Below are positions 1-64,000 of a DNA stretch of 64,000 nucleotides, piece after piece. Both the position numbers and the translations under genes were made by a program. The stretch is from Dehalococcoidia bacterium. GTDB lineage: Bacteria > Chloroflexota > Dehalococcoidia > GIF9 > UBA5629. Under the pieces are notes generated by a model. The model was not told the origin of the DNA. It did no database searches and saw only the letters and a list, made by a program, of their open reading frames with translations. The stretch is taken from the NCBI GenBank assembly GCA_034429715.1, contig DAOUFR010000013.1:56095-120094 (forward strand), given 5' to 3'. Numbering within the stretch: the first letter of the stretch is position 1; the number at the start of each line of letters is the position of its first letter.

Positions 1-378
1 TAGACTCATAAAATTTGAGATTATCCTTATCACAAGCAACATACCTATTGCCCATATTAATGCTTTCCCAAGTTTCATCCTCTGTTTGTATTGTAATCTT
101 GTGGACATTATCAAGAGGAACTGCTTTCACAAAACCCAAAGAAATTAGTTGTTCTTTAGTATTTTGAACTTGATCGCTGAACTCGCCCAAAAGATATTTT
201 TTATAAGAAAAAGGTTTTATTTTTTTACTATATCGCTCAGATATATAAGTGATTTTCTGAAGGCGTAGTGCTCCATATACACCGTTGTCAAATTTTCCTA
301 TGATGGTATATAAGTATATTCTTCGGAATACATCAGCAGGAATAGCGCATAAGTTATTGTCACACGTATCTTGCTTCA
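1..378 (-). CDS. hypothetical protein, 5' part only (continues past the window start)
   Basis: ATG at 378 on the minus strand is preceded by a GGAGGAG Shine-Dalgarno (plus 384-390). An open frame of at least 126 codons runs to position 1. The region is AT-rich and I recognise no family. Confidence 0.4.
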
Positions 379-452
379 TATCTCCTCCAATTACTTAATT
401 TGATTATACACTGTGCTAATTCAAAATGATATGATGCCAAGCATGACCTAAA

Positions 453-1022
453 TCATTTAGTTAACCACTTAGCAACTCCACCGTGATGTGAACAAGTACC
501 TTGGCGGTGTTGGCTATAACTACATGTCCCATCTCTGCAAATTGCCGTAGCTCCGCTGCATGGCTGCGTGTTTGTGCTTTTCATTGGGGGTATGTTATTT
601 GGTTTTGTGGTCTTTGTGGCTGAAGTATCAGTGCTGGATTTTGAAGGGGTATTATCTGTAGTTGAATTAGGGATGGTACTAGTAGGTATATTAGTAATCG
701 GTTTTGAAGGAGCATAGTTTGAATCTAAATTGGTCGTGGTATTGGATGGTATGATCGGTAGATTTGGTGTACTCTGGATATTTGTATCAGCGGTGATCGT
801 AGAGTTAGAGGAACAAGCACCTAATGTTATTCCACCTAGTACCACAATAATAAATACACTTATTGAGATACAGCATCCAAGCGCACTTCCTATTTTTCTT
901 TGGCGTCCCTGTCTTGTAAGGGGAATACCAGTTGTTCGGGAAACTTTTCCTTTAGCACCTGAGATTCCTACCGCTCGTTTCCACGAAAAGGAAACCCCGA
1001 ATTTCTTGCCCACCCTAACCAC
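453..1022 (-). CDS. secreted or lipo-anchored protein with an S/T/N/P-rich linker and a C-terminal Cys-rich DUF3761-like domain
   Basis: Hydrophobic signal segment with a lipobox-like LGAC. Long low-complexity Ser/Thr/Asn/Pro linker. C-terminal motif CSGATAICRDGTCSYSQHRQGTCSHHGGVAKWL resembles the DUF3761 consensus (C.DG..S.S...G.CS.HGGV..W). The true start is probably an internal non-ATG codon. Confidence 0.5.
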   Translation of the reverse strand: MVRVGKKFGVSFSWKRAVGISGAKGKVSRTTGIPLTRQGRQRKIGSALGCCISISVFIIVVLGGITLGACSSNSTITADTNIQSTPNLPIIPSNTTTNLDSNYAPSKPITNIPTSTIPNSTTDNTPSKSSTDTSATKTTKPNNIPPMKSTNTQPCSGATAICRDGTCSYSQHRQGTCSHHGGVAKWLTK

Positions 1023-1100
1023 CTTCCAACTAAAATCAGCATTCTATTATATACCTTCTAAATCATATTTGCTATACTTAAATAATCATCGTTTGGGAGG

Positions 1101-1355
1101 GTGGATATGTCGAGCTATTTCAATCAGCGGCCAAACACTTCCGAACAACAGGAGAAATACGACATACTTCACAGAGCGAACGGAAGGTGCGAATGTGATA
1201 GCACAAGGCACGATCACAACCAAAAATGCAACCGGCGATTGTACAGTACCTATAGATTCTACTCACAAATTGGCGACCAAGCTAATATTCGTTCTTATAA
1301 TTCTGTTGTGGTTTGCAGTGTGTGTGCTCGTTACATAAAGGACGTAGGATATTAA
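1101..1355 (+). CDS. small 84-aa Cys4 zinc-finger-like hypothetical protein
   Basis: GGGAGGGTGG Shine-Dalgarno lies 5 nt upstream of the ATG. Two Cys pairs (CEC...C and CSVC) are present. The gene overlaps the convergent 147-aa gene by about 74 bp. Confidence 0.35.
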   Translation: MDMSSYFNQRPNTSEQQEKYDILHRANGRCECDSTRHDHNQKCNRRLYSTYRFYSQIGDQANIRSYNSVVVCSVCARYIKDVGY

Positions 1356-1725
1356 CTAACTTGTCTATGTAATGAGGTTCAATACGCAATACTATCGTTG
1401 GCGTGTGTCTTGAATACCATTCAATTCCTATTGATACAGCATCACATTCAATATCATTTTGTATATTCTGACCAATAAAAGTCCATAACCTATCAGCAAA
1501 ATTTGCAACCTCGGCTAAGTCTGCTGTCTCATCATTATCGTAATTAACGGCGTAATCAAGTTCAACTGTGGCCCAATGAGTATCGCTTCCCTGACAACTT
1601 TCAATAGTACATACTTTTGGTATCTGGTTTAACAGTTCCACCAATTCCTTTATGCCTTCATCAACATAAACAGTAACTTTTGCAGGCACTTGTTTGTGCA
1701 CAGAATCCCACACATTGGCACTCAT
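1282..1725 (-). CDS. hypothetical protein, 147 aa, no recognised family
   Basis: GGAG lies upstream of the ATG at 1725. Codon use is consistent and AT-rich, matching the surrounding island. Confidence 0.45.
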   Translation of the reverse strand: MSANVWDSVHKQVPAKVTVYVDEGIKELVELLNQIPKVCTIESCQGSDTHWATVELDYAVNYDNDETADLAEVANFADRLWTFIGQNIQNDIECDAVSIGIEWYSRHTPTIVLRIEPHYIDKLVNILRPLCNEHTHCKPQQNYKNEY

Positions 1726-1778
1726 TTCCGATACTCCCTATATTAGAAACATATTGATATGCGTATTATCCACCTGAT

Positions 1779-2006
1779 ATGATTGTTTATATGGATCGTT
1801 GGGTTGCGGTAGTGTTAGCTTTTATTGTCTTGAGTGCTGGCATAGCGGTAGAGGTAATAATTGGAATAGCAATCACCCAATTCTTTATTGAAGTATCTAA
1901 ATTTGATCCCACAGGAATTGTCATTTTAATCATAGTTGTGTTTGATGTAGCTGGGATTGTTGCTTTATGGAAAGAAATATCTTCATTTTTTAGTGGCCTT
2001 TTCTAA
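1779..2006 (+). CDS. small hydrophobic membrane protein with 2 predicted TM helices
   Basis: 75-aa ORF made almost entirely of two hydrophobic helices. Located in the AT-rich island. Confidence 0.3.
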   Translation: MIVYMDRWVAVVLAFIVLSAGIAVEVIIGIAITQFFIEVSKFDPTGIVILIIVVFDVAGIVALWKEISSFFSGLF

Positions 2007-2343
2007 TTTCCTTTTATACCACAGAGCGGTCAGCAACATGGCTAAAGCTGATATAGCCAATACTAGCATTAGTGCCGCCATTAATCCCATATAACTTAGA
2101 ATTAGATACTTCTGGCAAGAAGTCATCGTACTCGTAAGAATAGCATCAATTATATAGTTAAACATTTTATCTATACGACCTTAACTTCCCAATTTCTTAA
2201 TGCGTTGGCTGGTGAAATACTTAGACGTAGGCAATCTTTTATGGCAGAATAAAGGTGAACATGAATTGTGCGCTTGAATAGGAAAATCAACAAGGAGTTT
2301 ACTTGAGCATAATTGTACATTAGAACATAATAGGTGTTCACCG

Positions 2344-3312
2344 ATGTCGAATTTAAAATATTTTATCACTTCAAAGGCCAAGCGCAACGTGCTTTACCTC
2401 TTTTTGCGCGACACAAGCAAGCGATATTATACCCGGGAGGTGGCCCGCTTAACCGGGGAGCCGCTGAATGCTGTCCGCCGGGAGCTCGGATACCTGGAGA
2501 ACGCCGGATTGTTCACTTCACGTGCTCAGGGCAACCTCAAATATTATGAAGTCGTTAAGAGCTTCCCGCTTCTGTCGCAGTGGCGGAAAATAATTTTAGA
2601 GTCCTATGCGGATCAGCATCCCGCAACTGCTGAGACCCCCACTCCCGCCATTGCCATCGTAGAAAATCGTACTCCACAGGCTATTGAGTTCATAGACGAG
2701 GAAGTTAAAAAGCGTCCGCCGGAGATAAAGCATGCCATTGCCATGACCGAATCATTCAAACATACACCGCTGGAAGACGGCGACAAACCCATCATACCGG
2801 GCATGCGTGTGGTTCCCAATCACGGCCGACAACCGCTGCCCGATGTCATAGAACTCCCTGCCCATGTTGTTTCAGCAGGGGAAATCGAAGAAACTGTTTT
2901 AATCAACGCGGCGGCGGAACAGCCGATGGAACAACCGATGGAACAACCGATCGAACAGCCAACGGAACAGCCACAGGAGTCAGGGCCCAGGACCATCCTC
3001 ACACTCCAGTCAGTGGTCAACCATCTGCGTGACCAGTTGAAAGACATAAACACCATCAACCTCGCCCTCATACACGGCGAGGCCGCCAGGCTGGAGAGCA
3101 TTCCTGAAAACGGCCTCGACCTGCTGATCGTGGGGGACATGAGCAGGGATATGATCATGGAGCTGATAGCCGTTTTCGAGGATGCCTCCGGCATCGAGGT
3201 TAACCTGACCAGCATGACCCGCAGCGACTTCGACTACCGTAACGCCAAGGGCGACGCGTTCGTCAGGCGCATCTGGGGAGAGAAGAAACTGGTGATAAAG
3301 GGACGGCAGTGA
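2344..3312 (+). CDS. winged-helix DNA-binding protein with a C-terminal minimal-nucleotidyltransferase-like (MNT-fold) domain
   Basis: N-terminal region (YYTREVARLTGEPLNAVRRELGYLENAGLF) looks like an ArsR/MarR-type wHTH. C-terminal HGEAARLESIPENGLDLLIVGD aligns to the pol-beta/MNT motif hG[GS]xARGx5SDhDLhhh but with degenerate acidic residues. An internal (EQPM)x5 linker repeat is present. The gene begins exactly where GC content rises. Confidence 0.6.
   Translation: MSNLKYFITSKAKRNVLYLFLRDTSKRYYTREVARLTGEPLNAVRRELGYLENAGLFTSRAQGNLKYYEVVKSFPLLSQWRKIILESYADQHPATAETPTPAIAIVENRTPQAIEFIDEEVKKRPPEIKHAIAMTESFKHTPLEDGDKPIIPGMRVVPNHGRQPLPDVIELPAHVVSAGEIEETVLINAAAEQPMEQPMEQPIEQPTEQPQESGPRTILTLQSVVNHLRDQLKDINTINLALIHGEAARLESIPENGLDLLIVGDMSRDMIMELIAVFEDASGIEVNLTSMTRSDFDYRNAKGDAFVRRIWGEKKLVIKGRQ
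2917..2976 (+). repeat. 5 x 12-bp in-frame tandem repeat encoding (E-Q-P-M/I/T) units in the 2344-3312 CDS
   Basis: Units are gaacagccgatg, gaacaaccgatg, gaacaaccgatc, gaacagccaacg, gaacagccacag. Confidence 0.8.
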
Positions 3313-3364
3313 GAGCGCCGGCCCGTACCATGCTACAGATCGGCCATTTCTGTTAAAATATCGC

Positions 3365-5311
3365 ATGCCAGTCGATCCTTCGATTATTTTTCAGGCGTCC
3401 AAGCTGGGCGACCTGCCTTATATAGTCAAGGAACTCGATCGCGCCGATAAGCTCCTTGAAAAGAATCAGCCGGTCGGGCGCATCTACGGCGTCAGTGGCG
3501 GAGCTCTGACGGCAACGGCCTTTGCGCTGGCGCTGGCTGCGAAAAAAGATCCGCAAAAGTGGGGCAAAGCCGCTACAGCCATAAGCGATTTCCGCAGTTT
3601 CCTCTCGAAGGCCAGAGGTGACCAGATCCGCTCGTTCAACGTCAACCCATGGTACGGACGGTCCAACCTCAATCCTTTGAGGAAATGGCTGGAAAGGAAG
3701 TTAAATCATTACTGCAGCGATACGGCGGGCGCACCTGAAGGTACGCCTCTACAGCAGTTACAGGTATCCGACCTGGGCCTTCCGCTTTACATCTGCACCA
3801 TGGACCGCGATGCCGTCTTCACCATGTTCGGCCCGCCCGACGATACTCTGCAGTGCCCGTATCAGTTCATGCACATGGGCCCGCCGCAGGATGCTCCCCT
3901 GATAGATGCCGTAATAGCGGCGCTAAGTACATTGCTTTCGACCCGTCCATCCACCGTCAACGATAAGTATGTTTACGACTGCCGGCCGCCTATAGTCGAT
4001 GCGGGCGCCATCGTGGCCGACCTTGAGGCCAAGGACCCTCGTCCTATTCTTCGCACCAAACCGCATGCTGAGGTGCGCAAATGGAAGCTCAACTTCATTA
4101 CCTCGGTCTTCATCATGCACTCGCAGCATGAGCGTAACCAGACTATAACGGCCGATTATTACCTGGACCTACTGCGGCGCCATCGCGAGCTCCTGCAAAA
4201 GGTAAAGCAAGCGCAGCCCGATTTCTCCATGCAAACGCTCAAGACAAAGGGCCCTCTTCCGGCCGCTGGCCATGCGGACCTGCCATACGTGGGCTCGACC
4301 GAGGCCGCCACCAACATGCTCGAATCGTCGAAAAACCGCGTGGCCATTATGGCCCGCTTCAGCGAGATACTGAACGGCCAGCTTGACAGCTTCCCCTTCG
4401 ATCGACCGGCAAACATCATCTACGGCGCCGGCGGCTTCTCGGGTATACTGGGAGGACTGGTTACCGCGCGAGCCGTGGACGAAGGCTTCAGGCAGGGAGG
4501 AGGTGAGATAAAGCAGATCTACGGCGTCTCCGCAGGCGTGCTCAACGGCTTTTTCCACGCGGTACAGGTGGCAGCAGCGCACTATCCAGACACATATAGA
4601 CCCGAAGCACAACATGCGCTGGAGGACCTGGAGGATTTCATCGCCAACCTGCGTACCGACAGGCTGGTCAGAATAAACCGCAATCCCCTGCGTTTCTGGC
4701 AGGGCTGGGGCAACCTCGAGCCACTGCAGGAATTTCTGGCCCAAAAGCTGAAAGAGTACACGGGTGCGGCCAGCCCTGAAACGCTGACCTTCGATGATAT
4801 TAAACTTCCCCTGACCGTAACTGCTGCGCGCGCCGACGGTTTCACGGATTTCCTGGGCATGACAGGTCCTGACAGGCATTTCGAATTCGGCGGCCTCACC
4901 TGGAAGGTGCTGGAAGCCCCCATCATCAGGGCTGTAGCAGCCGGCTGGAGCATGAACACCTACATCGAACCGGCCGATCTCAACGGCCAGAGGTATCGCG
5001 ACGGCGGGGGAACATTTTACGACCCGTCGCTGCTGGTAGTCTGCCTGGACCCGGAGCTGGTCAATCTCATCACGGTCCATCTCGATCACCCGGAGAGCCA
5101 CAGCGAGAACCTGCCGGAATACCCGGACATCAGCCGTATTATCCTTGACACACACAACTATACCTTCCCCGAGCAGCAGCGCCGCATGCGCAGACTATCT
5201 ATGCTTTTCTACGACCACTTCCGCCTGCGACTGTACGCCCGGGAGAACAATATACCTGTGGAACCTGATTTCCGCCGCCAGTGGAAACTGCAGAATACCG
5301 GTTACCTTTAG
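3365..5311 (+). CDS. patatin-like phospholipase with two tandem patatin domains
   Basis: Two GxSxG nucleophile elbows (IYGVSGGAL near the N-terminus, IYGVSAGVL mid-protein). The second domain has a DGG catalytic Asp motif (YRDGGGTFYDP). The first domain has DAGA in its place, possibly degenerate. Glycine-rich oxyanion stretches (GAGGFSG) are present. Confidence 0.8.
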   Translation: MPVDPSIIFQASKLGDLPYIVKELDRADKLLEKNQPVGRIYGVSGGALTATAFALALAAKKDPQKWGKAATAISDFRSFLSKARGDQIRSFNVNPWYGRSNLNPLRKWLERKLNHYCSDTAGAPEGTPLQQLQVSDLGLPLYICTMDRDAVFTMFGPPDDTLQCPYQFMHMGPPQDAPLIDAVIAALSTLLSTRPSTVNDKYVYDCRPPIVDAGAIVADLEAKDPRPILRTKPHAEVRKWKLNFITSVFIMHSQHERNQTITADYYLDLLRRHRELLQKVKQAQPDFSMQTLKTKGPLPAAGHADLPYVGSTEAATNMLESSKNRVAIMARFSEILNGQLDSFPFDRPANIIYGAGGFSGILGGLVTARAVDEGFRQGGGEIKQIYGVSAGVLNGFFHAVQVAAAHYPDTYRPEAQHALEDLEDFIANLRTDRLVRINRNPLRFWQGWGNLEPLQEFLAQKLKEYTGAASPETLTFDDIKLPLTVTAARADGFTDFLGMTGPDRHFEFGGLTWKVLEAPIIRAVAAGWSMNTYIEPADLNGQRYRDGGGTFYDPSLLVVCLDPELVNLITVHLDHPESHSENLPEYPDISRIILDTHNYTFPEQQRRMRRLSMLFYDHFRLRLYARENNIPVEPDFRRQWKLQNTGYL

Positions 5312-5383
5312 TCAGGCGCAAGGCCCTGGCTTCGGGGAATGGTATAATGAATCCGGCCGGCACTCCGGCGAGGAAAAACAAGC

Positions 5384-6136
5384 ATGAATAAATTCGCATT
5401 TTTATCCGTTGCCGTCTGTCTTCTAATGACGCTGCTGGTAACAGCCTGCAACCCGACGCCTTCGTCCCCGGCCAAGCTAAGAGTAGCCTGCGACGCCACA
5501 TGGCCGCCGTTCGAGATAATCAACGAGCAGACCAAGGAACTGGACGGCTTCGGGCCCGAGCTGATACGCGCCGTGGCAGCCAGAGCGGGACTCGATATAG
5601 AGCTGATCAACGTGGGATTCGACTCGGTGCTGGCCGGTGTTTCCCAGTGCCAGTACGACATGGCGGTCTCATCTATAACGATCACAGATGACCGCAAAAA
5701 GACCATACTTTTCTCCGACCCTTACTACCTGGCAGGGCAGATAGTTACAGTCCGAAAGAACAATGACAGCATTTCGAGCAAGGATGACCTGTCCGGCAAA
5801 ACCGTAGGCGGCCAGATCGGCACGACGGGAATCATCGAGGCCAACAAAATACCCGGCGCCAGAGTCAAGACCTTCGACGAGGTCGGGTTCGCCTTCCAGG
5901 ACCTCATGAACGGGCAGCTCGATGCAGTCATAGCCGACTACCCCGTGGCCCAGGGCTACGTTGTAAAGAATAAAGAAACCCTGAAGACCGTGGGGCCGAT
6001 CTTCACGGACGAATACTACGGCATCGCCATCTGCAAGAAGAACGCCCACCTCGTGCCCAAGATAAATGCCGCTCTCAAATCACTCAAGGACGAGGGATTC
6101 CTGGACAGGCTCGACCAGAAATGGGTCGGCCGCTAA
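5384..6136 (+). CDS. ABC transporter substrate-binding lipoprotein, polar amino-acid family
   Basis: Signal peptide plus lipobox (LLVTACNP). Periplasmic-binding family 3 fold. Followed directly by permease and ATPase genes. Confidence 0.85.
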   Translation: MNKFAFLSVAVCLLMTLLVTACNPTPSSPAKLRVACDATWPPFEIINEQTKELDGFGPELIRAVAARAGLDIELINVGFDSVLAGVSQCQYDMAVSSITITDDRKKTILFSDPYYLAGQIVTVRKNNDSISSKDDLSGKTVGGQIGTTGIIEANKIPGARVKTFDEVGFAFQDLMNGQLDAVIADYPVAQGYVVKNKETLKTVGPIFTDEYYGIAICKKNAHLVPKINAALKSLKDEGFLDRLDQKWVGR

Positions 6137-6166
6137 GCGCTGCGCTCAGTCTACCCTCAACTACGC

Positions 6167-7021
6167 TTGAGGCGTATAATAATAGCCTGCTCAATGAGTA
6201 CGCCCGACAGACCGCAGATTCCCCAGGAGGAGCTGGGTCATATACCCGGCGCAGAGCCATCCACGCGCATGGATGCCTGGTGGTGGCTGGTGGCTCTGGT
6301 GGTCGGCATCACAGTCCTTCTGCTTTTTGCCTGGCCCGACCCCTTCATGAATATCTTCAAGTTCGTCCAGGACGGCATCGTGATAACGATAACCGTCACC
6401 CTGGTCTCCTTTTTACTGGTACTGGTCGTGGGCATGGCAGGCGGACTGGGCCGGCTATCGAGTAATCGCGCCGTCTATATAATCTCCACACTGTACGTTG
6501 AACTCGTGCGCGGCGTGCCGCTGCTGGTCCAACTTATAATCTGGTACTTCGCCGTGCCGGTCATGATCCAGTACCTGGGCAAGGCCTGGGCCATCCCGGC
6601 GCTGGAGGGCTTCCAGGCAGATCCCGTCGTGATGGCCATAATCGGCCTGGTCTTCTGCTACGGGGCCTATATGAGCGAGATCTACCGCGCAGGCATCCAG
6701 AGTATCCCCAAAGGACAGATGGAGGCAGCGCGCAGCCTGGGTATGACCTACTTCCAGTCGATGCGGCATGTCGTCCTGCCGCAGGCCGTGCGCATAATCC
6801 TTCCGCCCATCGGCAACGAGTTTATCGCGCTGCTTAAGGATTCCTCGCTGGTCAGCGTGGTTGCCGTGGCAGACCTGACGCGGCGCGGCCGGGAATATGC
6901 CTCGATCCACTTCGATCCCATCGAGGTCTGGATGCTGGTGGCTCTGCTGTACCTGATTATGACGCTCTTCTCGGCGCGCGTGGTGAACTGGATAGAAAAG
7001 AAAACCAAATTCGAGAGGTAA
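6167..7021 (+). CDS. amino-acid ABC transporter permease (HisM/GlnP-type)
   Basis: Multiple TM helices and an EAA-like loop. In operon with the SBP and ATPase genes. An alternative in-frame ATG lies at 6269. Confidence 0.85.
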   Translation: MRRIIIACSMSTPDRPQIPQEELGHIPGAEPSTRMDAWWWLVALVVGITVLLLFAWPDPFMNIFKFVQDGIVITITVTLVSFLLVLVVGMAGGLGRLSSNRAVYIISTLYVELVRGVPLLVQLIIWYFAVPVMIQYLGKAWAIPALEGFQADPVVMAIIGLVFCYGAYMSEIYRAGIQSIPKGQMEAARSLGMTYFQSMRHVVLPQAVRIILPPIGNEFIALLKDSSLVSVVAVADLTRRGREYASIHFDPIEVWMLVALLYLIMTLFSARVVNWIEKKTKFER

Positions 7022-7024
7022 TGA

Positions 7025-7762
7025 TTGGCTGAACCTATTATCAGCATCCGCGGGGTGCACAAATATTTCGGCAGGGTACATGCGCTGCGCGGCCTGGATC
7101 TCGACATAGCACGAGGTGAGGTCGTGGTTATAGTAGGCCCGTCCGGCTCGGGAAAATCAACTTTGCTGCGCTGTATTAACCGACTCGAGACCTACGACAA
7201 CGGCAAGATCGTAGTGGACGACATTCCGCTGGACAGCGCCAGGAACATCAACGCCGTACGGCGCGAGGTGGGCATGGTCTTCCAGTCATTTAACCTCTTC
7301 AGTCATCTCACAGTCATGGATAACCTGATGCTGGCCCAGCGCATCGTGCGCAAACGTCCGCCTGCCGAGGCCAGGCAAACTGCGATGGACCTGCTTGTGA
7401 AGGTGGGCATACCCGATAAATCCGATGCAAAACCGGCCCAACTTTCAGGCGGGCAGCAGCAGAGGGTCGCCATCGCACGCGCACTGGCAATGAATCCCAA
7501 GGTCATGCTTTTCGATGAGCCCACCAGCGCTCTTGATCCCGAGATGATCAAAGAGGTGCTCGAAGTCATGCTGGCGCTGGCTGACGAGGGGATGACCATG
7601 GCCGTAGTCTCGCATGAGATGGGCTTCACCCGCGCTGCGGCCAAGCGCGTAATTTTCATGGACGAGGGGCAGATCATCGAGCAAGCCCCTCCTGACGTGC
7701 TCTTTAATAATCCCCAGCATGAGCGTACCAGGCAGTTCCTGGGCAAGATACTCAGCCACTGA
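7025..7762 (+). CDS. amino-acid ABC transporter ATP-binding protein (GlnQ-like)
   Basis: Walker A GPSGSGKST, ABC signature LSGGQQQRVAIARAL, Walker B MLFDEPTSALD. Uses a TTG start. Confidence 0.9.
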   Translation: MAEPIISIRGVHKYFGRVHALRGLDLDIARGEVVVIVGPSGSGKSTLLRCINRLETYDNGKIVVDDIPLDSARNINAVRREVGMVFQSFNLFSHLTVMDNLMLAQRIVRKRPPAEARQTAMDLLVKVGIPDKSDAKPAQLSGGQQQRVAIARALAMNPKVMLFDEPTSALDPEMIKEVLEVMLALADEGMTMAVVSHEMGFTRAAAKRVIFMDEGQIIEQAPPDVLFNNPQHERTRQFLGKILSH

Positions 7763-7779
7763 AGCCGTGGCCGCCTGCT

Positions 7780-8040
7780 TTAATAGCCCTCCCCCTCTTT
7801 ATCGCGCCCTATCAGTACATACTCGAGGGCCGAGATAAAGAAGATGCTGAAGAAAACGATGGCCAGCATGTCGCCCGGACGCAGTCCGTTGCTTTTCACA
7901 AATTCACCCACGGAGGTATTTTCATACATCCAGGAAGCCAGCATGAAAAAGTTGAATATTGTGAGGTAAAACGTGATGCGGCTGAATGTGTAGTTGAACG
8001 ACCTGCGTATCACGTGCTTGATGTAGTTATAGGTATCCAT
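7780..8040 (-). CDS. small membrane protein of unknown function
   Basis: 86-aa ORF with two hydrophobic helices. Family not confidently recognised. Confidence 0.35.
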   Translation of the reverse strand: MDTYNYIKHVIRRSFNYTFSRITFYLTIFNFFMLASWMYENTSVGEFVKSNGLRPGDMLAIVFFSIFFISALEYVLIGRDKEGEGY

Positions 8041-8089
8041 TATTCTCCTTGTATTTAGAAATTTAGATGGCTCTGAATCTTCAAAACGC

Positions 8090-10375
8090 CTATTTTAGCA
8101 CGTTAAGCAGTCCGCGTAATAAAATGACAGCCGCTTTTTTATCCAGGGGCTCGTTGTTATTCCCGCACTTGGGCGACTGTATGCAGGCCGGGCAGCCCTC
8201 TCGGCAGGGACATTCCTCAATAGTCTTGAGCGTCGCAGCCCACAGGCCCTCGATGATTTCATAGCCTTTCTCCGCTATACCTATTCCGCCCGGGTAGCCG
8301 TCGTAAATAAAAATCTGCGCTTTTCCGGTATCTACATGAAAGGGTGTGGAGACCCCCCCGATATCATTGCGGTCGCACATGGCGAACAGCGGCAGTATAG
8401 CGATTGCGGCATGCTCCACCGCATGAAGCCCGCCATGAAAATCGAGCTTGTTCTTTTCTATGACATCCATCGCCTGCTGCGGCAGATCGAACCACAACGA
8501 CTGGGTGATGAAACGCATGGGCGGCAGATCCAATACCTCTTCGCCGATAACCTCGTCGGTGTAATGCTTTTTCTTGCGAAAGCCTTCGACCTGGTTGGTC
8601 ACGTCCACCATGCCAAGCCGGATTTTCACGCCTCCGGACTCCTTATCCTTCATCTGCTGAAGTATCTTTATGTCGGTCAACTCCATGGTCTGCGTGTAAT
8701 AAGGGACTGCGGCCGGCTCAACCAGGGCAATATGCTTCTCGATATCAAGCTCCTTGACGAAATAGGAATCGCCCTGGTGCAGGTAGATGGCGCCGGGATG
8801 CACCTGCCAGAAGGCATGGTCCTCCTCGATCGTCTCCAGTACCTGAAAGCCTCTGGAGGCATCCAGTAGCTGATACTGATCGGAAGAGGCGGTCCTGATA
8901 TTCACATCCTGCGCCGGATGTGACAGCCGGGGTGAGATATGCCAGCGGTCGCCCTCCTTTCTCAGCTTACCCTCTTCGCTCAGCTCGGCTCCGGCTGCAT
9001 CGAGCGCATCACCGAAATATTCCCTGTCTTTTTCGTCAATGTGTTTCTCCCAGGCGGCGCACAGCAAGTGCGGGTGAAGAATGTTTATGTTCTCCCAGTT
9101 GATGAGGGCATTCTCAAAGGGTTTACCGAAGAAGAAATCGGGATTATGCATGAAATACTGGTCCAGCGGATTATTCTGCGCCACGAGAAAGGTGATCGAC
9201 TTCTCGCCCCTCCGCCCGCTTCGCCCGGCCTGCTGCCAGGTGCTGGCGATGCTGCCCGGGTAGCCGGTCAATACCGTGGCATCCAGCCCGCCGATGTCGA
9301 TTCCCAGTTCAAGGGCGCTGGTGGCCACCGCCCCCAGCAGCTCGCCCGAGAACAGTTCTCTTTCAATCTCACGCCGGTCGGCGGCCAGGTAGCCGGCTCT
9401 GTACGGCTTAATCTTTTCACCCAGGGGGCTGCCCAGCTGGTCTCGGCTGTACACATAGATCAGCTCTGTTAACCGGCGCGTGGAGGCAAAGGCAAGGGTA
9501 CGCACCTGCCTGCGCACAAGCTCTGTGAACAGCTGGGTTACCTCGCTGTTGGCGCTGCGCCGCAGGCTGCGTGCCTCATCGACGATGGGAGGGTTCCAAA
9601 ATACGAACGCCTTGCCTCCGTAAGGAGCTCCATCATTATCCACGACTTCAAACGGCAGGCCCGCCAGTCCTTCAGCATGTTGCCCCGGGTTGGCAATCGT
9701 TGCTGAACAGAACACAAATTGTGGCCTGCTGCCGTAATGAGCACATATACGTCTCAATCTGCGCAGGACGCAGGCCACGTGCGATCCGAACACTCCCCGG
9801 TATATATGCGCCTCATCGACCACCACATATTTGAGACGCCTGAAGAACTTGTCCCACGATTTATGGTTCGGCAGGATGCCGGCGTGCAGCATATCCGGGT
9901 TGGTGAGCACAATACGTGCTCTTTTCCTGATGCCCGAACGGTCTTCGCCGGGCGTATCCCCATCGTAAGTGGCGCATTCCCAGGGCAGATTAATGGCGCC
10001 GCCGGCCAGCCAGGTAAGTCCGCGCAACTGGTCCTGGGCCAGAGCTTTGGTGGGGAAAAGGTAGAGGGCGCGGGCATAAGGCTCCTCCAGCATAGTATTC
10101 AATACCGGTATGTTGTAGCAGAGGGTCTTGCCGCTGGCGCTGGGCGTTGCGACCATTACATTTTTTCCCAGTCTGATGCTGTTAATGGCCTCAGCCTGGT
10201 GTGAATAGAGAGTGTTCAGCTCGAGCTTGTCGAGCCGTCCCTGTAGAACAGTGTGAAAGGGCCTGTCAGGCCACCCGGGGCGCGCGTCGCGCGGTGGTAT
10301 ATATTGAACATGAACGATCTGGTCTTTGTACTCGGGGTCGTTCTTGAGGTAATCGAGGAACGCGGAGGTATCCAT
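8090..10375 (-). CDS. DEAD/DEAH-box helicase of the YprA/MrfA family with a C-terminal DUF1998 (MrfA Zn-binding) domain
   Basis: Walker A ATPSASGKTL, DEAH box VVVDEAH, helicase C motifs, and C-terminal 4-Cys CPCREGCPAC...CG characteristic of DUF1998. Confidence 0.85.
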   Translation of the reverse strand: MDTSAFLDYLKNDPEYKDQIVHVQYIPPRDARPGWPDRPFHTVLQGRLDKLELNTLYSHQAEAINSIRLGKNVMVATPSASGKTLCYNIPVLNTMLEEPYARALYLFPTKALAQDQLRGLTWLAGGAINLPWECATYDGDTPGEDRSGIRKRARIVLTNPDMLHAGILPNHKSWDKFFRRLKYVVVDEAHIYRGVFGSHVACVLRRLRRICAHYGSRPQFVFCSATIANPGQHAEGLAGLPFEVVDNDGAPYGGKAFVFWNPPIVDEARSLRRSANSEVTQLFTELVRRQVRTLAFASTRRLTELIYVYSRDQLGSPLGEKIKPYRAGYLAADRREIERELFSGELLGAVATSALELGIDIGGLDATVLTGYPGSIASTWQQAGRSGRRGEKSITFLVAQNNPLDQYFMHNPDFFFGKPFENALINWENINILHPHLLCAAWEKHIDEKDREYFGDALDAAGAELSEEGKLRKEGDRWHISPRLSHPAQDVNIRTASSDQYQLLDASRGFQVLETIEEDHAFWQVHPGAIYLHQGDSYFVKELDIEKHIALVEPAAVPYYTQTMELTDIKILQQMKDKESGGVKIRLGMVDVTNQVEGFRKKKHYTDEVIGEEVLDLPPMRFITQSLWFDLPQQAMDVIEKNKLDFHGGLHAVEHAAIAILPLFAMCDRNDIGGVSTPFHVDTGKAQIFIYDGYPGGIGIAEKGYEIIEGLWAATLKTIEECPCREGCPACIQSPKCGNNNEPLDKKAAVILLRGLLNVLK

Positions 10376-10410
10376 ATGTCAATTATACTGCCCTGGATTA
10401 AAAACCAGAT

Positions 10411-10695
10411 TCAGTAGGTTTCGATCTCTTTCTCCACGATCTCAACCGAAGGATAATCGTGTTCGATCAGGCTGATGGCCGCGCTGATGACCTCGTCAAC
10501 GCGGTTGTTATGGTTGGATACGCAGGCTAATCCGATCGTGGTCATCTGCCAAAGGTCATGGTCATCGACCTCGGCGATGGAGATGTTGAACTGCTTCTGC
10601 AGGCGCATTACAAGGGACTTAACGATGCTCCTTTTATCCTTGAGAGACCTGCTCCCCGGGATATGGATCTTTAATTTGCAGACGCCTACATTCAC
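10411..10695 (-). CDS. DUF503 (YlxP-like) family protein
   Basis: About 94 aa with the HIPGSRSLKDKRS motif typical of DUF503. Confidence 0.65.
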   Translation of the reverse strand: MNVGVCKLKIHIPGSRSLKDKRSIVKSLVMRLQKQFNISIAEVDDHDLWQMTTIGLACVSNHNNRVDEVISAAISLIEHDYPSVEIVEKEIETY

Positions 10696-10767
10696 TAAAG
10701 ACCGCTCTGCCGCCCCGCAGCTATCGGAATATGGTGGCTCCCGCGGGAGACTGCGGGAGCAATATAT

Positions 10768-11061
10768 TTAACGTTCCGGTTTGGACGATGCGTAGCAGCT
10801 GCTGCAATAAACCGGACGTTCCTGTCTCGGCTCAAAGGGTACTTCGCACTCGGTACCGCACCTTGCGCAGGTGGCTTTAAACATCTGCCTGGCTTTGCCG
10901 GCGCCTCCTGAGCGGGACTGTTTCCTGCTGGTCCTGCAATCAGGGCAGCGCTTGGGCTCGTTCTGAAGTCCTTTTGACTGATAGAATTCCTGCTCGCCTA
11001 CTGTGAATACAAATGATCCACCACATTCAGCGCAGGTTAGATTTTTGTCCGTTAGGGCCAT
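10768..11061 (-). CDS. double zinc-ribbon small protein (zf-trcl-like)
   Basis: CAECG...FYQSKGLQNEPKRCPDCR, then CARCG...CSSC. Two CxxC-x(n)-CxxC ribbons. Confidence 0.55.
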   Translation of the reverse strand: MALTDKNLTCAECGGSFVFTVGEQEFYQSKGLQNEPKRCPDCRTSRKQSRSGGAGKARQMFKATCARCGTECEVPFEPRQERPVYCSSCYASSKPER

Positions 11062-11290
11062 TGATGCCTCCTTGTTGATAATAACTATGCACCATGGATA
11101 CTGAGGGGTCTATATGGCCCAGGACCTCTTGAAACATACGCTGGGAGTCTTAATCCCGGCATTATGGTCTCCCGATTTAAGAGGCAGCCAGCTTAAGACT
11201 CACCATCAACCAGGGTTTGCATACTCGCAATAGTGTAGATTATAATTTTCTGCAAGTCAAGGCCTTTGGATAGAAAAAAAGGATGGTAAT

Positions 11291-11833
11291 ATGCCAGACT
11301 ATGAATATGATAAACAGCCCATGGTGCGCAGCGTCATCAGCATCGTCGCCTGCCTTCTCATCGGGTTAACACTCATCTTTGCGGGCGGCGGAAAGCTGGC
11401 CAACCTGGGCGCGGTCCCCGGACAGACCGAATTCCTCGACAGGTTCATCCCGGACTTCCTCATGACCCCGGAATTCGCCCGCTTCATCGGCTTGGTTTTT
11501 ATACCCTGGATCCTGCCCGCCGTTGAAGTGGTGCTCGGTCTCCTGCTGGTTATAGGTATCTGGCCGCGCGTCATGGCCATACTGATACTGCCGATGGTGC
11601 TGGGTTTCATGGCCAATAACTCTTATATGATTTCCCAGGGCCTCGAGCAATACCCGGAGTGTGAGTGCTTCGGCGTCTGGGAGCTATGGCTGGGGGGATT
11701 AACCCCTATTCAGTCGATGTACTACGACGTAGCCCTCTTTATACTGGCAATAATCATAATTATCGTACATCCGGGACCCTTCTTCTCTCACCAGGTCTGG
11801 GTCAATAAATTGATATCCAGGGACAAGGTATAA
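11291..11833 (+). CDS. MauE/DoxX-like integral membrane protein
   Basis: Four to five TM helices and an ECECFG motif typical of the MauE/DoxX family. Confidence 0.55.
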   Translation: MPDYEYDKQPMVRSVISIVACLLIGLTLIFAGGGKLANLGAVPGQTEFLDRFIPDFLMTPEFARFIGLVFIPWILPAVEVVLGLLLVIGIWPRVMAILILPMVLGFMANNSYMISQGLEQYPECECFGVWELWLGGLTPIQSMYYDVALFILAIIIIIVHPGPFFSHQVWVNKLISRDKV

Positions 11834-11877
11834 TTTCCGCCTGCCCCCCCCCTTTTTAGACAGGAGGTACTATAATC

Positions 11878-12621
11878 ATGTTATCAAATCTGCGTTTTCG
11901 CCTGGCGCTTGTATGCGCGCTCGGTTTAATCCTTATCGCCGCCCTATCCGGATGCGGCGGACAACCGGACACACAACCTGTTCAGGCGCCCACCGCGCCG
12001 GTTAACAATCCACCCGTGATTACCGACCTCCATGCCGACACTCCACTAGTTCAACCCCTGGGCAAATCAAATGTTATTTGTGCGGCCAGCGACCCCGACA
12101 GCGATGAGCTTATTTACCGCTGGACCACCAGCGGCGGCATGGTCGACAACACGGGCGCTGCCGTGACCTGGACAGCCCCCGCAGATCCCGGCAGCTATGT
12201 GATTACTGTGGTGGTCAGCGACGGAAAGGGCGGGGCGACCTCCCAGGAGACCACCGTTATGGTGCCGGAAAAGCCCAACAATCCGCCGGCGATCGGTGCC
12301 ATCAAATTCACCAGACCGGGCCGCATGCCTGTCACAGTCAAAGCAAATGCTTCCGCAGAGGAGCTTAAAAAGACCCCCGAACTGGTCATCCGTAAATACG
12401 AGACAGCGCTCGTGGAGTGCGTCGCCGAAGACCAGGACAAAGACCAGTTATCTTATATCTGGAGGGCCAGCGGCGGGAAAGTCATCGGGAACGGCCCGAA
12501 TATACAGTGGATAGCTGCCGGAGACGCAGGAACATACACCATCAATTGCGAGGTCTCCGACGGCAACGGCGGGACTAACTCGTTCACCATTACCATTAGC
12601 GTACACTGCTGCAGCGGTTAG
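11878..12621 (+). CDS. lipoprotein with two PKD/Ig-like repeats
   Basis: Signal peptide plus lipobox (LSGCGG). Two internally repeated modules of about 95 aa (NNPP...SDGKGG / NNPP...SDGNGG) with a PKD-like beta-sandwich signature. Confidence 0.6.
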   Translation: MLSNLRFRLALVCALGLILIAALSGCGGQPDTQPVQAPTAPVNNPPVITDLHADTPLVQPLGKSNVICAASDPDSDELIYRWTTSGGMVDNTGAAVTWTAPADPGSYVITVVVSDGKGGATSQETTVMVPEKPNNPPAIGAIKFTRPGRMPVTVKANASAEELKKTPELVIRKYETALVECVAEDQDKDQLSYIWRASGGKVIGNGPNIQWIAAGDAGTYTINCEVSDGNGGTNSFTITISVHCCSG

Positions 12622-12630
12622 CCCGGCAGG

Positions 12631-13380
12631 TTATATTTTCACCAGACTGATATCGCCCCAGGCGCCCATATTGCTTCCGGCTATCACAACGATTCCGCTG
12701 ATCCCTTTGATTCTGCGGCCGAGTTCAAGTGCGGCATCCACGTCCTTCTCGCTTTTCACCGCGTTGCCCACTGCCGTCGCCGCGGCGTCAGCCAGCGCCG
12801 CAGACGGCGCGACGACAACCGCAGCATCCGCCATCCCCAGACTGAGCGATGGTCCGACTCTCCCGGATGAAGTACAGACCCCCAGCGGCGTACGGTCCGG
12901 TTCAACCTCTATAGCCAGCTTGCCTGTAAACACGGATTCGCCGGCATAAATGGCGATCACCCTCTTCCTGCTGACTTTGAGGTAGATATCGCCGCCGTTC
13001 TCCACAATTACTTCGCCGGACGAATGCAACAGTCTTTCACCTACCATCTGTGCTACGGCGCCGGCCACCGCCGCCATCGGGCCGACGTTCGCCAGCCGGG
13101 CGGCCCGTTCCATCCTCTGTACGATCTCAGGCGCATCTTTCCTCACCTTTAAAGGCTCCAGGCTGTGAAGGAATATGGGATGCTCCCTGATATATCTCTC
13201 CAGCGGGCCCCTCACCTCTTTGATGGCAGTCACGGCTTCGGTGCTGAGGTCTCTCGAGGCGCGTATGTAAAGGTCCGTTTCCTTCACAGCAGCCTGAAAG
13301 GAGACAAGGTCTGCGTCTTTGATGCTGTGGCGATAGGTGCGTTGCTCGTACATACCATTCCCGGGCGCACGTGAAGTCAC
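12631..13380 (-). CDS. UPF0280-family protein
   Basis: About 249 aa with a Gly/Ala-rich C-terminal half resembling UPF0280. Same strand as, and directly downstream of, the homocysteine gene pair. Confidence 0.45.
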   Translation of the reverse strand: MTSRAPGNGMYEQRTYRHSIKDADLVSFQAAVKETDLYIRASRDLSTEAVTAIKEVRGPLERYIREHPIFLHSLEPLKVRKDAPEIVQRMERAARLANVGPMAAVAGAVAQMVGERLLHSSGEVIVENGGDIYLKVSRKRVIAIYAGESVFTGKLAIEVEPDRTPLGVCTSSGRVGPSLSLGMADAAVVVAPSAALADAAATAVGNAVKSEKDVDAALELGRRIKGISGIVVIAGSNMGAWGDISLVKI

Positions 13381-13420
13381 GCCCCTTCCTTCGCAGAGGC
13401 GGGTTTTTAAACCCGCCCGT

Positions 13421-13831
13421 TTAGAATTTTAATTCCATGGCCCGGGGCGGGCAGGCCCTTACGCACAGCTCGCATACAATGCATTTCGAATTATCGAAGA
13501 GGACCTTGCGCGTCTTCTCCTCGAGCGTAAACGCCCTTGTGGGGCACATGGCTATACATGCTCCGCAATGGGTGCATCTATCGTCGTTACGCCATACGTC
13601 CTGGCTGAGGTACTGTATCTCAAGCCCCGCCTCCCGCAGGTATTTTATGCCGCGGTTATAGTCCTTCTGTTCACCGGTCAACTCCATGATCATCAGACCT
13701 TCCTCGCCCGGGGAAATGGAAGCCTTGAGAATATTGAAATCGAGCCCGAACTCCCTGATGAGGCTGCTGACAATGGGCTTGTCGATGGTCTGCTGTGGAA
13801 AATGCAATACGATTTTCTTCGCTACCTTCAT
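13421..13831 (-). CDS. NIL-domain / 4Fe-4S ferredoxin protein (MA1822-type homocysteine biosynthesis component)
   Basis: N-terminal NIL domain. Two CxxCxxCxxxCP 4Fe-4S motifs (CTHCGACIAMCP, CIVCELCVRACP). Confidence 0.8.
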   Translation of the reverse strand: MKVAKKIVLHFPQQTIDKPIVSSLIREFGLDFNILKASISPGEEGLMIMELTGEQKDYNRGIKYLREAGLEIQYLSQDVWRNDDRCTHCGACIAMCPTRAFTLEEKTRKVLFDNSKCIVCELCVRACPPRAMELKF

Positions 13832-13845
13832 AATCTTTGCCTCCT

Positions 13846-15051
13846 TCAGGGCAACGGCCTTTCCTCGAGGGCTTTGAGCTTGATACCGGATTCCACTCCG
13901 GGCAGGGGCGCAACCGGTTCACTCAACAGGAACTTGCCGCTGCTGATCCATTGTTTGAGCGTAGCTGCTATCTCCACTGCTCCGGGGTAGCTCGAAAGCG
14001 ACGCTGTCGGGACATCTTTGCCGCCCACGTTGATCTTTCCCGATTTCAGATCGGCATAGCTGACCTCGGCCAGCACATCCGGCTTCCTGTTGGGATAGGC
14101 ATCGGAATAGTCCACCACCGGCGCCAGTATATCCGCATCGGTCACCAGCGTGTACTGAAGTATCTCCTCGCTCAACACGGGTATCGGCACACCTATGCCG
14201 ACGGTCAACGTTGCGCCATACCCCAGGAAACTGGTGCCCACCAGCCATTTAGCATTCATTTGCTTGAGGTCGCCGATAACCGCCAGCGTGCCGGCGCCGC
14301 GCGTGGGAACGCCCTTCTCGGTGCGGGGTGCGGACGGATTATGCTGCGTACCTTGCCATGCCACATAACCGACGCCACCTCCCAGGAAGATGCGTGTGCC
14401 TATACCGATCGTTTTGTACAGAGGGTCGTTCATCAGCGGAGCAAGCTGGCCCGCGGAGCAGAAATTGGCGTTGCCCAGCCTGGGCTTGAGAACGCCCATA
14501 TACGTATAAATCATACGGCTGCCGGCATTTACGGCCACGTTGTAGTTCTGGTAGGCATTGCGCAGATTAAACAGGACGGCCTCATTAATGCTCTTGATAT
14601 TTATCAGTGTCTCCAGCTTCTTGCGCGGATAGCAGTCCGTGCCGTAGCCGCTGGCCACCATCCGGATATCTTTTCCCGCTACAAGCTCCTCGATCACGTG
14701 GCCGCCGCCGTAGTTAAACTCTCCCGGGTAAATCCTGTTCTTCGGGTCGTCGTCAGGCATGGCCGTGGCGCCCAGTATGATATCAACGGCCGCTACACCC
14801 GTATAAGCCGGCACATCATTGAGGTAGACCCTACCCCCGCCCACTTTCATCCTGGGTTTGGTATGGCCAAGGTTCATATAAGCGCTGGAGGAGCACATCG
14901 GGCCGAAAGTCCCGGTGGTCACAACATCGATCTCTTTAGCTGCGGCTGCGACTCCTTTCTTACGGGCGATGCCGATCACTTCTTCAGCAGTGACCACGAC
15001 CGCCCGGCCTTTTTTGATTTTTTCATTGATCTCTGCGATCGTCCTGGCCAT
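13846..15051 (-). CDS. COG1900/DUF39 homocysteine biosynthesis enzyme (MA1821-type)
   Basis: N-terminus MARTIAEINEKIKKGRAVVVTAEE matches the DUF39 start. AAGGAGGG Shine-Dalgarno lies before this ATG, so I trimmed the track ORF start from 15084. A long plus-strand ORF here is an antisense artefact. Confidence 0.8.
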   Translation of the reverse strand: MARTIAEINEKIKKGRAVVVTAEEVIGIARKKGVAAAAKEIDVVTTGTFGPMCSSSAYMNLGHTKPRMKVGGGRVYLNDVPAYTGVAAVDIILGATAMPDDDPKNRIYPGEFNYGGGHVIEELVAGKDIRMVASGYGTDCYPRKKLETLINIKSINEAVLFNLRNAYQNYNVAVNAGSRMIYTYMGVLKPRLGNANFCSAGQLAPLMNDPLYKTIGIGTRIFLGGGVGYVAWQGTQHNPSAPRTEKGVPTRGAGTLAVIGDLKQMNAKWLVGTSFLGYGATLTVGIGVPIPVLSEEILQYTLVTDADILAPVVDYSDAYPNRKPDVLAEVSYADLKSGKINVGGKDVPTASLSSYPGAVEIAATLKQWISSGKFLLSEPVAPLPGVESGIKLKALEERPLP

Positions 15052-15153
15052 ATCTCCCTCCTTTATAAAATTACAGGCCCGCACGGTGAAGCTGTTCCGG
15101 CTGCCTCAGCCGCAGCGGGCGGTGATTGTTCTGCGAGGTACGCTGCCTAAATT

Positions 15154-15705
15154 CTAATGCCTGCCGTACTTTTCGTAAAATACGAGCTCCGACATTTCCC
15201 TGCGCGGCGGCCCTTTTGACTCGCCGGCAGGATAGCCGAGCGGCGTCATTTCCACCGAGACCACGCCCTCCGGCAGGCCGAGTATGGCGTCCACTTTTTT
15301 GGAATCCGGTATAAATCCCACATGCACCGTCCCCAGACCCATGGCACAAGCCGCCAGTACCAGGTTCTGCATGGCGATGCCGACATCGAACATAAACCAC
15401 TCACCCCTGTCGGTCACCGTCACACCTTTATAATATCCTGATTTACCCAGCTCGGCGCAGGCCACAATGACAACAGGCGCCTGTTTGATGGCCTCTGTGG
15501 AGGGGTTACCCTTATTTAAACACTCCGCCAGACGGGCTTTAGTCCCGGGATCCTTCACAATCACGTAGCGCGTGCACTGCGAATTGGCCCATGAGGGCGC
15601 CCAGCGGGCGGCTTCCAGCACCCTGTTGAGAATATCGTCGGAAACAGGGGTATCCTTGTACCGACGCACGCTGCGCCTGCTGTAAATGGCTTCGAAAGTA
15701 TCCAT
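15154..15705 (-). CDS. nitroreductase-family protein
   Basis: RRSVRRY FMN-binding start motif and nitroreductase fold length. Confidence 0.8.
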   Translation of the reverse strand: MDTFEAIYSRRSVRRYKDTPVSDDILNRVLEAARWAPSWANSQCTRYVIVKDPGTKARLAECLNKGNPSTEAIKQAPVVIVACAELGKSGYYKGVTVTDRGEWFMFDVGIAMQNLVLAACAMGLGTVHVGFIPDSKKVDAILGLPEGVVSVEMTPLGYPAGESKGPPRREMSELVFYEKYGRH

Positions 15706-15724
15706 CGCAGTATTCTCCTGCCTG

Positions 15725-16981
15725 TTATTTGGCGTCCTTCAGAAGCGCGATAAGCTCGTCCGGCCGCATCTCCTGTTGTTCGCCCGTCTCCATGTTGCGC
15801 ACCATCGTGGTGCCGGCCTTCATTTCATCGCCCCCGATGATGGCCGCGTACCTGACACCGGCGGTATTGGCATTTCTGAGCTGGGCCTTGAGACTGCGCT
15901 CGCCCGAAGAGGTCAACAGCGAGATGCCTTCGCCGCGCAGCGCCGCCGATAACTTCACAGCTTCCACCCTGGCCTCCTCTCCCAGACAGGCGATATAAAC
16001 CGCCGGCCTATCTCCTGGGGGTACCTTAATATTCTGCGTTTTCAAGTTCAGTACTATGCGCTCCAGCCCGGCGGCAAAACCTATGCCCGGCACAGGCTTA
16101 CCCCCTATCATGGCGATCAAATCATCGTAACGGCCCCCGCCGCCCAGCGCGCTCTGCGATCCGCCATCGGCAGGCTGAATCTCAAATACAGTTTTAGTGT
16201 AGTAATCCAGCCCTCTTACCAGCCTGTGATTCAATACGAACTTGATACCCAGGGCAGCGAGATAACTCCTCAAAGAGTCGAAGTGTTGGCCGCATTCCGG
16301 GCAGAGATAGTCGGCGCTTTTGGGGGCCAGATCGGCCGCAGACTGGCAGGCAGGCTTCTTGCAATCCAGCAGCCTCAAAGGATTCTTCTCAAGCCTGACT
16401 CGGCAGTCGTCACACAGCTGTTCTCTCAGCGGAGCGTAGTGTTCCTTCAATTTCTGCAAATGGCCCGGGCGGCACTTTTTACAGCCGATGCTGTTTAACT
16501 GCAGCGAGAAGTCCGTCAGTCCCAGCGACCCGAAGAAGCTGAGCGCCATATGGATTACTTCTGCATCCAGCACGGGAGATTGTTCCCCGATGGCCTCGCA
16601 GCCGAACTGGTGGTGCTGCCGGTAACGCCCCGCCTGGGGCCTCTCGTATCGAAAGATATCGGCGAAATAGAACAGCTTTACAGGCTGAGGGAGGTTATCC
16701 ATGCCATGCTCCAGATAAGCACGGCAAACGGGCGCAGTGCCCTCCGGTCGGAGGGCCATTTCGTTATCGCTGCGGTCCTTGAAGATATACATCTCCTTGC
16801 TAACGATATCCGTGCCCTCTCCCACGCTGCGCAGGAAAAGGCCTGCCTCCTCAAAAGCCGGGGTGCTGATGCGGCTGTACCCGTACAGGCGGCAAATCTC
16901 CAGAGCCCTGTCTTCGATATAGCTCCAGTAGGGCTGTTCCTCCGGTAAAGTATCGGCTGTGCCTCGCGGTGCTTTAAACAA
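15725..16981 (-). CDS. hisS: histidine--tRNA ligase
   Basis: Class II aaRS HisRS motifs (FKAPRGTAD, GGRYD) and an anticodon-binding C-terminal domain. Confidence 0.9.
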   Translation of the reverse strand: MFKAPRGTADTLPEEQPYWSYIEDRALEICRLYGYSRISTPAFEEAGLFLRSVGEGTDIVSKEMYIFKDRSDNEMALRPEGTAPVCRAYLEHGMDNLPQPVKLFYFADIFRYERPQAGRYRQHHQFGCEAIGEQSPVLDAEVIHMALSFFGSLGLTDFSLQLNSIGCKKCRPGHLQKLKEHYAPLREQLCDDCRVRLEKNPLRLLDCKKPACQSAADLAPKSADYLCPECGQHFDSLRSYLAALGIKFVLNHRLVRGLDYYTKTVFEIQPADGGSQSALGGGGRYDDLIAMIGGKPVPGIGFAAGLERIVLNLKTQNIKVPPGDRPAVYIACLGEEARVEAVKLSAALRGEGISLLTSSGERSLKAQLRNANTAGVRYAAIIGGDEMKAGTTMVRNMETGEQQEMRPDELIALLKDAK

Positions 16982-17033
16982 ATGCGTTCTCCCTCTCAGG
17001 CCATTATTATATTACAGGCGGTCAAATCGTTGC

Positions 17034-17363
17034 TTATTCTTTCACTTCGCCCGCGATCCAGTCCAGGTAATCGGCGTTCCCCGCTATGACAGGCAGCGCT
17101 ATCACCTCGGGTATGGAGTAGCTGTGGACGCTTTTCACAGCGTCTATGATATCTTTGATCCGTGACGCCCTGGTCTTGATGATCAGCAGCACCTCGTCAG
17201 CCGCATCGATTTTACCCTGCCACCAGAATAGAGAAGATATCTTGGGAACGATGTTAACACAAGCAGCCAGGCGCTTATCCAGTATAACAGACGTGATCTT
17301 GTTGCCTTCGTCCAACCCGGACGCAGTTACCAGCACAACCGCAAAGCCGGTCATCTCCGCCAT
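17034..17363 (-). CDS. cutA: divalent-cation tolerance protein CutA
   Basis: About 109 aa. The conserved CutA1 core is recognisable. Confidence 0.75.
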   Translation of the reverse strand: MAEMTGFAVVLVTASGLDEGNKITSVILDKRLAACVNIVPKISSLFWWQGKIDAADEVLLIIKTRASRIKDIIDAVKSVHSYSIPEVIALPVIAGNADYLDWIAGEVKE

Positions 17364-17385
17364 GCCGCAACCCCCTTATCATCAA

Positions 17386-18828
17386 TTATTTTTTAATGGC
17401 AGCGTACTTGTACATATAAGACACCGCCCTGATAGCTTCCCTGAGTGACGCGGCCACAGGAAATCCAGCATCCTCGCACATCTTCTTGGCTAATAAAGTC
17501 ATCCGTCGTTCCGCCTCGTTATCAGTATAGGCATCGATGGCTACCGTTATTATTACCAGCCTGCCGGCCTCATCGCGTGCGAAGCGGCAGCCGGCCAGAA
17601 AATCCTCGGTTATAGCTCTCAGTTTCTCCTCGGTGCCATTACCCCACATCATTGTCATGAACCTTATTATGTCGAATTGCAGAATAATAGAATGAATTTG
17701 TTTCTCGCCCGCCACAATGCGCAGCACATCCGACAGCCTGCCTTCGCCCGAGTGCCTGTAAAACAGTTGCCATGAATCGAGTGGATTGCCTATCATAGTG
17801 CCTGCAGCCGGGACAAACGTCCTCAGTTCATCCACAGCCTTGCTGGAAAACTGCGGGACCTGAAGCCCTGCCTTCACGCACATGTCACTCTGAACCACGG
17901 CAAACCCGCCGGAGTATGTTACGATTGCTACTCCGTTTCCGGACGGCACCCTGGATAAGTCCATGGTAACGGTGGTATTGAGCAGGTCATCTATATCGTC
18001 TACCTGCACCACACCGCTCTGTTTGAACATGGTCGACCATGTCTCTCCCGTTCCGGCCAGCGAACCCGTGTGTGAGGAAGCCACTCTACCACCTGCCCCG
18101 GTGACGCCGCCCTTGAGCGCAACCAGCGGCTTTTTACCGGCCGCATATTCCAGCGCAGACCTCAACCGCCTCCCATCACGGATACCTTCGATATAAAGGG
18201 CGATAACGCTGGTATCGGGATCATCCGCCAGGTATTCAAGAAAATCGGGGCAATCGAGATCAACAGCGTTGCCGTAGCTGACCATCTTACTGATCTTCAT
18301 ATTCATTGTCCTGCCGGCATAGACAAATAGTTGAGCAAAGGTGCCGCTCTGGGAGATGACGCCTATATTCCCCTCTACATTGGTGGACGCGGGATTAAAC
18401 GACAGGCCGGATTTGGGGCAATATGTTCCCATGCAGTTGGGTCCGATGATCCTTAGCTTACCCCGCGCCATATCCGCCAGCTCTTTCTCACGCTTGACGC
18501 CCTCCGGCAGCCCGGTCTCGCTAAATCCCGACGTGAATAAATGAACGCCTTTTACCCCCTTATTAATACAGTCGCTGACGGCGCTCAATGCGAACCGGAC
18601 CGGGACCGCTATAACGGCATAATCAATGGGGACATCGATATCCATGATGCTTGCATATGATTTCCTGCCCAGTAGTTCCTGGTAGTTGGGGTTCACCAGG
18701 TAGAGCCTGTCGCGCATTTTAGTCGCAAGCAGAGCGTAAGTGTAGCCGTCTGTCGGAGAAGCTCCTATGATTGCTGTATTGCGGGGGAAAAAGATGCTGT
18801 TCAGCTCTTGAAACTTAGAAGTATTCAT
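17386..18828 (-). CDS. acetate--CoA ligase (ADP-forming) family protein, CoA-binding / succinyl-CoA-synthetase-like alpha domains
   Basis: N-terminal CoA-binding Rossmann fold (IIGASPT), then ligase-CoA and flavodoxin-like domains. Paralog of 58181-59626. Confidence 0.75.
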   Translation of the reverse strand: MNTSKFQELNSIFFPRNTAIIGASPTDGYTYALLATKMRDRLYLVNPNYQELLGRKSYASIMDIDVPIDYAVIAVPVRFALSAVSDCINKGVKGVHLFTSGFSETGLPEGVKREKELADMARGKLRIIGPNCMGTYCPKSGLSFNPASTNVEGNIGVISQSGTFAQLFVYAGRTMNMKISKMVSYGNAVDLDCPDFLEYLADDPDTSVIALYIEGIRDGRRLRSALEYAAGKKPLVALKGGVTGAGGRVASSHTGSLAGTGETWSTMFKQSGVVQVDDIDDLLNTTVTMDLSRVPSGNGVAIVTYSGGFAVVQSDMCVKAGLQVPQFSSKAVDELRTFVPAAGTMIGNPLDSWQLFYRHSGEGRLSDVLRIVAGEKQIHSIILQFDIIRFMTMMWGNGTEEKLRAITEDFLAGCRFARDEAGRLVIITVAIDAYTDNEAERRMTLLAKKMCEDAGFPVAASLREAIRAVSYMYKYAAIKK

Positions 18829-18917
18829 ATTTCTTCCTTTCTAACGGCGCTGGGGAAAAAACGGCTTATCAAGGATACATTTTACAGGGCGGGAAGTTCA
18901 ACTCTGCACATGGGCGG

Positions 18918-18962
18918 CTCATACAAAATAGGACCCACCGGGTGGGACGGTGGATCCTATTT
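18918..18962 (-). terminator. rho-independent terminator hairpin downstream of the 51-aa gene
   Basis: Inverted repeat aaataggacccacc-[gggtgggac]-ggtggatcctattt flanked by T/A runs on both strands. Confidence 0.5.
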
Positions 18963-18982
18963 GATTACTTATTTTGGTGTTT

Positions 18983-19138
18983 TTAGATTTCTCTGGCGAG
19001 AATCTTCTCTTTGAGTATCTCGAACTCGTCGCGCGTGAGGACGCAGGTGTTAGCGTCTTCGCCGATCTCGACTTTGTCTTCGAATACGGTTACTGCCGGG
19101 CAGCAGGAGCCTTCGCGGCACAGTTTCACAATTTTCAT
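18983..19138 (-). CDS. unannotated 51-aa Cys-rich small protein (MKIVKLCREGSCCPAVTVFEDKVEIGEDANTCVLTRDEFEILKEKILAREI)
   Basis: Below the 60-aa ORF-track cutoff. GGAGGT Shine-Dalgarno 6 nt upstream of the ATG. Own terminator hairpin downstream. Four Cys residues (C-x4-CC ... C). Confidence 0.5.
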   Translation of the reverse strand: MKIVKLCREGSCCPAVTVFEDKVEIGEDANTCVLTRDEFEILKEKILAREI

Positions 19139-19340
19139 CTAAGTACCTCCAGATATTTGGTCCTTGTACTGACGGTTTGCCCCACCAGCAATCAGATTCT
19201 TACTGAATATCCGGTACCGCCAGTTAAAATATGATAATACCCCGGCATACGGCATGCAAATGACGTAAGTCACATTGCATACGGAAAGCATTTGCTATTG
19301 ATCACAGCCATGCTTTATTATACATTTGACAGGAACGCGT

Positions 19341-21506
19341 ATGGATCCCTCTCCACTATTCAATAAGGCCAGGGAATACCTGCCTCCCGACAAGCTGGCT
19401 ATCGTGGAGGCTGCCTATAATTATGCCCTCAAGGCACATGACGGCCAGAAGCGCAAATCCGGCGCACCCTTCCTGGAACATCCCCTCCAAACTGCCATAA
19501 CCCTGGCCGACCTGCAGCTCGACGCCGCCACACTGGCTGCCGCACTCCTGCACGACGTGCCTGAAGACTGTAATATACCGATCGCACAGCTTGAAAAACA
19601 GTTCGGCCCGGATGTCAGCAAGCTGGTGGACGGGGTGACCAAGCTGAGCAGGCTGGCATGGAGGCGCGACATAGCGGTCAGCAGCCGGGAGACGCAGGCG
19701 GAGAACCTGCGCAAGATGCTTATCGCCATGGCTGAGGACCTGCGCGTGGTCTTCATCAAGCTGGCTGACAGGCTGCATAATATGAATACGCTGGAGGCAT
19801 TGCCGCCTGAACGGAGACAGGCCATCGCGCAGGAGACGCTGGAGATATATGCCCCGCTGGCTCACAGGCTGGGCATGTGGGAGATCAAGTGGCAGCTTGA
19901 AGACCTGTCTTTCCGATACCTTCAGCCGGAGGAGTACCGCAAAATCGCGCGTATGGTGGCGGTGCGCCGGTCGCTGCGCGAAGGCTTTATCGATGACGCC
20001 GCCCGAGTACTGCGCGACGAGATGGTCATAGCCGGCATCCAGGGAGAGGTATACGGCCGGCCCAAGCACATCTTCAGTATCTTCAACAAGATACAGAGGT
20101 ATACAGCCATCGGCAGGAGCTTCGGTGATATCCACGACCTTTTCGCCCTGCGCGTGCTGGTCAATACCATCCCCGACTGCTACAAGGTGCTGGGCATCAT
20201 ACACAATACCTGGCACCCGATCACAGAAGAATTCAACGACTATATAGCCAATCCCAAAGACAACGGGTACCAGTCTTTGCATACCACTGTAATGGTGGGC
20301 GACGGCGCCTCCACGCCGCTGGAGATACAGACCAGAACATACGAGATGCATCGCATGTCGGAATACGGTGTTGCAGCTCACTGGCGATACAAAGAAGGGG
20401 CCAAGCCGGACCTGAATTTCGAGGAGAAGATCTCCTGGCTGCGCCAGCTCATCGACTGGCAGAGCTCGCTGGACAGCGAAGAATTCCTTACCTCACTGAA
20501 AGAGGACTTTTTCGTCGACCAGGTCTTTGTCTATACGCCTAAAGGGGAGATCAGGCCCTTCCCGCGCGGAGCTACACCCCTGGATTTCGCCTACCGCATC
20601 CATACAGACCTCGGCCACCGCTGCATCGGCGCAAAAGTCAACGGCAAGCTGGTCCCCCTCAACTACGAGCTCAAGAACAGCGATATAGTCGAGATAGTAG
20701 CCAGCAAGACCGAGAAAGCGCCGAGCCTGGACTGGATCAATCCGGACCTGGGATTCGTTAAGACAGCCCATGCCAAGGAGAAGATCCGAGCCTGGTATAA
20801 AAAGCAGGAGCGCACGCAGAATATTGAGCGGGGCAGGTCCATACTGGAAAAAGAGCTCAAGCGGATGGGTGTCGATGTGGCCAACTACGAGGAGCTTGCG
20901 GGGCAGCTCAATTTCGACACTACCGATGACTTCCTGGCCTCCGTGGGTTACGGCGGTATCACACCTCATCAGATCGCCACTAAACTGGCGGGAGAGCCGG
21001 AGGAGATCCCGCTGGCCAAACCCACGGCCGCACCTGCGCAGCATAAGGGCTCGGGCATTCAGGTACTGGGAGTAGGCGACCTGCTCACGCACCTTGCTCA
21101 ATGTTGCCATCCGGTGCCCGGTGATGATATTATCGGGTACATTACGCGTAGCCACGGCATCACCGTACACCGCAAAAACTGCATAAACGTTATCAACGAA
21201 GAGGAGCAGGAGCGGCTGATCAATGTGAGCTGGGGCCAGATGGAGGACGTGTACCCGGTTGATATACAGGTGGAAGCTTTCGACCGGGTGGGGCTGTTGC
21301 GGGACATTACCACGGCGGTAGCCGAAGAAAAGATTAATATTACCAGCGTGAGCACCCAGTATAATGACGATGTGTTCACCATGTTTGCGACTATAGAGAT
21401 TAAGAACATGGCCCAGTTGAATCATATATTGAACAGGCTTATGAGCCTGCGTGGCGTTATCAATGCCACCAAGGCCCATACTGCCAGGATGAACGTCAGT
21501 TCATGA
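19341..21506 (+). CDS. relA: bifunctional (p)ppGpp synthetase/hydrolase RelA/SpoT
   Basis: HD hydrolase domain, RelA/SpoT synthetase domain, TGS and ACT C-terminal domains. The ATG at 19341 is preferred over the TTG at 19326. Confidence 0.9.
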   Translation: MDPSPLFNKAREYLPPDKLAIVEAAYNYALKAHDGQKRKSGAPFLEHPLQTAITLADLQLDAATLAAALLHDVPEDCNIPIAQLEKQFGPDVSKLVDGVTKLSRLAWRRDIAVSSRETQAENLRKMLIAMAEDLRVVFIKLADRLHNMNTLEALPPERRQAIAQETLEIYAPLAHRLGMWEIKWQLEDLSFRYLQPEEYRKIARMVAVRRSLREGFIDDAARVLRDEMVIAGIQGEVYGRPKHIFSIFNKIQRYTAIGRSFGDIHDLFALRVLVNTIPDCYKVLGIIHNTWHPITEEFNDYIANPKDNGYQSLHTTVMVGDGASTPLEIQTRTYEMHRMSEYGVAAHWRYKEGAKPDLNFEEKISWLRQLIDWQSSLDSEEFLTSLKEDFFVDQVFVYTPKGEIRPFPRGATPLDFAYRIHTDLGHRCIGAKVNGKLVPLNYELKNSDIVEIVASKTEKAPSLDWINPDLGFVKTAHAKEKIRAWYKKQERTQNIERGRSILEKELKRMGVDVANYEELAGQLNFDTTDDFLASVGYGGITPHQIATKLAGEPEEIPLAKPTAAPAQHKGSGIQVLGVGDLLTHLAQCCHPVPGDDIIGYITRSHGITVHRKNCINVINEEEQERLINVSWGQMEDVYPVDIQVEAFDRVGLLRDITTAVAEEKINITSVSTQYNDDVFTMFATIEIKNMAQLNHILNRLMSLRGVINATKAHTARMNVSS

Positions 21507-21527
21507 TATCAAAGGAGGTAGTCACAA

Positions 21528-21797
21528 TTGCCCAAGACTAAGACAGCGGAAAAATCAGCCCGGTCTGCTGAAAGGAAAGCAGAGCGCAATAAGGCCATCA
21601 AGAGCGGCACCAAGAGCAAGGTCACCAGAGCGGAAAAATTAATTGCCACTAAAAAAGGCGCTGCGGCCGGTGGGGCGGTAACCGAGGCCATAAGCTCCCT
21701 GGACCGGGCGGCCAAACGCAAAGTTATTCATGCCAATACCGCAGCCCGCAAGAAATCGCGCCTGATGAAGAAATTCAACGCATCTCAAAAGAAATAA
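21528..21797 (+). CDS. rpsT: 30S ribosomal protein S20
   Basis: Basic, Lys/Ala-rich 89-aa protein. AAAGGAGGT Shine-Dalgarno before a TTG start. Confidence 0.85.
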   Translation: MPKTKTAEKSARSAERKAERNKAIKSGTKSKVTRAEKLIATKKGAAAGGAVTEAISSLDRAAKRKVIHANTAARKKSRLMKKFNASQKK

Positions 21798-21819
21798 TAC
21801 TTCCGCAGGAGGCCTGCCA

Positions 21820-22392
21820 GTGACTGACTATTTGTTATCCCATTTTCAGTCCGTAGGATCGGACCTTTTCAGCCGCGGCATGGTTTCCGTACACGGTGGC
21901 AACCTGAGCGTCAGGGACCAGGACAGCGTCATAATCACGCGCAGCGGCAGCCGCCTGGGTTACCTGTCTGAATCGGACCTGATCAGAACCGGCCTCGAAA
22001 AAGATGACGAAAATACCCGCCTCGCTTCGACGGAACTGCAGGTGCACCGGGCTATCTACCGGAAGGGACTGTTCAAAGCCATTGTACACAGCCACCCGAT
22101 TCATGCTACAGCCCTCTCCTTCGTCCGGCATGTCATCCATACCGAGGATGAGGGAGGAAAGCTCTTTATCCCCGAAGTGCCGGTAGTAGGATTCGGCCTG
22201 GAGCCGCAGCCGGGCGGAGCGGCAGAGGAGATCGCCGAGGCGTTGAAAACGCATGCAGTGGTCATGGTTCACCGCCACGGCAGCTTTGCCAGAGGTATGA
22301 CCCTTGAGGAAGCCTACGTTATTACAGAACTGCTTGAGATCAGTTGCCGCATACTCTGCCTGGTGAAGAACTTAAAAATCCAGCAGCTGTAG
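21820..22392 (+). CDS. class II aldolase/adducin-family protein
   Basis: Class II aldolase fold with His-rich metal site (HSHPIHAT). GTG start. Confidence 0.7.
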   Translation: MTDYLLSHFQSVGSDLFSRGMVSVHGGNLSVRDQDSVIITRSGSRLGYLSESDLIRTGLEKDDENTRLASTELQVHRAIYRKGLFKAIVHSHPIHATALSFVRHVIHTEDEGGKLFIPEVPVVGFGLEPQPGGAAEEIAEALKTHAVVMVHRHGSFARGMTLEEAYVITELLEISCRILCLVKNLKIQQL

Positions 22393-22413
22393 GGGATTAC
22401 ATTCGTTCGCCAT

Positions 22414-23190
22414 CTATACCGGCGGCGTGGGCGGCGCCGGCCTCCGGCCCTGTTTGAACCTCTCCAGCCCTTCGAACATCTCCACGTCCCGGAAAAACTC
22501 GGCATGTATCTCTTTTTCCCGCTTGATGCCCCGCGGCAAATCGAGGGCTAACCCCTCGTAAGCCGCCCTGCGGTCATTGATCAGGCTGGTCCACGGGTAC
22601 TCCGCCATCCTTACAGCCAGCTCGACCGCCCTGTCCAGGGCCGTCCCGTCAGGCACTATCTCTTGAATCAGGCCCATCCTCAACGCATGCTCGGCGTTTA
22701 TCATGGCGCCGCTCTCGATCAGGTAGAGCGCATTGCCCAGCCCCACGATGCGGGGCAGCCTTTGCGTGCCGCCGTCGATAAGCGGTACACCCCAGCGGCG
22801 GTTGACCACACCGAATTTTGCCCCGGCAGACGCGATGCGGAAATCGCACCAGCAGGCTAATTCCAGCCCTCCCGCCAGGCAGTACCCATTGACGGCCGCT
22901 ATGGTCGGTTTGCCTAAATCGGTGATGCGGCTGAACCCCATAGGGCCGCTCCTCCCGGCGCCCCTTCTCTCTATCAGACCCCTCGCTGCTTTCAGGTCGG
23001 CGCCCGCACAGAAGGAAACGTCCCCTGAGCCTGTCAGCACCATGACCCTGAGACCTTTATCGTGCTTGAACTCGTTCACAGCCGTTTCCAGCAGGCCGGC
23101 CGTCTCGGCGTCCACGGCATTGCGGGCTTCGGGCCGGTTTATCCTCGCCACAAGGATCTGCCCGCGCCTCTCTATCTCAACCTTTGCCAT
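22414..23190 (-). CDS. enoyl-CoA hydratase/isomerase (crotonase family)
   Basis: Crotonase fold. The oxyanion-hole segment AAVNGYCLAGGLELA is present. Confidence 0.85.
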   Translation of the reverse strand: MAKVEIERRGQILVARINRPEARNAVDAETAGLLETAVNEFKHDKGLRVMVLTGSGDVSFCAGADLKAARGLIERRGAGRSGPMGFSRITDLGKPTIAAVNGYCLAGGLELACWCDFRIASAGAKFGVVNRRWGVPLIDGGTQRLPRIVGLGNALYLIESGAMINAEHALRMGLIQEIVPDGTALDRAVELAVRMAEYPWTSLINDRRAAYEGLALDLPRGIKREKEIHAEFFRDVEMFEGLERFKQGRRPAPPTPPV

Positions 23191-23199
23191 CGTTAACTC

Positions 23200-24435
23200 C
23201 TACTGGTAGCGCAGCGATTCCACGGGGTCCATACCGGCCGCATGGATAGCCGGGTAGAGTCCGGATGCTATGCCGATAAAAGTGGACACGCCCAGTGCGA
23301 CCAGCACTATATCGAGCGAAAAAGGCGCCTGAACCGTATAGCCTCCCAGACTGACACCGGTCACCATCAGCACAAAGAGAAAAGCGACAAGTATACCGAT
23401 GATGCCGCCTGATACGCTGAGTATGGCGGACTCGACCAGGAACTGCTTCACGATGTCCACCCTCCTCGCCCCAATAGCCTTTCTAATACCGATCTCGCGC
23501 GTCCGTTCCGTGACCGAAACGAGCATGATATTCATGATACCTATTCCGCCCACAACCAGAGAAATGGCGCCGACGCTGGCCAGGAAAAGCTGAAAAATCT
23601 CCAGCGCCTGTTTCATCTGGTTGATGATATCGCGCATATCCATGACATAGAAATCGTTGTCCTCACCCTCACGGATATGGTGGCGCTGCCTGAGCACAGA
23701 TACCGCCTCGTCCTTGGCGCTGTCGATATGGGCAGGAGAGAGGGCCCTGACAGCGATTGTCTGCACCGGCCGGCCTTCAGTGGTGGTCTCGCCCATCAGC
23801 TTGGCCTGCATGGTCGTCAACGGGATCATGATGAAGTCGTCCGCACCCGGCAGAAACCCTCCCTTGGCCTCCAGCACCCCAACGACCTCGAAATTCCGGC
23901 CGTTTATGCGTATGTTTTTACCCAGCGGATCCTCGTCCTTAAACAGATTACTTTTAGCCGTTGCGCCCAGCACAGCCACGTTGGAGCCTGACATAATATG
24001 CTCATCCGTTATATACGAACCCCGCTCAATGGGATAATCGATGATGCTGCGGATATTGGGCATAGCTCCCATTACATCCGTGCCGACTTTCTCGTTAGCA
24101 TAGGTGACCGTCGACATCTTTTCCGTCATCGGGGATACCAGCGCCACCGAGGGCAGCCGGCTGGAGTTCTCCAGGGCCAGGGCATCTTCCATGGTCAATT
24201 TACGCGTTATACCGGACATCTGGTCGACCATCTGGGAGGCGCTGGTGATATAGATAGTCTCAGCGCCCAGGCTTTTAAAAATGCCCATCAGGTTAGCCTC
24301 GTGTCCCCGTCCGAAGGAGATCATGAACACGACCGAGCTGACACCAATGACGATACCCAGGATGGTGAGCGCGGAACGCATCTTGTTCGAGCGCAGTACC
24401 TGGATTGATACCTGCAGGCAGTCTCTGAAACTCAT
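23200..24435 (-). CDS. ABC transporter permease, MacB/FtsX family
   Basis: N-terminal TM helix, periplasmic MacB-like core, C-terminal FtsX 3-TM domain. No cognate ATPase gene is adjacent. Confidence 0.8.
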   Translation of the reverse strand: MSFRDCLQVSIQVLRSNKMRSALTILGIVIGVSSVVFMISFGRGHEANLMGIFKSLGAETIYITSASQMVDQMSGITRKLTMEDALALENSSRLPSVALVSPMTEKMSTVTYANEKVGTDVMGAMPNIRSIIDYPIERGSYITDEHIMSGSNVAVLGATAKSNLFKDEDPLGKNIRINGRNFEVVGVLEAKGGFLPGADDFIMIPLTTMQAKLMGETTTEGRPVQTIAVRALSPAHIDSAKDEAVSVLRQRHHIREGEDNDFYVMDMRDIINQMKQALEIFQLFLASVGAISLVVGGIGIMNIMLVSVTERTREIGIRKAIGARRVDIVKQFLVESAILSVSGGIIGILVAFLFVLMVTGVSLGGYTVQAPFSLDIVLVALGVSTFIGIASGLYPAIHAAGMDPVESLRYQ

Positions 24436-24566
24436 TAATACTATTATATTGCAAATTTATTTCAGAGACCTGCCGCAGTTTCGGCGGCGCATCTTTGGCT
24501 GTATTTTCAATAATGCTGCTATAATGGTCGCAGGAAGAAGTAAGTTATCTGATATGTGAGGTGGCT

Positions 24567-24725
24567 ATGAACATTCTATTAATCATCGGCATCATCCTGC
24601 TGGTACTCTGGCTTTTAGGCTTCATTGCCATTCCCGGCCTCGGCTGGCTGATCAACATTGCTCTCATCATCGGTATTATTTTAATCATCATCTGGTTACT
24701 GAAGAAGGTTTTCAAGGTATTTTAG
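24567..24725 (+). CDS. lmo0937-family small membrane protein (52 aa, two tandem TM helices)
   Basis: Below the ORF-track cutoff. GAGGTGG Shine-Dalgarno. Internally duplicated motif (LLIIGIILLVLWLLGF / IALIIGIILIIIWLLKK) typical of the lmo0937 family. Confidence 0.55.
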   Translation: MNILLIIGIILLVLWLLGFIAIPGLGWLINIALIIGIILIIIWLLKKVFKVF

Positions 24726-25960
24726 CCGGCCGGCGGTTTATCATCCTTGATACGGCGCCCGGCATATTTACGCTTTAACTCAATCGTATAGCCCGTCTGG
24801 ATGGCGTCGAAGCCGTACTTATCGCGCACCCGGTCGATGGCGCGGTCCAGTTTCTCCAGCCTTTTTGTTTCGGCATCGAACAGGCTGAGTTGTATTTCCG
24901 CGCCGGTCAGATTAGAAACTTCGAGCCCGATAAGCCTGACCGGCCGATATTTTTTCCCCAGAGCTGATTCCAGCAATTGCACGGCTGCCCGGAAAATTGC
25001 ATCGTCCAGGTTGGTGGCCATTCTGGAAGTCGAACCCCGGTTAACAGTCTCAAAATCTGCATACCTCAGCTTGAGAGTTACAGTCCTGGCCATTTTATCC
25101 ATGTCCCTCAGCTCCGCACCCAGCTTCTCTGCGAAGTAACGAAGGGTGGCCTTAAGCATGGCCGAATCCACGGTATCCTGCTCGAAGGTGGTCTCGCGAC
25201 TGACTGATTTGGCCTCGCCTCTCTCTTCAACAGGACTGCCGTCGAGGCCGCGGGCGTGCTGCTGCAGCCACATCATACCGTCCCCGAATCGTGTCTTAAA
25301 CAAACCGTCCGGCATATCCGACAGCTGGCCGATCGTCTGAATTCCCATCGATCGCAGTACTTTGCCGGTCTTATCACCCACACCGGGCAACTTCTCCACC
25401 GGCATAGGGGCCAGAAAGCTCCTTTCCTGCCCCGGCATTACCTCAACCAGCCCATCCGGTTTTCCGGCATCGGAGGCCACCTTGGCCACAACTTTACACG
25501 GGGCAATGCCTACCGAGGCCACTAAACCGGTCTCCTTTCTTATGTGTTCTTTGATCCTGGAAGCAAGCTCCCGCCAGGAGCCGAAATTCTGACAACCGGT
25601 CACATCGAGATACGCTTCATCAAGCCCGCCGGATTCGAGAGATGGACTGTAATCGCCCAGTATCCGCATAAACTTTTGCGAGAACTCGGCATATCTGTGA
25701 TAGTTGCCCGCCAGGAAAATGGCCTGCGGGCAGAGGCGTTTGGCCCTGGACAGCGGCATGGCAGCGTGTATCCCGAACTTGCGTGCCTCATATGAAGCCG
25801 AAGCCACCACACCCCTTCCTTCCGGTCTGCCGCCGACTATCACGGGCTTGCTCCGCAGGGCAGGATTAAGCACCTGCTCTACAGTGACGAAGAAAGCATC
25901 GAGATCGATATGGAAAATGGTGCGCAAGGTTCCTTTTCCGGCATCACCCATTTGGGGCAT
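24722..25960 (-). CDS. dinB: DNA polymerase IV (Y-family)
   Basis: IFHIDLDAFFVTVE N-terminus, Y-family palm, fingers and little-finger domains. Confidence 0.85.
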   Translation of the reverse strand: MPQMGDAGKGTLRTIFHIDLDAFFVTVEQVLNPALRSKPVIVGGRPEGRGVVASASYEARKFGIHAAMPLSRAKRLCPQAIFLAGNYHRYAEFSQKFMRILGDYSPSLESGGLDEAYLDVTGCQNFGSWRELASRIKEHIRKETGLVASVGIAPCKVVAKVASDAGKPDGLVEVMPGQERSFLAPMPVEKLPGVGDKTGKVLRSMGIQTIGQLSDMPDGLFKTRFGDGMMWLQQHARGLDGSPVEERGEAKSVSRETTFEQDTVDSAMLKATLRYFAEKLGAELRDMDKMARTVTLKLRYADFETVNRGSTSRMATNLDDAIFRAAVQLLESALGKKYRPVRLIGLEVSNLTGAEIQLSLFDAETKRLEKLDRAIDRVRDKYGFDAIQTGYTIELKRKYAGRRIKDDKPPAG

Positions 25961-25975
25961 CCTCCGTGTATATGT

Positions 25976-26773
25976 CTAAACGCCACGGAATTTGTTGATG
26001 CTGTCGCGAAGCTCTCGTGCGGCTTCGCGGGCCGCCTGTGCGTAGCCGGGTCCCTGGGAGGCATAGATCACCTGTCGGGTAGCCGAGATAATGGCCTTTT
26101 CCCCGGAGGCATTTACGCCGTACCTGACGGACAGCTCCAGATCGCCGCCCTGCGCTCCTATGCCGGGTATAAGCAGAGGCATGTCCGGGCATAGCTTTCT
26201 TATCTCCTTCAACTCCTCAGGATATGTGGCGCCTACCACCAGTCCGATATTGCCGCCCTTGTTCCAATCACCGGCGCGCAGCGCGACCGACTGATAGAAC
26301 TTCATGCCGAAATTGTCCACCAGATCCTGGAAATCGGAGGCGCTGCTGTTGGAAGTGCGGCAGAGAACAAATATGCCCTTGTTCCGATAATCGAGAAAAG
26401 GCTTCACCGAATCGTAGCCCAAGTAAGGGTTGACCGTCACGGCGTCGAATTTATAATAGTCGAAAAGCGCCCTGGCATAGGCGGCCGCGGTGTTGCCTAT
26501 GTCCCCCCTTTTGGCATCGCCGATAACCGGGATATCCCGCGGAATATAGGCCACGGTTTTCTTGAGCGCCTGTAGCCCGCGTATGCCCATAGCCTCGTAG
26601 AAGGCCAGGTTGGGCTTATAGCAACAGACCAGGTCGGCCGTTGCATCGATGATTGCCCGGTTGAACTCGAAGACATCCTTGACGGGCAGCTTAGAGGGAT
26701 CCGGGTCCAGCCCAACGCACAGCAGGCTGCGGTTGCGCCGCGAGGCATCAAGTAGGCGGCTGACAAATTCCAC
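25976..26773 (-). CDS. pyrF: orotidine-5'-phosphate decarboxylase (type 2, long form)
   Basis: LCVGLDP motif and TIM-barrel ODCase length. Confidence 0.85.
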   Translation of the reverse strand: MEFVSRLLDASRRNRSLLCVGLDPDPSKLPVKDVFEFNRAIIDATADLVCCYKPNLAFYEAMGIRGLQALKKTVAYIPRDIPVIGDAKRGDIGNTAAAYARALFDYYKFDAVTVNPYLGYDSVKPFLDYRNKGIFVLCRTSNSSASDFQDLVDNFGMKFYQSVALRAGDWNKGGNIGLVVGATYPEELKEIRKLCPDMPLLIPGIGAQGGDLELSVRYGVNASGEKAIISATRQVIYASQGPGYAQAAREAARELRDSINKFRGV

Positions 26774-26798
26774 GGCTTAATTATATAATAATTATCTG

Positions 26799-27416
26799 AT
26801 GATTAGCCTGGCCTGGATTGCCGCGGGGCTGATACTCGGCTCTTTGCCTTTCTCCGTCTGGATCGGCAAAATATTCCTGCGCAAGGATATCCGGGAATAC
26901 GGCGACGGCGCGCCCGGGGCCACCAATGTGGCCCGGGCCGGCAGCAAAACTCTATACGTGATCGCTGCCCTGCTGGACGCCTTCAAAGGCACTGTGCCCG
27001 TGTGGCTGTCCCAGCTGTTATCCGGAGTCGCCGGCTGGGAGCTGGCGGCCGTTGCGGTGGCGCCGGTGATAGGACATGCCTTTTCCCCTTTTCTTGGATT
27101 CAGGGGAGGCATGGGCGTCGCGACCACCTTCGGCGTCTGGCTGGGTCTGACAGGCTGGTTGGGACCGTCGGCCATGGCACTCTGTATCGGATTTATGTTT
27201 ATTCTTCAGAAGAACTGGGTCTGGGGCTCTGTGTTCGGCATGTTTCTTTTCCTTATTTTCCTGCTGATTGTCCCGGATCCCTTTATTAAAATGTACAGGG
27301 CGCCCCTTTTCTGCGCCGGATTGACACATACCGCTATACTTACTATCAGGCGCTATTCCTATTTTAAAAGCTGGCCGGAGCCGCAGCCCTGGCTCAGCAA
27401 GGTGTTAAGAAAATAA
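26799..27416 (+). CDS. plsY: glycerol-3-phosphate acyltransferase PlsY
   Basis: PlsY signature (GSGNxGATN-like GDGAPGATNVARAG) and 5-6 TM helices. Confidence 0.85.
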   Translation: MISLAWIAAGLILGSLPFSVWIGKIFLRKDIREYGDGAPGATNVARAGSKTLYVIAALLDAFKGTVPVWLSQLLSGVAGWELAAVAVAPVIGHAFSPFLGFRGGMGVATTFGVWLGLTGWLGPSAMALCIGFMFILQKNWVWGSVFGMFLFLIFLLIVPDPFIKMYRAPLFCAGLTHTAILTIRRYSYFKSWPEPQPWLSKVLRK

Positions 27417-28576
27417 TGATAGCCGGCGATCCCCTGCTGCTGCCGAATCTGCTCATCGTGCTATGCATGCTCATCATGCTCACCATAGCCGGCATAAATA
27501 TGCGTACGCTGCGCAATTTGAAAGATTATAAAAACCTTGAAGTCCGGCGGCGTATCTCGGTACTAATCCCGGCCAGGAACGAGGAGGAAAACATCGGCGC
27601 CTGCGTCAGGTCATTGCTGGGGCAGGATTATCCCGATTTCCAGGTCATAGTGCTGAATGACGGCTCTACGGACGACACCGGCAAGATACTTGCGCAACTG
27701 GCAAAGGCGGACAGCCGTCTCAAGGTTATCAGCGGCCAACCGCTGCCTCCAGAATGGATTGGCAAGCACTGGGCCTGCCATCAGCTATATCGCGCGTCCG
27801 ACGGCGAACTGCTCCTGTTCACCGATGCGGATACAGTCCACGCGCCCGACACACTTAGATGCTCGGCGGCAGCCCTCGATGCGGAAGAAGCCGATATGCT
27901 TTCAATCATACCCAGGCACAAGCTGGGCAGCCTGGCCGAGAAGCTGATAATGCCGTTTTTTGCGCTGGGCGTTTTTGGCAGCAGGCCACTGCCAGCCCGC
28001 TTGAGGCCCCGCAGCATCACAGTTTTATCCGCCAGCGGAAAGCTGATGCTCTTTACCCGCGGTTCCTACGAAGCGATAGGGGGATTCGAAGGTATCCGTC
28101 AGTTCGTGCTGGACGATTTACAACTGGCAGAAAAAATAATAGCTTCCGGCATGCGTTATCGGCTTTTCGACGGCACCGACAATGTTTCCTGCCGTATGTA
28201 TCATAACTGGACGGAATTGCATGAAGGCCTCGCCAAGAACAGCTTCCCGGCCTGCGGGTATAATGTGCCGCTCTCCTTTATCACCTGGCTGTGGATCAAT
28301 TTCGCATTCTGGGCGCCGGTCATAGAACTGGGCGTGCACAAGATGCCGAACTATCCCCCCGTATTGTCGCTGGGGCTGGCAGCCATATCGATAATAGCAT
28401 CACTGCTGCTGTTTACCGGTTATTACCTGCGCTTCAAGCTGCCGCTTTACATGGTGCCGTTTTATCCGGTCAGCGCGTCGTTGATCACGGCAATTTCATT
28501 CTCGTCCATGTACCTCACGCTCTCCGGCCGGGCTACCTGGAAGGACCGCAAATTACCGAAAAGTAAGCTACCCTGA
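27416..28576 (+). CDS. membrane-embedded family-2 glycosyltransferase
   Basis: GT2 motifs VLIPARNEE, DGSTDDT and a DAD/DxD. N- and C-terminal TM segments. Tandem paralog of the next gene. Confidence 0.75.
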   Translation: MIAGDPLLLPNLLIVLCMLIMLTIAGINMRTLRNLKDYKNLEVRRRISVLIPARNEEENIGACVRSLLGQDYPDFQVIVLNDGSTDDTGKILAQLAKADSRLKVISGQPLPPEWIGKHWACHQLYRASDGELLLFTDADTVHAPDTLRCSAAALDAEEADMLSIIPRHKLGSLAEKLIMPFFALGVFGSRPLPARLRPRSITVLSASGKLMLFTRGSYEAIGGFEGIRQFVLDDLQLAEKIIASGMRYRLFDGTDNVSCRMYHNWTELHEGLAKNSFPACGYNVPLSFITWLWINFAFWAPVIELGVHKMPNYPPVLSLGLAAISIIASLLLFTGYYLRFKLPLYMVPFYPVSASLITAISFSSMYLTLSGRATWKDRKLPKSKLP

Positions 28577-28630
28577 TAGATCCCCGCTTAGAGAAAATAC
28601 AGACGCCTGAAACTTATGATATAGGACAGA

Positions 28631-29800
28631 GTGCCTCAAATACTATTTTTCGAAATCCTGTTCTACGTACAGTCCGCTATAGTGGTCAGCCTGGTGGTAC
28701 TGCTGACAGTATCGCTATTCAATATGCGGTACTTGCGGCACCTTTACAGCTACCCGGCGCCCCCCGCCTGGCCGCGCTGCTCGGTGCTGGTCCCTGCCCG
28801 TAATGAGGAGGCCAATATCGGAAGATGCGCCGGCAGCCTGCTGGACCAGGATTACCCCGATTTCCAGGTCATAGTGCTGGACGATAACTCCACCGACCGC
28901 ACCTGGCAGATACTGCAGGAGCTTGCCGCTAAGGATACAAGGCTTGCCCTGATAAAGGGTAAACCGTTGCCAGACGACTGGCTGGGCAAGCACTGGGCCT
29001 GCTCGCAGCTTGCCGAGGCCGCAGACGGCGAACTGCTGGTTTTTGTCGACGCGGATACCTACCACGAGCCGGGCATGCTGCGCGGCGCAGCCTCTGCCAT
29101 GATAGCCGAGAACACGTGCCTGATCTCGGCGCTGCCGCGGCAGATCGTTGTCTCATGGTCCGAGCTGCTGAGCATACCGGCTTTTTACCTGGGCATGCTG
29201 TGCGGAGTGCCGCTGGAGCTGACCCGCCTTCAGCGTAACCCGCTGCTATTCGCCATACTCGGGCAGTTCCTGATCTTTCGCAGGGACGCTTACGATGCAG
29301 CCGGGGGCTATGCGGCGGTCAGGCACAATGTTGTCGACGATATAGCCATCGGCAGGCGGGTGCATGCCATGGGACTCAAATACAAACTGCTGGACGGAGG
29401 CGGCCTGGCCTCCTGCAGGATGTACCGCAATTTCGACCAGACCTGGAAGGGGTTGACTAAAAGCACTTTCGCCACCTTCAATTTCGATCCCTTTTTCCTG
29501 ATACTGATGTATACGCTGGTGCTGATCTTCTATGTCAGCCCGCCGATTGTTCTGGGAATAGGTCTGTCCCAGCCGCAAATCCCGCTGGAGATAACGGCCA
29601 TGGCCGGCATTGCCGTCGTTCTCAACCTGGTGCTCTGGACGGTCAGCAATATACGTTTCCATTTCCCCCTATATGTCGTGCTATTCTACCCTTTCAGCGC
29701 TATTTTCATGACGGTGGTAGCCTTCGCTTCCATGATTCTGACCATGCAGGGCAAGGCGCTGTGGAAGGGCCGCATCATGCCCAAGTTCGTAAAGCTCTGA
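28631..29800 (+). CDS. membrane-embedded family-2 glycosyltransferase (tandem paralog)
   Basis: Same GT2 motifs (VLVPARNEE, DDNSTDRT, FVDADT) and the same TM topology as 27416-28576. Confidence 0.75.
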   Translation: MPQILFFEILFYVQSAIVVSLVVLLTVSLFNMRYLRHLYSYPAPPAWPRCSVLVPARNEEANIGRCAGSLLDQDYPDFQVIVLDDNSTDRTWQILQELAAKDTRLALIKGKPLPDDWLGKHWACSQLAEAADGELLVFVDADTYHEPGMLRGAASAMIAENTCLISALPRQIVVSWSELLSIPAFYLGMLCGVPLELTRLQRNPLLFAILGQFLIFRRDAYDAAGGYAAVRHNVVDDIAIGRRVHAMGLKYKLLDGGGLASCRMYRNFDQTWKGLTKSTFATFNFDPFFLILMYTLVLIFYVSPPIVLGIGLSQPQIPLEITAMAGIAVVLNLVLWTVSNIRFHFPLYVVLFYPFSAIFMTVVAFASMILTMQGKALWKGRIMPKFVKL

Positions 29801-29895
29801 ATCAGTATCCACCATTCTATTCCCTCCGGCACGTGCGCCTGTCGCTGCACGGCTGACTTCCTGCCGTCCCCGGCAATGCTATAATTCAGTCTGCG

Positions 29896-31224
29896 ATGGA
29901 CTATAACGCCGCGGTCGCCTATCTCGCGGGACTCACGGATTACGAAGTATCGCCTGCCGCAGCCTACAACGCCGCCAATTTCGACCTGCGCAGGGTTGAG
30001 ATATTGCTGCGCAAGCTGGGCCTGCCCCAGAGGGGGAGGAAGACGGTACACATAGCGGGCACCAAAGGCAAGGGCAGCACGGCGGCTATGCTGTCCTCTA
30101 TCCTGACCTCCGCAGGCTACCGCACCGGCCTTTTCACATCGCCGCACCTGTATACATGGCAGGAAAGAATCGTCGTTGACGGCCGCCCGATAACAAAAAA
30201 GGATTTCGCCCGCCTGGTGGGCGCCGTTCAAAAGCACGTGCAGAAAATCAATGGGGAAGGCCGATTTGGAAAAATCACGACGTTTGAAGCACTGACCGCC
30301 GTGGCATTCCTCTATTTCAGAGACAGGGGCGCAGACTTCCAGGTGCTGGAGACAGGGATGGGAGGCAGGCTGGATGCCACCAACGTCGCCGAGCCGGACG
30401 TGTGCATTCTGACCTCCATCAGCTTCGACCATACCGGGGTGTTGGGCGATACCCTGTCCAAGATCGCCGGCGAAAAAGCGGGGATAATCAAGTCCGGCTG
30501 CACAGTGATCAGCGCCCCTCAGAAACCGGAAGCTCTGGCGGTGATCAAACAAAAATGCAGACAATTCAATTTAGAGCTGGTCCTGGCGGGAAAAGATATA
30601 TCCTGGAAACGCCTGGGCGGAAATTTGAACGGCCAGTCTTTTACCGTCCGATGCCTGAGCGGCAGTTATATGCTGCGAATACCTCTGCTGGGCGATCATC
30701 AGATGGAAAATGCCGGCCTGGCCGTGGCTGCCGCAGAGGCCCTGCGGCAGCGCGGAGCGAAGATCACTCGGGATCATATCGCATCGGGGCTAAAAAGCGT
30801 GCACTGGCCGGCTCGCCTGCAGATACTGAAAAGGGCTCCCCTGCTCGTGATAGACGGAGCACACAATGCCCACTCGATGAACGCTCTTCTCGAATCAGTA
30901 AAAAGGTATTTACCCCATAAAAAACTTATTGTGATATTCGGCTCGTCCGGCGATAAAGATATCGAAGGCATGGCAAAAGCGCTGGCGGGGCCGGCATCGA
31001 AGGTAATCATCACCAGCTCGGGCCATCCCAGGGCCGCCGCCGCGTCGCAACTGGCCGGCATTTTCGGGCGGCAGGGCGTGACGGCGGACATCAGGCGTAA
31101 TGCTAAAGAAGCGCTGTCGGCAGCTTTGTCCACCTCCTCAAACGACGACCTCATACTGGCAACCGGATCGCTATTTCTGGCAGCGGATGTCGCAAGAGCC
31201 TTTAAGGATGGTAATTTTAGATAA
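29896..31224 (+). CDS. folC: bifunctional folylpolyglutamate synthase / dihydrofolate synthase
   Basis: Mur-ligase P-loop HIAGTKGKGST and FolC central and C-terminal domains. Confidence 0.85.
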   Translation: MDYNAAVAYLAGLTDYEVSPAAAYNAANFDLRRVEILLRKLGLPQRGRKTVHIAGTKGKGSTAAMLSSILTSAGYRTGLFTSPHLYTWQERIVVDGRPITKKDFARLVGAVQKHVQKINGEGRFGKITTFEALTAVAFLYFRDRGADFQVLETGMGGRLDATNVAEPDVCILTSISFDHTGVLGDTLSKIAGEKAGIIKSGCTVISAPQKPEALAVIKQKCRQFNLELVLAGKDISWKRLGGNLNGQSFTVRCLSGSYMLRIPLLGDHQMENAGLAVAAAEALRQRGAKITRDHIASGLKSVHWPARLQILKRAPLLVIDGAHNAHSMNALLESVKRYLPHKKLIVIFGSSGDKDIEGMAKALAGPASKVIITSSGHPRAAAASQLAGIFGRQGVTADIRRNAKEALSAALSTSSNDDLILATGSLFLAADVARAFKDGNFR

Positions 31225-31269
31225 ATTGACCCTGCACCGTATCACGGCGCCCGGGAATAATGTCGCTAA

Positions 31270-31524
31270 TTAAGCCTTTTGAGAGGTTTCGGCCGCTACG
31301 GGAAGCATCCTTTCGAGCAGGCGCTGCAACGTCATGATGTGAACACACTGGCCCCACTGAGAGAAGAAATGGCAGTTGCAGTTCCAATTACCATCGCTGA
31401 ATGACAGGACATGGCTGTCATTTTCGCCGCGGAAATCGGCTGAGAAATTGTGGATGGTTACTCGCTCGGGCTCCTCTGCATAGCGTTTGGCTTTTTCGAT
31501 CTTGCCGGCGAGACTGGGTTGCAT
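31270..31524 (-). CDS. small SWIM zinc-finger-like protein
   Basis: CNCHFFSQWGQCVH fits the SWIM C-x-C-x(n)-C-x-H pattern. Confidence 0.45.
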   Translation of the reverse strand: MQPSLAGKIEKAKRYAEEPERVTIHNFSADFRGENDSHVLSFSDGNWNCNCHFFSQWGQCVHIMTLQRLLERMLPVAAETSQKA

Positions 31525-31689
31525 CGGTTACCTCCGCCAAAAGTATATAACGGCCGGTATTAAAAGTCTATCTTAATATAATAGTCGTTATGTCAACAAA
31601 TTGCGTCTCCGCTGACATTCAGCCAGGGCTCCGCCTTGTTTACACCCTATCTAAGGTTATCTGCTAAAATTGAATATCCAAGATAGACT

Positions 31690-33048
31690 ATGCAGGACAA
31701 ATTGTTTTCCGTTATCCGCAAGCTCAAAGCTGATTACGTCGAGGTCCGCCTTGATGAGAGCCAATCGAGCCGTCTGGTCTTCCGGGGCGAGCGCCTGGAA
31801 GAGGCGGGCAGGACGGCCGGCGCGGGCGGATGCGTGCGCGCGCTGGTGAAAGGAGGATGGGGCTTTGCCAGCTTTAACAGTCCGGGCAGGATGGAGGAGA
31901 GCGCTGCCCTGGCGGTGGAGCAGGCTGCCCGTGTGGGAAAAGGAAAGAGCGAGTTCAGCCCCGCCCGGGCCGTCGTCGATAAGGTTGACGCCGAGTATAA
32001 GAAGAATCCTCTGGCAGTCCCCCTCTCGGCCAAGAAGTCCCTGCTGGATGAGTATAACCGCATCATGCTTGAAACACCGGACATCCAGACTACCAGCATC
32101 GGTTACGGTGATATCAGAAAAAAGGTAATTTTCGCCAGCTCCGACGGCTCTTATATCGAGCAAAGCCGCATAGACTTGAACCTGCGCCTGTCGGCCATCG
32201 CCAGCCGCAACGGCGACGTCCAGCAGGTCGGCCTGAGTATAGGCAGCAAGGGTGATTTCTCAACCGTGGAAGGCCTGCAAGAGAAGGTGCGGGGCATCGC
32301 CCGGCGGGCCGCAGCCATGCTCTCCGCTCCCGAGGTCAAAGGGGGAACCTACACCGTGGTCCTTGACCCGGTGCTGGCGGGCGTATTCGTTCATGAGGCA
32401 TTCGGCCATCTCTCAGAAGCAGATCATATCTATGAGAATCCCCAGATGCGGGAGATAATGGTTCTGGGACGCAGGTTCGGCGGACAACATCTCAATATCG
32501 TGGACGGCGCGGCCTTGCCGGGCCTGCGCGGCAGCTACAGGTATGACGACGAAGGGACGCCGGCCGGCAAGACTTATTTGATCAAAGAAGGGGTGCTCAA
32601 CAGCCGGCTTCATTCCCGTGAGACGGCCGCCAAAATGGGGGAGAAACCCACCGGCAACGCACGGGCTATTAATTATGCTTATCCACCCATAGTGCGTATG
32701 ACCAATACCTATATCGAGCCGGGATCCACCACGTTCGACGAGATGATTGGCGGGATCAAGGAGGGCGTTTACGCCAGGGACTGGTACGGCGGCACAACCA
32801 GCCTCGAGATGTTCACTTTCTCTGCCGGTGAAGCCTACATGATCAGGGATGGTAAGATCGCTGAGATGATCAGACCGGTGGTCCTGAGCGGCAACGTCTT
32901 CACAACGCTGCACAATATAGATGCGATCGGCAACGACCTTGATATGAACCAGGGCGGCGGCTGCGGAAAAGCCGGCCAATCGCCGCTGCCCGTCTCCAAC
33001 GGCAGCCCTCACATAAGAATTCAGAACTGCCTGGTGGGGGGCAAATAA
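31690..33048 (+). CDS. tldD: metalloprotease TldD
   Basis: TldD/PmbA-family fold with the conserved HExxxH-like region (HEAFGHLSEADH) and a Gly-rich C-terminus. Confidence 0.85.
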   Translation: MQDKLFSVIRKLKADYVEVRLDESQSSRLVFRGERLEEAGRTAGAGGCVRALVKGGWGFASFNSPGRMEESAALAVEQAARVGKGKSEFSPARAVVDKVDAEYKKNPLAVPLSAKKSLLDEYNRIMLETPDIQTTSIGYGDIRKKVIFASSDGSYIEQSRIDLNLRLSAIASRNGDVQQVGLSIGSKGDFSTVEGLQEKVRGIARRAAAMLSAPEVKGGTYTVVLDPVLAGVFVHEAFGHLSEADHIYENPQMREIMVLGRRFGGQHLNIVDGAALPGLRGSYRYDDEGTPAGKTYLIKEGVLNSRLHSRETAAKMGEKPTGNARAINYAYPPIVRMTNTYIEPGSTTFDEMIGGIKEGVYARDWYGGTTSLEMFTFSAGEAYMIRDGKIAEMIRPVVLSGNVFTTLHNIDAIGNDLDMNQGGGCGKAGQSPLPVSNGSPHIRIQNCLVGGK

Positions 33049-33049
33049 A

Positions 33050-34348
33050 ATGGAAGAGATACTTGAGATCGCCCGCAGGTCTGCAGACAGCGCCGAGGTC
33101 TGCCGCGTAACATCCATCAGGACTCCGGTCCAGTTCGAGGCCAACCGCCTCAAGCAGATCCAGACCAAGGAATCGGTCTCCGTCGCCCTTCGCCTGATCA
33201 AGAACGGTAAAATGGGCTTCGCCCAGGCCAGCGGTGATATCGCTCCCGCCGACCTGGTTGACATGGCACTCGAGACCAGCCAGTTCGGCTACCCGGTGGA
33301 CTTCGACTTCCCCGTACTCGGGCCTTTTGAAGAAGTCGCCGTCTACGATCCGCAGGTCGAACGTGTCGGAATCAATAGTCTGATCAGCCTCGGCCAGGCC
33401 GTCGTCGACGCCGTGTGTGCCAATACGCCCGGTATACTCTGCGAGGGAAGTATATCGCGCGGTATGTCCACCTTCGAAATCGCTGTCAGCGGAGGCGGGC
33501 GCGCATCATGCAAGCGCAGCAATTTCAGTATCAGCATGGACGGTATGCTGGTCAGGGACGGGGACATTCTGTATGTCGGCGACATACGCAGCTCCTGCCG
33601 TCCCATCACCGACCCTGAGCCGGTTGCGGGCGAGATCATCAGGCAGCTCGACCTGGCCAGGAACAATGCTTCCATCAAGTCGGGCGGCATGCCGGTGATT
33701 TTCACGCCTTTCGGCGTGGCAGGCTCGCTTCTGGCCCCGCTCATATCCGCCTTTAACGGCAAGACCGTGCTGGACGGCGCCTCGCCCATCAAAGATAAAA
33801 AGGGCGCGGTTATATTCGACAGCAGACTATGCTTATCTGATGATCCCACCATACCCTACCAGCCGGGAAGCACACCTTTCGATGACGAGGGGATGCCGGC
33901 AAGGCGCAACGCTCTGATAGACCACGGGAAGGTGGTCCAATTCTATTATGACCTGCATACGGCGGCGCTGGCCGGATCATCGAGCACGGGCAATGGCGGC
34001 CGCAACGGTGGAATGCCCGCCCCGGCGGTCCACGCGCTGGTGATCGAAGGCGGTAAGATATCCCTGGCTGATATGGTCAAAGATATGAAAGAAGGTCTGA
34101 TCATCGAGCAGATGATGGGCGCCGAACAGGGAAACATACTCAACGGGGATTTCAGCGGCAATGTGCTGCTGGGTTACAAGGTTGAGGAAGGGGAAATCAC
34201 CGGCAGGGTCAAGGACACCATGGTCTCCGGCAACGTATATCAGCTATTGAAAGAGGTCCTGGCCATGGGCAGCGACAGCCGCTGGATAGCCGGCTACGTG
34301 AATACACCAAGCATCTACTGCCCCTCTATCTCCGTTGCAGCGAAATAA
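33050..34348 (+). CDS. pmbA: TldE/PmbA-family protease partner
   Basis: TldD/PmbA family member lacking the metal-binding motif. Start is 2 nt after the tldD stop. Confidence 0.8.
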   Translation: MEEILEIARRSADSAEVCRVTSIRTPVQFEANRLKQIQTKESVSVALRLIKNGKMGFAQASGDIAPADLVDMALETSQFGYPVDFDFPVLGPFEEVAVYDPQVERVGINSLISLGQAVVDAVCANTPGILCEGSISRGMSTFEIAVSGGGRASCKRSNFSISMDGMLVRDGDILYVGDIRSSCRPITDPEPVAGEIIRQLDLARNNASIKSGGMPVIFTPFGVAGSLLAPLISAFNGKTVLDGASPIKDKKGAVIFDSRLCLSDDPTIPYQPGSTPFDDEGMPARRNALIDHGKVVQFYYDLHTAALAGSSSTGNGGRNGGMPAPAVHALVIEGGKISLADMVKDMKEGLIIEQMMGAEQGNILNGDFSGNVLLGYKVEEGEITGRVKDTMVSGNVYQLLKEVLAMGSDSRWIAGYVNTPSIYCPSISVAAK

Positions 34349-34353
34349 AAGAA

Positions 34354-35169
34354 ATGAAGAAACTGGTCAATTTTCGCAAGGAACCGCGGCCGCACGCCTG
34401 CGACATGGTGGCGGCATGGCCGGGCATCGGCAACCTGTCCCTTATCGTAACGCGCTACCTGAGGGAGAAGCTGGGCGCAGAGGAGATAGGGGAGATCGAG
34501 CCCTTCACCTTCTTCGACCCCATCGGCGTGATGGTTAAAGACAACATCGTCGAAACTCCGCAGTTCCCCGAAGGCAAGTTCTTCTACTGGCATAATGCAT
34601 CCGGCAAAAAGGACATCCTCTTTTTCATCAGCGACGAGCAGCCGGCCTACAAAGGTTACGACCTGGCAAACTTTATTCTCGATATAGCCAAGAAATTCAA
34701 GGTCCAGCGTATCTACACATTTGCAGCCGCCATCGCCAAGATCCACCATACTGAGCAGCCCAAGGTATGGGGCGTGGCCACCGACGCGTCGCTGGTCGCC
34801 TACCTCAAGAAGTTTGACGTCGTGCTGCGCGGCCGCCTTCAGATCGCCGGATTGAACGGCCTGCTGCTGGGGGTTGCCAGGGAGCGCTCCATGGAAGGCA
34901 TCTGCCTCCTGGGGGAGGTCCCCTCTTACACCACGCGAATACCCAATCCCAAGGCTTCGCTGGCCGTATTGAAGGTGCTGCTTCAGGTGCTGGAAGTCGA
35001 GATCGATCTCAGCGAGCTGGCCAAAATCGCCGAGGAGTCGGACCAGCAGATGAAACGGCTGGCTGCGCAGGCGATGGGTGAATATATAGACCGCTACACG
35101 CGTCCGGTATGGCCGCCCCCGGAGGACGAGGGCGAATTCGAGGACGAAGAGGAAGAGGAGGAGGAATGA
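34354..35169 (+). CDS. PAC2-family (proteasome-assembly-chaperone-2-like) protein with an acidic Glu-rich C-terminal tail
   Basis: PAC2/DUF75-like fold length and motifs. C-terminus EDEGEFEDEEEEEEE. Start is 6 nt after the tldE stop. Confidence 0.55.
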   Translation: MKKLVNFRKEPRPHACDMVAAWPGIGNLSLIVTRYLREKLGAEEIGEIEPFTFFDPIGVMVKDNIVETPQFPEGKFFYWHNASGKKDILFFISDEQPAYKGYDLANFILDIAKKFKVQRIYTFAAAIAKIHHTEQPKVWGVATDASLVAYLKKFDVVLRGRLQIAGLNGLLLGVARERSMEGICLLGEVPSYTTRIPNPKASLAVLKVLLQVLEVEIDLSELAKIAEESDQQMKRLAAQAMGEYIDRYTRPVWPPPEDEGEFEDEEEEEEE

Positions 35170-36098
35170 GTGAATCACAGCCACCGCTGAGTGAAATCAT
35201 CGCGAAAACACTGTATTCGAATGATGAGATCAGTCACTCCGACCTGGTCCGGCTATCTGATTTGAGTGATGACGACCTGTCGCAATATAAGAGGGCCTGG
35301 AACAGCGCCCACCTGGAAAGGCGCGCGCTGATCATATCTAAACTATGTAGCCTGGGCGAGGACGACGCCAGGCTGGATTTCACACGCATATTTAAGTTTT
35401 GCCTCGATGATGTCGATGCCGGTATACGTATCAAAGCGCTGGAGGGTCTGGAGCTGGAAGACAAATACAATTTCGCACTACCTGTAATCAAAACGCTCAA
35501 GATGGATGAGTCGCCGGAGGTAAAGGAAGCCGCCGCCCGGGTGATGGGCAAATTCGCACTCATGGCTGAGCTGGGGGAGCTTCCTTCGGCTGTGGGTGAC
35601 GATATATTCGATGCCCTGCTCGGCGTGCTGGAGAATCCTTCCGAACCCGATTCGTTGCGAAGGCGGGCGCTGGAGTCCATCTCACCCTTCCGGCAGGAAC
35701 TCGTGGCAAGCTACATTGAGGACTTTTACTTCAGCGAGAACCCGGCGCTCAAGACCAGCGCCATATTCGCCATGGGTCGCAACTGCGATCCCCGCTGGCT
35801 GGATTACCTGAATAAAGAGCTGCAGGATAGCAACGCACGGTTTCGATTCGAGGCGGCACGGGCCTGTGGCGAGATAGAAGAAGAGGATACCGTCCCCGGC
35901 CTTCTGAATTTATTAAACGACAACGATCACGAGGTGCAGGAAGCCGCCATCGCAGCCCTGGGCAAAATCGGCGGCCAAAAGGCCAGGGACGCCCTAAACA
36001 AATTGAAAACATCACCTGAAAACAGGATTAAAGAAGCGGCCATGTCCGCGCTGACAGAGCTTGAGATTTGCCAGGATCCACTATCTTCGAGTTCCTGA
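35166..36098 (+). CDS. HEAT/PBS-lyase repeat protein
   Basis: GGAGGA Shine-Dalgarno before the ATG at 35166, which overlaps the PAC2 stop. Repeated HEAT-like units (VRIKALEGL, VKEAAARVMG, EVQEAAIAALGKIG). Confidence 0.6.
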   Translation: MSESQPPLSEIIAKTLYSNDEISHSDLVRLSDLSDDDLSQYKRAWNSAHLERRALIISKLCSLGEDDARLDFTRIFKFCLDDVDAGIRIKALEGLELEDKYNFALPVIKTLKMDESPEVKEAAARVMGKFALMAELGELPSAVGDDIFDALLGVLENPSEPDSLRRRALESISPFRQELVASYIEDFYFSENPALKTSAIFAMGRNCDPRWLDYLNKELQDSNARFRFEAARACGEIEEEDTVPGLLNLLNDNDHEVQEAAIAALGKIGGQKARDALNKLKTSPENRIKEAAMSALTELEICQDPLSSSS

Positions 36099-36628
36099 AA
36101 CGGCAATCTGTGCTTGCAGGGGACAAAGTCCGGCTGCGTCCCCGCCGGCTGGATGACGCCGCAGCCGAGTACAGATGGCGTATGGATGAAGAGCTGTGCC
36201 GCTTGGACGCCACTGAACTACTCACATGTAGCTACGAAGAATTCCATTTGAAATACAGCGCTGAACTGGAGTTCCCCGGCCTGACCCACACCCTCGCCAT
36301 CGATACACTGGACCCCATCCATATAGGAAGCTGCAGCCTTTTCAATTTTAACCTGGCGGGAAACACGGCCGAAATTGGGATAATGTTGGGCGATAAGACG
36401 TACTGGGGGCGCGGTTACGGGGAAGACGCATTGAACACCTTTATGCTCGACATTTTCGAGGTCTCCGGCCTGCAGAGCCTGATCCTGCGTACGCTTGACT
36501 GGAACGTGCGCGCCCGGACCTGCTTCGAGAAATGCGGCTTCGTGCCACGCGGAGATATAGTGCGAGGGGAGCACCGTTTCGTAATCATGCAGGCGGAGCG
36601 GGGAGCGGTGCTGAACAAAGGTCAGTGA
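36068..36628 (+). CDS. GNAT-family N-acetyltransferase (RimJ/RimL-like)
   Basis: GNAT acetyl-CoA binding core (WGRGYGEDAL). The true start may be the GTG at 36110 or the ATG at 36179. Confidence 0.7.
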   Translation: MPGSTIFEFLKRQSVLAGDKVRLRPRRLDDAAAEYRWRMDEELCRLDATELLTCSYEEFHLKYSAELEFPGLTHTLAIDTLDPIHIGSCSLFNFNLAGNTAEIGIMLGDKTYWGRGYGEDALNTFMLDIFEVSGLQSLILRTLDWNVRARTCFEKCGFVPRGDIVRGEHRFVIMQAERGAVLNKGQ

Positions 36629-37548
36629 ACCGCTATGGGCGAGGCGTCTGTTATGATACGGCGCGACCGGCCCAGCTTGCGGCGCAGCCTCAGCGGCAGC
36701 GAGAAAAGCCCCCGGTGGGCGATCCCGTCATAAGAACGCAGCTTGCCGCTGACCCTGTCCGCCATCCTGCTGTTGATCTCCCTGGGCGACAGGCGCGCCG
36801 GATCGAGCAAGTCGGATGCTGTATGAAATCCCCACAGGTCGACAAAGGACGGCACATAGACCTGGTACGGGCGCACGATCTTGAAGATACTTTTTAAAGT
36901 GCCGTTGATGGCCACGAAATTATGCAGGTTGATCCAGCCGGACTGGCCGGACTGCACCACCATGATGCCTCCCGGCTTCAGTTTGTCCCTGACGAGCTTG
37001 TAGAATTCCTGCGTGTAAAGCATGCGGGCCGGGCCCTCCTCCACCGGGTCGGCCAGGTCGATCACAGCGACATCGAAACGTTCTCTTGTCTCGGCGATGT
37101 ATTTTCTGGCATCGTCGTGGAGGACGACCGCTCTTTTGTCATCGAATGAGCCCTGGTGAAAGGTCGGCAGGTACTTGCGGCACAGCCTGACCACCTCACC
37201 ATCGATATCCACCATCACCGCCCTGCTTACCGTCCTGTGTTTCAGCACATCGCGCAGGGTTGCCCCCTCGCCGCCGCCGGCTATAAATACCTTCTCAGGA
37301 TTGGGATGGGCCAGCATGGCCGGATGGACCAGGGATTCGTGATAGATGAACTCGTCTTTTTCACCGGATTGGATCTTTCCGTCCAGCACCAGGCAGATCC
37401 CGAAGGTATGGGTCTGGGATATCTGAGCATGCTGAAAGCGGGTTTTCCTGTCGTGCAGTACCCGCCGCACACCATGGATCTGCACCAGGTCGTCGGACAG
37501 CTCATCGATGAGCCACCTTTTGCTGTCGAAATAGTCCGGCCTGGCCAT
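36622..37548 (-). CDS. speE: polyamine aminopropyltransferase (spermidine synthase)
   Basis: Spermidine-synthase N-terminal tetramerisation domain and the Rossmann VFIAGGGEG (GGGDG-like) motif. Confidence 0.85.
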   Translation of the reverse strand: MARPDYFDSKRWLIDELSDDLVQIHGVRRVLHDRKTRFQHAQISQTHTFGICLVLDGKIQSGEKDEFIYHESLVHPAMLAHPNPEKVFIAGGGEGATLRDVLKHRTVSRAVMVDIDGEVVRLCRKYLPTFHQGSFDDKRAVVLHDDARKYIAETRERFDVAVIDLADPVEEGPARMLYTQEFYKLVRDKLKPGGIMVVQSGQSGWINLHNFVAINGTLKSIFKIVRPYQVYVPSFVDLWGFHTASDLLDPARLSPREINSRMADRVSGKLRSYDGIAHRGLFSLPLRLRRKLGRSRRIITDASPIAVH

Positions 37549-37923
37549 CTACCTTCCCGCAGCCGCCGGGCTCTCCATCATGACGCCCCGTTTCAACTCT
37601 ATATAAGATGTAGATTTGGCTTTCAATTTCTCTGCCAGAGGCTTGACGGCCTTTGCCGGCTGGATTACCTCGCCGCAGGTAAAAACATCCACAGCGGCGT
37701 AGCAGAATTCCGGCCACGTATGTATGGATATATGCGATTCCGCGATGATGACAACGCCGCTGATCCCCTGCGGTGAAAACTGGTAAAAGGAATCTTTGAT
37801 CACCGTCGCCCCGATCAATATCGCCACTGCGTTGAGCGCCTCCCTTAGATATTCCATATCGTTGAGAAGCCCTGCGTCGCAGTCCTTCAATTCCAGCAGC
37901 ATATGTTTTCCCAGGGCGGCCAA
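37549..37923 (-). CDS. speH: S-adenosylmethionine decarboxylase proenzyme (small prokaryotic type)
   Basis: AdoMetDC class 1 self-cleavage region ESHISIHTWPE. Adjacent to speE. Confidence 0.85.
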   Translation of the reverse strand: MAALGKHMLLELKDCDAGLLNDMEYLREALNAVAILIGATVIKDSFYQFSPQGISGVVIIAESHISIHTWPEFCYAAVDVFTCGEVIQPAKAVKPLAEKLKAKSTSYIELKRGVMMESPAAAGR

Positions 37924-38040
37924 GCGGTTTCCCTCCTTATGACATTACATAAATCATAAAACATGCTATTATTAATGCGAAACAGAGTGTAATTTTATAT
38001 TTTATGTTGACTTATTTCAAGAAATACCTTAAGCTGCCTA

Positions 38041-38069
38041 TTGACAAAGTCTATTTGACCTTGTAAAAT
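38041..38069 (+). promoter_or_regulatory. near-consensus sigma70-type promoter for the Cys-rich secreted protein gene
   Basis: TTGACA (38041-38046), 17-nt spacer, TAAAAT (38064-38069). AAGGAGG Shine-Dalgarno at 38090-38096. GTG start at 38105. Confidence 0.5.
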
Positions 38070-38104
38070 GCGTTCAAAATTCACTATTTAAGGAGGCGTA
38101 TGCC

Positions 38105-38788
38105 GTGAGGAGAATTTTTGGAACCCTCGTTGCAATCGTAGTGGCTTTATCTTTAGTTTTGATACCGGCCACTGTCTCAGCCGACCTCGGCAAATGCACG
38201 GGTTGGGACAAAGTTAAATGGGAAAACAACCAGAATTCCTGGAAGCTATACCTCCAGCACTGGGGAAGGACGCCCACGAGCGCCATGTCCCGACTTGCTG
38301 GTTTATGCGGCCCGGATAAGCTTTGTTCCGGCGTGTGCAACACTTCCCAATGTCCGAAGCCCACGGGCTGCGACATCGCTGAATGCCTGGGTGGATGCAG
38401 CAACTGCAATACACAGGCGGGAACTCTTGGATCTGCATGTGACGATTCCAAGAAATGTCTCAACCCCGAGACCAAGCCCACCTCTCTACCTCTGGATGAC
38501 TGCCCGCTCAATTGCCCGGCCAATGCCACCACCGCAGGCCTCGGCACTTCCAAGTGCTCCGGCTGCTGGGGCAAGAGCCTGTCCTATGCCAACAAGAGCT
38601 GGGCTGCCGCCGATGTCGGCACGAGGGCCAACATCAATAACAGCCACATGAACCACAGGGGCACATCTCCCATCGGTGGCGGTGACTGGGGTATCACCGG
38701 TTGCCCGCATCCCGAGTGTGTGTCTCTCACCTGGTGCCTGCAGAACAACCTTCTGGCCAAGTGCAAGGTCTGCAGCAGCGGCAAATAA
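38105..38788 (+). CDS. secreted cysteine-rich protein (227 aa, about 26 Cys), unknown family
   Basis: N-terminal signal peptide (LVAIVVALSLVLIPATVSA). Many CxxC, CxC and CSxC spacings. Own strong promoter, Shine-Dalgarno and terminator. Confidence 0.7.
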   Translation: MRRIFGTLVAIVVALSLVLIPATVSADLGKCTGWDKVKWENNQNSWKLYLQHWGRTPTSAMSRLAGLCGPDKLCSGVCNTSQCPKPTGCDIAECLGGCSNCNTQAGTLGSACDDSKKCLNPETKPTSLPLDDCPLNCPANATTAGLGTSKCSGCWGKSLSYANKSWAAADVGTRANINNSHMNHRGTSPIGGGDWGITGCPHPECVSLTWCLQNNLLAKCKVCSSGK

Positions 38789-38814
38789 ATCTCGATACAA
38801 TTGATTTGAAAATA

Positions 38815-38853
38815 AATAAGCGCTGCCTCGATCGGCAGCGCTTATTTATTTTA
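38815..38853 (+). terminator. rho-independent terminator
   Basis: Perfect 10-bp stem aagcgctgcc-[tcgatc]-ggcagcgctt followed by atttattttat. Confidence 0.75.
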
Positions 38854-38869
38854 TCCTGATTACAGTTAC

Positions 38870-39109
38870 ATGGACGAGAAAGAAAAGCTGGTTACTGTCT
38901 ATAAAGCCTGCGGGCAACCTGAGGCCGAGATAGTGAGGGGCAGGCTCGAGATAGAAGGTATACTTGCCCTGCTTAAATACGAAAGCATTGGCAGCGTATA
39001 CGGTTTGACGGTGGACGGTCTGGGCCAGGTGGAGGTACAGGTGCCCGCCAGGTTTGCCGACCGGGCAAGGGAGATAATCGGGTCAGCCGGCGACGAAGTC
39101 GAAGATTAA
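38870..39109 (+). CDS. DUF2007-family small protein
   Basis: About 79 aa. KLVTVY...EAE..R..LE..GI motif typical of DUF2007. Confidence 0.55.
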   Translation: MDEKEKLVTVYKACGQPEAEIVRGRLEIEGILALLKYESIGSVYGLTVDGLGQVEVQVPARFADRAREIIGSAGDEVED

Positions 39110-39117
39110 ACGGCCCT

Positions 39118-40170
39118 TTATTTCAGCCCGAGCGCGGCGTTGAGGGACTTATAATCGAATCTGCTGTCGAGCAGAGCGGACATAGCCTGCAGCTTCTGTA
39201 CCTGATGGAAGCCCGCGCCAGCCAGCGATTGCTCGATCCCCTTGACTATTTCATTGATATCTCTGTCAACCACGATCACCGGCACCTTTTTATCCTCGGA
39301 TTTGACCATGACCGATGTCGAAGGCCTTTTGCCGCTGACCACCAGGCATTTGGTCGAAGTCTCCAGCGCAGCGAGCTGCATGTCGGCCCGCTCATGGCGG
39401 GTGACCACGGCCTTGTTGCGCAGCCTGTTATAGTAATCTCTGGCTGAATCGGGCGACATGGCGCCCAGCATAACGTTCTCCACCAGCTCGCCGGCCTTGT
39501 CCTTAAAATTGATGATCTCCCCACCCACAGCGCCGGCGATCTCCCCCACCGTCACGCCCAGCAGTGCTCTCGATTCGGGCAGCACGCCCAGCACCACGAT
39601 GCCCTTCTCTTTAAAGTAGGCGGCACATTCCGCCTGGACCGGGGTTATCCTGGAAGAAGGCACCTGGTTCAACACCACTCCTACCAGCCTGCTCCCCAAT
39701 TTTTCGGCCGCCTGCAGGATACCCGCCTCGCGGTAATCCGAGCACCAGCAGAGCAGAAGTATCACACGGGCATCGAGCTTCTCGGCGATGGTATACGCAG
39801 CCAGGGTGGATACCTGGTCATTCTTGAATGCTCCGGGACTTTCGATTATCAGGACATCTTTGCCGGCGCCGGCCTTATCGCAGGCCGATTTAATTCCGGC
39901 GGAGAAGTTCTCAGCATCCTCCGAGAGGCTGCGCCACAGCTCCTCCTGTTTGATATGTATCGGGCAGAGGAGTTCCCTGCTCTCGCCCAGCTCGAGGGCC
40001 TGACCGATAAAGGCCGCATCCAGGCATTCCTCTCCGGCGCCCTCCGCTTTTACATGGATGGGCTTAATATAGCCGACCCTTTTACCCGAATTGGCCAGTT
40101 TTTTACCTATACCGGCGCATAATGCCGTTTTCCCGCAGGGATCATAAGCCGCGATAAGTAAATTAGTCAT
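39118..40170 (-). CDS. P-loop (CobQ/Pta N-terminal-like) plus DRTGG domain protein
   Basis: N-terminal P-loop-like DPCGKTALCAGIGKKL resembling the Pta N-terminal / AAA_26 domain, followed by a DRTGG-type domain. Confidence 0.55.
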   Translation of the reverse strand: MTNLLIAAYDPCGKTALCAGIGKKLANSGKRVGYIKPIHVKAEGAGEECLDAAFIGQALELGESRELLCPIHIKQEELWRSLSEDAENFSAGIKSACDKAGAGKDVLIIESPGAFKNDQVSTLAAYTIAEKLDARVILLLCWCSDYREAGILQAAEKLGSRLVGVVLNQVPSSRITPVQAECAAYFKEKGIVVLGVLPESRALLGVTVGEIAGAVGGEIINFKDKAGELVENVMLGAMSPDSARDYYNRLRNKAVVTRHERADMQLAALETSTKCLVVSGKRPSTSVMVKSEDKKVPVIVVDRDINEIVKGIEQSLAGAGFHQVQKLQAMSALLDSRFDYKSLNAALGLK

Positions 40171-40319
40171 GGTGCCTCCTGAATTTTAGCCGGCAGACAT
40201 TATACCATTCTTTACTTCCCGGTTGCATCGGAATATAATGTTTTGAAAGGTACTGAAAAAGCTGAGAGTTATTGCGGCTCTCAGTTTTTTAATATCCGGC
40301 ATGCTGGGAGGTGACACCC

Positions 40320-40787
40320 ATGACACTAAAAAAGTTTGATATCACCCGTGAGGGCCTCGAAAAGCTGAAAGTTGAATACGACCAGCTTACCTCGACACGC
40401 CGCCAGGAGGTGGCCGACAAGATCAAGCGGGCACGTGAGATGGGTGGCACGGAGAACAACGCCGAATATGAAGACGCCAAGAACGAGCAGGCATTTATCG
40501 AGGGCCGGATAAGCTCTCTGGAGAATATTATCCTCAACGCCCGCATCATCGAGGCCCCGCACCAGCCCGGGGTTGTGGAGCTTGGCGATTCAGTACTTAT
40601 ACAGAACCAGGACGGCAAGATCGACCGCTATACAATCGTGGGGACGGCTGAAGCCAATCCGCACGAAGGCAAGATCTCCTGCGAGTCGCCCGTTGGCAAG
40701 GCGCTGCTGGGCAAGAAAAAGGGTGATAAGATAGAGGTACGCACGCCGTCGGGAATTATGAAACTGCAGCTCATCGAAGTAAGCTAA
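40320..40787 (+). CDS. greA: transcription elongation factor GreA
   Basis: GreA coiled-coil N-terminus and FKBP-like C-terminus. GGGAGG Shine-Dalgarno 9 nt before the ATG at 40320 (the track's GTG at 40311 abuts the SD). Confidence 0.9.
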   Translation: MTLKKFDITREGLEKLKVEYDQLTSTRRQEVADKIKRAREMGGTENNAEYEDAKNEQAFIEGRISSLENIILNARIIEAPHQPGVVELGDSVLIQNQDGKIDRYTIVGTAEANPHEGKISCESPVGKALLGKKKGDKIEVRTPSGIMKLQLIEVS

Positions 40788-40791
40788 GAAC

Positions 40792-42315
40792 ATGGCCGGG
40801 GAGGAACGCATTGAGCAACCGCGCCTGGAAAAACTGTCCAGGCTGATAAATCGCGGCCTTGACCCATATCCGCACAAATTCCACAGATCCCACACCGCCA
40901 GGGAAGCCACGCGCCTTTTCCTGGAGCTGATCGAAAAAGACCCTTCAGCGACAATGCCGGGCGTCAGCCTGGCCGGGCGCGTCACCGCCGCCAGGTTCAT
41001 GGGTAAAGCGGCCTTTTTCGATATCCGCGACGGTTCGGGCAAGATACAGGTTTTCTTCCGCCGCGATTCCCTGGGAGACGATAAATATGAGCTGCTGCAT
41101 GAGCTCGACCTGGGCGATTTCATGGGCGCATCGGGCCGTGTATTCAAGACACGCAGCGGCGAGGTAACCCTCGAGGCAGCCGACTTCACCATACTGGCCA
41201 AGTCTCTGCGGCCTATGCCGGAGAAATGGCACGGCCTCCAGGATGTGGAAAAAAGATACCGCCAGCGCTACCTCGACCTGATCGCCAACGAGGAAGCCAG
41301 GGAGCTTTTCATCAGGAGGAGCGGAGTCATCAACGCCCTGCGCAATTTCATGAACGCACGCGGATTTATCGAAGTGGAGACCCCGGTACTGCAGCCCATG
41401 TACGGCGGAGCGCTGGCCAGGCCCTTCATAACGCGCCACCACGCCCTCGGCCAGGACCTTTATCCGCGCATCGCGCTCGAGCTTTACCTCAAGCGGCTGC
41501 TGATCGGCGGCTTCGACAAGGTTTATGAGATCGGACGCGTGTTCCGCAACGAGGGAATCTCAACCAAGCACAACCCCGAGTTCACCATGATGGAAAGCTA
41601 CGAGGCTTATGCCGATTATAATGACGTGATGCAGATGACGGAGGAGCTTGTCAGCAGCGTATGCGCTGAGGTTCTGGGCACCACCCGGATCAGTTACGCC
41701 GGAGAGACTATTGATTTAACCCCTCCCTGGAAAAGGATCCCCCTCCGCCAGGCGCTGATCGACAAGTGCGGTATAGATTTCATGCAATACGCGGATTCTA
41801 ATAGTCTGCGCGCGCGCATGGAGGAAATGGGTTTACAGGTCGACCCATTTAAGGACAGGGGCAGGCTTATAGATGAGCTGCTCTCCACCTATGTTGAGCC
41901 GGACCTGCGCCAGCCCACGTTTCTAATCGACTATCCAATTGATATGTCGCCTCTGGCCAAGCTACATCGCGAGGTGCCCGGCCTGGTCGAGAGGTTCGAG
42001 GCGTTCATCTGCGGAATGGAGGTGGCCAACGCGTTTTCCGAATTGAATGATCCGCGCGAGCAGCGCGAGCGGTTCGGCCGCCAGCGGGAAATGCATGCTG
42101 CCGAGATAGAACGCGCTATCGCGGCCGGCGAGCTGCCCGAGACCGATATGATCGATGAAGATTTTATTACCGCCATGGAGCACGGCATGCCGCCCGCCGG
42201 CGGCCTGGGAGTCGGCATCGACCGGCTGATCATGCTGCTCAGCGACAGACAATCCATACGTGAAGTTATCCTCTTCCCGCAGCTCAAGACCAGGCAGGGG
42301 AGGGGCGAAGAATGA
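40792..42315 (+). CDS. lysS: lysine--tRNA ligase (class II)
   Basis: OB-fold anticodon-binding N-terminus. Class II motifs 1-3 (FIEVETPVLQ, GGLGVGIDRL). Confidence 0.9.
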   Translation: MAGEERIEQPRLEKLSRLINRGLDPYPHKFHRSHTAREATRLFLELIEKDPSATMPGVSLAGRVTAARFMGKAAFFDIRDGSGKIQVFFRRDSLGDDKYELLHELDLGDFMGASGRVFKTRSGEVTLEAADFTILAKSLRPMPEKWHGLQDVEKRYRQRYLDLIANEEARELFIRRSGVINALRNFMNARGFIEVETPVLQPMYGGALARPFITRHHALGQDLYPRIALELYLKRLLIGGFDKVYEIGRVFRNEGISTKHNPEFTMMESYEAYADYNDVMQMTEELVSSVCAEVLGTTRISYAGETIDLTPPWKRIPLRQALIDKCGIDFMQYADSNSLRARMEEMGLQVDPFKDRGRLIDELLSTYVEPDLRQPTFLIDYPIDMSPLAKLHREVPGLVERFEAFICGMEVANAFSELNDPREQRERFGRQREMHAAEIERAIAAGELPETDMIDEDFITAMEHGMPPAGGLGVGIDRLIMLLSDRQSIREVILFPQLKTRQGRGEE

Positions 42316-43574
42316 TCGACATCAAATTAATACGAGATAATCCTGAAGTTGTATACCAGGCCATGGACAGGCGCGGGGAAGGGCGCGCGGACGTCGATCA
42401 GATCATAGAGCTGGACGTCTCTTACCGTCTGATGCTCAAGGAGGCCGAAGCCCTGCGCGCCCGCCGCAACGACGTGAGCAAGCAGATCAGCCGTATGAAA
42501 GAAAAGCCGGCCGATCTGATAGCCGAGATGCGCCAGGTCGGCGACCGCATCACCCAGATCGAGGCCGAGGCAAATCTGCTGTCGGACAGGCTGGAGGATA
42601 GGTTGCTGCGCCTGCCCAACCTGCCATCCGACGATGTACCGGAAGGGCAGGGCTCGGAAGATAACGTCGAAGTCCGATCATGGGGCCGGACCCCTGAATT
42701 CGCCTTCACACCGCTTCCCCACTGGGACCTGGCTGAAAAGCTGGGCATCATCGATTTCCAGCGCGGCGTCAGACTCTCGGGAACCAGGTTTTACGTGTTG
42801 CGTGGCATGGGCGCCCTGCTGCAGAGAGCTTTGATCAGCTTCATGCTCGACCTTCACGTCAGGGAGCACGGATACATAGAGATCTACCCCCCGTTCATGG
42901 TTAAGCGCGAATGCCTGGTCGGATCAAGCAACCTGCCCAAGTTTGCCGATAACCTGTATCACGACGCGGAGGAAGATTACTGGTTCATCCCCACCGCCGA
43001 GGTCCCTCTGACAAACCTGCACCGCGACGAGATACTGGCGGCCGGCAGCCTCCCTTTATATTATGCCGCGCATACTTCATGTTTCCGCCGCGAGAAAATG
43101 GCGGCCGGCAAGGACACGCGCGGCATCAAGCGCGGGCACCAGTTCGAAAAAGTGGAAATGTACAAGTTCGTCGATCCCTCCACCTCGGACAACGAACTAA
43201 ATAGCCTGCTGGATAATGCCGAGGATATCTGCCGCAGGCTGGAACTGCCCTACCGGGTGATACAACTTTGCACGGGAGACCTGGGCTTTGCCGCCGTCAA
43301 GACCTTCGATATCGAGATGTGGGCGCCTGGCTGCGGCGAGTGGCTTGAAGTCAGCTCCTGCAGCAATTGCGGCGATTTCCAGGCGCGCCGCGCCAATATA
43401 CGCTACCGGCCCGACCCCGAGGCCAAACCTCGCCTGGTACACACGCTTAACGGCTCGGGACTGGCGCTGCCGCGCGTGATGATCGCCGTCATGGAAAACT
43501 ACCAGCGGGAAGACGGCAGCATCGGCGTGCCCGCCGTATTGCAGCCGTACATGAATACCGATATCATCCGATAG
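42312..43574 (+). CDS. serS: serine--tRNA ligase
   Basis: N-terminal coiled-coil arm and class II catalytic core. Start overlaps the lysS stop. Confidence 0.9.
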   Translation: MIDIKLIRDNPEVVYQAMDRRGEGRADVDQIIELDVSYRLMLKEAEALRARRNDVSKQISRMKEKPADLIAEMRQVGDRITQIEAEANLLSDRLEDRLLRLPNLPSDDVPEGQGSEDNVEVRSWGRTPEFAFTPLPHWDLAEKLGIIDFQRGVRLSGTRFYVLRGMGALLQRALISFMLDLHVREHGYIEIYPPFMVKRECLVGSSNLPKFADNLYHDAEEDYWFIPTAEVPLTNLHRDEILAAGSLPLYYAAHTSCFRREKMAAGKDTRGIKRGHQFEKVEMYKFVDPSTSDNELNSLLDNAEDICRRLELPYRVIQLCTGDLGFAAVKTFDIEMWAPGCGEWLEVSSCSNCGDFQARRANIRYRPDPEAKPRLVHTLNGSGLALPRVMIAVMENYQREDGSIGVPAVLQPYMNTDIIR

Positions 43575-43589
43575 ACAGGCCCGCACGCC

Positions 43590-43618
43590 GCCGGTGCCGG
43601 CTCACCGGCCGATTTTTC
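43590..43618 (+). terminator. rho-independent terminator after serS
   Basis: gccggtg-[ccggct]-caccggc followed by cgattttt. Confidence 0.55.
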
Positions 43619-43724
43619 CAGCCTGAACGACGCCAACACCTCCGTTATCTTGACATAGGCTTCAAATTCAATTTAACTATATGTATAATTAAAAGAAATA
43701 TTATAGGCAAGACCCTGAAAAGAT

Positions 43725-45317
43725 ATGGCAGAAGGTGAACCGCAGACCGGTCCGAAGTTTTGCCGCCAGTGCGGCGGTGTAGTACCCGAGGGGACCCCGA
43801 TCTGCCCGCGCTGCGGCCAGAAGTGGTACATGGATCGCGTGGAGCAGCAGGGAGCGGACCTCTGGCAGAAGATCATTGAGAAAAGGGCGGCGGCTGGGAT
43901 CGGTGAAGCCGGTCCGTCTCAGGAACAGAAGCAGTACCGCTGCCCCAACTGCATGGCGGTGCTGCAGGGACCTTCGCCTACATGCCCGCACTGCGGGAAA
44001 AGCACGGCTAAAGCCAGGATCATTCCGCCCGGGAAGGAGGATGAGGCGTCTATTGAAGAGACCGCCGAAGCTCTGAACCTGCCGCCTGCGGCAAAAGGTC
44101 TGGCCTCCATCAAGGGCGCTTCCCAACGCGCAGAGAGAAAGGGCGGCCGGCGCCGGGTCAAAACCCTCGATATTATAATCGGCATTGTTATCATAATTAT
44201 TCTGCTGGGCGTCGGTTACATGTTAGCCAGGCAATACGGCGTCCTGCCTTCATCTCTGACCTTCTTCAATCCGCCCCAGCAACAGGAGGTGCCACCGGAG
44301 CCGACCACCACGGCTGAGAAGGTATCCGATATAGCTATATCGGATATAACCTCGGATGGAGCAGCCATCGCCTGGACCACCCCCGAGCCTGCCTGGGGCA
44401 AAGTCCTATACGGCAAAACGGAGTCCTACGGGGATTCTGCCGCCGCCGTCCTGCAGGGCAGTGCCCAGAAGGTCACACTCAGCGGGCTCGAGCAGTCCAC
44501 GACCTACCACTTCGCTGTAATGGTAACGGACGGTAAGGGCAACGAGCTTTACCGCAGCAATGACCATATGTTCGATACGGTCCAGCGGGTGAACACCACG
44601 CCGCCCGTCGTGACCGGGTTCAAGGTCTTGCCCACGGACGTAAGCGCCGTTATAAGCTGGACCACCGACAACCCTTCCAGCAGCCAGGTGCTTTATGGAT
44701 CGGACGCGTCATGTTCAAGCTCCACCGTCGAGGATACCAGGATGCTCACGGACCACCTGGTGCGTATTCTCGGCCTCGAGGCTAACAGCAGCTATTATTA
44801 CCGCATCAGGTCGGTGGACGCCGATGGGAACGTGGCAACGATGGATCCCCCCAATATATTCACCACCCTGGTCGCAGTGCCCACCGGGCCGCGAATCGGC
44901 GACAGGGCGCCTGATTTCACACTCCCCCTGTTCGGGAAACAGGAGACAATTTCGCTGCGCGACTACCGCGGTCAGAAGGTCCTGCTCACGTTCTGGGCCG
45001 TTTACTGCCCCGAATGCGACCGTGAGCTGTCTTTGCTGCAGTCCATCCAGGATAAAAATATGCCCGGTGTCAAGATCATAGCCGTCTTCATGGAGAGCAA
45101 GCTGGATGACATAGAGAAAACCATCACCAAGTACAAGTCAGAGCGCGGCGAACTCACGGTGCCGGTGGTGTTCGATATGTATAAGACCACAGCCCATTTA
45201 TACAATGTAGAGAAAGCGCCCTATACGGTGTTCATCGATGGTGAAATGATCATCCGCGATATCGAACCGGGCAACTTCAATATTGAGCAGGTCGAGAGGA
45301 CGCTTAATACTTTATAG
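43725..45317 (+). CDS. membrane protein: 2 cytoplasmic zinc ribbons, 1 TM helix, 2 FN3-like repeats, C-terminal TlpA/ResA-like thioredoxin domain (CPEC)
   Basis: CRQCG...CPRCG and CPNC...CPHCG ribbons. Hydrophobic helix LDIIIGIVIIIILLGVGYML. Two W/Y-x-T FN3-like modules. Redoxin motif FWAVYCPEC. Confidence 0.7.
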   Translation: MAEGEPQTGPKFCRQCGGVVPEGTPICPRCGQKWYMDRVEQQGADLWQKIIEKRAAAGIGEAGPSQEQKQYRCPNCMAVLQGPSPTCPHCGKSTAKARIIPPGKEDEASIEETAEALNLPPAAKGLASIKGASQRAERKGGRRRVKTLDIIIGIVIIIILLGVGYMLARQYGVLPSSLTFFNPPQQQEVPPEPTTTAEKVSDIAISDITSDGAAIAWTTPEPAWGKVLYGKTESYGDSAAAVLQGSAQKVTLSGLEQSTTYHFAVMVTDGKGNELYRSNDHMFDTVQRVNTTPPVVTGFKVLPTDVSAVISWTTDNPSSSQVLYGSDASCSSSTVEDTRMLTDHLVRILGLEANSSYYYRIRSVDADGNVATMDPPNIFTTLVAVPTGPRIGDRAPDFTLPLFGKQETISLRDYRGQKVLLTFWAVYCPECDRELSLLQSIQDKNMPGVKIIAVFMESKLDDIEKTITKYKSERGELTVPVVFDMYKTTAHLYNVEKAPYTVFIDGEMIIRDIEPGNFNIEQVERTLNTL

Positions 45318-45387
45318 CTCCATGCCCGAAAATCTCTTGACAGCAGCTACGTCCCGTTGTAGTGTAGATTCATAGGGAGATACCCTT

Positions 45388-47211
45388 TTGGACAGCCAGT
45401 TCAGATGTAAATGCGGCAAGCCGATGGCCTACTCAAACGAGCCGTGCAAAGACTGCGGCAGCCTCGGCCCGCATGCCTATGCCGGCAAGCCCGGCCCCCC
45501 GGCCCCGACCACGCAGGTCCCACCCCAGCAAAGGCGACCTGAGAATATGCCTGTCGACAGGGGTGAGTGGCAGCCTCCTGCATCCACCGGACATGAGGCC
45601 CCGGTCAATTACGAGCCTGATACTACCGACATCGCAAAGGGGCGCGGCCACCACGATACCGCAGGGTTCCCCGTCGGAATCAGCCGCAGGGCCGAGATTC
45701 TCAACCACATAGAGGGCATGGACAGGGAGGACAGGAATGGGCCGTCCAGGCAGCCCCGCAAAGAAAAGAAGCGGACGTCCGACGGTGATTGGGATACCGA
45801 CGAAAGGCCTGCCAGGGTCAAACACTACGAATCCTTCCTCGACGAGGGGGAGGAGGAGGAGAAGCCGCGCAAGAGAGGCGGAGGTCTCGCAGGAAGTATC
45901 ATCAGCATCATACTGGTCGTGGCACTGATAATAGGCGCTCTCTGGGCCTACAGTAATCAGGAAGAGATATCCGGCTGGCTGATGTCACCCACAACCCCGG
46001 AAACGGTTCCTGCCTCGGATCAGCCTGCAAATTCCTCCGGTTCCGGACAGGGTCCCTTTGCCGGCCTGCTGGCGATATTTGGATGGGGAAAAGCGGCGCC
46101 GGTATCCTCCGACAATACCAGTTCGCCGGCCGCATCATCCAACCAGACGGAGCCGGCCGCCACGGACAACGTGCAGACTCCGGTAACGCCCGCCGTGCCT
46201 TCGGATACGACACTTCCCGTTATATCCGAGATACTCATAACGTCCATCACCGATCACGGCGCCAAGGTGACATGGAAGACGGATGAACTCTGCACCGGCA
46301 GGATCACCTATAAGACTGAGGTAGGCGAACCTCACCTCGTTAATGGGGCGGTCACACCCACCCGTTATCATCAGGCCGATTTCAGCGAACTTGAAAGCGG
46401 CAAAACTTATTACATAACCATCATCAGCCGCGATGACTCCGGCAACGAGGCTAAACAGGAGCGGAGCTTCCAGACGTTATTATCGGCCGCAGATACGGCC
46501 GCGCCTCAGCTAACCAGCGAGCCGACAGCATCGGCCAGCGACAGGAATGCCACCATCTCCTGGAAAACAAACGAGAAGGCCAAATCACAGGTCAAATACA
46601 GCCTGGGCACGGGATACGATTTCCCGTCCGGCTTTACTTATGAGTTCAGCAATACTCATAGCGTCTTCCTCAGCGGGCTTTCGCCCAACACGGAGTACCA
46701 TTACCAGCTTATATCCAGAGACGCCTCAGGTAACGTGATGACATCCGGTGATTACACTTTCAAGACCGAGCCCGAGACAGGGGCTGCTCCCTACATGGGC
46801 AGCAAGGCCCCCGATTTCACGCTGCGGAACCTACAGGGTGAGACTGTATCTCTCAGCCAGTTCCGCGGCCAAAAGGTCATCCTCAATTTCTGGGCCAGCT
46901 GGTGTACGCCCTGCAAGATTGAGCTGCCGCATTTCCAGACGCTTTGGGCCAGGTATAATCCGGGCGCCGACTTTGTCATCCTGGCCGTGGCCGGCAGCCA
47001 GTCGGATGAGTCTATTATCAGGGACTTCATTACCGACGGCAATTACACTTTTCCCGTTTGCCTCGATCCGGGCGACGAGGCCTTCAACAAGTATGAGCTT
47101 ACCAGCATACCCAAGACCTACTTTATCGATAAAGACGGCGTCATCCGCAGGATACAGCAGGGCATGTTCACGGGGCCGGGCGAGATCGAGTTCATGCTCA
47201 ACTCGTACTGA
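45388..47211 (+). CDS. membrane protein paralog: zinc ribbon, charged linker, TM helix, 2 FN3-like repeats, TlpA-like thioredoxin domain (WCTPC)
   Basis: CKCG...CKDCG ribbon. TM SIISIILVVALIIGALWAY. FN3-like repeats. Classical thioredoxin active site FWASWCTPC. Confidence 0.7.
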   Translation: MDSQFRCKCGKPMAYSNEPCKDCGSLGPHAYAGKPGPPAPTTQVPPQQRRPENMPVDRGEWQPPASTGHEAPVNYEPDTTDIAKGRGHHDTAGFPVGISRRAEILNHIEGMDREDRNGPSRQPRKEKKRTSDGDWDTDERPARVKHYESFLDEGEEEEKPRKRGGGLAGSIISIILVVALIIGALWAYSNQEEISGWLMSPTTPETVPASDQPANSSGSGQGPFAGLLAIFGWGKAAPVSSDNTSSPAASSNQTEPAATDNVQTPVTPAVPSDTTLPVISEILITSITDHGAKVTWKTDELCTGRITYKTEVGEPHLVNGAVTPTRYHQADFSELESGKTYYITIISRDDSGNEAKQERSFQTLLSAADTAAPQLTSEPTASASDRNATISWKTNEKAKSQVKYSLGTGYDFPSGFTYEFSNTHSVFLSGLSPNTEYHYQLISRDASGNVMTSGDYTFKTEPETGAAPYMGSKAPDFTLRNLQGETVSLSQFRGQKVILNFWASWCTPCKIELPHFQTLWARYNPGADFVILAVAGSQSDESIIRDFITDGNYTFPVCLDPGDEAFNKYELTSIPKTYFIDKDGVIRRIQQGMFTGPGEIEFMLNSY

Positions 47212-47350
47212 TCGTCCGCCGCCCGCAGTCCATCAATCAGTCAACCGGCTTCAGACAGCTGCCTGACACGTAATGATAAACTTGACATAGAGAATATCTT
47301 GTCTTACCGTTAATATAACGTTGAATATAGATTGAGATGGATAATAGTTA

Positions 47351-49576
47351 ATGCCCAGCACGGTTATCTGCCAGAGGTGTCATGAGATCAATGAACCCAA
47401 CGCTACAGTCTGCCAGAAATGTGGCGCGAGGTTCTGCCCGCATTGCCACCTGTTAATCCCCTCACCCGACGCGGCCATCTGCCCGCACTGCGGCAAGAAA
47501 GATCTATCTTTCAGGCCGGGTAAATATTCCGCCGGCAATGTCGCAGCTTCGACGGTGGCGCCGGGCGCCATGCCGGCCAGCAGGTATGTCTGCCCGAGCT
47601 GCGGGAACAGGATAGATCCTTCGCTGGGCAAGTGCCCCTATTGCGGCCAGCTGGGAAACCGTTTCACCATGATTCCCACGCAGGGCCACGGCGTGATGAA
47701 GCCCGCCCAGGGCGACTACGCCCACACATTCGCGGCGCCTCCCCCCGCCGAGGAGGGACAGAGCACGCAGAAGGTCTGTTCCAAGTGCGGCCGTGTCATA
47801 CCGCCCGGCTCCAGCCTGTGCCCTGTGCACGGCAAGTTCGGGGGCGGCAACGCGCTGAGAAATATCACTCCTCCCGTCAGGGACAAGACATTTGAGGGAG
47901 AAGTATACAAGAGGATGGAGGAGAGGAAGGCCGGCCCCGCTCCCCGTTCCAGCGTCAGGCAGGTAGCGCCGGAGGAGATATATCCGCAGATGCAGGCCGC
48001 TCCGGCTACGCCGGAGGCGCCGGCCGCGCCCGCTGAGCAACGCACCTGTTCCAACTGCGGGAATGCCGTGCCCGACCGCAGCAAGGTCTGCCCCACCTGC
48101 GGCAACAACCGTCTTCCGCCGGAGAGGAAAAAGCCCTTTTTGAAGGCCGAGGACCGCTATAGGGCTGTGGAGGCTGCGCAGCAGGCTTACGCCGCATATC
48201 CACCTCAGCAGCAGGCCTATGCAGCATATTCTGCGCCGCAGCAGAGCCAGTATTACGGGCAGCCGGCGGTGCAGCCGTACGAGATGGCCTACCCGGCGCC
48301 GTCGCCCGGATTCGTAGAGGAGATTTATCCTGAGAAAAAACGCGGGAAGGAGAAAATGCCCCGTGAGCGCAAGGAGAGGATGGCAAAGCCGGGGCAGAGG
48401 TCTTCCCCCATTCCCATACTGCTGGCGCTTATCGCGCTGGCCGGGGTCATCATCATCGGAGTCGTATTCCTGATCGACCAGCTCAAGACGCCCGCGCCAG
48501 CCGTTATTAGCAATCCCCCCATCACAACTCCCACCGGCACAACCGAGGGACCCGAGATATCCGAGGTCGAATATTCCAATATCACGCGTACCGGCGCTAC
48601 CGTGACCTGGAAAACCGACAAAGAGTCCAACAGCCTGGTGATCTACTGTCTGGAGGGTGGTACCCTCTGCGAAAACGCCAGGGACAACGAGCTGGTCACC
48701 AACCACAGTGTCAACCTGACCAATCTCGAACAGGGCACATCATATCACATAACCGTGAAATCGGCGCTGGGCGACGATCCCGATTCGCCGGACTCCAGCC
48801 TGGAGGTCACGGGCGTTCTGACCACCCTGAACGTACAGGATACGACACCGCCGATACTCAGCAATGTAAAGGTCACCAATGTCACCAGCGGAGGGTCGGC
48901 GGAGATCACCTGGAACACCGACGAGCCGGCCACCAGCCAGGTCAGCTACGGGACGTCCGCCAGTTACGGAACACTGCAGCCTTCGCAGACCGACACCCAG
49001 CTGACTACCTTCCACGATGTGATGCTCAACGGGCTGGCGCCGCAGACGACCTTCCATTACAAGGTGATATCGAGGGATGCCGACGGCAACGAGAAGTCGT
49101 CCGCCGATGCCACATTTACAACGCCCGTCCCGGCCGGAGCAAATATTGGAAATTCGGCGCCCGATTTCACACTGCAATGCGCGGACGGTACCCAGGTGAC
49201 GCTCAGCTCGCTGCAGGGCAAGAAAGTCATCGTCAACTTCTGGAATTTAAACTGCCACTTCTGCATGGAGGAGATGCCCGATTTTCAGACTGTGCGTGAT
49301 AACCATACCGACAGCAGTGTGGCCATACTGATGATCAACAGCGCCGCCGGAGGATTCCCCGCCAACAATAATGTGTACGTAGGTAATGAGATTACAACTA
49401 ACGAGTGGACCTTCACTGTTCCATTGGACGACTCCGGCGCCGTTGCCCAGGCCTACGACGTAATGAGCGGCATACCGGTGACCTTTTTCATCGACTCCAG
49501 CGGAATCATCAGGGCCAAGCAGGACGGCAAATTCCTCAGTGCAGACGCCATCGAGGCCAAGCTGAGTTCTTATTAA
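47351..49576 (+). CDS. membrane protein paralog: 5 zinc ribbons, Pro/Gln/Ala-rich linker, TM helix, 2 FN3-like repeats, TlpA-like thioredoxin domain (CHFC)
   Basis: Five CxxC...CxxCG ribbons. TM IPILLALIALAGVIIIGVVFLI. FN3-like repeats. FWNLNCHFC redoxin motif. Confidence 0.7.
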   Translation: MPSTVICQRCHEINEPNATVCQKCGARFCPHCHLLIPSPDAAICPHCGKKDLSFRPGKYSAGNVAASTVAPGAMPASRYVCPSCGNRIDPSLGKCPYCGQLGNRFTMIPTQGHGVMKPAQGDYAHTFAAPPPAEEGQSTQKVCSKCGRVIPPGSSLCPVHGKFGGGNALRNITPPVRDKTFEGEVYKRMEERKAGPAPRSSVRQVAPEEIYPQMQAAPATPEAPAAPAEQRTCSNCGNAVPDRSKVCPTCGNNRLPPERKKPFLKAEDRYRAVEAAQQAYAAYPPQQQAYAAYSAPQQSQYYGQPAVQPYEMAYPAPSPGFVEEIYPEKKRGKEKMPRERKERMAKPGQRSSPIPILLALIALAGVIIIGVVFLIDQLKTPAPAVISNPPITTPTGTTEGPEISEVEYSNITRTGATVTWKTDKESNSLVIYCLEGGTLCENARDNELVTNHSVNLTNLEQGTSYHITVKSALGDDPDSPDSSLEVTGVLTTLNVQDTTPPILSNVKVTNVTSGGSAEITWNTDEPATSQVSYGTSASYGTLQPSQTDTQLTTFHDVMLNGLAPQTTFHYKVISRDADGNEKSSADATFTTPVPAGANIGNSAPDFTLQCADGTQVTLSSLQGKKVIVNFWNLNCHFCMEEMPDFQTVRDNHTDSSVAILMINSAAGGFPANNNVYVGNEITTNEWTFTVPLDDSGAVAQAYDVMSGIPVTFFIDSSGIIRAKQDGKFLSADAIEAKLSSY

Positions 49577-49793
49577 ATCTCCTCTGCCGTTTGTAACCAG
49601 CCTCCCGATCCCACGCAGCCATATGAGCGGATCAATAAGATTTTTCTGCAGGCCATTATTATTATGCCAATAATATACTGAATATTGCCAACATTTTTCA
49701 CATTAAGTCGTCTTAAACAACAGTGTTGTCACTTATTTATACCTGTGATAATATTGGAAAATCAATTAAGCATTTCTACAGGATCAACAAATA

Positions 49794-50252
49794 GTGATTG
49801 ACAAGATTGACCGTAAACTGATTATCGAACTACAGAAAGATGGCCGTTACAGCTGTGCATCTTTAGCAAAAAAGCTGGGAATCGGTATATCATCCGTATC
49901 CAGAAGGATCAGACGATTACAGCAGGAAAAGATAATTAAAGTCATAGCCGTGCCAAACGCTGAAAAGCTGGGGCTTGTGGCAACTGCAATAATTGGAATG
50001 GATGTCGATATTGATAAGATAGACAGCGTGTGCTCCAAGCTTGTTATTCACGAAAACATACTCAACGTGGCAATTACTTTTGGGCGGTACAATGTACTGA
50101 TTGAAGCCTATCATCAATCTACAGAGGCATTGCTCAATTTTCTTAAGAATGAACTTTCACAGATCGATGGAATACGCAGTATAGAGACTTACTATATTGC
50201 CGAACTCAAGAAGCGTACCTACGGTTTATTGCAGGAACATATTCAAGCTTAA
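49794..50252 (+). CDS. Lrp/AsnC-family transcriptional regulator
   Basis: N-terminal HTH (DRKLIIELQKDGRYSCASLAKKLGI) and C-terminal RAM/ACT-like domain. GTG start. Confidence 0.8.
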   Translation: MIDKIDRKLIIELQKDGRYSCASLAKKLGIGISSVSRRIRRLQQEKIIKVIAVPNAEKLGLVATAIIGMDVDIDKIDSVCSKLVIHENILNVAITFGRYNVLIEAYHQSTEALLNFLKNELSQIDGIRSIETYYIAELKKRTYGLLQEHIQA

Positions 50253-50301
50253 CGACAGCAAATACAAAACTCTTGTTCAAGAATTCCCATGGAAATCACA
50301 A

Positions 50302-51498
50302 TCACATGACTACTTTATCATGACGCAGATCAGCCATTTTCTTACTATTGTAACCAAGCTCTTTTAATATTTCGGCGGTGTGTTCACCCAGAAACGGCCC
50401 GAAACTTCTTACTCCGCCCGGTGTATCAGAGAGTTTAATAGGCAGACCCACCTGCTTTACCTTTCCCTCAGTCGGATGGTCGAGTTCAAGCATCATCTTG
50501 CGGTGCGCGATCTGAGGATCGGAAAAAACCTCACCAAGCTGATAAACAGGAGCAATACATATATCTTTGCTTTTCAAGAAATCAAACCATTCATCTCTGG
50601 TTTTTGTCAGAAAAATACGTTGGAAACAATCTCTTATCGCTTCCCTTTCCTGTCCGCCAGCAAATTGCTTCGGTATGAAATCCTCTTTGCCTAAAGACCT
50701 GCAAAGGTTCTCCCAGAATTTTGGTTCAAAGCACCCCAAAGTGATATAACCGTCATCTTTAGTTCTATAAACAGTAGCCCAGGGAAAGACGCCGCTAAAC
50801 ATGGTATTCCCCCTTCCGGGTTCGTCTCCCGTCATAAAATAATCAGAGATGAAGCGAACCAATAACGAAACAACTCCATCGGTCATCGATATATCCAGGT
50901 ATTGTCCCCTGCCGGATTTTTGCGCTGCTATTAAAGCCAGCAGAATACCGACAGTCGCCATTAAGCCACCACCTGCGTAATCAGCCAGTAAATTCAAAGG
51001 TAATACGGGGGCTTCACCCGAATTGCCGATCAGGCCTAATGCACCTGCAATCGCGATGTAATTTGGATCATGTCCGGGCAATCCAGCATAAGGCCCGGTC
51101 TGACCATAGCCGCTGATTGAACAGTAGATCATCCTTGGATTGATCCGGCGAATATTCTCATAATCTATGCGGAGACGTTTGACCACACCGGGTCTGAATC
51201 CATCTACGATTACATCTGCTTTACAGGCAAGTTGCATAAAAATGGCGTGTCCCTGCTCTGTTTTAAGATCGATCGCTATACTTTTCTTGTTTCGCAGCAG
51301 CGCCGTAAATGCAGTTGCCGCCCTTCCACTTTCTCCCTTCAGGGGAGATACACCAGATCCAAAGATCGGTTCGTCTTGTCCCCTCGGCTGTTCAACCTTT
51401 ATCACTTCCGCGCCCATATCTGCAAGCATCATCGTACAGTAGGCATGCGGTGCAACACGGCTCAAATCTAAAACTCGTATGCCATCTAATGGGCCCAT
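50302..51498 (-). CDS. family III CoA-transferase (CaiB/BaiF family)
   Basis: N-terminus GPLDGIRVLDLSRVAPHAYC. Conserved catalytic Asp region of CaiB/BaiF. Confidence 0.85.
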   Translation of the reverse strand: MGPLDGIRVLDLSRVAPHAYCTMMLADMGAEVIKVEQPRGQDEPIFGSGVSPLKGESGRAATAFTALLRNKKSIAIDLKTEQGHAIFMQLACKADVIVDGFRPGVVKRLRIDYENIRRINPRMIYCSISGYGQTGPYAGLPGHDPNYIAIAGALGLIGNSGEAPVLPLNLLADYAGGGLMATVGILLALIAAQKSGRGQYLDISMTDGVVSLLVRFISDYFMTGDEPGRGNTMFSGVFPWATVYRTKDDGYITLGCFEPKFWENLCRSLGKEDFIPKQFAGGQEREAIRDCFQRIFLTKTRDEWFDFLKSKDICIAPVYQLGEVFSDPQIAHRKMMLELDHPTEGKVKQVGLPIKLSDTPGGVRSFGPFLGEHTAEILKELGYNSKKMADLRHDKVVM

Positions 51499-51652
51499 TC
51501 AGGTACCTCCATCTAAATATCGATCGGTTATCAAGCTGTTCACCATTCCATCGGGCGGCTCAAAGGGAGGCGCGGGCAATTGACCCGCCTCCTGCATGTT
51601 ATGTCGACTGCCACAATAAATACCGTGGCTCAGGCTATTTCAAAGGCTTATC

Positions 51653-52945
51653 TCACCTGGTCTCAAAAACAATCTGGACTTTCTCAACTTTATCCACATC
51701 TTTCTTATAGAAAAACGACCCTGCGAAAAAGAGGACACCGGCAACTATGAGCAACACAGGCATTCCCTGCAATGCTTTATCCAGGCCGTATACATCAGAT
51801 AAAGCTCCGATAACGAGGGGGCCAAGAGCACTGCCCAGCAGGCATTGAATAACTATGTTAACGCTGTGCGAGGTGGACCTGAGGCCGGGGTGGACGACGT
51901 CCTGTGTAACGGCTATAGCACCCGGGGCATACATTATAACCAGTAATCCGAAGCCAAGAAGTATGCTGAACTGAAGGCTCCCGTGAAAGAGAAAGGCGAT
52001 GAACAGCAATATTGCCGCCAGGGTACAACTGATGGCGGGAACAAGCATTCTGGCATTGGATTTCCGTTTAAGCCACTGATCGGTGAGAAAGCCGCTCAAC
52101 GGGGCGCCTACAATTGCCAGCAACATAACCACACTGGCCATCAAACCCGAGCGTTCGATGCTCATCCCCTCGAATCTCTGAAAATATGAAGGCAGCCAGG
52201 TCGTCATGGCCGTAGTAGTAAATCCACATGCAGCAAATGCCAGGTTGTTAAAGACCAGCGACTTGCTGCGGAACAGCTCTTTGACAACATCGAGTTTGCT
52301 CATTTTTACTTTGCTTGATGATTCATCCGCGGTCACAGACTTTTCGAGTGCAATTGTTTTATAATCCTTCACCCAGAAAAACAAGATAGCAATGATAATC
52401 CCGGGAATTGCCACAATGCCCAGTGCATGCCTCCACCCCAGCGCAACAGCAATTACACCACCTACTGTAACTCCCACAGCCATCCCCAGCGGGATGGCAG
52501 ATTGCCATATCCCTATCATCCTGGCACGCTTTTCCGGCTTGAAAATTGCAGAGATCATCGCAGCGCCACCCGGTGAATACCCGGCTTCGCCAACCCCAAC
52601 GACACAACGTGTGGCAAAGAGTTGCGCGAAGTTCGTGGTAAACGCACCGGCTGCCGTCGCCAAACCCCATATAATTGACATTAAACCGATGCTCTTTTTT
52701 CGGCTCCAACGATCCACCAGAGCACCAACAGGCAAGGTGAATACCACGAGAGACCAGAAAACCGCTGATATCATCAGCCCGCATTGAACATCAGTTAAAC
52801 CCCAGTCGCTCTTAAGAAACGGGAATAGTGATATGATGACAAACCTGTCGATGTAATCAAACATGAAGAGCAGATATAAGAGAATATAGGCATACCATGC
52901 TCTCCACCGCGGGTAAGTTACAGCTGCTTCCGTGCTCTGGTTCAT
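51653..52945 (-). CDS. MFS transporter
   Basis: 12 predicted TM helices. MFS loop motif (GALVDRWSRKK). Confidence 0.8.
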   Translation of the reverse strand: MNQSTEAAVTYPRWRAWYAYILLYLLFMFDYIDRFVIISLFPFLKSDWGLTDVQCGLMISAVFWSLVVFTLPVGALVDRWSRKKSIGLMSIIWGLATAAGAFTTNFAQLFATRCVVGVGEAGYSPGGAAMISAIFKPEKRARMIGIWQSAIPLGMAVGVTVGGVIAVALGWRHALGIVAIPGIIIAILFFWVKDYKTIALEKSVTADESSSKVKMSKLDVVKELFRSKSLVFNNLAFAACGFTTTAMTTWLPSYFQRFEGMSIERSGLMASVVMLLAIVGAPLSGFLTDQWLKRKSNARMLVPAISCTLAAILLFIAFLFHGSLQFSILLGFGLLVIMYAPGAIAVTQDVVHPGLRSTSHSVNIVIQCLLGSALGPLVIGALSDVYGLDKALQGMPVLLIVAGVLFFAGSFFYKKDVDKVEKVQIVFETR

Positions 52946-52985
52946 TTAAAACTACCTCCCCTCGCTTTTTATTTCATATGGGCCG

Positions 52986-54221
52986 TTATTGCACAACGCC
53001 GTCGTTTATTAACGAAGCAAAATCTTCACCAGATAAATTGAGAATTTTGGTGCAGACGAATTCGTTGTCCTCACCTAAAAGCGGCGCTCGTCCTGCTGCA
53101 TATGGTGTTGCGGACAGTTTAACCGGCCAACCTTGCACTATGTACTGTCCCAGTGTCGGATGGTCGACGGATGAATAATAGCCTCGATGCTTCAGCTGGG
53201 AATCCTTATATACTAAATCCTCTCCTCGTTTGACAACACCCGCTGCTATGCCTGCCTTCTGCAATTTACGTACCAGCTCTTCCGGTGAATAGCCAGATGT
53301 CCATGCCCCTATCAGCTCATCCAGTTTATCCTCATTGTCTTTCCTGCCAGACAGGGTAGAGAACTCAGGCTTACCAGTCCAGCCGGGATTACCCATCAGC
53401 CGGCATAAGGTGTCCCAGTCCACGTCTGTGGAAATAGATATAACACACCATCTGTCCTCACCTTTGCATCGATATACATTATTGGGGCAGGCATAAGATG
53501 ATCTGTTACCACATCTGATCTCTTCATGCCGGTTAACTGCATAATCAAGAATTGTGGGGGATATGCTGTGAAGAGTGGCCTCGAGCTGAGATATGTCAAT
53601 ATATTGGCCTTTACCTGTACGCTGCCGGTAGTCCAGAGCTGCCATTATGGCACACAGAGAAATCACGGGAGTAACAACGTCCGGATACACATCCGGAGGT
53701 GCGGTGGGTTCTCTGTCCTCCCAACCTGTAATGTGATAAAGCCCCGTTGCACCGGCTGCGTGTATGCCCCAGCCCTTAAAGGAAGAAAGAGGACCGGTTT
53801 GCCCCTGGTTACTTATGCTTACCAGGATGACATCGCTTTTAACTTTTTTAAGTTCGTTATAGTCCAATCCCCATCTTTCCATGCCGCCCGGACCGAAGTT
53901 CTCAATGACCACGTCACTCCACGCGACAAGCATCTTGGCAACTTCTATTCCGCGAGGGTGACCGAGATTGAGCGTCAGGCTGCGTTTACCATTGTTGAAT
54001 ACAGGGAATGCTATCGAGTGATCAAGGTCGACTTTGTCATCTTTATATGGCGAGCTTAACCGGCATAAATCAGGATGGATCCTGGATTCTAACTTTATCA
54101 CCTGTGCTCCAAAATCAGCCAGGTATGCGCCGCATATTGGTCCGGCCACCACCCATGTGAAATCAAGTACTTTCAATCCCTGCAGAGCATACATCTTTCG
54201 CACCTCGTTCAAATAATGCAA
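52986..54221 (-). CDS. family III CoA-transferase (CaiB/BaiF family)
   Basis: LQGLKVLDFTWVVAGP N-terminus and CaiB/BaiF fold. Confidence 0.85.
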   Translation of the reverse strand: MHYLNEVRKMYALQGLKVLDFTWVVAGPICGAYLADFGAQVIKLESRIHPDLCRLSSPYKDDKVDLDHSIAFPVFNNGKRSLTLNLGHPRGIEVAKMLVAWSDVVIENFGPGGMERWGLDYNELKKVKSDVILVSISNQGQTGPLSSFKGWGIHAAGATGLYHITGWEDREPTAPPDVYPDVVTPVISLCAIMAALDYRQRTGKGQYIDISQLEATLHSISPTILDYAVNRHEEIRCGNRSSYACPNNVYRCKGEDRWCVISISTDVDWDTLCRLMGNPGWTGKPEFSTLSGRKDNEDKLDELIGAWTSGYSPEELVRKLQKAGIAAGVVKRGEDLVYKDSQLKHRGYYSSVDHPTLGQYIVQGWPVKLSATPYAAGRAPLLGEDNEFVCTKILNLSGEDFASLINDGVVQ

Positions 54222-55465
54222 TCCTGCTTCAACTTTCCAAGCTCCTGCGATGAAAGTCCTATCTCCTTTCCAAGAATTTCAGCATTATGTTCACCGATAA
54301 GCGGAGCCCGGCGGTGCATTGCACAAGAGGTCTCGTTAGAAATGAAGATGAAAGCCGGATAAGGGATAGGACTGTCTAATTCAGGATGCTCCAAATACCT
54401 CCAGTATCCTCTGGACCGAAAATGTGAACTCTCATATACATCTTTAGGAGAATATACCTTTAGAATTCGCAGGCCTCTTTTAAGCGCCTCATTTTGGATT
54501 TCGTCCTTTGTAAAGTGATTGAAGAAATCCTGGATGATGCTATTCCAGGAGTCGACTTCCGACTGTGATATCTTCGACATGTCGATCGATGCCCAATCGA
54601 CTTCTTTCAAGATACCCGCTTCTCCCTGTTCATCAATCCATTTCACCAGGGCAGTCCACTCCTGCGCACCCCATATGCCACCCATAAATCGCCAGAGTAC
54701 ATAACCGTCTTTACATTTCCAGACGTCTCGCTGATAAGCATTGCCTCGCAATATGATATTGCCTCTTCTGGTTTCGGATATCCCCCTTCCCGCAATCCAC
54801 GGCAGAATGCTATAGCCAAAACGCAGGACAGCCTCCTGGATTGAGACATCCACATGCTGCCCTTGCCCCGTCGCCTTACGATAGTAATGAGCAATCAGTG
54901 CTCCTGCAGTCGCATGTATGCCAGCAAGGAAATAAGATTGGTCACCTCCCATTCGCAGGGGAGGTCTGTCGGCATCGCCCGTTATATACATCAGCCCCCC
55001 TTCCGCCATACAAACAATATCCGATCCCCTGCGATCCTTATACGGACCTGTCTGCCCAAAAGGAGTAATCGATATCATTATCAGCCCGGGATTCAGTTTA
55101 CTCAGCGTACTATAGCCCAGTCTCAGTGAATCCAGATATCCCGGGGTGTAAGTCTCCAGCAAGAAATCAGCCTTTCCAACCAAATCTTTGAAAATGTTTT
55201 TGCCGGCCGCGGTCTCAATATCAAGCGTAATGCCTCGCTTGTTAGCATTGTAAGCAAACCAGTGAAGGCTCTTCTCCGGGTCCTGAATATTGTGGTAAAA
55301 CGGCCCGATTCTCCGGCTGGCATCTCCTCCGGGCCTTTCCACTTTGATGACATCCGCTCCTAAATCCGCCAGTAATTTGCCGCAGATAAAACCTGTTTCA
55401 TCTGCTAAGTCTAAAACACGGTATGGATCTAACGGCGCGCTGTGATCCTCACCTTTATCTACCAT
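54209..55465 (-). CDS. family III CoA-transferase (CaiB/BaiF family)
   Basis: YRVLDLADETGFICGKLLADLGADVIKVE N-terminus. Stop overlaps the next CoA-transferase start. Confidence 0.85.
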   Translation of the reverse strand: MVDKGEDHSAPLDPYRVLDLADETGFICGKLLADLGADVIKVERPGGDASRRIGPFYHNIQDPEKSLHWFAYNANKRGITLDIETAAGKNIFKDLVGKADFLLETYTPGYLDSLRLGYSTLSKLNPGLIMISITPFGQTGPYKDRRGSDIVCMAEGGLMYITGDADRPPLRMGGDQSYFLAGIHATAGALIAHYYRKATGQGQHVDVSIQEAVLRFGYSILPWIAGRGISETRRGNIILRGNAYQRDVWKCKDGYVLWRFMGGIWGAQEWTALVKWIDEQGEAGILKEVDWASIDMSKISQSEVDSWNSIIQDFFNHFTKDEIQNEALKRGLRILKVYSPKDVYESSHFRSRGYWRYLEHPELDSPIPYPAFIFISNETSCAMHRRAPLIGEHNAEILGKEIGLSSQELGKLKQDCII

Positions 55466-55517
55466 TGATTAATCTCCTGCCATTAGAGCATTAAATAAAT
55501 ACCTGGAACACCCTGCT

Positions 55518-56681
55518 TTATTTCCTTTGGTCAAATCTTCGATGCAGCAGGAGAGAGGCCAGAGTGATTTTCTGAATCTCAATCGTACCGCCGGCGACAC
55601 CCCAGCCCCAGGCGTCGCGCATCAGCCGCTCTACAGGATAATCCGTGGAATAGCCGTATCCGCCGTGTACCTGTAAGGCCATTCCGGTGACCTCTCTCAC
55701 CATTTGATTGGCAAAGCACTTGGCCAGATTGGCCTCAAGCGGAGCAGGCAATCCTGCTGCCGCGTTGACCGTAGCTTTGTAAATAAGAAGACGGGCGGCC
55801 TCCACTTTAAGCGCCATATCCGCCAGCATGAACTGGATTGCCTGGAATTCGCAGATTTCCTTTCCCCACTGCTTCCTTTGCAGCGAATAGGCCATTGCTT
55901 CCTCAAGCGCACCCTGGGCTATGCCCAGGCACATAGTCGCGTTGCCGCATCGCTCAAGATCAAAGGCGACCATTAACTTTCTGAATTCACCCTCCTTAAC
56001 TATGAGATTCTCTTTTGGAACCCGGCAATTTTCGAAAATCAGGTCGCAACTCGGGGCGCCCCTCATACCCATGAACTGCTCCTGTTTACCAAAGAGGAAA
56101 CCCGGGGACCCTTTATCGATGATTAAGCCGCCTATACCTTTAGCCCCTTTCTGTTCGCCGAGTCTGATATAGACAACGTAAACATCGGCTTCCCCTCCGC
56201 CGCTGATAAAGCGTTTTGTTCCATTCACAATATAGAAATTGCCGTCCGGCACTGCTTTAGTCCTGAGATCGGTCAATGCCGAACCGGCTTCAGGTTCAGT
56301 CATTGCAGCAGCAATCCACAGTGTTCCCTCGCATACGGGTCTAACATACTTATCCTTCTGTTCTTCCGTGCCGAACAGTTCAATGATCCTCACCGGTCCT
56401 ACACTGGATTCGAAGATGGGCGCAGCACATATGCACGATACCCGTGCAAACTCTTCAATAGCTAAAATAGCCTCAAAAGCAGTTCGCCCCTGTCCCCCAT
56501 ATTTTGTAGAGATGGGTAATCCCAGCAACCCCAGATCTGCCAGCTTCTTGAAATACTCGTGGCGGGGCATATGCTCGGCTTTTGAATCCCATTCTGCAAC
56601 TTTCGGTCGGAACTCCTTTTCAACGACATCGTGCGCCAGCTTCTTGATCATTTTCTGCTCTTCGTTTAGCTCAAATTCCAT
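55518..56681 (-). CDS. acyl-CoA dehydrogenase
   Basis: ACAD N-terminal alpha, middle beta and C-terminal alpha domains. Catalytic Glu region near the C-terminus (YGYSTDYPVERLMRDA). Confidence 0.85.
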   Translation of the reverse strand: MEFELNEEQKMIKKLAHDVVEKEFRPKVAEWDSKAEHMPRHEYFKKLADLGLLGLPISTKYGGQGRTAFEAILAIEEFARVSCICAAPIFESSVGPVRIIELFGTEEQKDKYVRPVCEGTLWIAAAMTEPEAGSALTDLRTKAVPDGNFYIVNGTKRFISGGGEADVYVVYIRLGEQKGAKGIGGLIIDKGSPGFLFGKQEQFMGMRGAPSCDLIFENCRVPKENLIVKEGEFRKLMVAFDLERCGNATMCLGIAQGALEEAMAYSLQRKQWGKEICEFQAIQFMLADMALKVEAARLLIYKATVNAAAGLPAPLEANLAKCFANQMVREVTGMALQVHGGYGYSTDYPVERLMRDAWGWGVAGGTIEIQKITLASLLLHRRFDQRK

Positions 56682-56967
56682 GTAATTCCCTCCTCTAAGA
56701 AATCCCGGCTATTTTAAATTTCGCTAATCAAGCAACCGCAGCAATAATAATAAGGTATTACGTTTTTATTGTCAATATTATGCTACTTTTATAAAGGTTA
56801 ATAACATTATATTGCTATTTCACCTACTGAATTGGCATATTATGGCTTTCATATGGCAATAGGAGGCTGCCCGGTCCTTGTTTTCACATAATTACACCTG
56901 CATTTTCATCATGCCTTCATACGTGCCGCATACAATTAAAGAACGATAAAAATACAGGAGCAATAAA

Positions 56968-57198
56968 ATGATGGGTTACTGGTTAACTGGAATGGGATGG
57001 TGGATGGCATTAGCAGGCATCCTGTTTGTGCTGTTCTGGGGCGGCGTTATCTGGCTGATAGTCTGGGGCGTGACGAAAGCGACCGGGCACGGGGCTGGCT
57101 GCACTACGATAGAAAGCCCGCTGGAGATCGCCAAGCGGCGCTATGCGCAGTCGGAGATAACCAGGGAGCAGTTCGAGCAGATTAAAAAAGACCTTTAG
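56968..57198 (+). CDS. SHOCT-domain small membrane protein
   Basis: N-terminal TM helix plus C-terminal LEIAKRRYAQSEITREQFEQIKKDL (SHOCT motif). Confidence 0.6.
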   Translation: MMGYWLTGMGWWMALAGILFVLFWGGVIWLIVWGVTKATGHGAGCTTIESPLEIAKRRYAQSEITREQFEQIKKDL

Positions 57199-57246
57199 CC
57201 ATAACTTGCCTCTGCGCGGGGCATTAAATATACTATTATGTCCCGC

Positions 57247-57335
57247 GGAGGGGTGACCGAGTGGACGATGGTGACGGTCTTGAAAACCGTTTTAGCTTCG
57301 TGCTAACGCGGGTTCGAATCCCGCCCCCTCCGCCA
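57247..57335 (+). tRNA. tRNA-Ser (anticodon UGA), type II with long variable arm, CCA encoded
   Basis: Acceptor stem GGAGGGG/CCCCTCC. Anticodon loop CUUGAAA. Long variable arm. T-arm GCGGGTTCGAATCCCGC. 3' GCCA. Confidence 0.85.
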
Positions 57336-57364
57336 CCTTTCCAACGCCTGGTTCCGGCAGGTTC

Positions 57365-57970
57365 TTATTTTCTGATCTCCGCCTCTATCTCCTTGCGCAG
57401 CTTATCAACGTCCAGACTCTTCAAGGAGAAGCCGAGCAGCATCAGCAGCAGGCCGAAAATCACCAGGTAAACGGAAACAATGACGACCAGCAGCAACGTG
57501 CCCGCAACGATGTTGGCCAGTATCAGTCCGCCCAGCAGCACGGAGATGATGCCGGAGACAAGTATCATCCAGGCGCCGGGTATGTACTTCCACTGGGCGA
57601 TGGAGAACACCAGCTCGAGTATGCCCGTGAGCAGCGCCCAGAAAGCGATAAAATAAATGATGATGACGCCCGCCAGCAGCGGCGCGAACAGTATGGCGAT
57701 ACCCGCCAGTATGCCGATAATGCCCTCTGCAATCAGCCAGGCGCGGTCTCTGTGGGGCGGCCTATTGATGATGCCCACTATCAGGGCGAATATACCGTCC
57801 AGCAGGGCATAGATACCGATAAACAGAATCAGCAGTTCAGCTGCCGTCAGGGGATCTAGGATCAGCAAGACGATGCCCAGGACAAGGGCGACCAGCCCGC
57901 GCAACGAGATCAGCCACCATCTCTTTACCATTGTCTCCAGCATTTCAACCTCCTTTTGGGAGCACTCCAA
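57365..57970 (-). CDS. HdeD/DUF308-family membrane protein
   Basis: Repeated GxxxG-rich TM helices of the DUF308 type. The likely true start is an internal Met (MLETMVKRWW, near 57934). Confidence 0.55.
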   Translation of the reverse strand: MECSQKEVEMLETMVKRWWLISLRGLVALVLGIVLLILDPLTAAELLILFIGIYALLDGIFALIVGIINRPPHRDRAWLIAEGIIGILAGIAILFAPLLAGVIIIYFIAFWALLTGILELVFSIAQWKYIPGAWMILVSGIISVLLGGLILANIVAGTLLLVVIVSVYLVIFGLLLMLLGFSLKSLDVDKLRKEIEAEIRK

Positions 57971-58180
57971 GCGTATTATATATTGTCAGGCAATGCCGCG
58001 GCTACTATAATGTGTACCCGACATCATGGACAATAAATATATTAAGATAGCTGTCATACTGGTTATCGCCAGCTTCATCATTGTAACAATGGTTTTCGCT
58101 GTCATCGTGCTGGCCGTCCGGGGCCCGGAATGGCTGGGCAAATGACGCTTGAGTAGCCTCAGCCCGGGCGCTGCTATAGC

Positions 58181-59626
58181 TCAGCCGCGCTTGAGGAATT
58201 CCCCGTAGGTCACCATGGAGTTAAGCACTTTGGCTGCCTCGTCGGGCATGCTGTAGCAGACCATATTCTCCTTCGCGATGCAGCGCAATATGTCCACATC
58301 GAGCGCACGCTCGCCGCGCGGCGTCGGCAGCTCCGCCGCTATGATGACGGGTTTGTCGTATTTGCGGGATATGGCCTTCATCTCGCGGAAGGAATTGGTG
58401 TAGGAGTCGACGACGAACTCAAAAAATTTCTTTTTCTCTTCCTCATTGGTGGGAAGTCCCACCCTGGCGAAGTGCGGGAAGGGCACACCCAGGGCCAGAA
58501 CGCTGTCGGTTGCTTCGCACCTGGCCAGTATATCCACCACCCTGGTGATGTTGTCGGCCGACCCGGCCACCAGGTCCACGGGATTATTGCGGCTCCACCA
58601 ACCCGGCAGGAACGAGTCCAGCTCTTTAATCACATCCTCCGGCAGCTTGATAACGTCCAGACCCAACCTGGCGCAGGCGTCCGCTGCCAGCACGCCCCAG
58701 CCTCCTCCCAGCGTAGCGATGCCCACCCTGCGTCCGCGAGGTATGGGATGGCAGATAAAGCCATAGCCCAGGTTCATCAGCTCCTGCAGGTTGTTGGCTC
58801 TGACTATACCTGCCTGCCGGCTGATGCCGTTAAATACCTCGGCCGATCCGGAGAGGGCGGCGGTGTGCGACCTGGCCGCCGAGGCGCCGGCCTCTGTCTC
58901 CCCCACCTTGATCATCACGATGGGTTTTTTAAGGCTGGTTCTCTTTGCTATCTCAAAAAACCTGCGCCCGTCCTTGAAGCCTTCGATATAGCTGAGGATA
59001 ACTTTTGTGTGATCGTCGCCCGCCAGGTACTCCAGAAAATCCTCGGTGCGCAGGTCCGCCTCGTTGCCGATGCTGACCAGACGGCTGACTCCGAATTCGA
59101 TGGACATGGCCCGGCGCGCTATGGTCAGTCCCACGTTGCCGCTCTGGGAGACGACCGCCATCTCACCGTCCGGTGGAAAGATGGGCGGCATTTGCGCATA
59201 GAGCTTGGCCGCCGGGCTGAGTATGCCGAAGCAGTTGGGGCCGACCAGCCTGAGGCCGCCCTGCCTGGCGATGCGCACTATCTCCTCCTGCACCGCCGCC
59301 CCGTCCCGGCCTACCTCGGCGAAGCCCGCGGTCACCACCACACCGGCCTTGATACCTTTGGCGACACACTCTTTTATAGTGTCAACCATAGCCGGGGGCG
59401 GAACCACGATAACCGCCAGGTCCGGGACCTCGGGTATCTCCTCGATTGTGCTGTAAATCTTCAGGCCCAGCACCTCGCCGCCTTTGGGATTGACCGGATA
59501 TATATTGCCCTGGAAGCCTCCTGTACGCACATTGGCCAGGATTCGAAATCCCCATTTCTTGGTATCCGTGGATGCCCCCAGAAAGGCGAGTGAACGCGGC
59601 GCGAAGAAGCGGTTGAAATCAGTCAT
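58181..59626 (-). CDS. acetate--CoA ligase (ADP-forming) family protein, alpha-domain paralog
   Basis: CoA-binding N-terminus (FLGASTD), succinyl-CoA-synthetase-like fold. Paralog of 17386-18828. Confidence 0.75.
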   Translation of the reverse strand: MTDFNRFFAPRSLAFLGASTDTKKWGFRILANVRTGGFQGNIYPVNPKGGEVLGLKIYSTIEEIPEVPDLAVIVVPPPAMVDTIKECVAKGIKAGVVVTAGFAEVGRDGAAVQEEIVRIARQGGLRLVGPNCFGILSPAAKLYAQMPPIFPPDGEMAVVSQSGNVGLTIARRAMSIEFGVSRLVSIGNEADLRTEDFLEYLAGDDHTKVILSYIEGFKDGRRFFEIAKRTSLKKPIVMIKVGETEAGASAARSHTAALSGSAEVFNGISRQAGIVRANNLQELMNLGYGFICHPIPRGRRVGIATLGGGWGVLAADACARLGLDVIKLPEDVIKELDSFLPGWWSRNNPVDLVAGSADNITRVVDILARCEATDSVLALGVPFPHFARVGLPTNEEEKKKFFEFVVDSYTNSFREMKAISRKYDKPVIIAAELPTPRGERALDVDILRCIAKENMVCYSMPDEAAKVLNSMVTYGEFLKRG

Positions 59627-59798
59627 GAATAGCCAGTCCTTTTAGAAAAATAGCGGCGCCGGTTGGCGGTCACATAAAACAGCAGATATTTTAACACCAC
59701 CTGTAGCCTGTAACAAATGGAGCAGCCTGTCCGGTCACCTGCCGGGCGATGCAAACTGTTATAATAAGCCCGGGCACACCGGGAGTGAGAGGGTTAGC

Positions 59799-60368
59799 AT
59801 GGAGATATGGAGAAAGCTGCTCAACCGTATGATGCGGGCCTCAAGGCTGGATTCCGGCTTCTTCGAGGAGATGGAGACCGAGGAAGATGCCCTGGCGCAC
59901 GCCATAATGGTAGCCTTAATAGTCAGCGCGGCCACGGGCATCGGCATGGGCCTGGCCGCCCTGGTAGGAGGCGCGGGCGCCCTGTGGTTCCTCTGGGGTT
60001 TGTTGAGCGGGTTCCTGGCTTCGCTGGCCGGATGGTACGCCTGGGTGCTGATCACCTTCTTCTGCGGCACAACCTTCCTGCGCGGGCCTGAAAAGGCCAG
60101 CCTGGGCGAACTGACCCGTACCCTGGGCCTGGCCAACTCGCCGGGTATCCTGCGCATACTGGCCTTCGTCCCCATGTTCGGATGGCTCATGCTGGCGTTG
60201 TCAGGCATCTGGACGCTGGCCTCCGGCGTGATCGCCGTAAAACAGACCCTTGAATTCGATACGGGCAGGGCTGCAGCTACGTGCATCTTCGGCTGGCTCG
60301 TTTACATGGCCGCGCTTGTCCTGGTTTATATCTGGCTGCCTTCGCCCTATAAGATACTGAATTTTTAA
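59799..60368 (+). CDS. Yip1-family membrane protein
   Basis: Five TM helices with Yip1-domain topology. Confidence 0.65.
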
Positions 60369-60415
60369 TACCTGTCACGCGGCAGCCCCTGGAAATCTGC
60401 AGATGGGGACAGTCC

Positions 60416-63400
60416 TTGTTAAACACACTCGTTAAGAAACACAAAAAGGGCGATCTCTCCCCTCTTACCGTCATCGTACCTACCACCTATGCCGGCCTTT
60501 CCCTGCGCCGCAGGATGGCTGAGGACAGGGGACTGGTCAACGTCCGCTTCATGGCCCTGCCCCGACTGGCCGAATATTTAGGCGCGCCTTCGCTGGCGGC
60601 GCAGGGCAAATCCCCGCTCACGCCCATGATCCGACTGGCGGCGGTCAGGCATTTCGCCCGCGAAATGGCGGCCAAACCGCCCCTGGGCGCCGTGTCGCTT
60701 CACCCGCAGTTCCACCTTTACCTGAGGCAGACTTTCAGCGAATTCAATGGATTGTCCGAGAGCGATTTACACGGCCTGGAGGCCTCCGGCGACGTGGTGC
60801 GCCAGGTCGTGCACTGGTACAGAAAATATATCAATCGACTAACTCCGTTTTACACGCGTGAGGAGCTCTACCGCGCAGCCGCCTCCGCCGTGAAGGACGG
60901 CACAGCGGGTGGAGCCCTGCGCGACCTGGGCTTCATCATTTTCTACGGCACACCCCGCTTCACGCGCTCCGAGAGGGAGCTTATCGCAGAGCTGGCCCGG
61001 GCCGGGCTGTGCGAGGTCGTTCTTCCCATCACGGGTGAACCGGAAGCCGACAGGCCGGCGATGCTGGAGGCCGAAAAGCTGAAGGCGTGCAGGGCGCCGG
61101 TGCAAACGCGCCCCACCTTCGGAAATAGCGGCGCGGGTGCAAGCCATATGCTGGTTTCGCCCAGCGCGACCGAAGAGGTGCGCTGGACGGTCCGCAGCAT
61201 CATGCAGGACGCAGAGACAGGACTGCCTTTCCACCGCACGGCCGTGCTTTATCGCAACGCAGACCCATATGCATCCATAATCCAGAGTCAGTTCTCCGCA
61301 GCCGGCATCCCGCTATCCGGGCCCGACCCCAGGACGCTGCGCGATACGCCGGCGGGCAGGCTGCTGACCGGCCTGCTGGACGTGCTGGCCGGCGATCTCG
61401 ATCGCGCCCGCCTGATGCACTGGATCGCCGAGGCGCCTGTGAGTGCCAAACAGGGCCTTTACCCGGCATCGTCCGAGCTGGTCCGCTGGGAGGTGATCTC
61501 CCAGGAGGCCGGCATCGTCTCAGGCCGGCGGTCCTGGGCCGAGCGGCTGGCCGGCTACATCCAGAGCAGGAAGGCCGAGCTTGACGACCTGCGGTCGGAC
61601 GAGGAGGCCAGCCCGGCCCGCATCGCGGGCAAAGAGGGGCAGGTCGCATCCGCAGCCAGACTGCTGGAGTTCGTGGGTGAAGTTGCCTCGCAGAAACCGC
61701 CTGCAGAGGGCAGGCCATGGAGCGAGTTCGCTGATTGGGCGCTGGCCATGCTGAAGAAGTTCGCGCACCGCCCGGATGAGTGGCCCGAAACAGACCGGGA
61801 GTCCCTTGAGCGCGTGCGTGAGACTATCGGCGACATGAGGGGGCTGGACACCATTGAGGACGGCACGACCCTGGCCTCATTCCGCCAGATGCTGGACGAT
61901 ATGCTGGCCGCGGCGGCCGATATACTGGGCAAGGTGGGAAAGGGTGTCTTCGCCGCCCCTCTCAAGATGGCCCAGTGCATGGATTTCGATACCGTTTACA
62001 TCATAGGCATGGCCGAGGGCGCCTTCCCTCCGGCCAACGCCGACGACGCCGTATTGCCCGACGCCGTGCGCGCATCGCTGGACATGGAAGAAGCGCTGCC
62101 GCTGAGGTCCGAGCGCAGGATGGAGGAGCGCAGGCTTTTCCTCGAGGCGCTGGCCTCGGGTCAGAAGCGCATCCTGTCCTACTGCAAGGCAACGGCCTCC
62201 AATGAGCGCTCTCAGTATCCTTCGCCGTGGTTCGTAGCCGCGGCCTCGGCTCTGAGCGGCAGCCCCTTGAGCACTTCGGCGCTGGAGAAGATGGGCAGCC
62301 GTCCCTGGCTCACCATCATCCAATCGCCCCGGCACGGGCTGAAGCTGGCAGCAGGCGCATCCTTCGCCGATGAACGCGACTATGAGCTGAGCAGCCTGGC
62401 GCGCTGGCACGATGCGGGCAGGCCGGTCCGGGACCACTTCCTCAACCCGCCGGGCAGCACCGGCAGGCGTGTCCTGGACATGGAGGACGCCCGCAACAGC
62501 ACCCGCTTCACCGCCTGGGACGGCAATCTGGCAGGGGCCAGGCAGGCCAGCCAGAGGTTGACCATCGTGGACGGCGCAGCTTTTTCCGCCACGCGGCTGG
62601 AGAAATGGGCAGGCTGTCCCTTTAAATATTTCCTGGAGAACATACTCAATATTGCTGTGCTCGATCCTCCCGAAGAGCTGCTGGAGATCGATCCCATGGA
62701 GCGAGGCTCGCTGCTCCACAGGGTGCTGGAGCGGTTTCATAACGAGTGTTCGTCCTCCAGTATCGTGCCGGCTCACGGCGCCCCCTGGCAGAAAAAGCAT
62801 CTGGCTCTGCTCACCGGCATCGCCATGGATGAGTTCGAGGAGGCCGGCAGGCGCGGCGTTACCGGCCATCCCCTGCTCTGGCAGGCGGCTCAAACCGAGA
62901 TGCTGCACGATCTTTCCGTCTTCCTGCAGGAGGACAACGCTCTACGCGCCCGCAACGTTTCGAAACCCGAGTATGCCGAGTACAGCTTCGGCATAGACGG
63001 CGACGCAAGGTCCCACGCCGCGCCCCGCGTGCGGCTGGCAGGGGGACCGACTATAAAATTTCGCGGCAAGATAGACCGCATCGATTTCAATCCGGGTCGC
63101 AGCAGAGCCTGGGTGATTGATTACAAAACCGGCAGGGCGCGCAACCTGGATGTGTTCAAAAAGGACATGCTGATCGGCGGCACGCTGCTGCAGCTGCCGG
63201 TTTACGCGCTCGCGCTGCGCGCCGGCATGGACAAGGATTGTGTGATCGAGGCCATGTACTGGTACAACACGGGCCGCGGGGGCTTCAGGCGTATGGAGGT
63301 CCCGCTGGCAGAGGTCGAAAACAGATTCCGGGAGTGCCTGGACGTGATCATAAGCGGCATTGCCGCCGGCATGTTTGCGGCCAATCCCGGCCGCGTCGAA

Positions 63401-63547
63401 AACGAAGACTTCGGAAGCTGCGGCTGGTGCGATTTCAAACGCGTTTGCCATTCAGACCGCCATATACAGTGGGAGAGGAAGTCCGGCGACCCCGGGCTGC
63501 AACGTTACCTGCGCATGCAGGATATCGAAGGGCATTTGAATCCATGA
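60416..63547 (+). CDS. addB: AddB-type helicase-nuclease subunit (inactive helicase-like N-terminus, C-terminal PD-(D/E)XK nuclease with Fe-S cluster)
   Basis: C-terminal nuclease motif GKIDRIDF...IDYKTG. Four Cys (CPFKYF ... [10 protein letters not shown]) matching the AddB Fe-S staple. No intact N-terminal Walker A. Confidence 0.75.
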
Positions 63548-64000
63548 ACAACCTACCGCTTACGGCCGATCATGCTTCCCGCAGCAGGATATCTGAAAAC
63601 CTGCAGGAAGGCCTCTTCGTTGAGGCCGGCGCCGGCACGGGGAAAACCACCGAGATGGTCTCACGCATCGTCAACCTGATCAGGCAGGGCGTGACCACCA
63701 TCGACCGCCTGGCCGCCATCACCTTTACCGAGATGGCGGCCGCCGAGCTGCGCGATCGTGTCAGGCGCGGCCTGGAAGATTATGCCCTCTCATCCGGCGC
63801 CGGCGAAGAGGAGAGACGGCGCTGCCGGCAGGCGGCCGCCGATATGGACGGCGCCAGCATCCAGACATTGCACAGCTTCGCAGCCTCTCTGCTGCGCGAG
63901 CGTCCGCTGGAGGCGGGGCTGCCGCCCAACTTCCGCATCGCCGAGCCCATCGAGGCCGACATACGTTTCGAGGATAAATGGCAATCGTGGCTGCACGGTG
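63544..64000 (+). CDS. addA: AddA/UvrD-type helicase-nuclease subunit, N-terminal part (continues past the window end)
   Basis: Walker A AGAGTGKT and UvrD-like motif Ia. Start overlaps the addB stop. Confidence 0.75.

Follow-up and report, generated by a model that had tools for sequence, protein, structure and literature searches.

Extracytoplasmic reduction in the pneumococcus runs through the Etrx1/2-CcdA-MsrAB2 pathway (PMC3914529), while TlpA of Bradyrhizobium and CcmG-DsbE are periplasmic reductases of Cu-centre and cytochrome c assembly. Cytoplasmic N-terminal zinc ribbons, in turn, are found on Znf-heliorhodopsins, where they are thought to recruit partners (bioRxiv 10.1101/2021.02.01.429150). 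Here, we describe a locus that combines such ribbons with thiol-disulfide enzyme domains. Within a 64-kb stretch of Dehalococcoidia DNA (the whole of which is referred to as the window), three genes—A, B, and C—encode proteins of a common build, namely one or more zinc ribbons, one transmembrane (TM) helix, two FN3-like domains, and a ResA/TlpA-like thioredoxin (Trx) domain.

Architecture and conservation of the gene array

The initial annotation had read three consecutive same-strand genes of this modular build; the ORFs lie on the plus strand exactly where it had placed them (Table 1), and Pfam matches, hydrophobicity, and flanking charge bore out both architecture and topology. Pfam AhpC-TSA/Redoxin matched the C-terminus of each protein (E 1e-19 to 1e-26), and fn3 plus Pur_ac_phosph_N (an FN3-like domain) matched twice per protein. 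Zinc-ribbon families (DZR and Zn_Ribbon_1 among the matches) scored above cutoffs in C and slightly under them in A; none matched B, whose atypical ribbon was found by direct sequence reading, which also confirmed the annotated ribbon counts of two, one, and five. Each protein has a single strongly hydrophobic segment with four to eight K/R residues before and none or one after it, and all three are thus predicted to be single-pass membrane proteins with the N-terminus inside and the C-terminus outside.

Dozens of orthologs with full-length coverage, 41–96% identical, identify A, B, and C as genuine genes rather than chance ORFs. Since the ectodomains of the three are only 24–37% identical to one another, less than the orthologs are, the triplication is old and A, B, and C are anciently diverged paralogs. 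The order GreA-LysS-SerS-A-B-C recurs in all related Dehalococcoidia loci with sufficient upstream DNA, A-B-C is present in each related genome amenable to this check, and gene C in 31 species-level genomes; all carriers are uncultured MAGs. A further gene, B-N (ribbon and TM only), is intact in ten genomes of one sub-clade, with its stop at the same place. An AsnC gene downstream of the triplet is not conserved among related loci. About 5 kb upstream, the same syntenic block encodes a conserved secreted protein of 227 aa (38105-38788) in which at least 16 Cys are invariant. Neither the window nor the DNA up to 10 kb from the triplet at about 30 loci contained ccdA/dsbD, msr, cytochrome c, or ccs/res genes; nor was there a kinase, sigma factor, other regulator, or output domain in the conserved neighbourhood, or a DsbB/VKOR gene in the window.

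A terminator-like hairpin separates the triplet from the housekeeping genes upstream, and no terminator-like site was seen inside the triplet. As previously proposed, a promoter-like element precedes each of the three genes; these elements are also phylogenetically conserved, the TTGACA hexamer and the TAnnnT/TATAAT box downstream of it being invariant in 10–11 species. The block upstream of A, TTCAAATTCAATTTAACTATATGTATAAT, hardly varies among 11 species. The element of B, CTTGACAG...CCCGTTGTAGTGTAGA, is identical in 10 of 11 species and missing from one locus (L025). Upstream of C, AAACTTGACA shows no variation in 11 species, and TTACC(G/T)TTAATATA further downstream is conserved. A consensus scan was passed solely by the site of A (10/12 match), not by those of B or C.

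Table 1 Features of the A-B-C locus (nucleotide positions refer to the window).
Feature	Position	Strand	Residues (aa)	Details
Terminator-like hairpin after serS	43590..43609	+		7-bp stem, 6 GC pairs, T-run
A promoter-like block	43650..43689	+		TTGACA (43650-43655), TTCAAA (43661-43666), 17 nt, TATAAT (43684-43689)
Gene A	43725..45317	+	530	ORF
A zinc ribbons (n=2)			13-30, 73-90	direct reading
A conserved helix between ribbons			38-56	alignment of 40 sequences
A TM helix			145-170	strongly hydrophobic segment 150-168
A FN3-like domains			~198-288, 292-383	
A ResA-like Trx domain			390-530	
A active site	45006..45017	+	428-431	CPEC (WAVYCPEC)
B promoter-like element	45337..45365	+		TTGACA, 17 nt, TAGTGT
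B RBS	45374-45379	+		AGGGAG
Gene B	45388..47211	+	607	ORF; TTG start at 45388
B atypical ribbon (n=1)			7-23	CxC-x10-CxxC; extended motif CxC-x10-CxxCGSLGPH, aa 7-29
B cytoplasmic region				between ribbon and TM; acidic/basic
B TM			165-187	strongly hydrophobic segment 167-185
B FN3-like domains			~276-365, 370-462	
B Trx domain			468-607	
B active site	46903..46914	+	506-509	CTPC (WASWCTPC)
C promoter-like element	47282..47310	+		TTGACA, 17 nt, TACCGT
Gene C	47351..49576	+	741	ORF
C zinc ribbons (n=5)			7-24, 29-47, 81-98, 143-160, 233-250	direct reading
C TM			352-377	strongly hydrophobic segment 357-375
C FN3-like domains			~399-492, 497-592	
C Trx domain			598-741	
C active site	49253..49264	+	635-638	CHFC (WNLNCHFC)

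Catalytic domains and cytoplasmic ribbons

The best NCBIfam match was the ResA subfamily, at 71–107 bits against a cutoff of 170. Alignments of 15–40 orthologs per paralog showed either no variation or conservation of at least 90% at the CxxC cysteines, at a Glu located three positions past the second Cys, and at the cis-Pro. In A, C428, P429, E430, and C431 are at least 90% conserved (40-sequence alignment), Glu434 after CPEC is conserved, and the cis-Pro P499 is invariant; in B, WCxPCKxExPHF and P575 are invariant, as are both active-site Cys, Glu641, and P709 in C. In an AlphaFold model of A (pLDDT 75.9; ectodomain blocks mostly 80–94), Foldseek superposed the Trx domain on ResA, Chlorobium DsbE, and Etrx2 (TM 0.81–0.89, rmsd 1.7–2.5 Å, ~140 residues) and the stalk on tandem FN3 domains. 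A sequence search of the B domain against the PDB returned Etrx2 (2yp6/4hqz, E 2.4e-25), StoA (3erw), ResA (4nmu/1st9), and TlpA (1jfu). By sequence and model, the catalytic domains are of the ResA/TlpA/Etrx-class thioredoxin fold, with a predicted extracytoplasmic location. The first FN3-like domain of C (CX6C at C433/C440) and B have additional Cys pairs that do not vary among orthologs.

The initial annotation had also assigned each copy its own CxxC. This is correct for the locus itself and holds across orthologs for A (CPEC, at least 90%) and B (C[TS]PC throughout), whereas the dipeptide of C varies freely (HF, HY, GY, PY, QW, GP, AP, SY, PP, and DP), so that CHFC does not characterise the family. 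The His-containing CHFC or CHYC is seen in many C orthologs, and one A ortholog (P0357) lacks the CxxC. The nearest out-group relatives are 29–40% identical and most like C, ribbons included. At four loci (L036, L037, L039, and L040), such relatives, which belong to a sister lineage, are encoded directly downstream of trxA, ccdA (DsbD_TM), and a small redoxin gene. Two out-group members (P0373 and P0374) have no CxxC; this loss and the drifting C dipeptide suggest that part of the wider family may be non-catalytic.

All ribbon cysteines are invariant, and the ribbons of A and C have a mean identity of 0.71–0.84 versus 0.53–0.72 for the Trx domains. In C, the fourth ribbon ends in CPxH instead of CxxC, and disordered P/Q/Y-rich linkers join the ribbons. 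A ribbon-helix-ribbon unit is common to A and C: the five ribbons of C are the ancestral count, and A corresponds to C ribbons 4–5 plus a helix. AlphaFold of C residues 1–350 gave confident ribbons on disordered linkers (pTM 0.24) and no sensor or output fold; Foldseek matched generic zinc ribbons alone (e.g., L40e and NZF), all at E > 1, and Pfam gave no match to the anti-sigma zf-HC2 family in A, B, or C. We infer that the cytoplasmic ribbons are probably interaction modules.

Proposed function and competing explanations

Our favoured and probable reading is that the three proteins work as extracytoplasmic thiol reductases supplied with electrons by CcdA, each for different clients and from its own conserved promoter. 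The Trx domain would be held off the membrane by the two FN3-like domains, a pair that may serve as a spacer as in giant surface proteins (a profile search matched giant proteins carrying 10–25 copies). Its CxxC would be kept reduced by cytoplasmic thioredoxin via a CcdA-type membrane protein whose gene would lie at another genomic site, and would in turn reduce or isomerise disulfides, or reduce sulfenic acids, of extracytoplasmic client proteins or partner enzymes, by analogy with Etrx1/2-CcdA-MsrAB2. The ribbons would be flexibly tethered structural Zn(Cys)4 knuckles, outside the electron path, that dock proteins (or nucleic acid) to localise, assemble, or regulate A, B, and C. The reductase direction is our inference, as sequence alone fits a reductase, an oxidase, or an isomerase.

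The top NCBIfam and structural matches (ResA, DsbE, and CcmG), and the name 'cytochrome c-type biogenesis protein' given by JGI to one cluster member, would also suit ordinary ResA/CcmG-type maturation factors that reduce apocytochrome CxxCH and bear the N-terminal and FN3 parts as lineage decoration. We regard this as quite unlikely, given ResA scores far under the cutoff and no resB/resC/ccsBA or cytochrome gene in the window or at ~30 syntenic loci; nor does the job need three conserved paralogs or a stalk, and the decorations are conserved as much as the enzyme. The conservation of the N-terminal extensions across relatives likewise speaks against fortuitous additions to plain ResA homologs, a possibility that the initial annotation had raised. 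To our knowledge, moreover, cultured Dehalococcoidia have no c-type cytochromes. A mainly structural role, in which an FN3 stalk presents a thioredoxin-like binding head and catalysis is secondary or lost, would draw on the giant surface proteins built from the same repeat unit, the missing CxxC in P0373, P0374, and P0357, and the variable C dipeptide; it is very unlikely, because all three ortholog groups keep both Cys, the Glu, and the cis-Pro with few or no exceptions, which would be unexpected for a pseudo-enzyme.

The annotation's own suggestion was a transmembrane redox or sensing device, in which Cys4 sites (a Zn-thiolate switch or a rubredoxin-like Fe site) would respond to the redox or metal state, or relay it, and control the outside domain or be controlled by it, A, B, and C (with B-N) possibly forming a hetero-oligomer. 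Ribbons conserved at least as well as the catalytic domain in A and C, the fixed gene order in all genomes, the intact B-N gene, and the ribbon-helix-ribbon unit all fit; the idea is nonetheless unlikely. A single TM helix without a cofactor site cannot carry electrons, the CxxC-x10-11-CxxC spacing is that of a short zinc ribbon rather than a rubredoxin, the independent ribbons form no packed domain, no zf-HC2 match or conserved regulator accompanies them (the AsnC gene being unconserved), and the relatives adjoin trxA-ccdA, the usual electron route. Disulfide formation or isomerisation of the DsbA/DsbC kind, serving secreted Cys-rich proteins of a monoderm-type cell, could have the 227-aa protein of the syntenic block as a client, and agrees with the extra Cys pairs and with the resemblance of CHFC/CHYC to the CPHC of DsbA. 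Yet reductases (ResA, Etrx, StoA, and TlpA) are the nearest relatives and share the fold and the Glu that follows the CxxC, trxA-ccdA beside the out-group relatives marks a reducing pathway, and the window showed no DsbB/VKOR gene, making this rather improbable.

Comparison with described systems

The enzyme type is ordinary; neither this build nor the fixed array of three genes has been described before, and both are restricted to a single lineage. In the literature searched, we found no combination of multiple ribbons with an extracytoplasmic redox enzyme. Bacillus subtilis ResA and the StoA group share with A-B-C the thioredoxin fold with TlpA-type additions (Foldseek TM 0.84–0.88, rmsd ~1.9 Å, ~138 residues), a CxxC followed by a conserved Glu (at the ResA Glu80 position), the cis-Pro, and an N-terminal anchor with the domain outside, and provide the best NCBIfam family. 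In contrast to ResA (~180 aa), A-B-C score under the cutoff, lack a resBC context, measure 530–741 aa, and add two FN3 domains between anchor and enzyme, one to five cytoplasmic zinc ribbons, and three fixed paralogs.

Etrx1/Etrx2 of Streptococcus pneumoniae, the best PDB sequence match of the B domain, are likewise surface-exposed reductases of a cell that has no periplasm enclosed by an outer membrane, with several paralogs in one pathway and electrons from CcdA, just as A-B-C relatives are encoded beside trxA-ccdA. However, Etrx are lipoproteins without stalk or cytoplasmic domain, and their genes adjoin ccdA and msrAB2, neither ccdA nor msr being near A-B-C. TlpA and CcmG-DsbE (1jfu and 2b1k) belong to the same thioredoxin sub-family and follow the same logic of a membrane-anchored reductase, but match less well than ResA/Etrx, and A-B-C have no Sco/Cox or ccm context while carrying FN3 and ribbon additions. 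Finally, Znf-heliorhodopsins and other single- or multi-pass DZR/Zn_Ribbon_1 membrane fusions have similar short CxxC-x10-17-CxxC ribbons at a cytoplasmic N-terminus, whereas A-B-C carry up to five in series, each invariant within the clade and coupled to an extracytoplasmic redox enzyme.

Modular build of the three paralogs

The initial annotation had proposed three tandem, same-strand paralogs (here A, B and C) built from zinc ribbon(s), a TM helix, two FN3-like domains and a ResA/TlpA-like thioredoxin (Trx) domain, and we confirmed all three ORFs with this architecture, coordinates, strand and lengths included (see table). Pfam searches assigned the C-terminus of each protein to AhpC-TSA/Redoxin (E 1.7e-19, 1.9e-26 and 3.7e-23 for A, B and C, with scores above the cutoffs) and, N-terminal to this domain, found two FN3-type domains (fn3, Pur_ac_phosph_N). 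Each protein has a single hydrophobic helix with 4–8 K/R residues before and 0–1 after it, arguing for an N-terminus in the cytoplasm and a C-terminus outside; the helix was also seen in an AlphaFold model of A (aa 145–170). All three are thus predicted to be membrane-anchored with their catalytic domain outside the cytoplasm. The ectodomains share 24–37% identity among the paralogs, and the ribbon–helix–ribbon unit of A aligns with ribbons 4–5 of C.

Coordinates of the paralogs and of further features in the window and in related loci (L numbers)
Feature	Sequence	Position	Strand	Remarks
Gene A	window	43725-45317	+	530 aa, ATG start
Gene B	window	45388-47211	+	607 aa, TTG start, AGGGAG before start
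Gene C	window	47351-49576	+	741 aa, ATG start
Terminator-like hairpin	window	43590-43609		3′ of serS
Extra Cys of B, aa 302	window	46291-46293		FN3-1
Extra Cys of B, aa 558	window	47059-47061		Trx domain
CX6C of C, aa 433 and 440	window	48647-48649 and 48668-48670		FN3-1
AsnC/Lrp gene	window	49794-50252		
Lower-GC region	window	49794-57000		
Secreted Cys-rich protein	window	38105-38788	+	227 aa, signal peptide, >20 Cys, no Pfam match
Cys-rich homolog	L001	2708-3394		93% identity
Cys-rich homolog	L002	894-1550		78% identity
Treble-clef protein	window	10768-11061	-	97 aa, two zinc fingers (zf_Tbcl, zf_Tbcl_2)
MauE/DoxX-family membrane protein	window	11291-11833		
PKD/Big_9 surface protein	window	11878-12621		
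B-N and B′ (example)	L019	8668-9306 and 9353-10747		
Transposase-like ORF	L026	8387-9787		466 aa
trxA-ccdA array	L036	4285-8693		
trxA-ccdA array	L037	5656-11101		
trxA-ccdA array	L039 and L040	6538-12226		

Read directly from the sequence, the number of Cys4-type ribbons is two in A, one in B (CxC-x10-CxxC) and five in C, the fourth of which ends in CPxH. The ribbon families tested (Pfam DZR, Zn_Ribbon_1 and Zn_ribbon_3; two Cys knuckles ~10–11 residues apart) matched the N-terminus of C at 51.8, 51.1 and 46.6 bits (cutoffs 25–27.3) and A at 24.3 bits, just under the 27.3 cutoff; B gave no ribbon HMM match but carries an invariant CxC/CxxC...CxxCGSLGPH, whose CxxCGSLGPH part is unchanged among orthologs. 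A, B and C are thus predicted to contain zinc ribbons, and AlphaFold modeled the ribbon hairpins at pLDDT ~70–90. All ribbon cysteines of A and C, including the CPxH of C ribbon 4, are invariant among orthologs. Mean pairwise identity in A is 0.73–0.78 for the ribbons, 0.84 for the helix, 0.72 for the Trx domain and 0.34–0.36 for the linkers; in C, the ribbons (0.71–0.81) exceed both the Trx domain (0.53) and the linkers (0.37–0.47). The N-terminal extensions are hence under strong constraint, rather than fortuitous and non-conserved as the initial annotation had allowed they might be.

An AlphaFold model of C aa 1–350, built from 51 sequences, gave confident ribbons, two helices and disordered linkers (pTM 0.24; pLDDT ~80–90 for aa 1–55, 79 for aa 140–160 and 85 for aa 230–255), and in this model the cytoplasmic part of C is a set of beads on a string. 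A Foldseek search of this part against the PDB returned nothing below E = 1, the matches being generic L40e and NZF/RanBP2 fingers, and neither program indicated a sensor, enzyme or DNA-binding fold there. We infer that the ribbons may act as docking modules. A zinc-binding anti-sigma (ZAS) identity was rejected, with no zf-HC2 (HxxxCxxC) match in the proteins and no sigma-factor gene in the conserved neighborhood. So was a rubredoxin-like electron wire, because the knuckles of rubredoxin lie ~29 residues apart, as against 10–11 here, and a bare TM helix offers no route across the membrane. A literature search for the ribbon–TM–FN3–Trx combination found nothing relevant.

In protein P0146 (489 aa), a TM and juxtamembrane segment (PILLALIALAGVII...DQLKTPAPAV) almost identical to that of C is fused to another ectodomain and a Ser/Thr kinase domain. 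P0141, which joins a B-type N-terminus to C-type ribbons, was left out of the evidence because its contig may be chimeric. The treble-clef protein of the window is unrelated to the A, B and C ribbons.

Catalytic class and active sites

The ResA subfamily was the top NCBIfam match for all three proteins (71.1, 107.2 and 74.4 bits for A, B and C), none of which reached its cutoff of 170 bits (PRK03147). Among PDB sequences, the B domain matched pneumococcal Etrx2 (2.4e-25), a Geobacter thioredoxin-family protein, StoA and ResA, with TlpA and CcmG as weaker matches. We modeled full-length A with AlphaFold from a 40-sequence alignment (pLDDT 75.9 overall, ectodomain blocks mostly 80–94). In Foldseek comparisons, the head of this model superposes on ResA, Chlorobium DsbE, Etrx2 and CcmG (TM 0.76–0.89)—for the whole soluble domains of ResA, DsbE and Etrx2 at TM 0.81–0.89 over 138–146 columns—and its stalk on the tandem FN3 domains of DCC, Tie2 and fibronectin. 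The ResA/TlpA-type fold, with N-terminal hairpin and central insert, is present in the A model, and Pfam agrees for A, B and C.

The catalytic residues are C428/C431, E434 and cis-Pro P499 in A, C506/C509, E512 and P575 in B, and C635/C638, E641 and P709 in C. In the ortholog alignments of all three, the CxxC cysteines, the Glu three residues past the second Cys—which we take to be the position of ResA Glu80—and the cis-Pro are either invariant or conserved to 90% or more. Fold, motif and the below-cutoff ResA scores together show that the domains belong to a TlpA/ResA-like sub-family, yet are not ResA orthologs. The name peroxiredoxin, given by JGI to many orthologs, does not fit: the PxxxT/SxxC motif is absent, the site is a thioredoxin-like F-W-A-x-x-C-x-x-C, and the best PDB matches of the B domain are thiol-disulfide oxidoreductases, with peroxiredoxins appearing only at E ~1e-5.

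The initial annotation had also taken the differing active sites (CPEC in A, CTPC in B, CHFC in C) to suggest different redox potentials or substrates. A fixed setting of this kind holds for A, whose CPEC is retained in at least 90% of orthologs, and for B, with C[TS]PC in every ortholog examined, but not for C, where the dipeptide drifts among HF, HY, GY, PY, QW, GP, AP, SY, PP and DP. Outside the active sites, the two extra cysteines of B are invariant and could form an inter-domain disulfide. The CX6C of C is likewise invariant and is kept also in out-group proteins without a catalytic CxxC.

Synteny, promoter footprints and the B-N/B′ sub-clade

In a scan of one genome for each of 185,579 species, 31 genomes carried a C ortholog, all of them Dehalococcoidia/Chloroflexota MAGs. 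Identical copies of B and C lie on a 125.8-kb NCBI/Logan contig. By tblastn, orthologs in the fetched loci are 41–91% identical to the window proteins, and the order GreA-LysS-SerS-A-B-C is the same in every locus with enough upstream DNA. The conserved triplet asked about in the initial annotation is therefore real, and the triplication predates the radiation of this Dehalococcoidia clade. The orthologs that bear a name belong to Dehalococcoidia or Chloroflexota MAGs and are called 'redoxin domain-containing protein', 'zinc-ribbon domain-containing protein' or 'peroxiredoxin/RNA polymerase subunit.../Spt4'. When 1.84 billion representatives were searched with a profile of A1, the alignment of B orthologs, proteins of 1,000–7,345 aa with 6–25 copies of the FN3 pair predominated, marking the stalk as a common surface-protein repeat; full-length B-type clusters were few, and the giant proteins swamp the view of how far the full architecture has spread.

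Downstream of C the neighborhood is variable, with other genes in this place in the related loci L001 and L002, and the AsnC/Lrp gene was rejected as a dedicated regulator for this reason. In the window, this region encodes AsnC/Lrp, three family III CoA-transferases, an MFS transporter and an acyl-CoA dehydrogenase, and its GC content is lower (0.46–0.50 vs 0.54–0.59 in the flanking 36–50 kb).

Upstream of A, TTCAAA-17-TATAAT was the only intergenic promoter to pass our scan. When the three intergenic regions of 11 species were aligned, strongly conserved boxes emerged before each gene: CTTGAC plus a 33-nt block, nearly invariant and with TATAAT at its end, upstream of A; CTTGACAG-...-CCCGTTGTAGTGTAGA, that is TTGACA-17-TAGTGT, upstream of B; and AAACTTGACA-17-TACC(G/T)T upstream of C. 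The B box is missing only from L025, where the A-B gap is 24 nt. These footprints support separate, putative promoters for A, B and C, in line with the promoter-like region proposed earlier for each gene. Rfam gave no match at E <= 1 for 43000-50300. In five loci (L011, L014, L017, L002 and L022), ~60–95 additional bases, absent from the window genome, separate the B box from the start of B and may form a 5′ leader.

Two genes stand in place of B in ten genomes (L018-L020, L023, L024, L026-L029 and L034). B-N (194–212 aa) comprises a B-type ribbon, cytoplasmic region and TM helix and always stops right past WLASPTVPExxKPS, while B′ (448–470 aa) combines a B-like ribbon of its own and a TM helix with a single FN3 domain and a Trx domain of the B type, and starts ~45 nt downstream of B-N in most of these loci. 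An intact ribbon-and-TM-only gene in ten species suggests a separate role for this module. In L026, the transposase-like ORF lies between B′ and C, arguing that co-transcription is not required.

Functional readings and possible electron supply

The secreted Cys-rich protein of the window, with at least 16 invariant Cys in its two homologs, lies in a conserved block (speE-speD-Cys-rich gene-DUF2007-DRTGG-GreA-LysS-SerS-A-B-C) and may be a client of thiol-disulfide enzymes acting outside the cytoplasm. Farther away, the MauE/DoxX-family protein adjoins a PKD/Big_9 surface protein; in the maturation of methylamine dehydrogenase, MauE is associated with MauD, a TlpA-like partner.

Extracytoplasmic thiol reductases are known chiefly from cytochrome c and copper-centre assembly (proteobacteria, Firmicutes) and from oxidative-damage repair (streptococci). 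Plain cytochrome maturation was weighed as a rival; no resBC/ccs (ccsBA), cytochrome, msr, sco or ccdA gene occurs in the 64-kb window, and resB/resC (ccsBA) are absent from the gene lists of related loci, too. An oxidase or isomerase acting on secreted Cys-rich proteins, and a structural role, were weighed alongside it. The 'transmembrane redox or sensing device' of the initial annotation found no tested feature in its favor, although a sensing device or hetero-oligomer retains some probability because the ribbons are conserved and B-N exists. The invariant ribbon arrays, fixed A-B-C order and B-N retention could mean that A, B and C (with B-N) form one hetero-oligomeric envelope machine, joined via their cytoplasmic and TM parts, whose Zn-thiolate sites would link thiol chemistry at the surface to a cytoplasmic partner or to the redox or metal state of the cytoplasm. 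We consider this unlikely; if true, it would amount to a form of inside-out control so far undescribed for enzymes of the TlpA/ResA type.

The observation behind the initial annotation thus stands, and its interpretation in part. What the analysis shows is the architecture, the predicted topology, the class of the catalytic domain, the conservation and synteny of the genes and the footprints of their promoter-like boxes. A-B-C is a variant, restricted to one lineage, of the extracytoplasmic thiol-disulfide oxidoreductases of the TlpA/ResA type, new in its undescribed domain combination and fixed multi-paralog array. Uncultured sediment- and peat-dwelling Dehalococcoidia keep three diverged copies, four in one sub-clade, each with its own promoter-like element, an FN3 stalk and a cytoplasmic ribbon tail whose constraint matches that of the enzyme. 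Should the ribbons recruit partners or regulate the enzymes, envelope redox maintenance would be organized in a new way in these cells, which lack an outer-membrane-bounded periplasm, and the 'zinc ribbon–TM' module, widespread but unexplained, would gain a function; otherwise, the names 'peroxiredoxin' and 'RNA polymerase subunit/Spt4' are still corrected for a few hundred proteins.

As for their function, A, B and C would be CcdA-fed reductases, probably with different clients. By tblastn with an out-group CcdA query, ccdA was found neither in the window nor in the 35 A-B-C clade loci (L001-L035), and no CcdA/DsbD-family gene lies within 10 kb of the triplet in ~30 loci. More distant relatives (29–40% identity) are closest to C, its N-terminal double ribbon included, and in four out-group loci (L036, L037, L039 and L040) they directly follow thioredoxin, CcdA (DsbD_TM) and a small redoxin. 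The array of this sister lineage reads trxA–ccdA–small redoxin–ribbon-TM-FN3x2-redoxin–TM-FN3-redoxin–more redoxins, with some redoxin-like domains lacking the CxxC (P0373/P0374) or having a single Cys (P0379). These trxA–ccdA arrays follow the same gene logic as the known thioredoxin–CcdA–extracytoplasmic reductase pathway, Etrx1/2-CcdA-MsrAB2 (PMC3914529).
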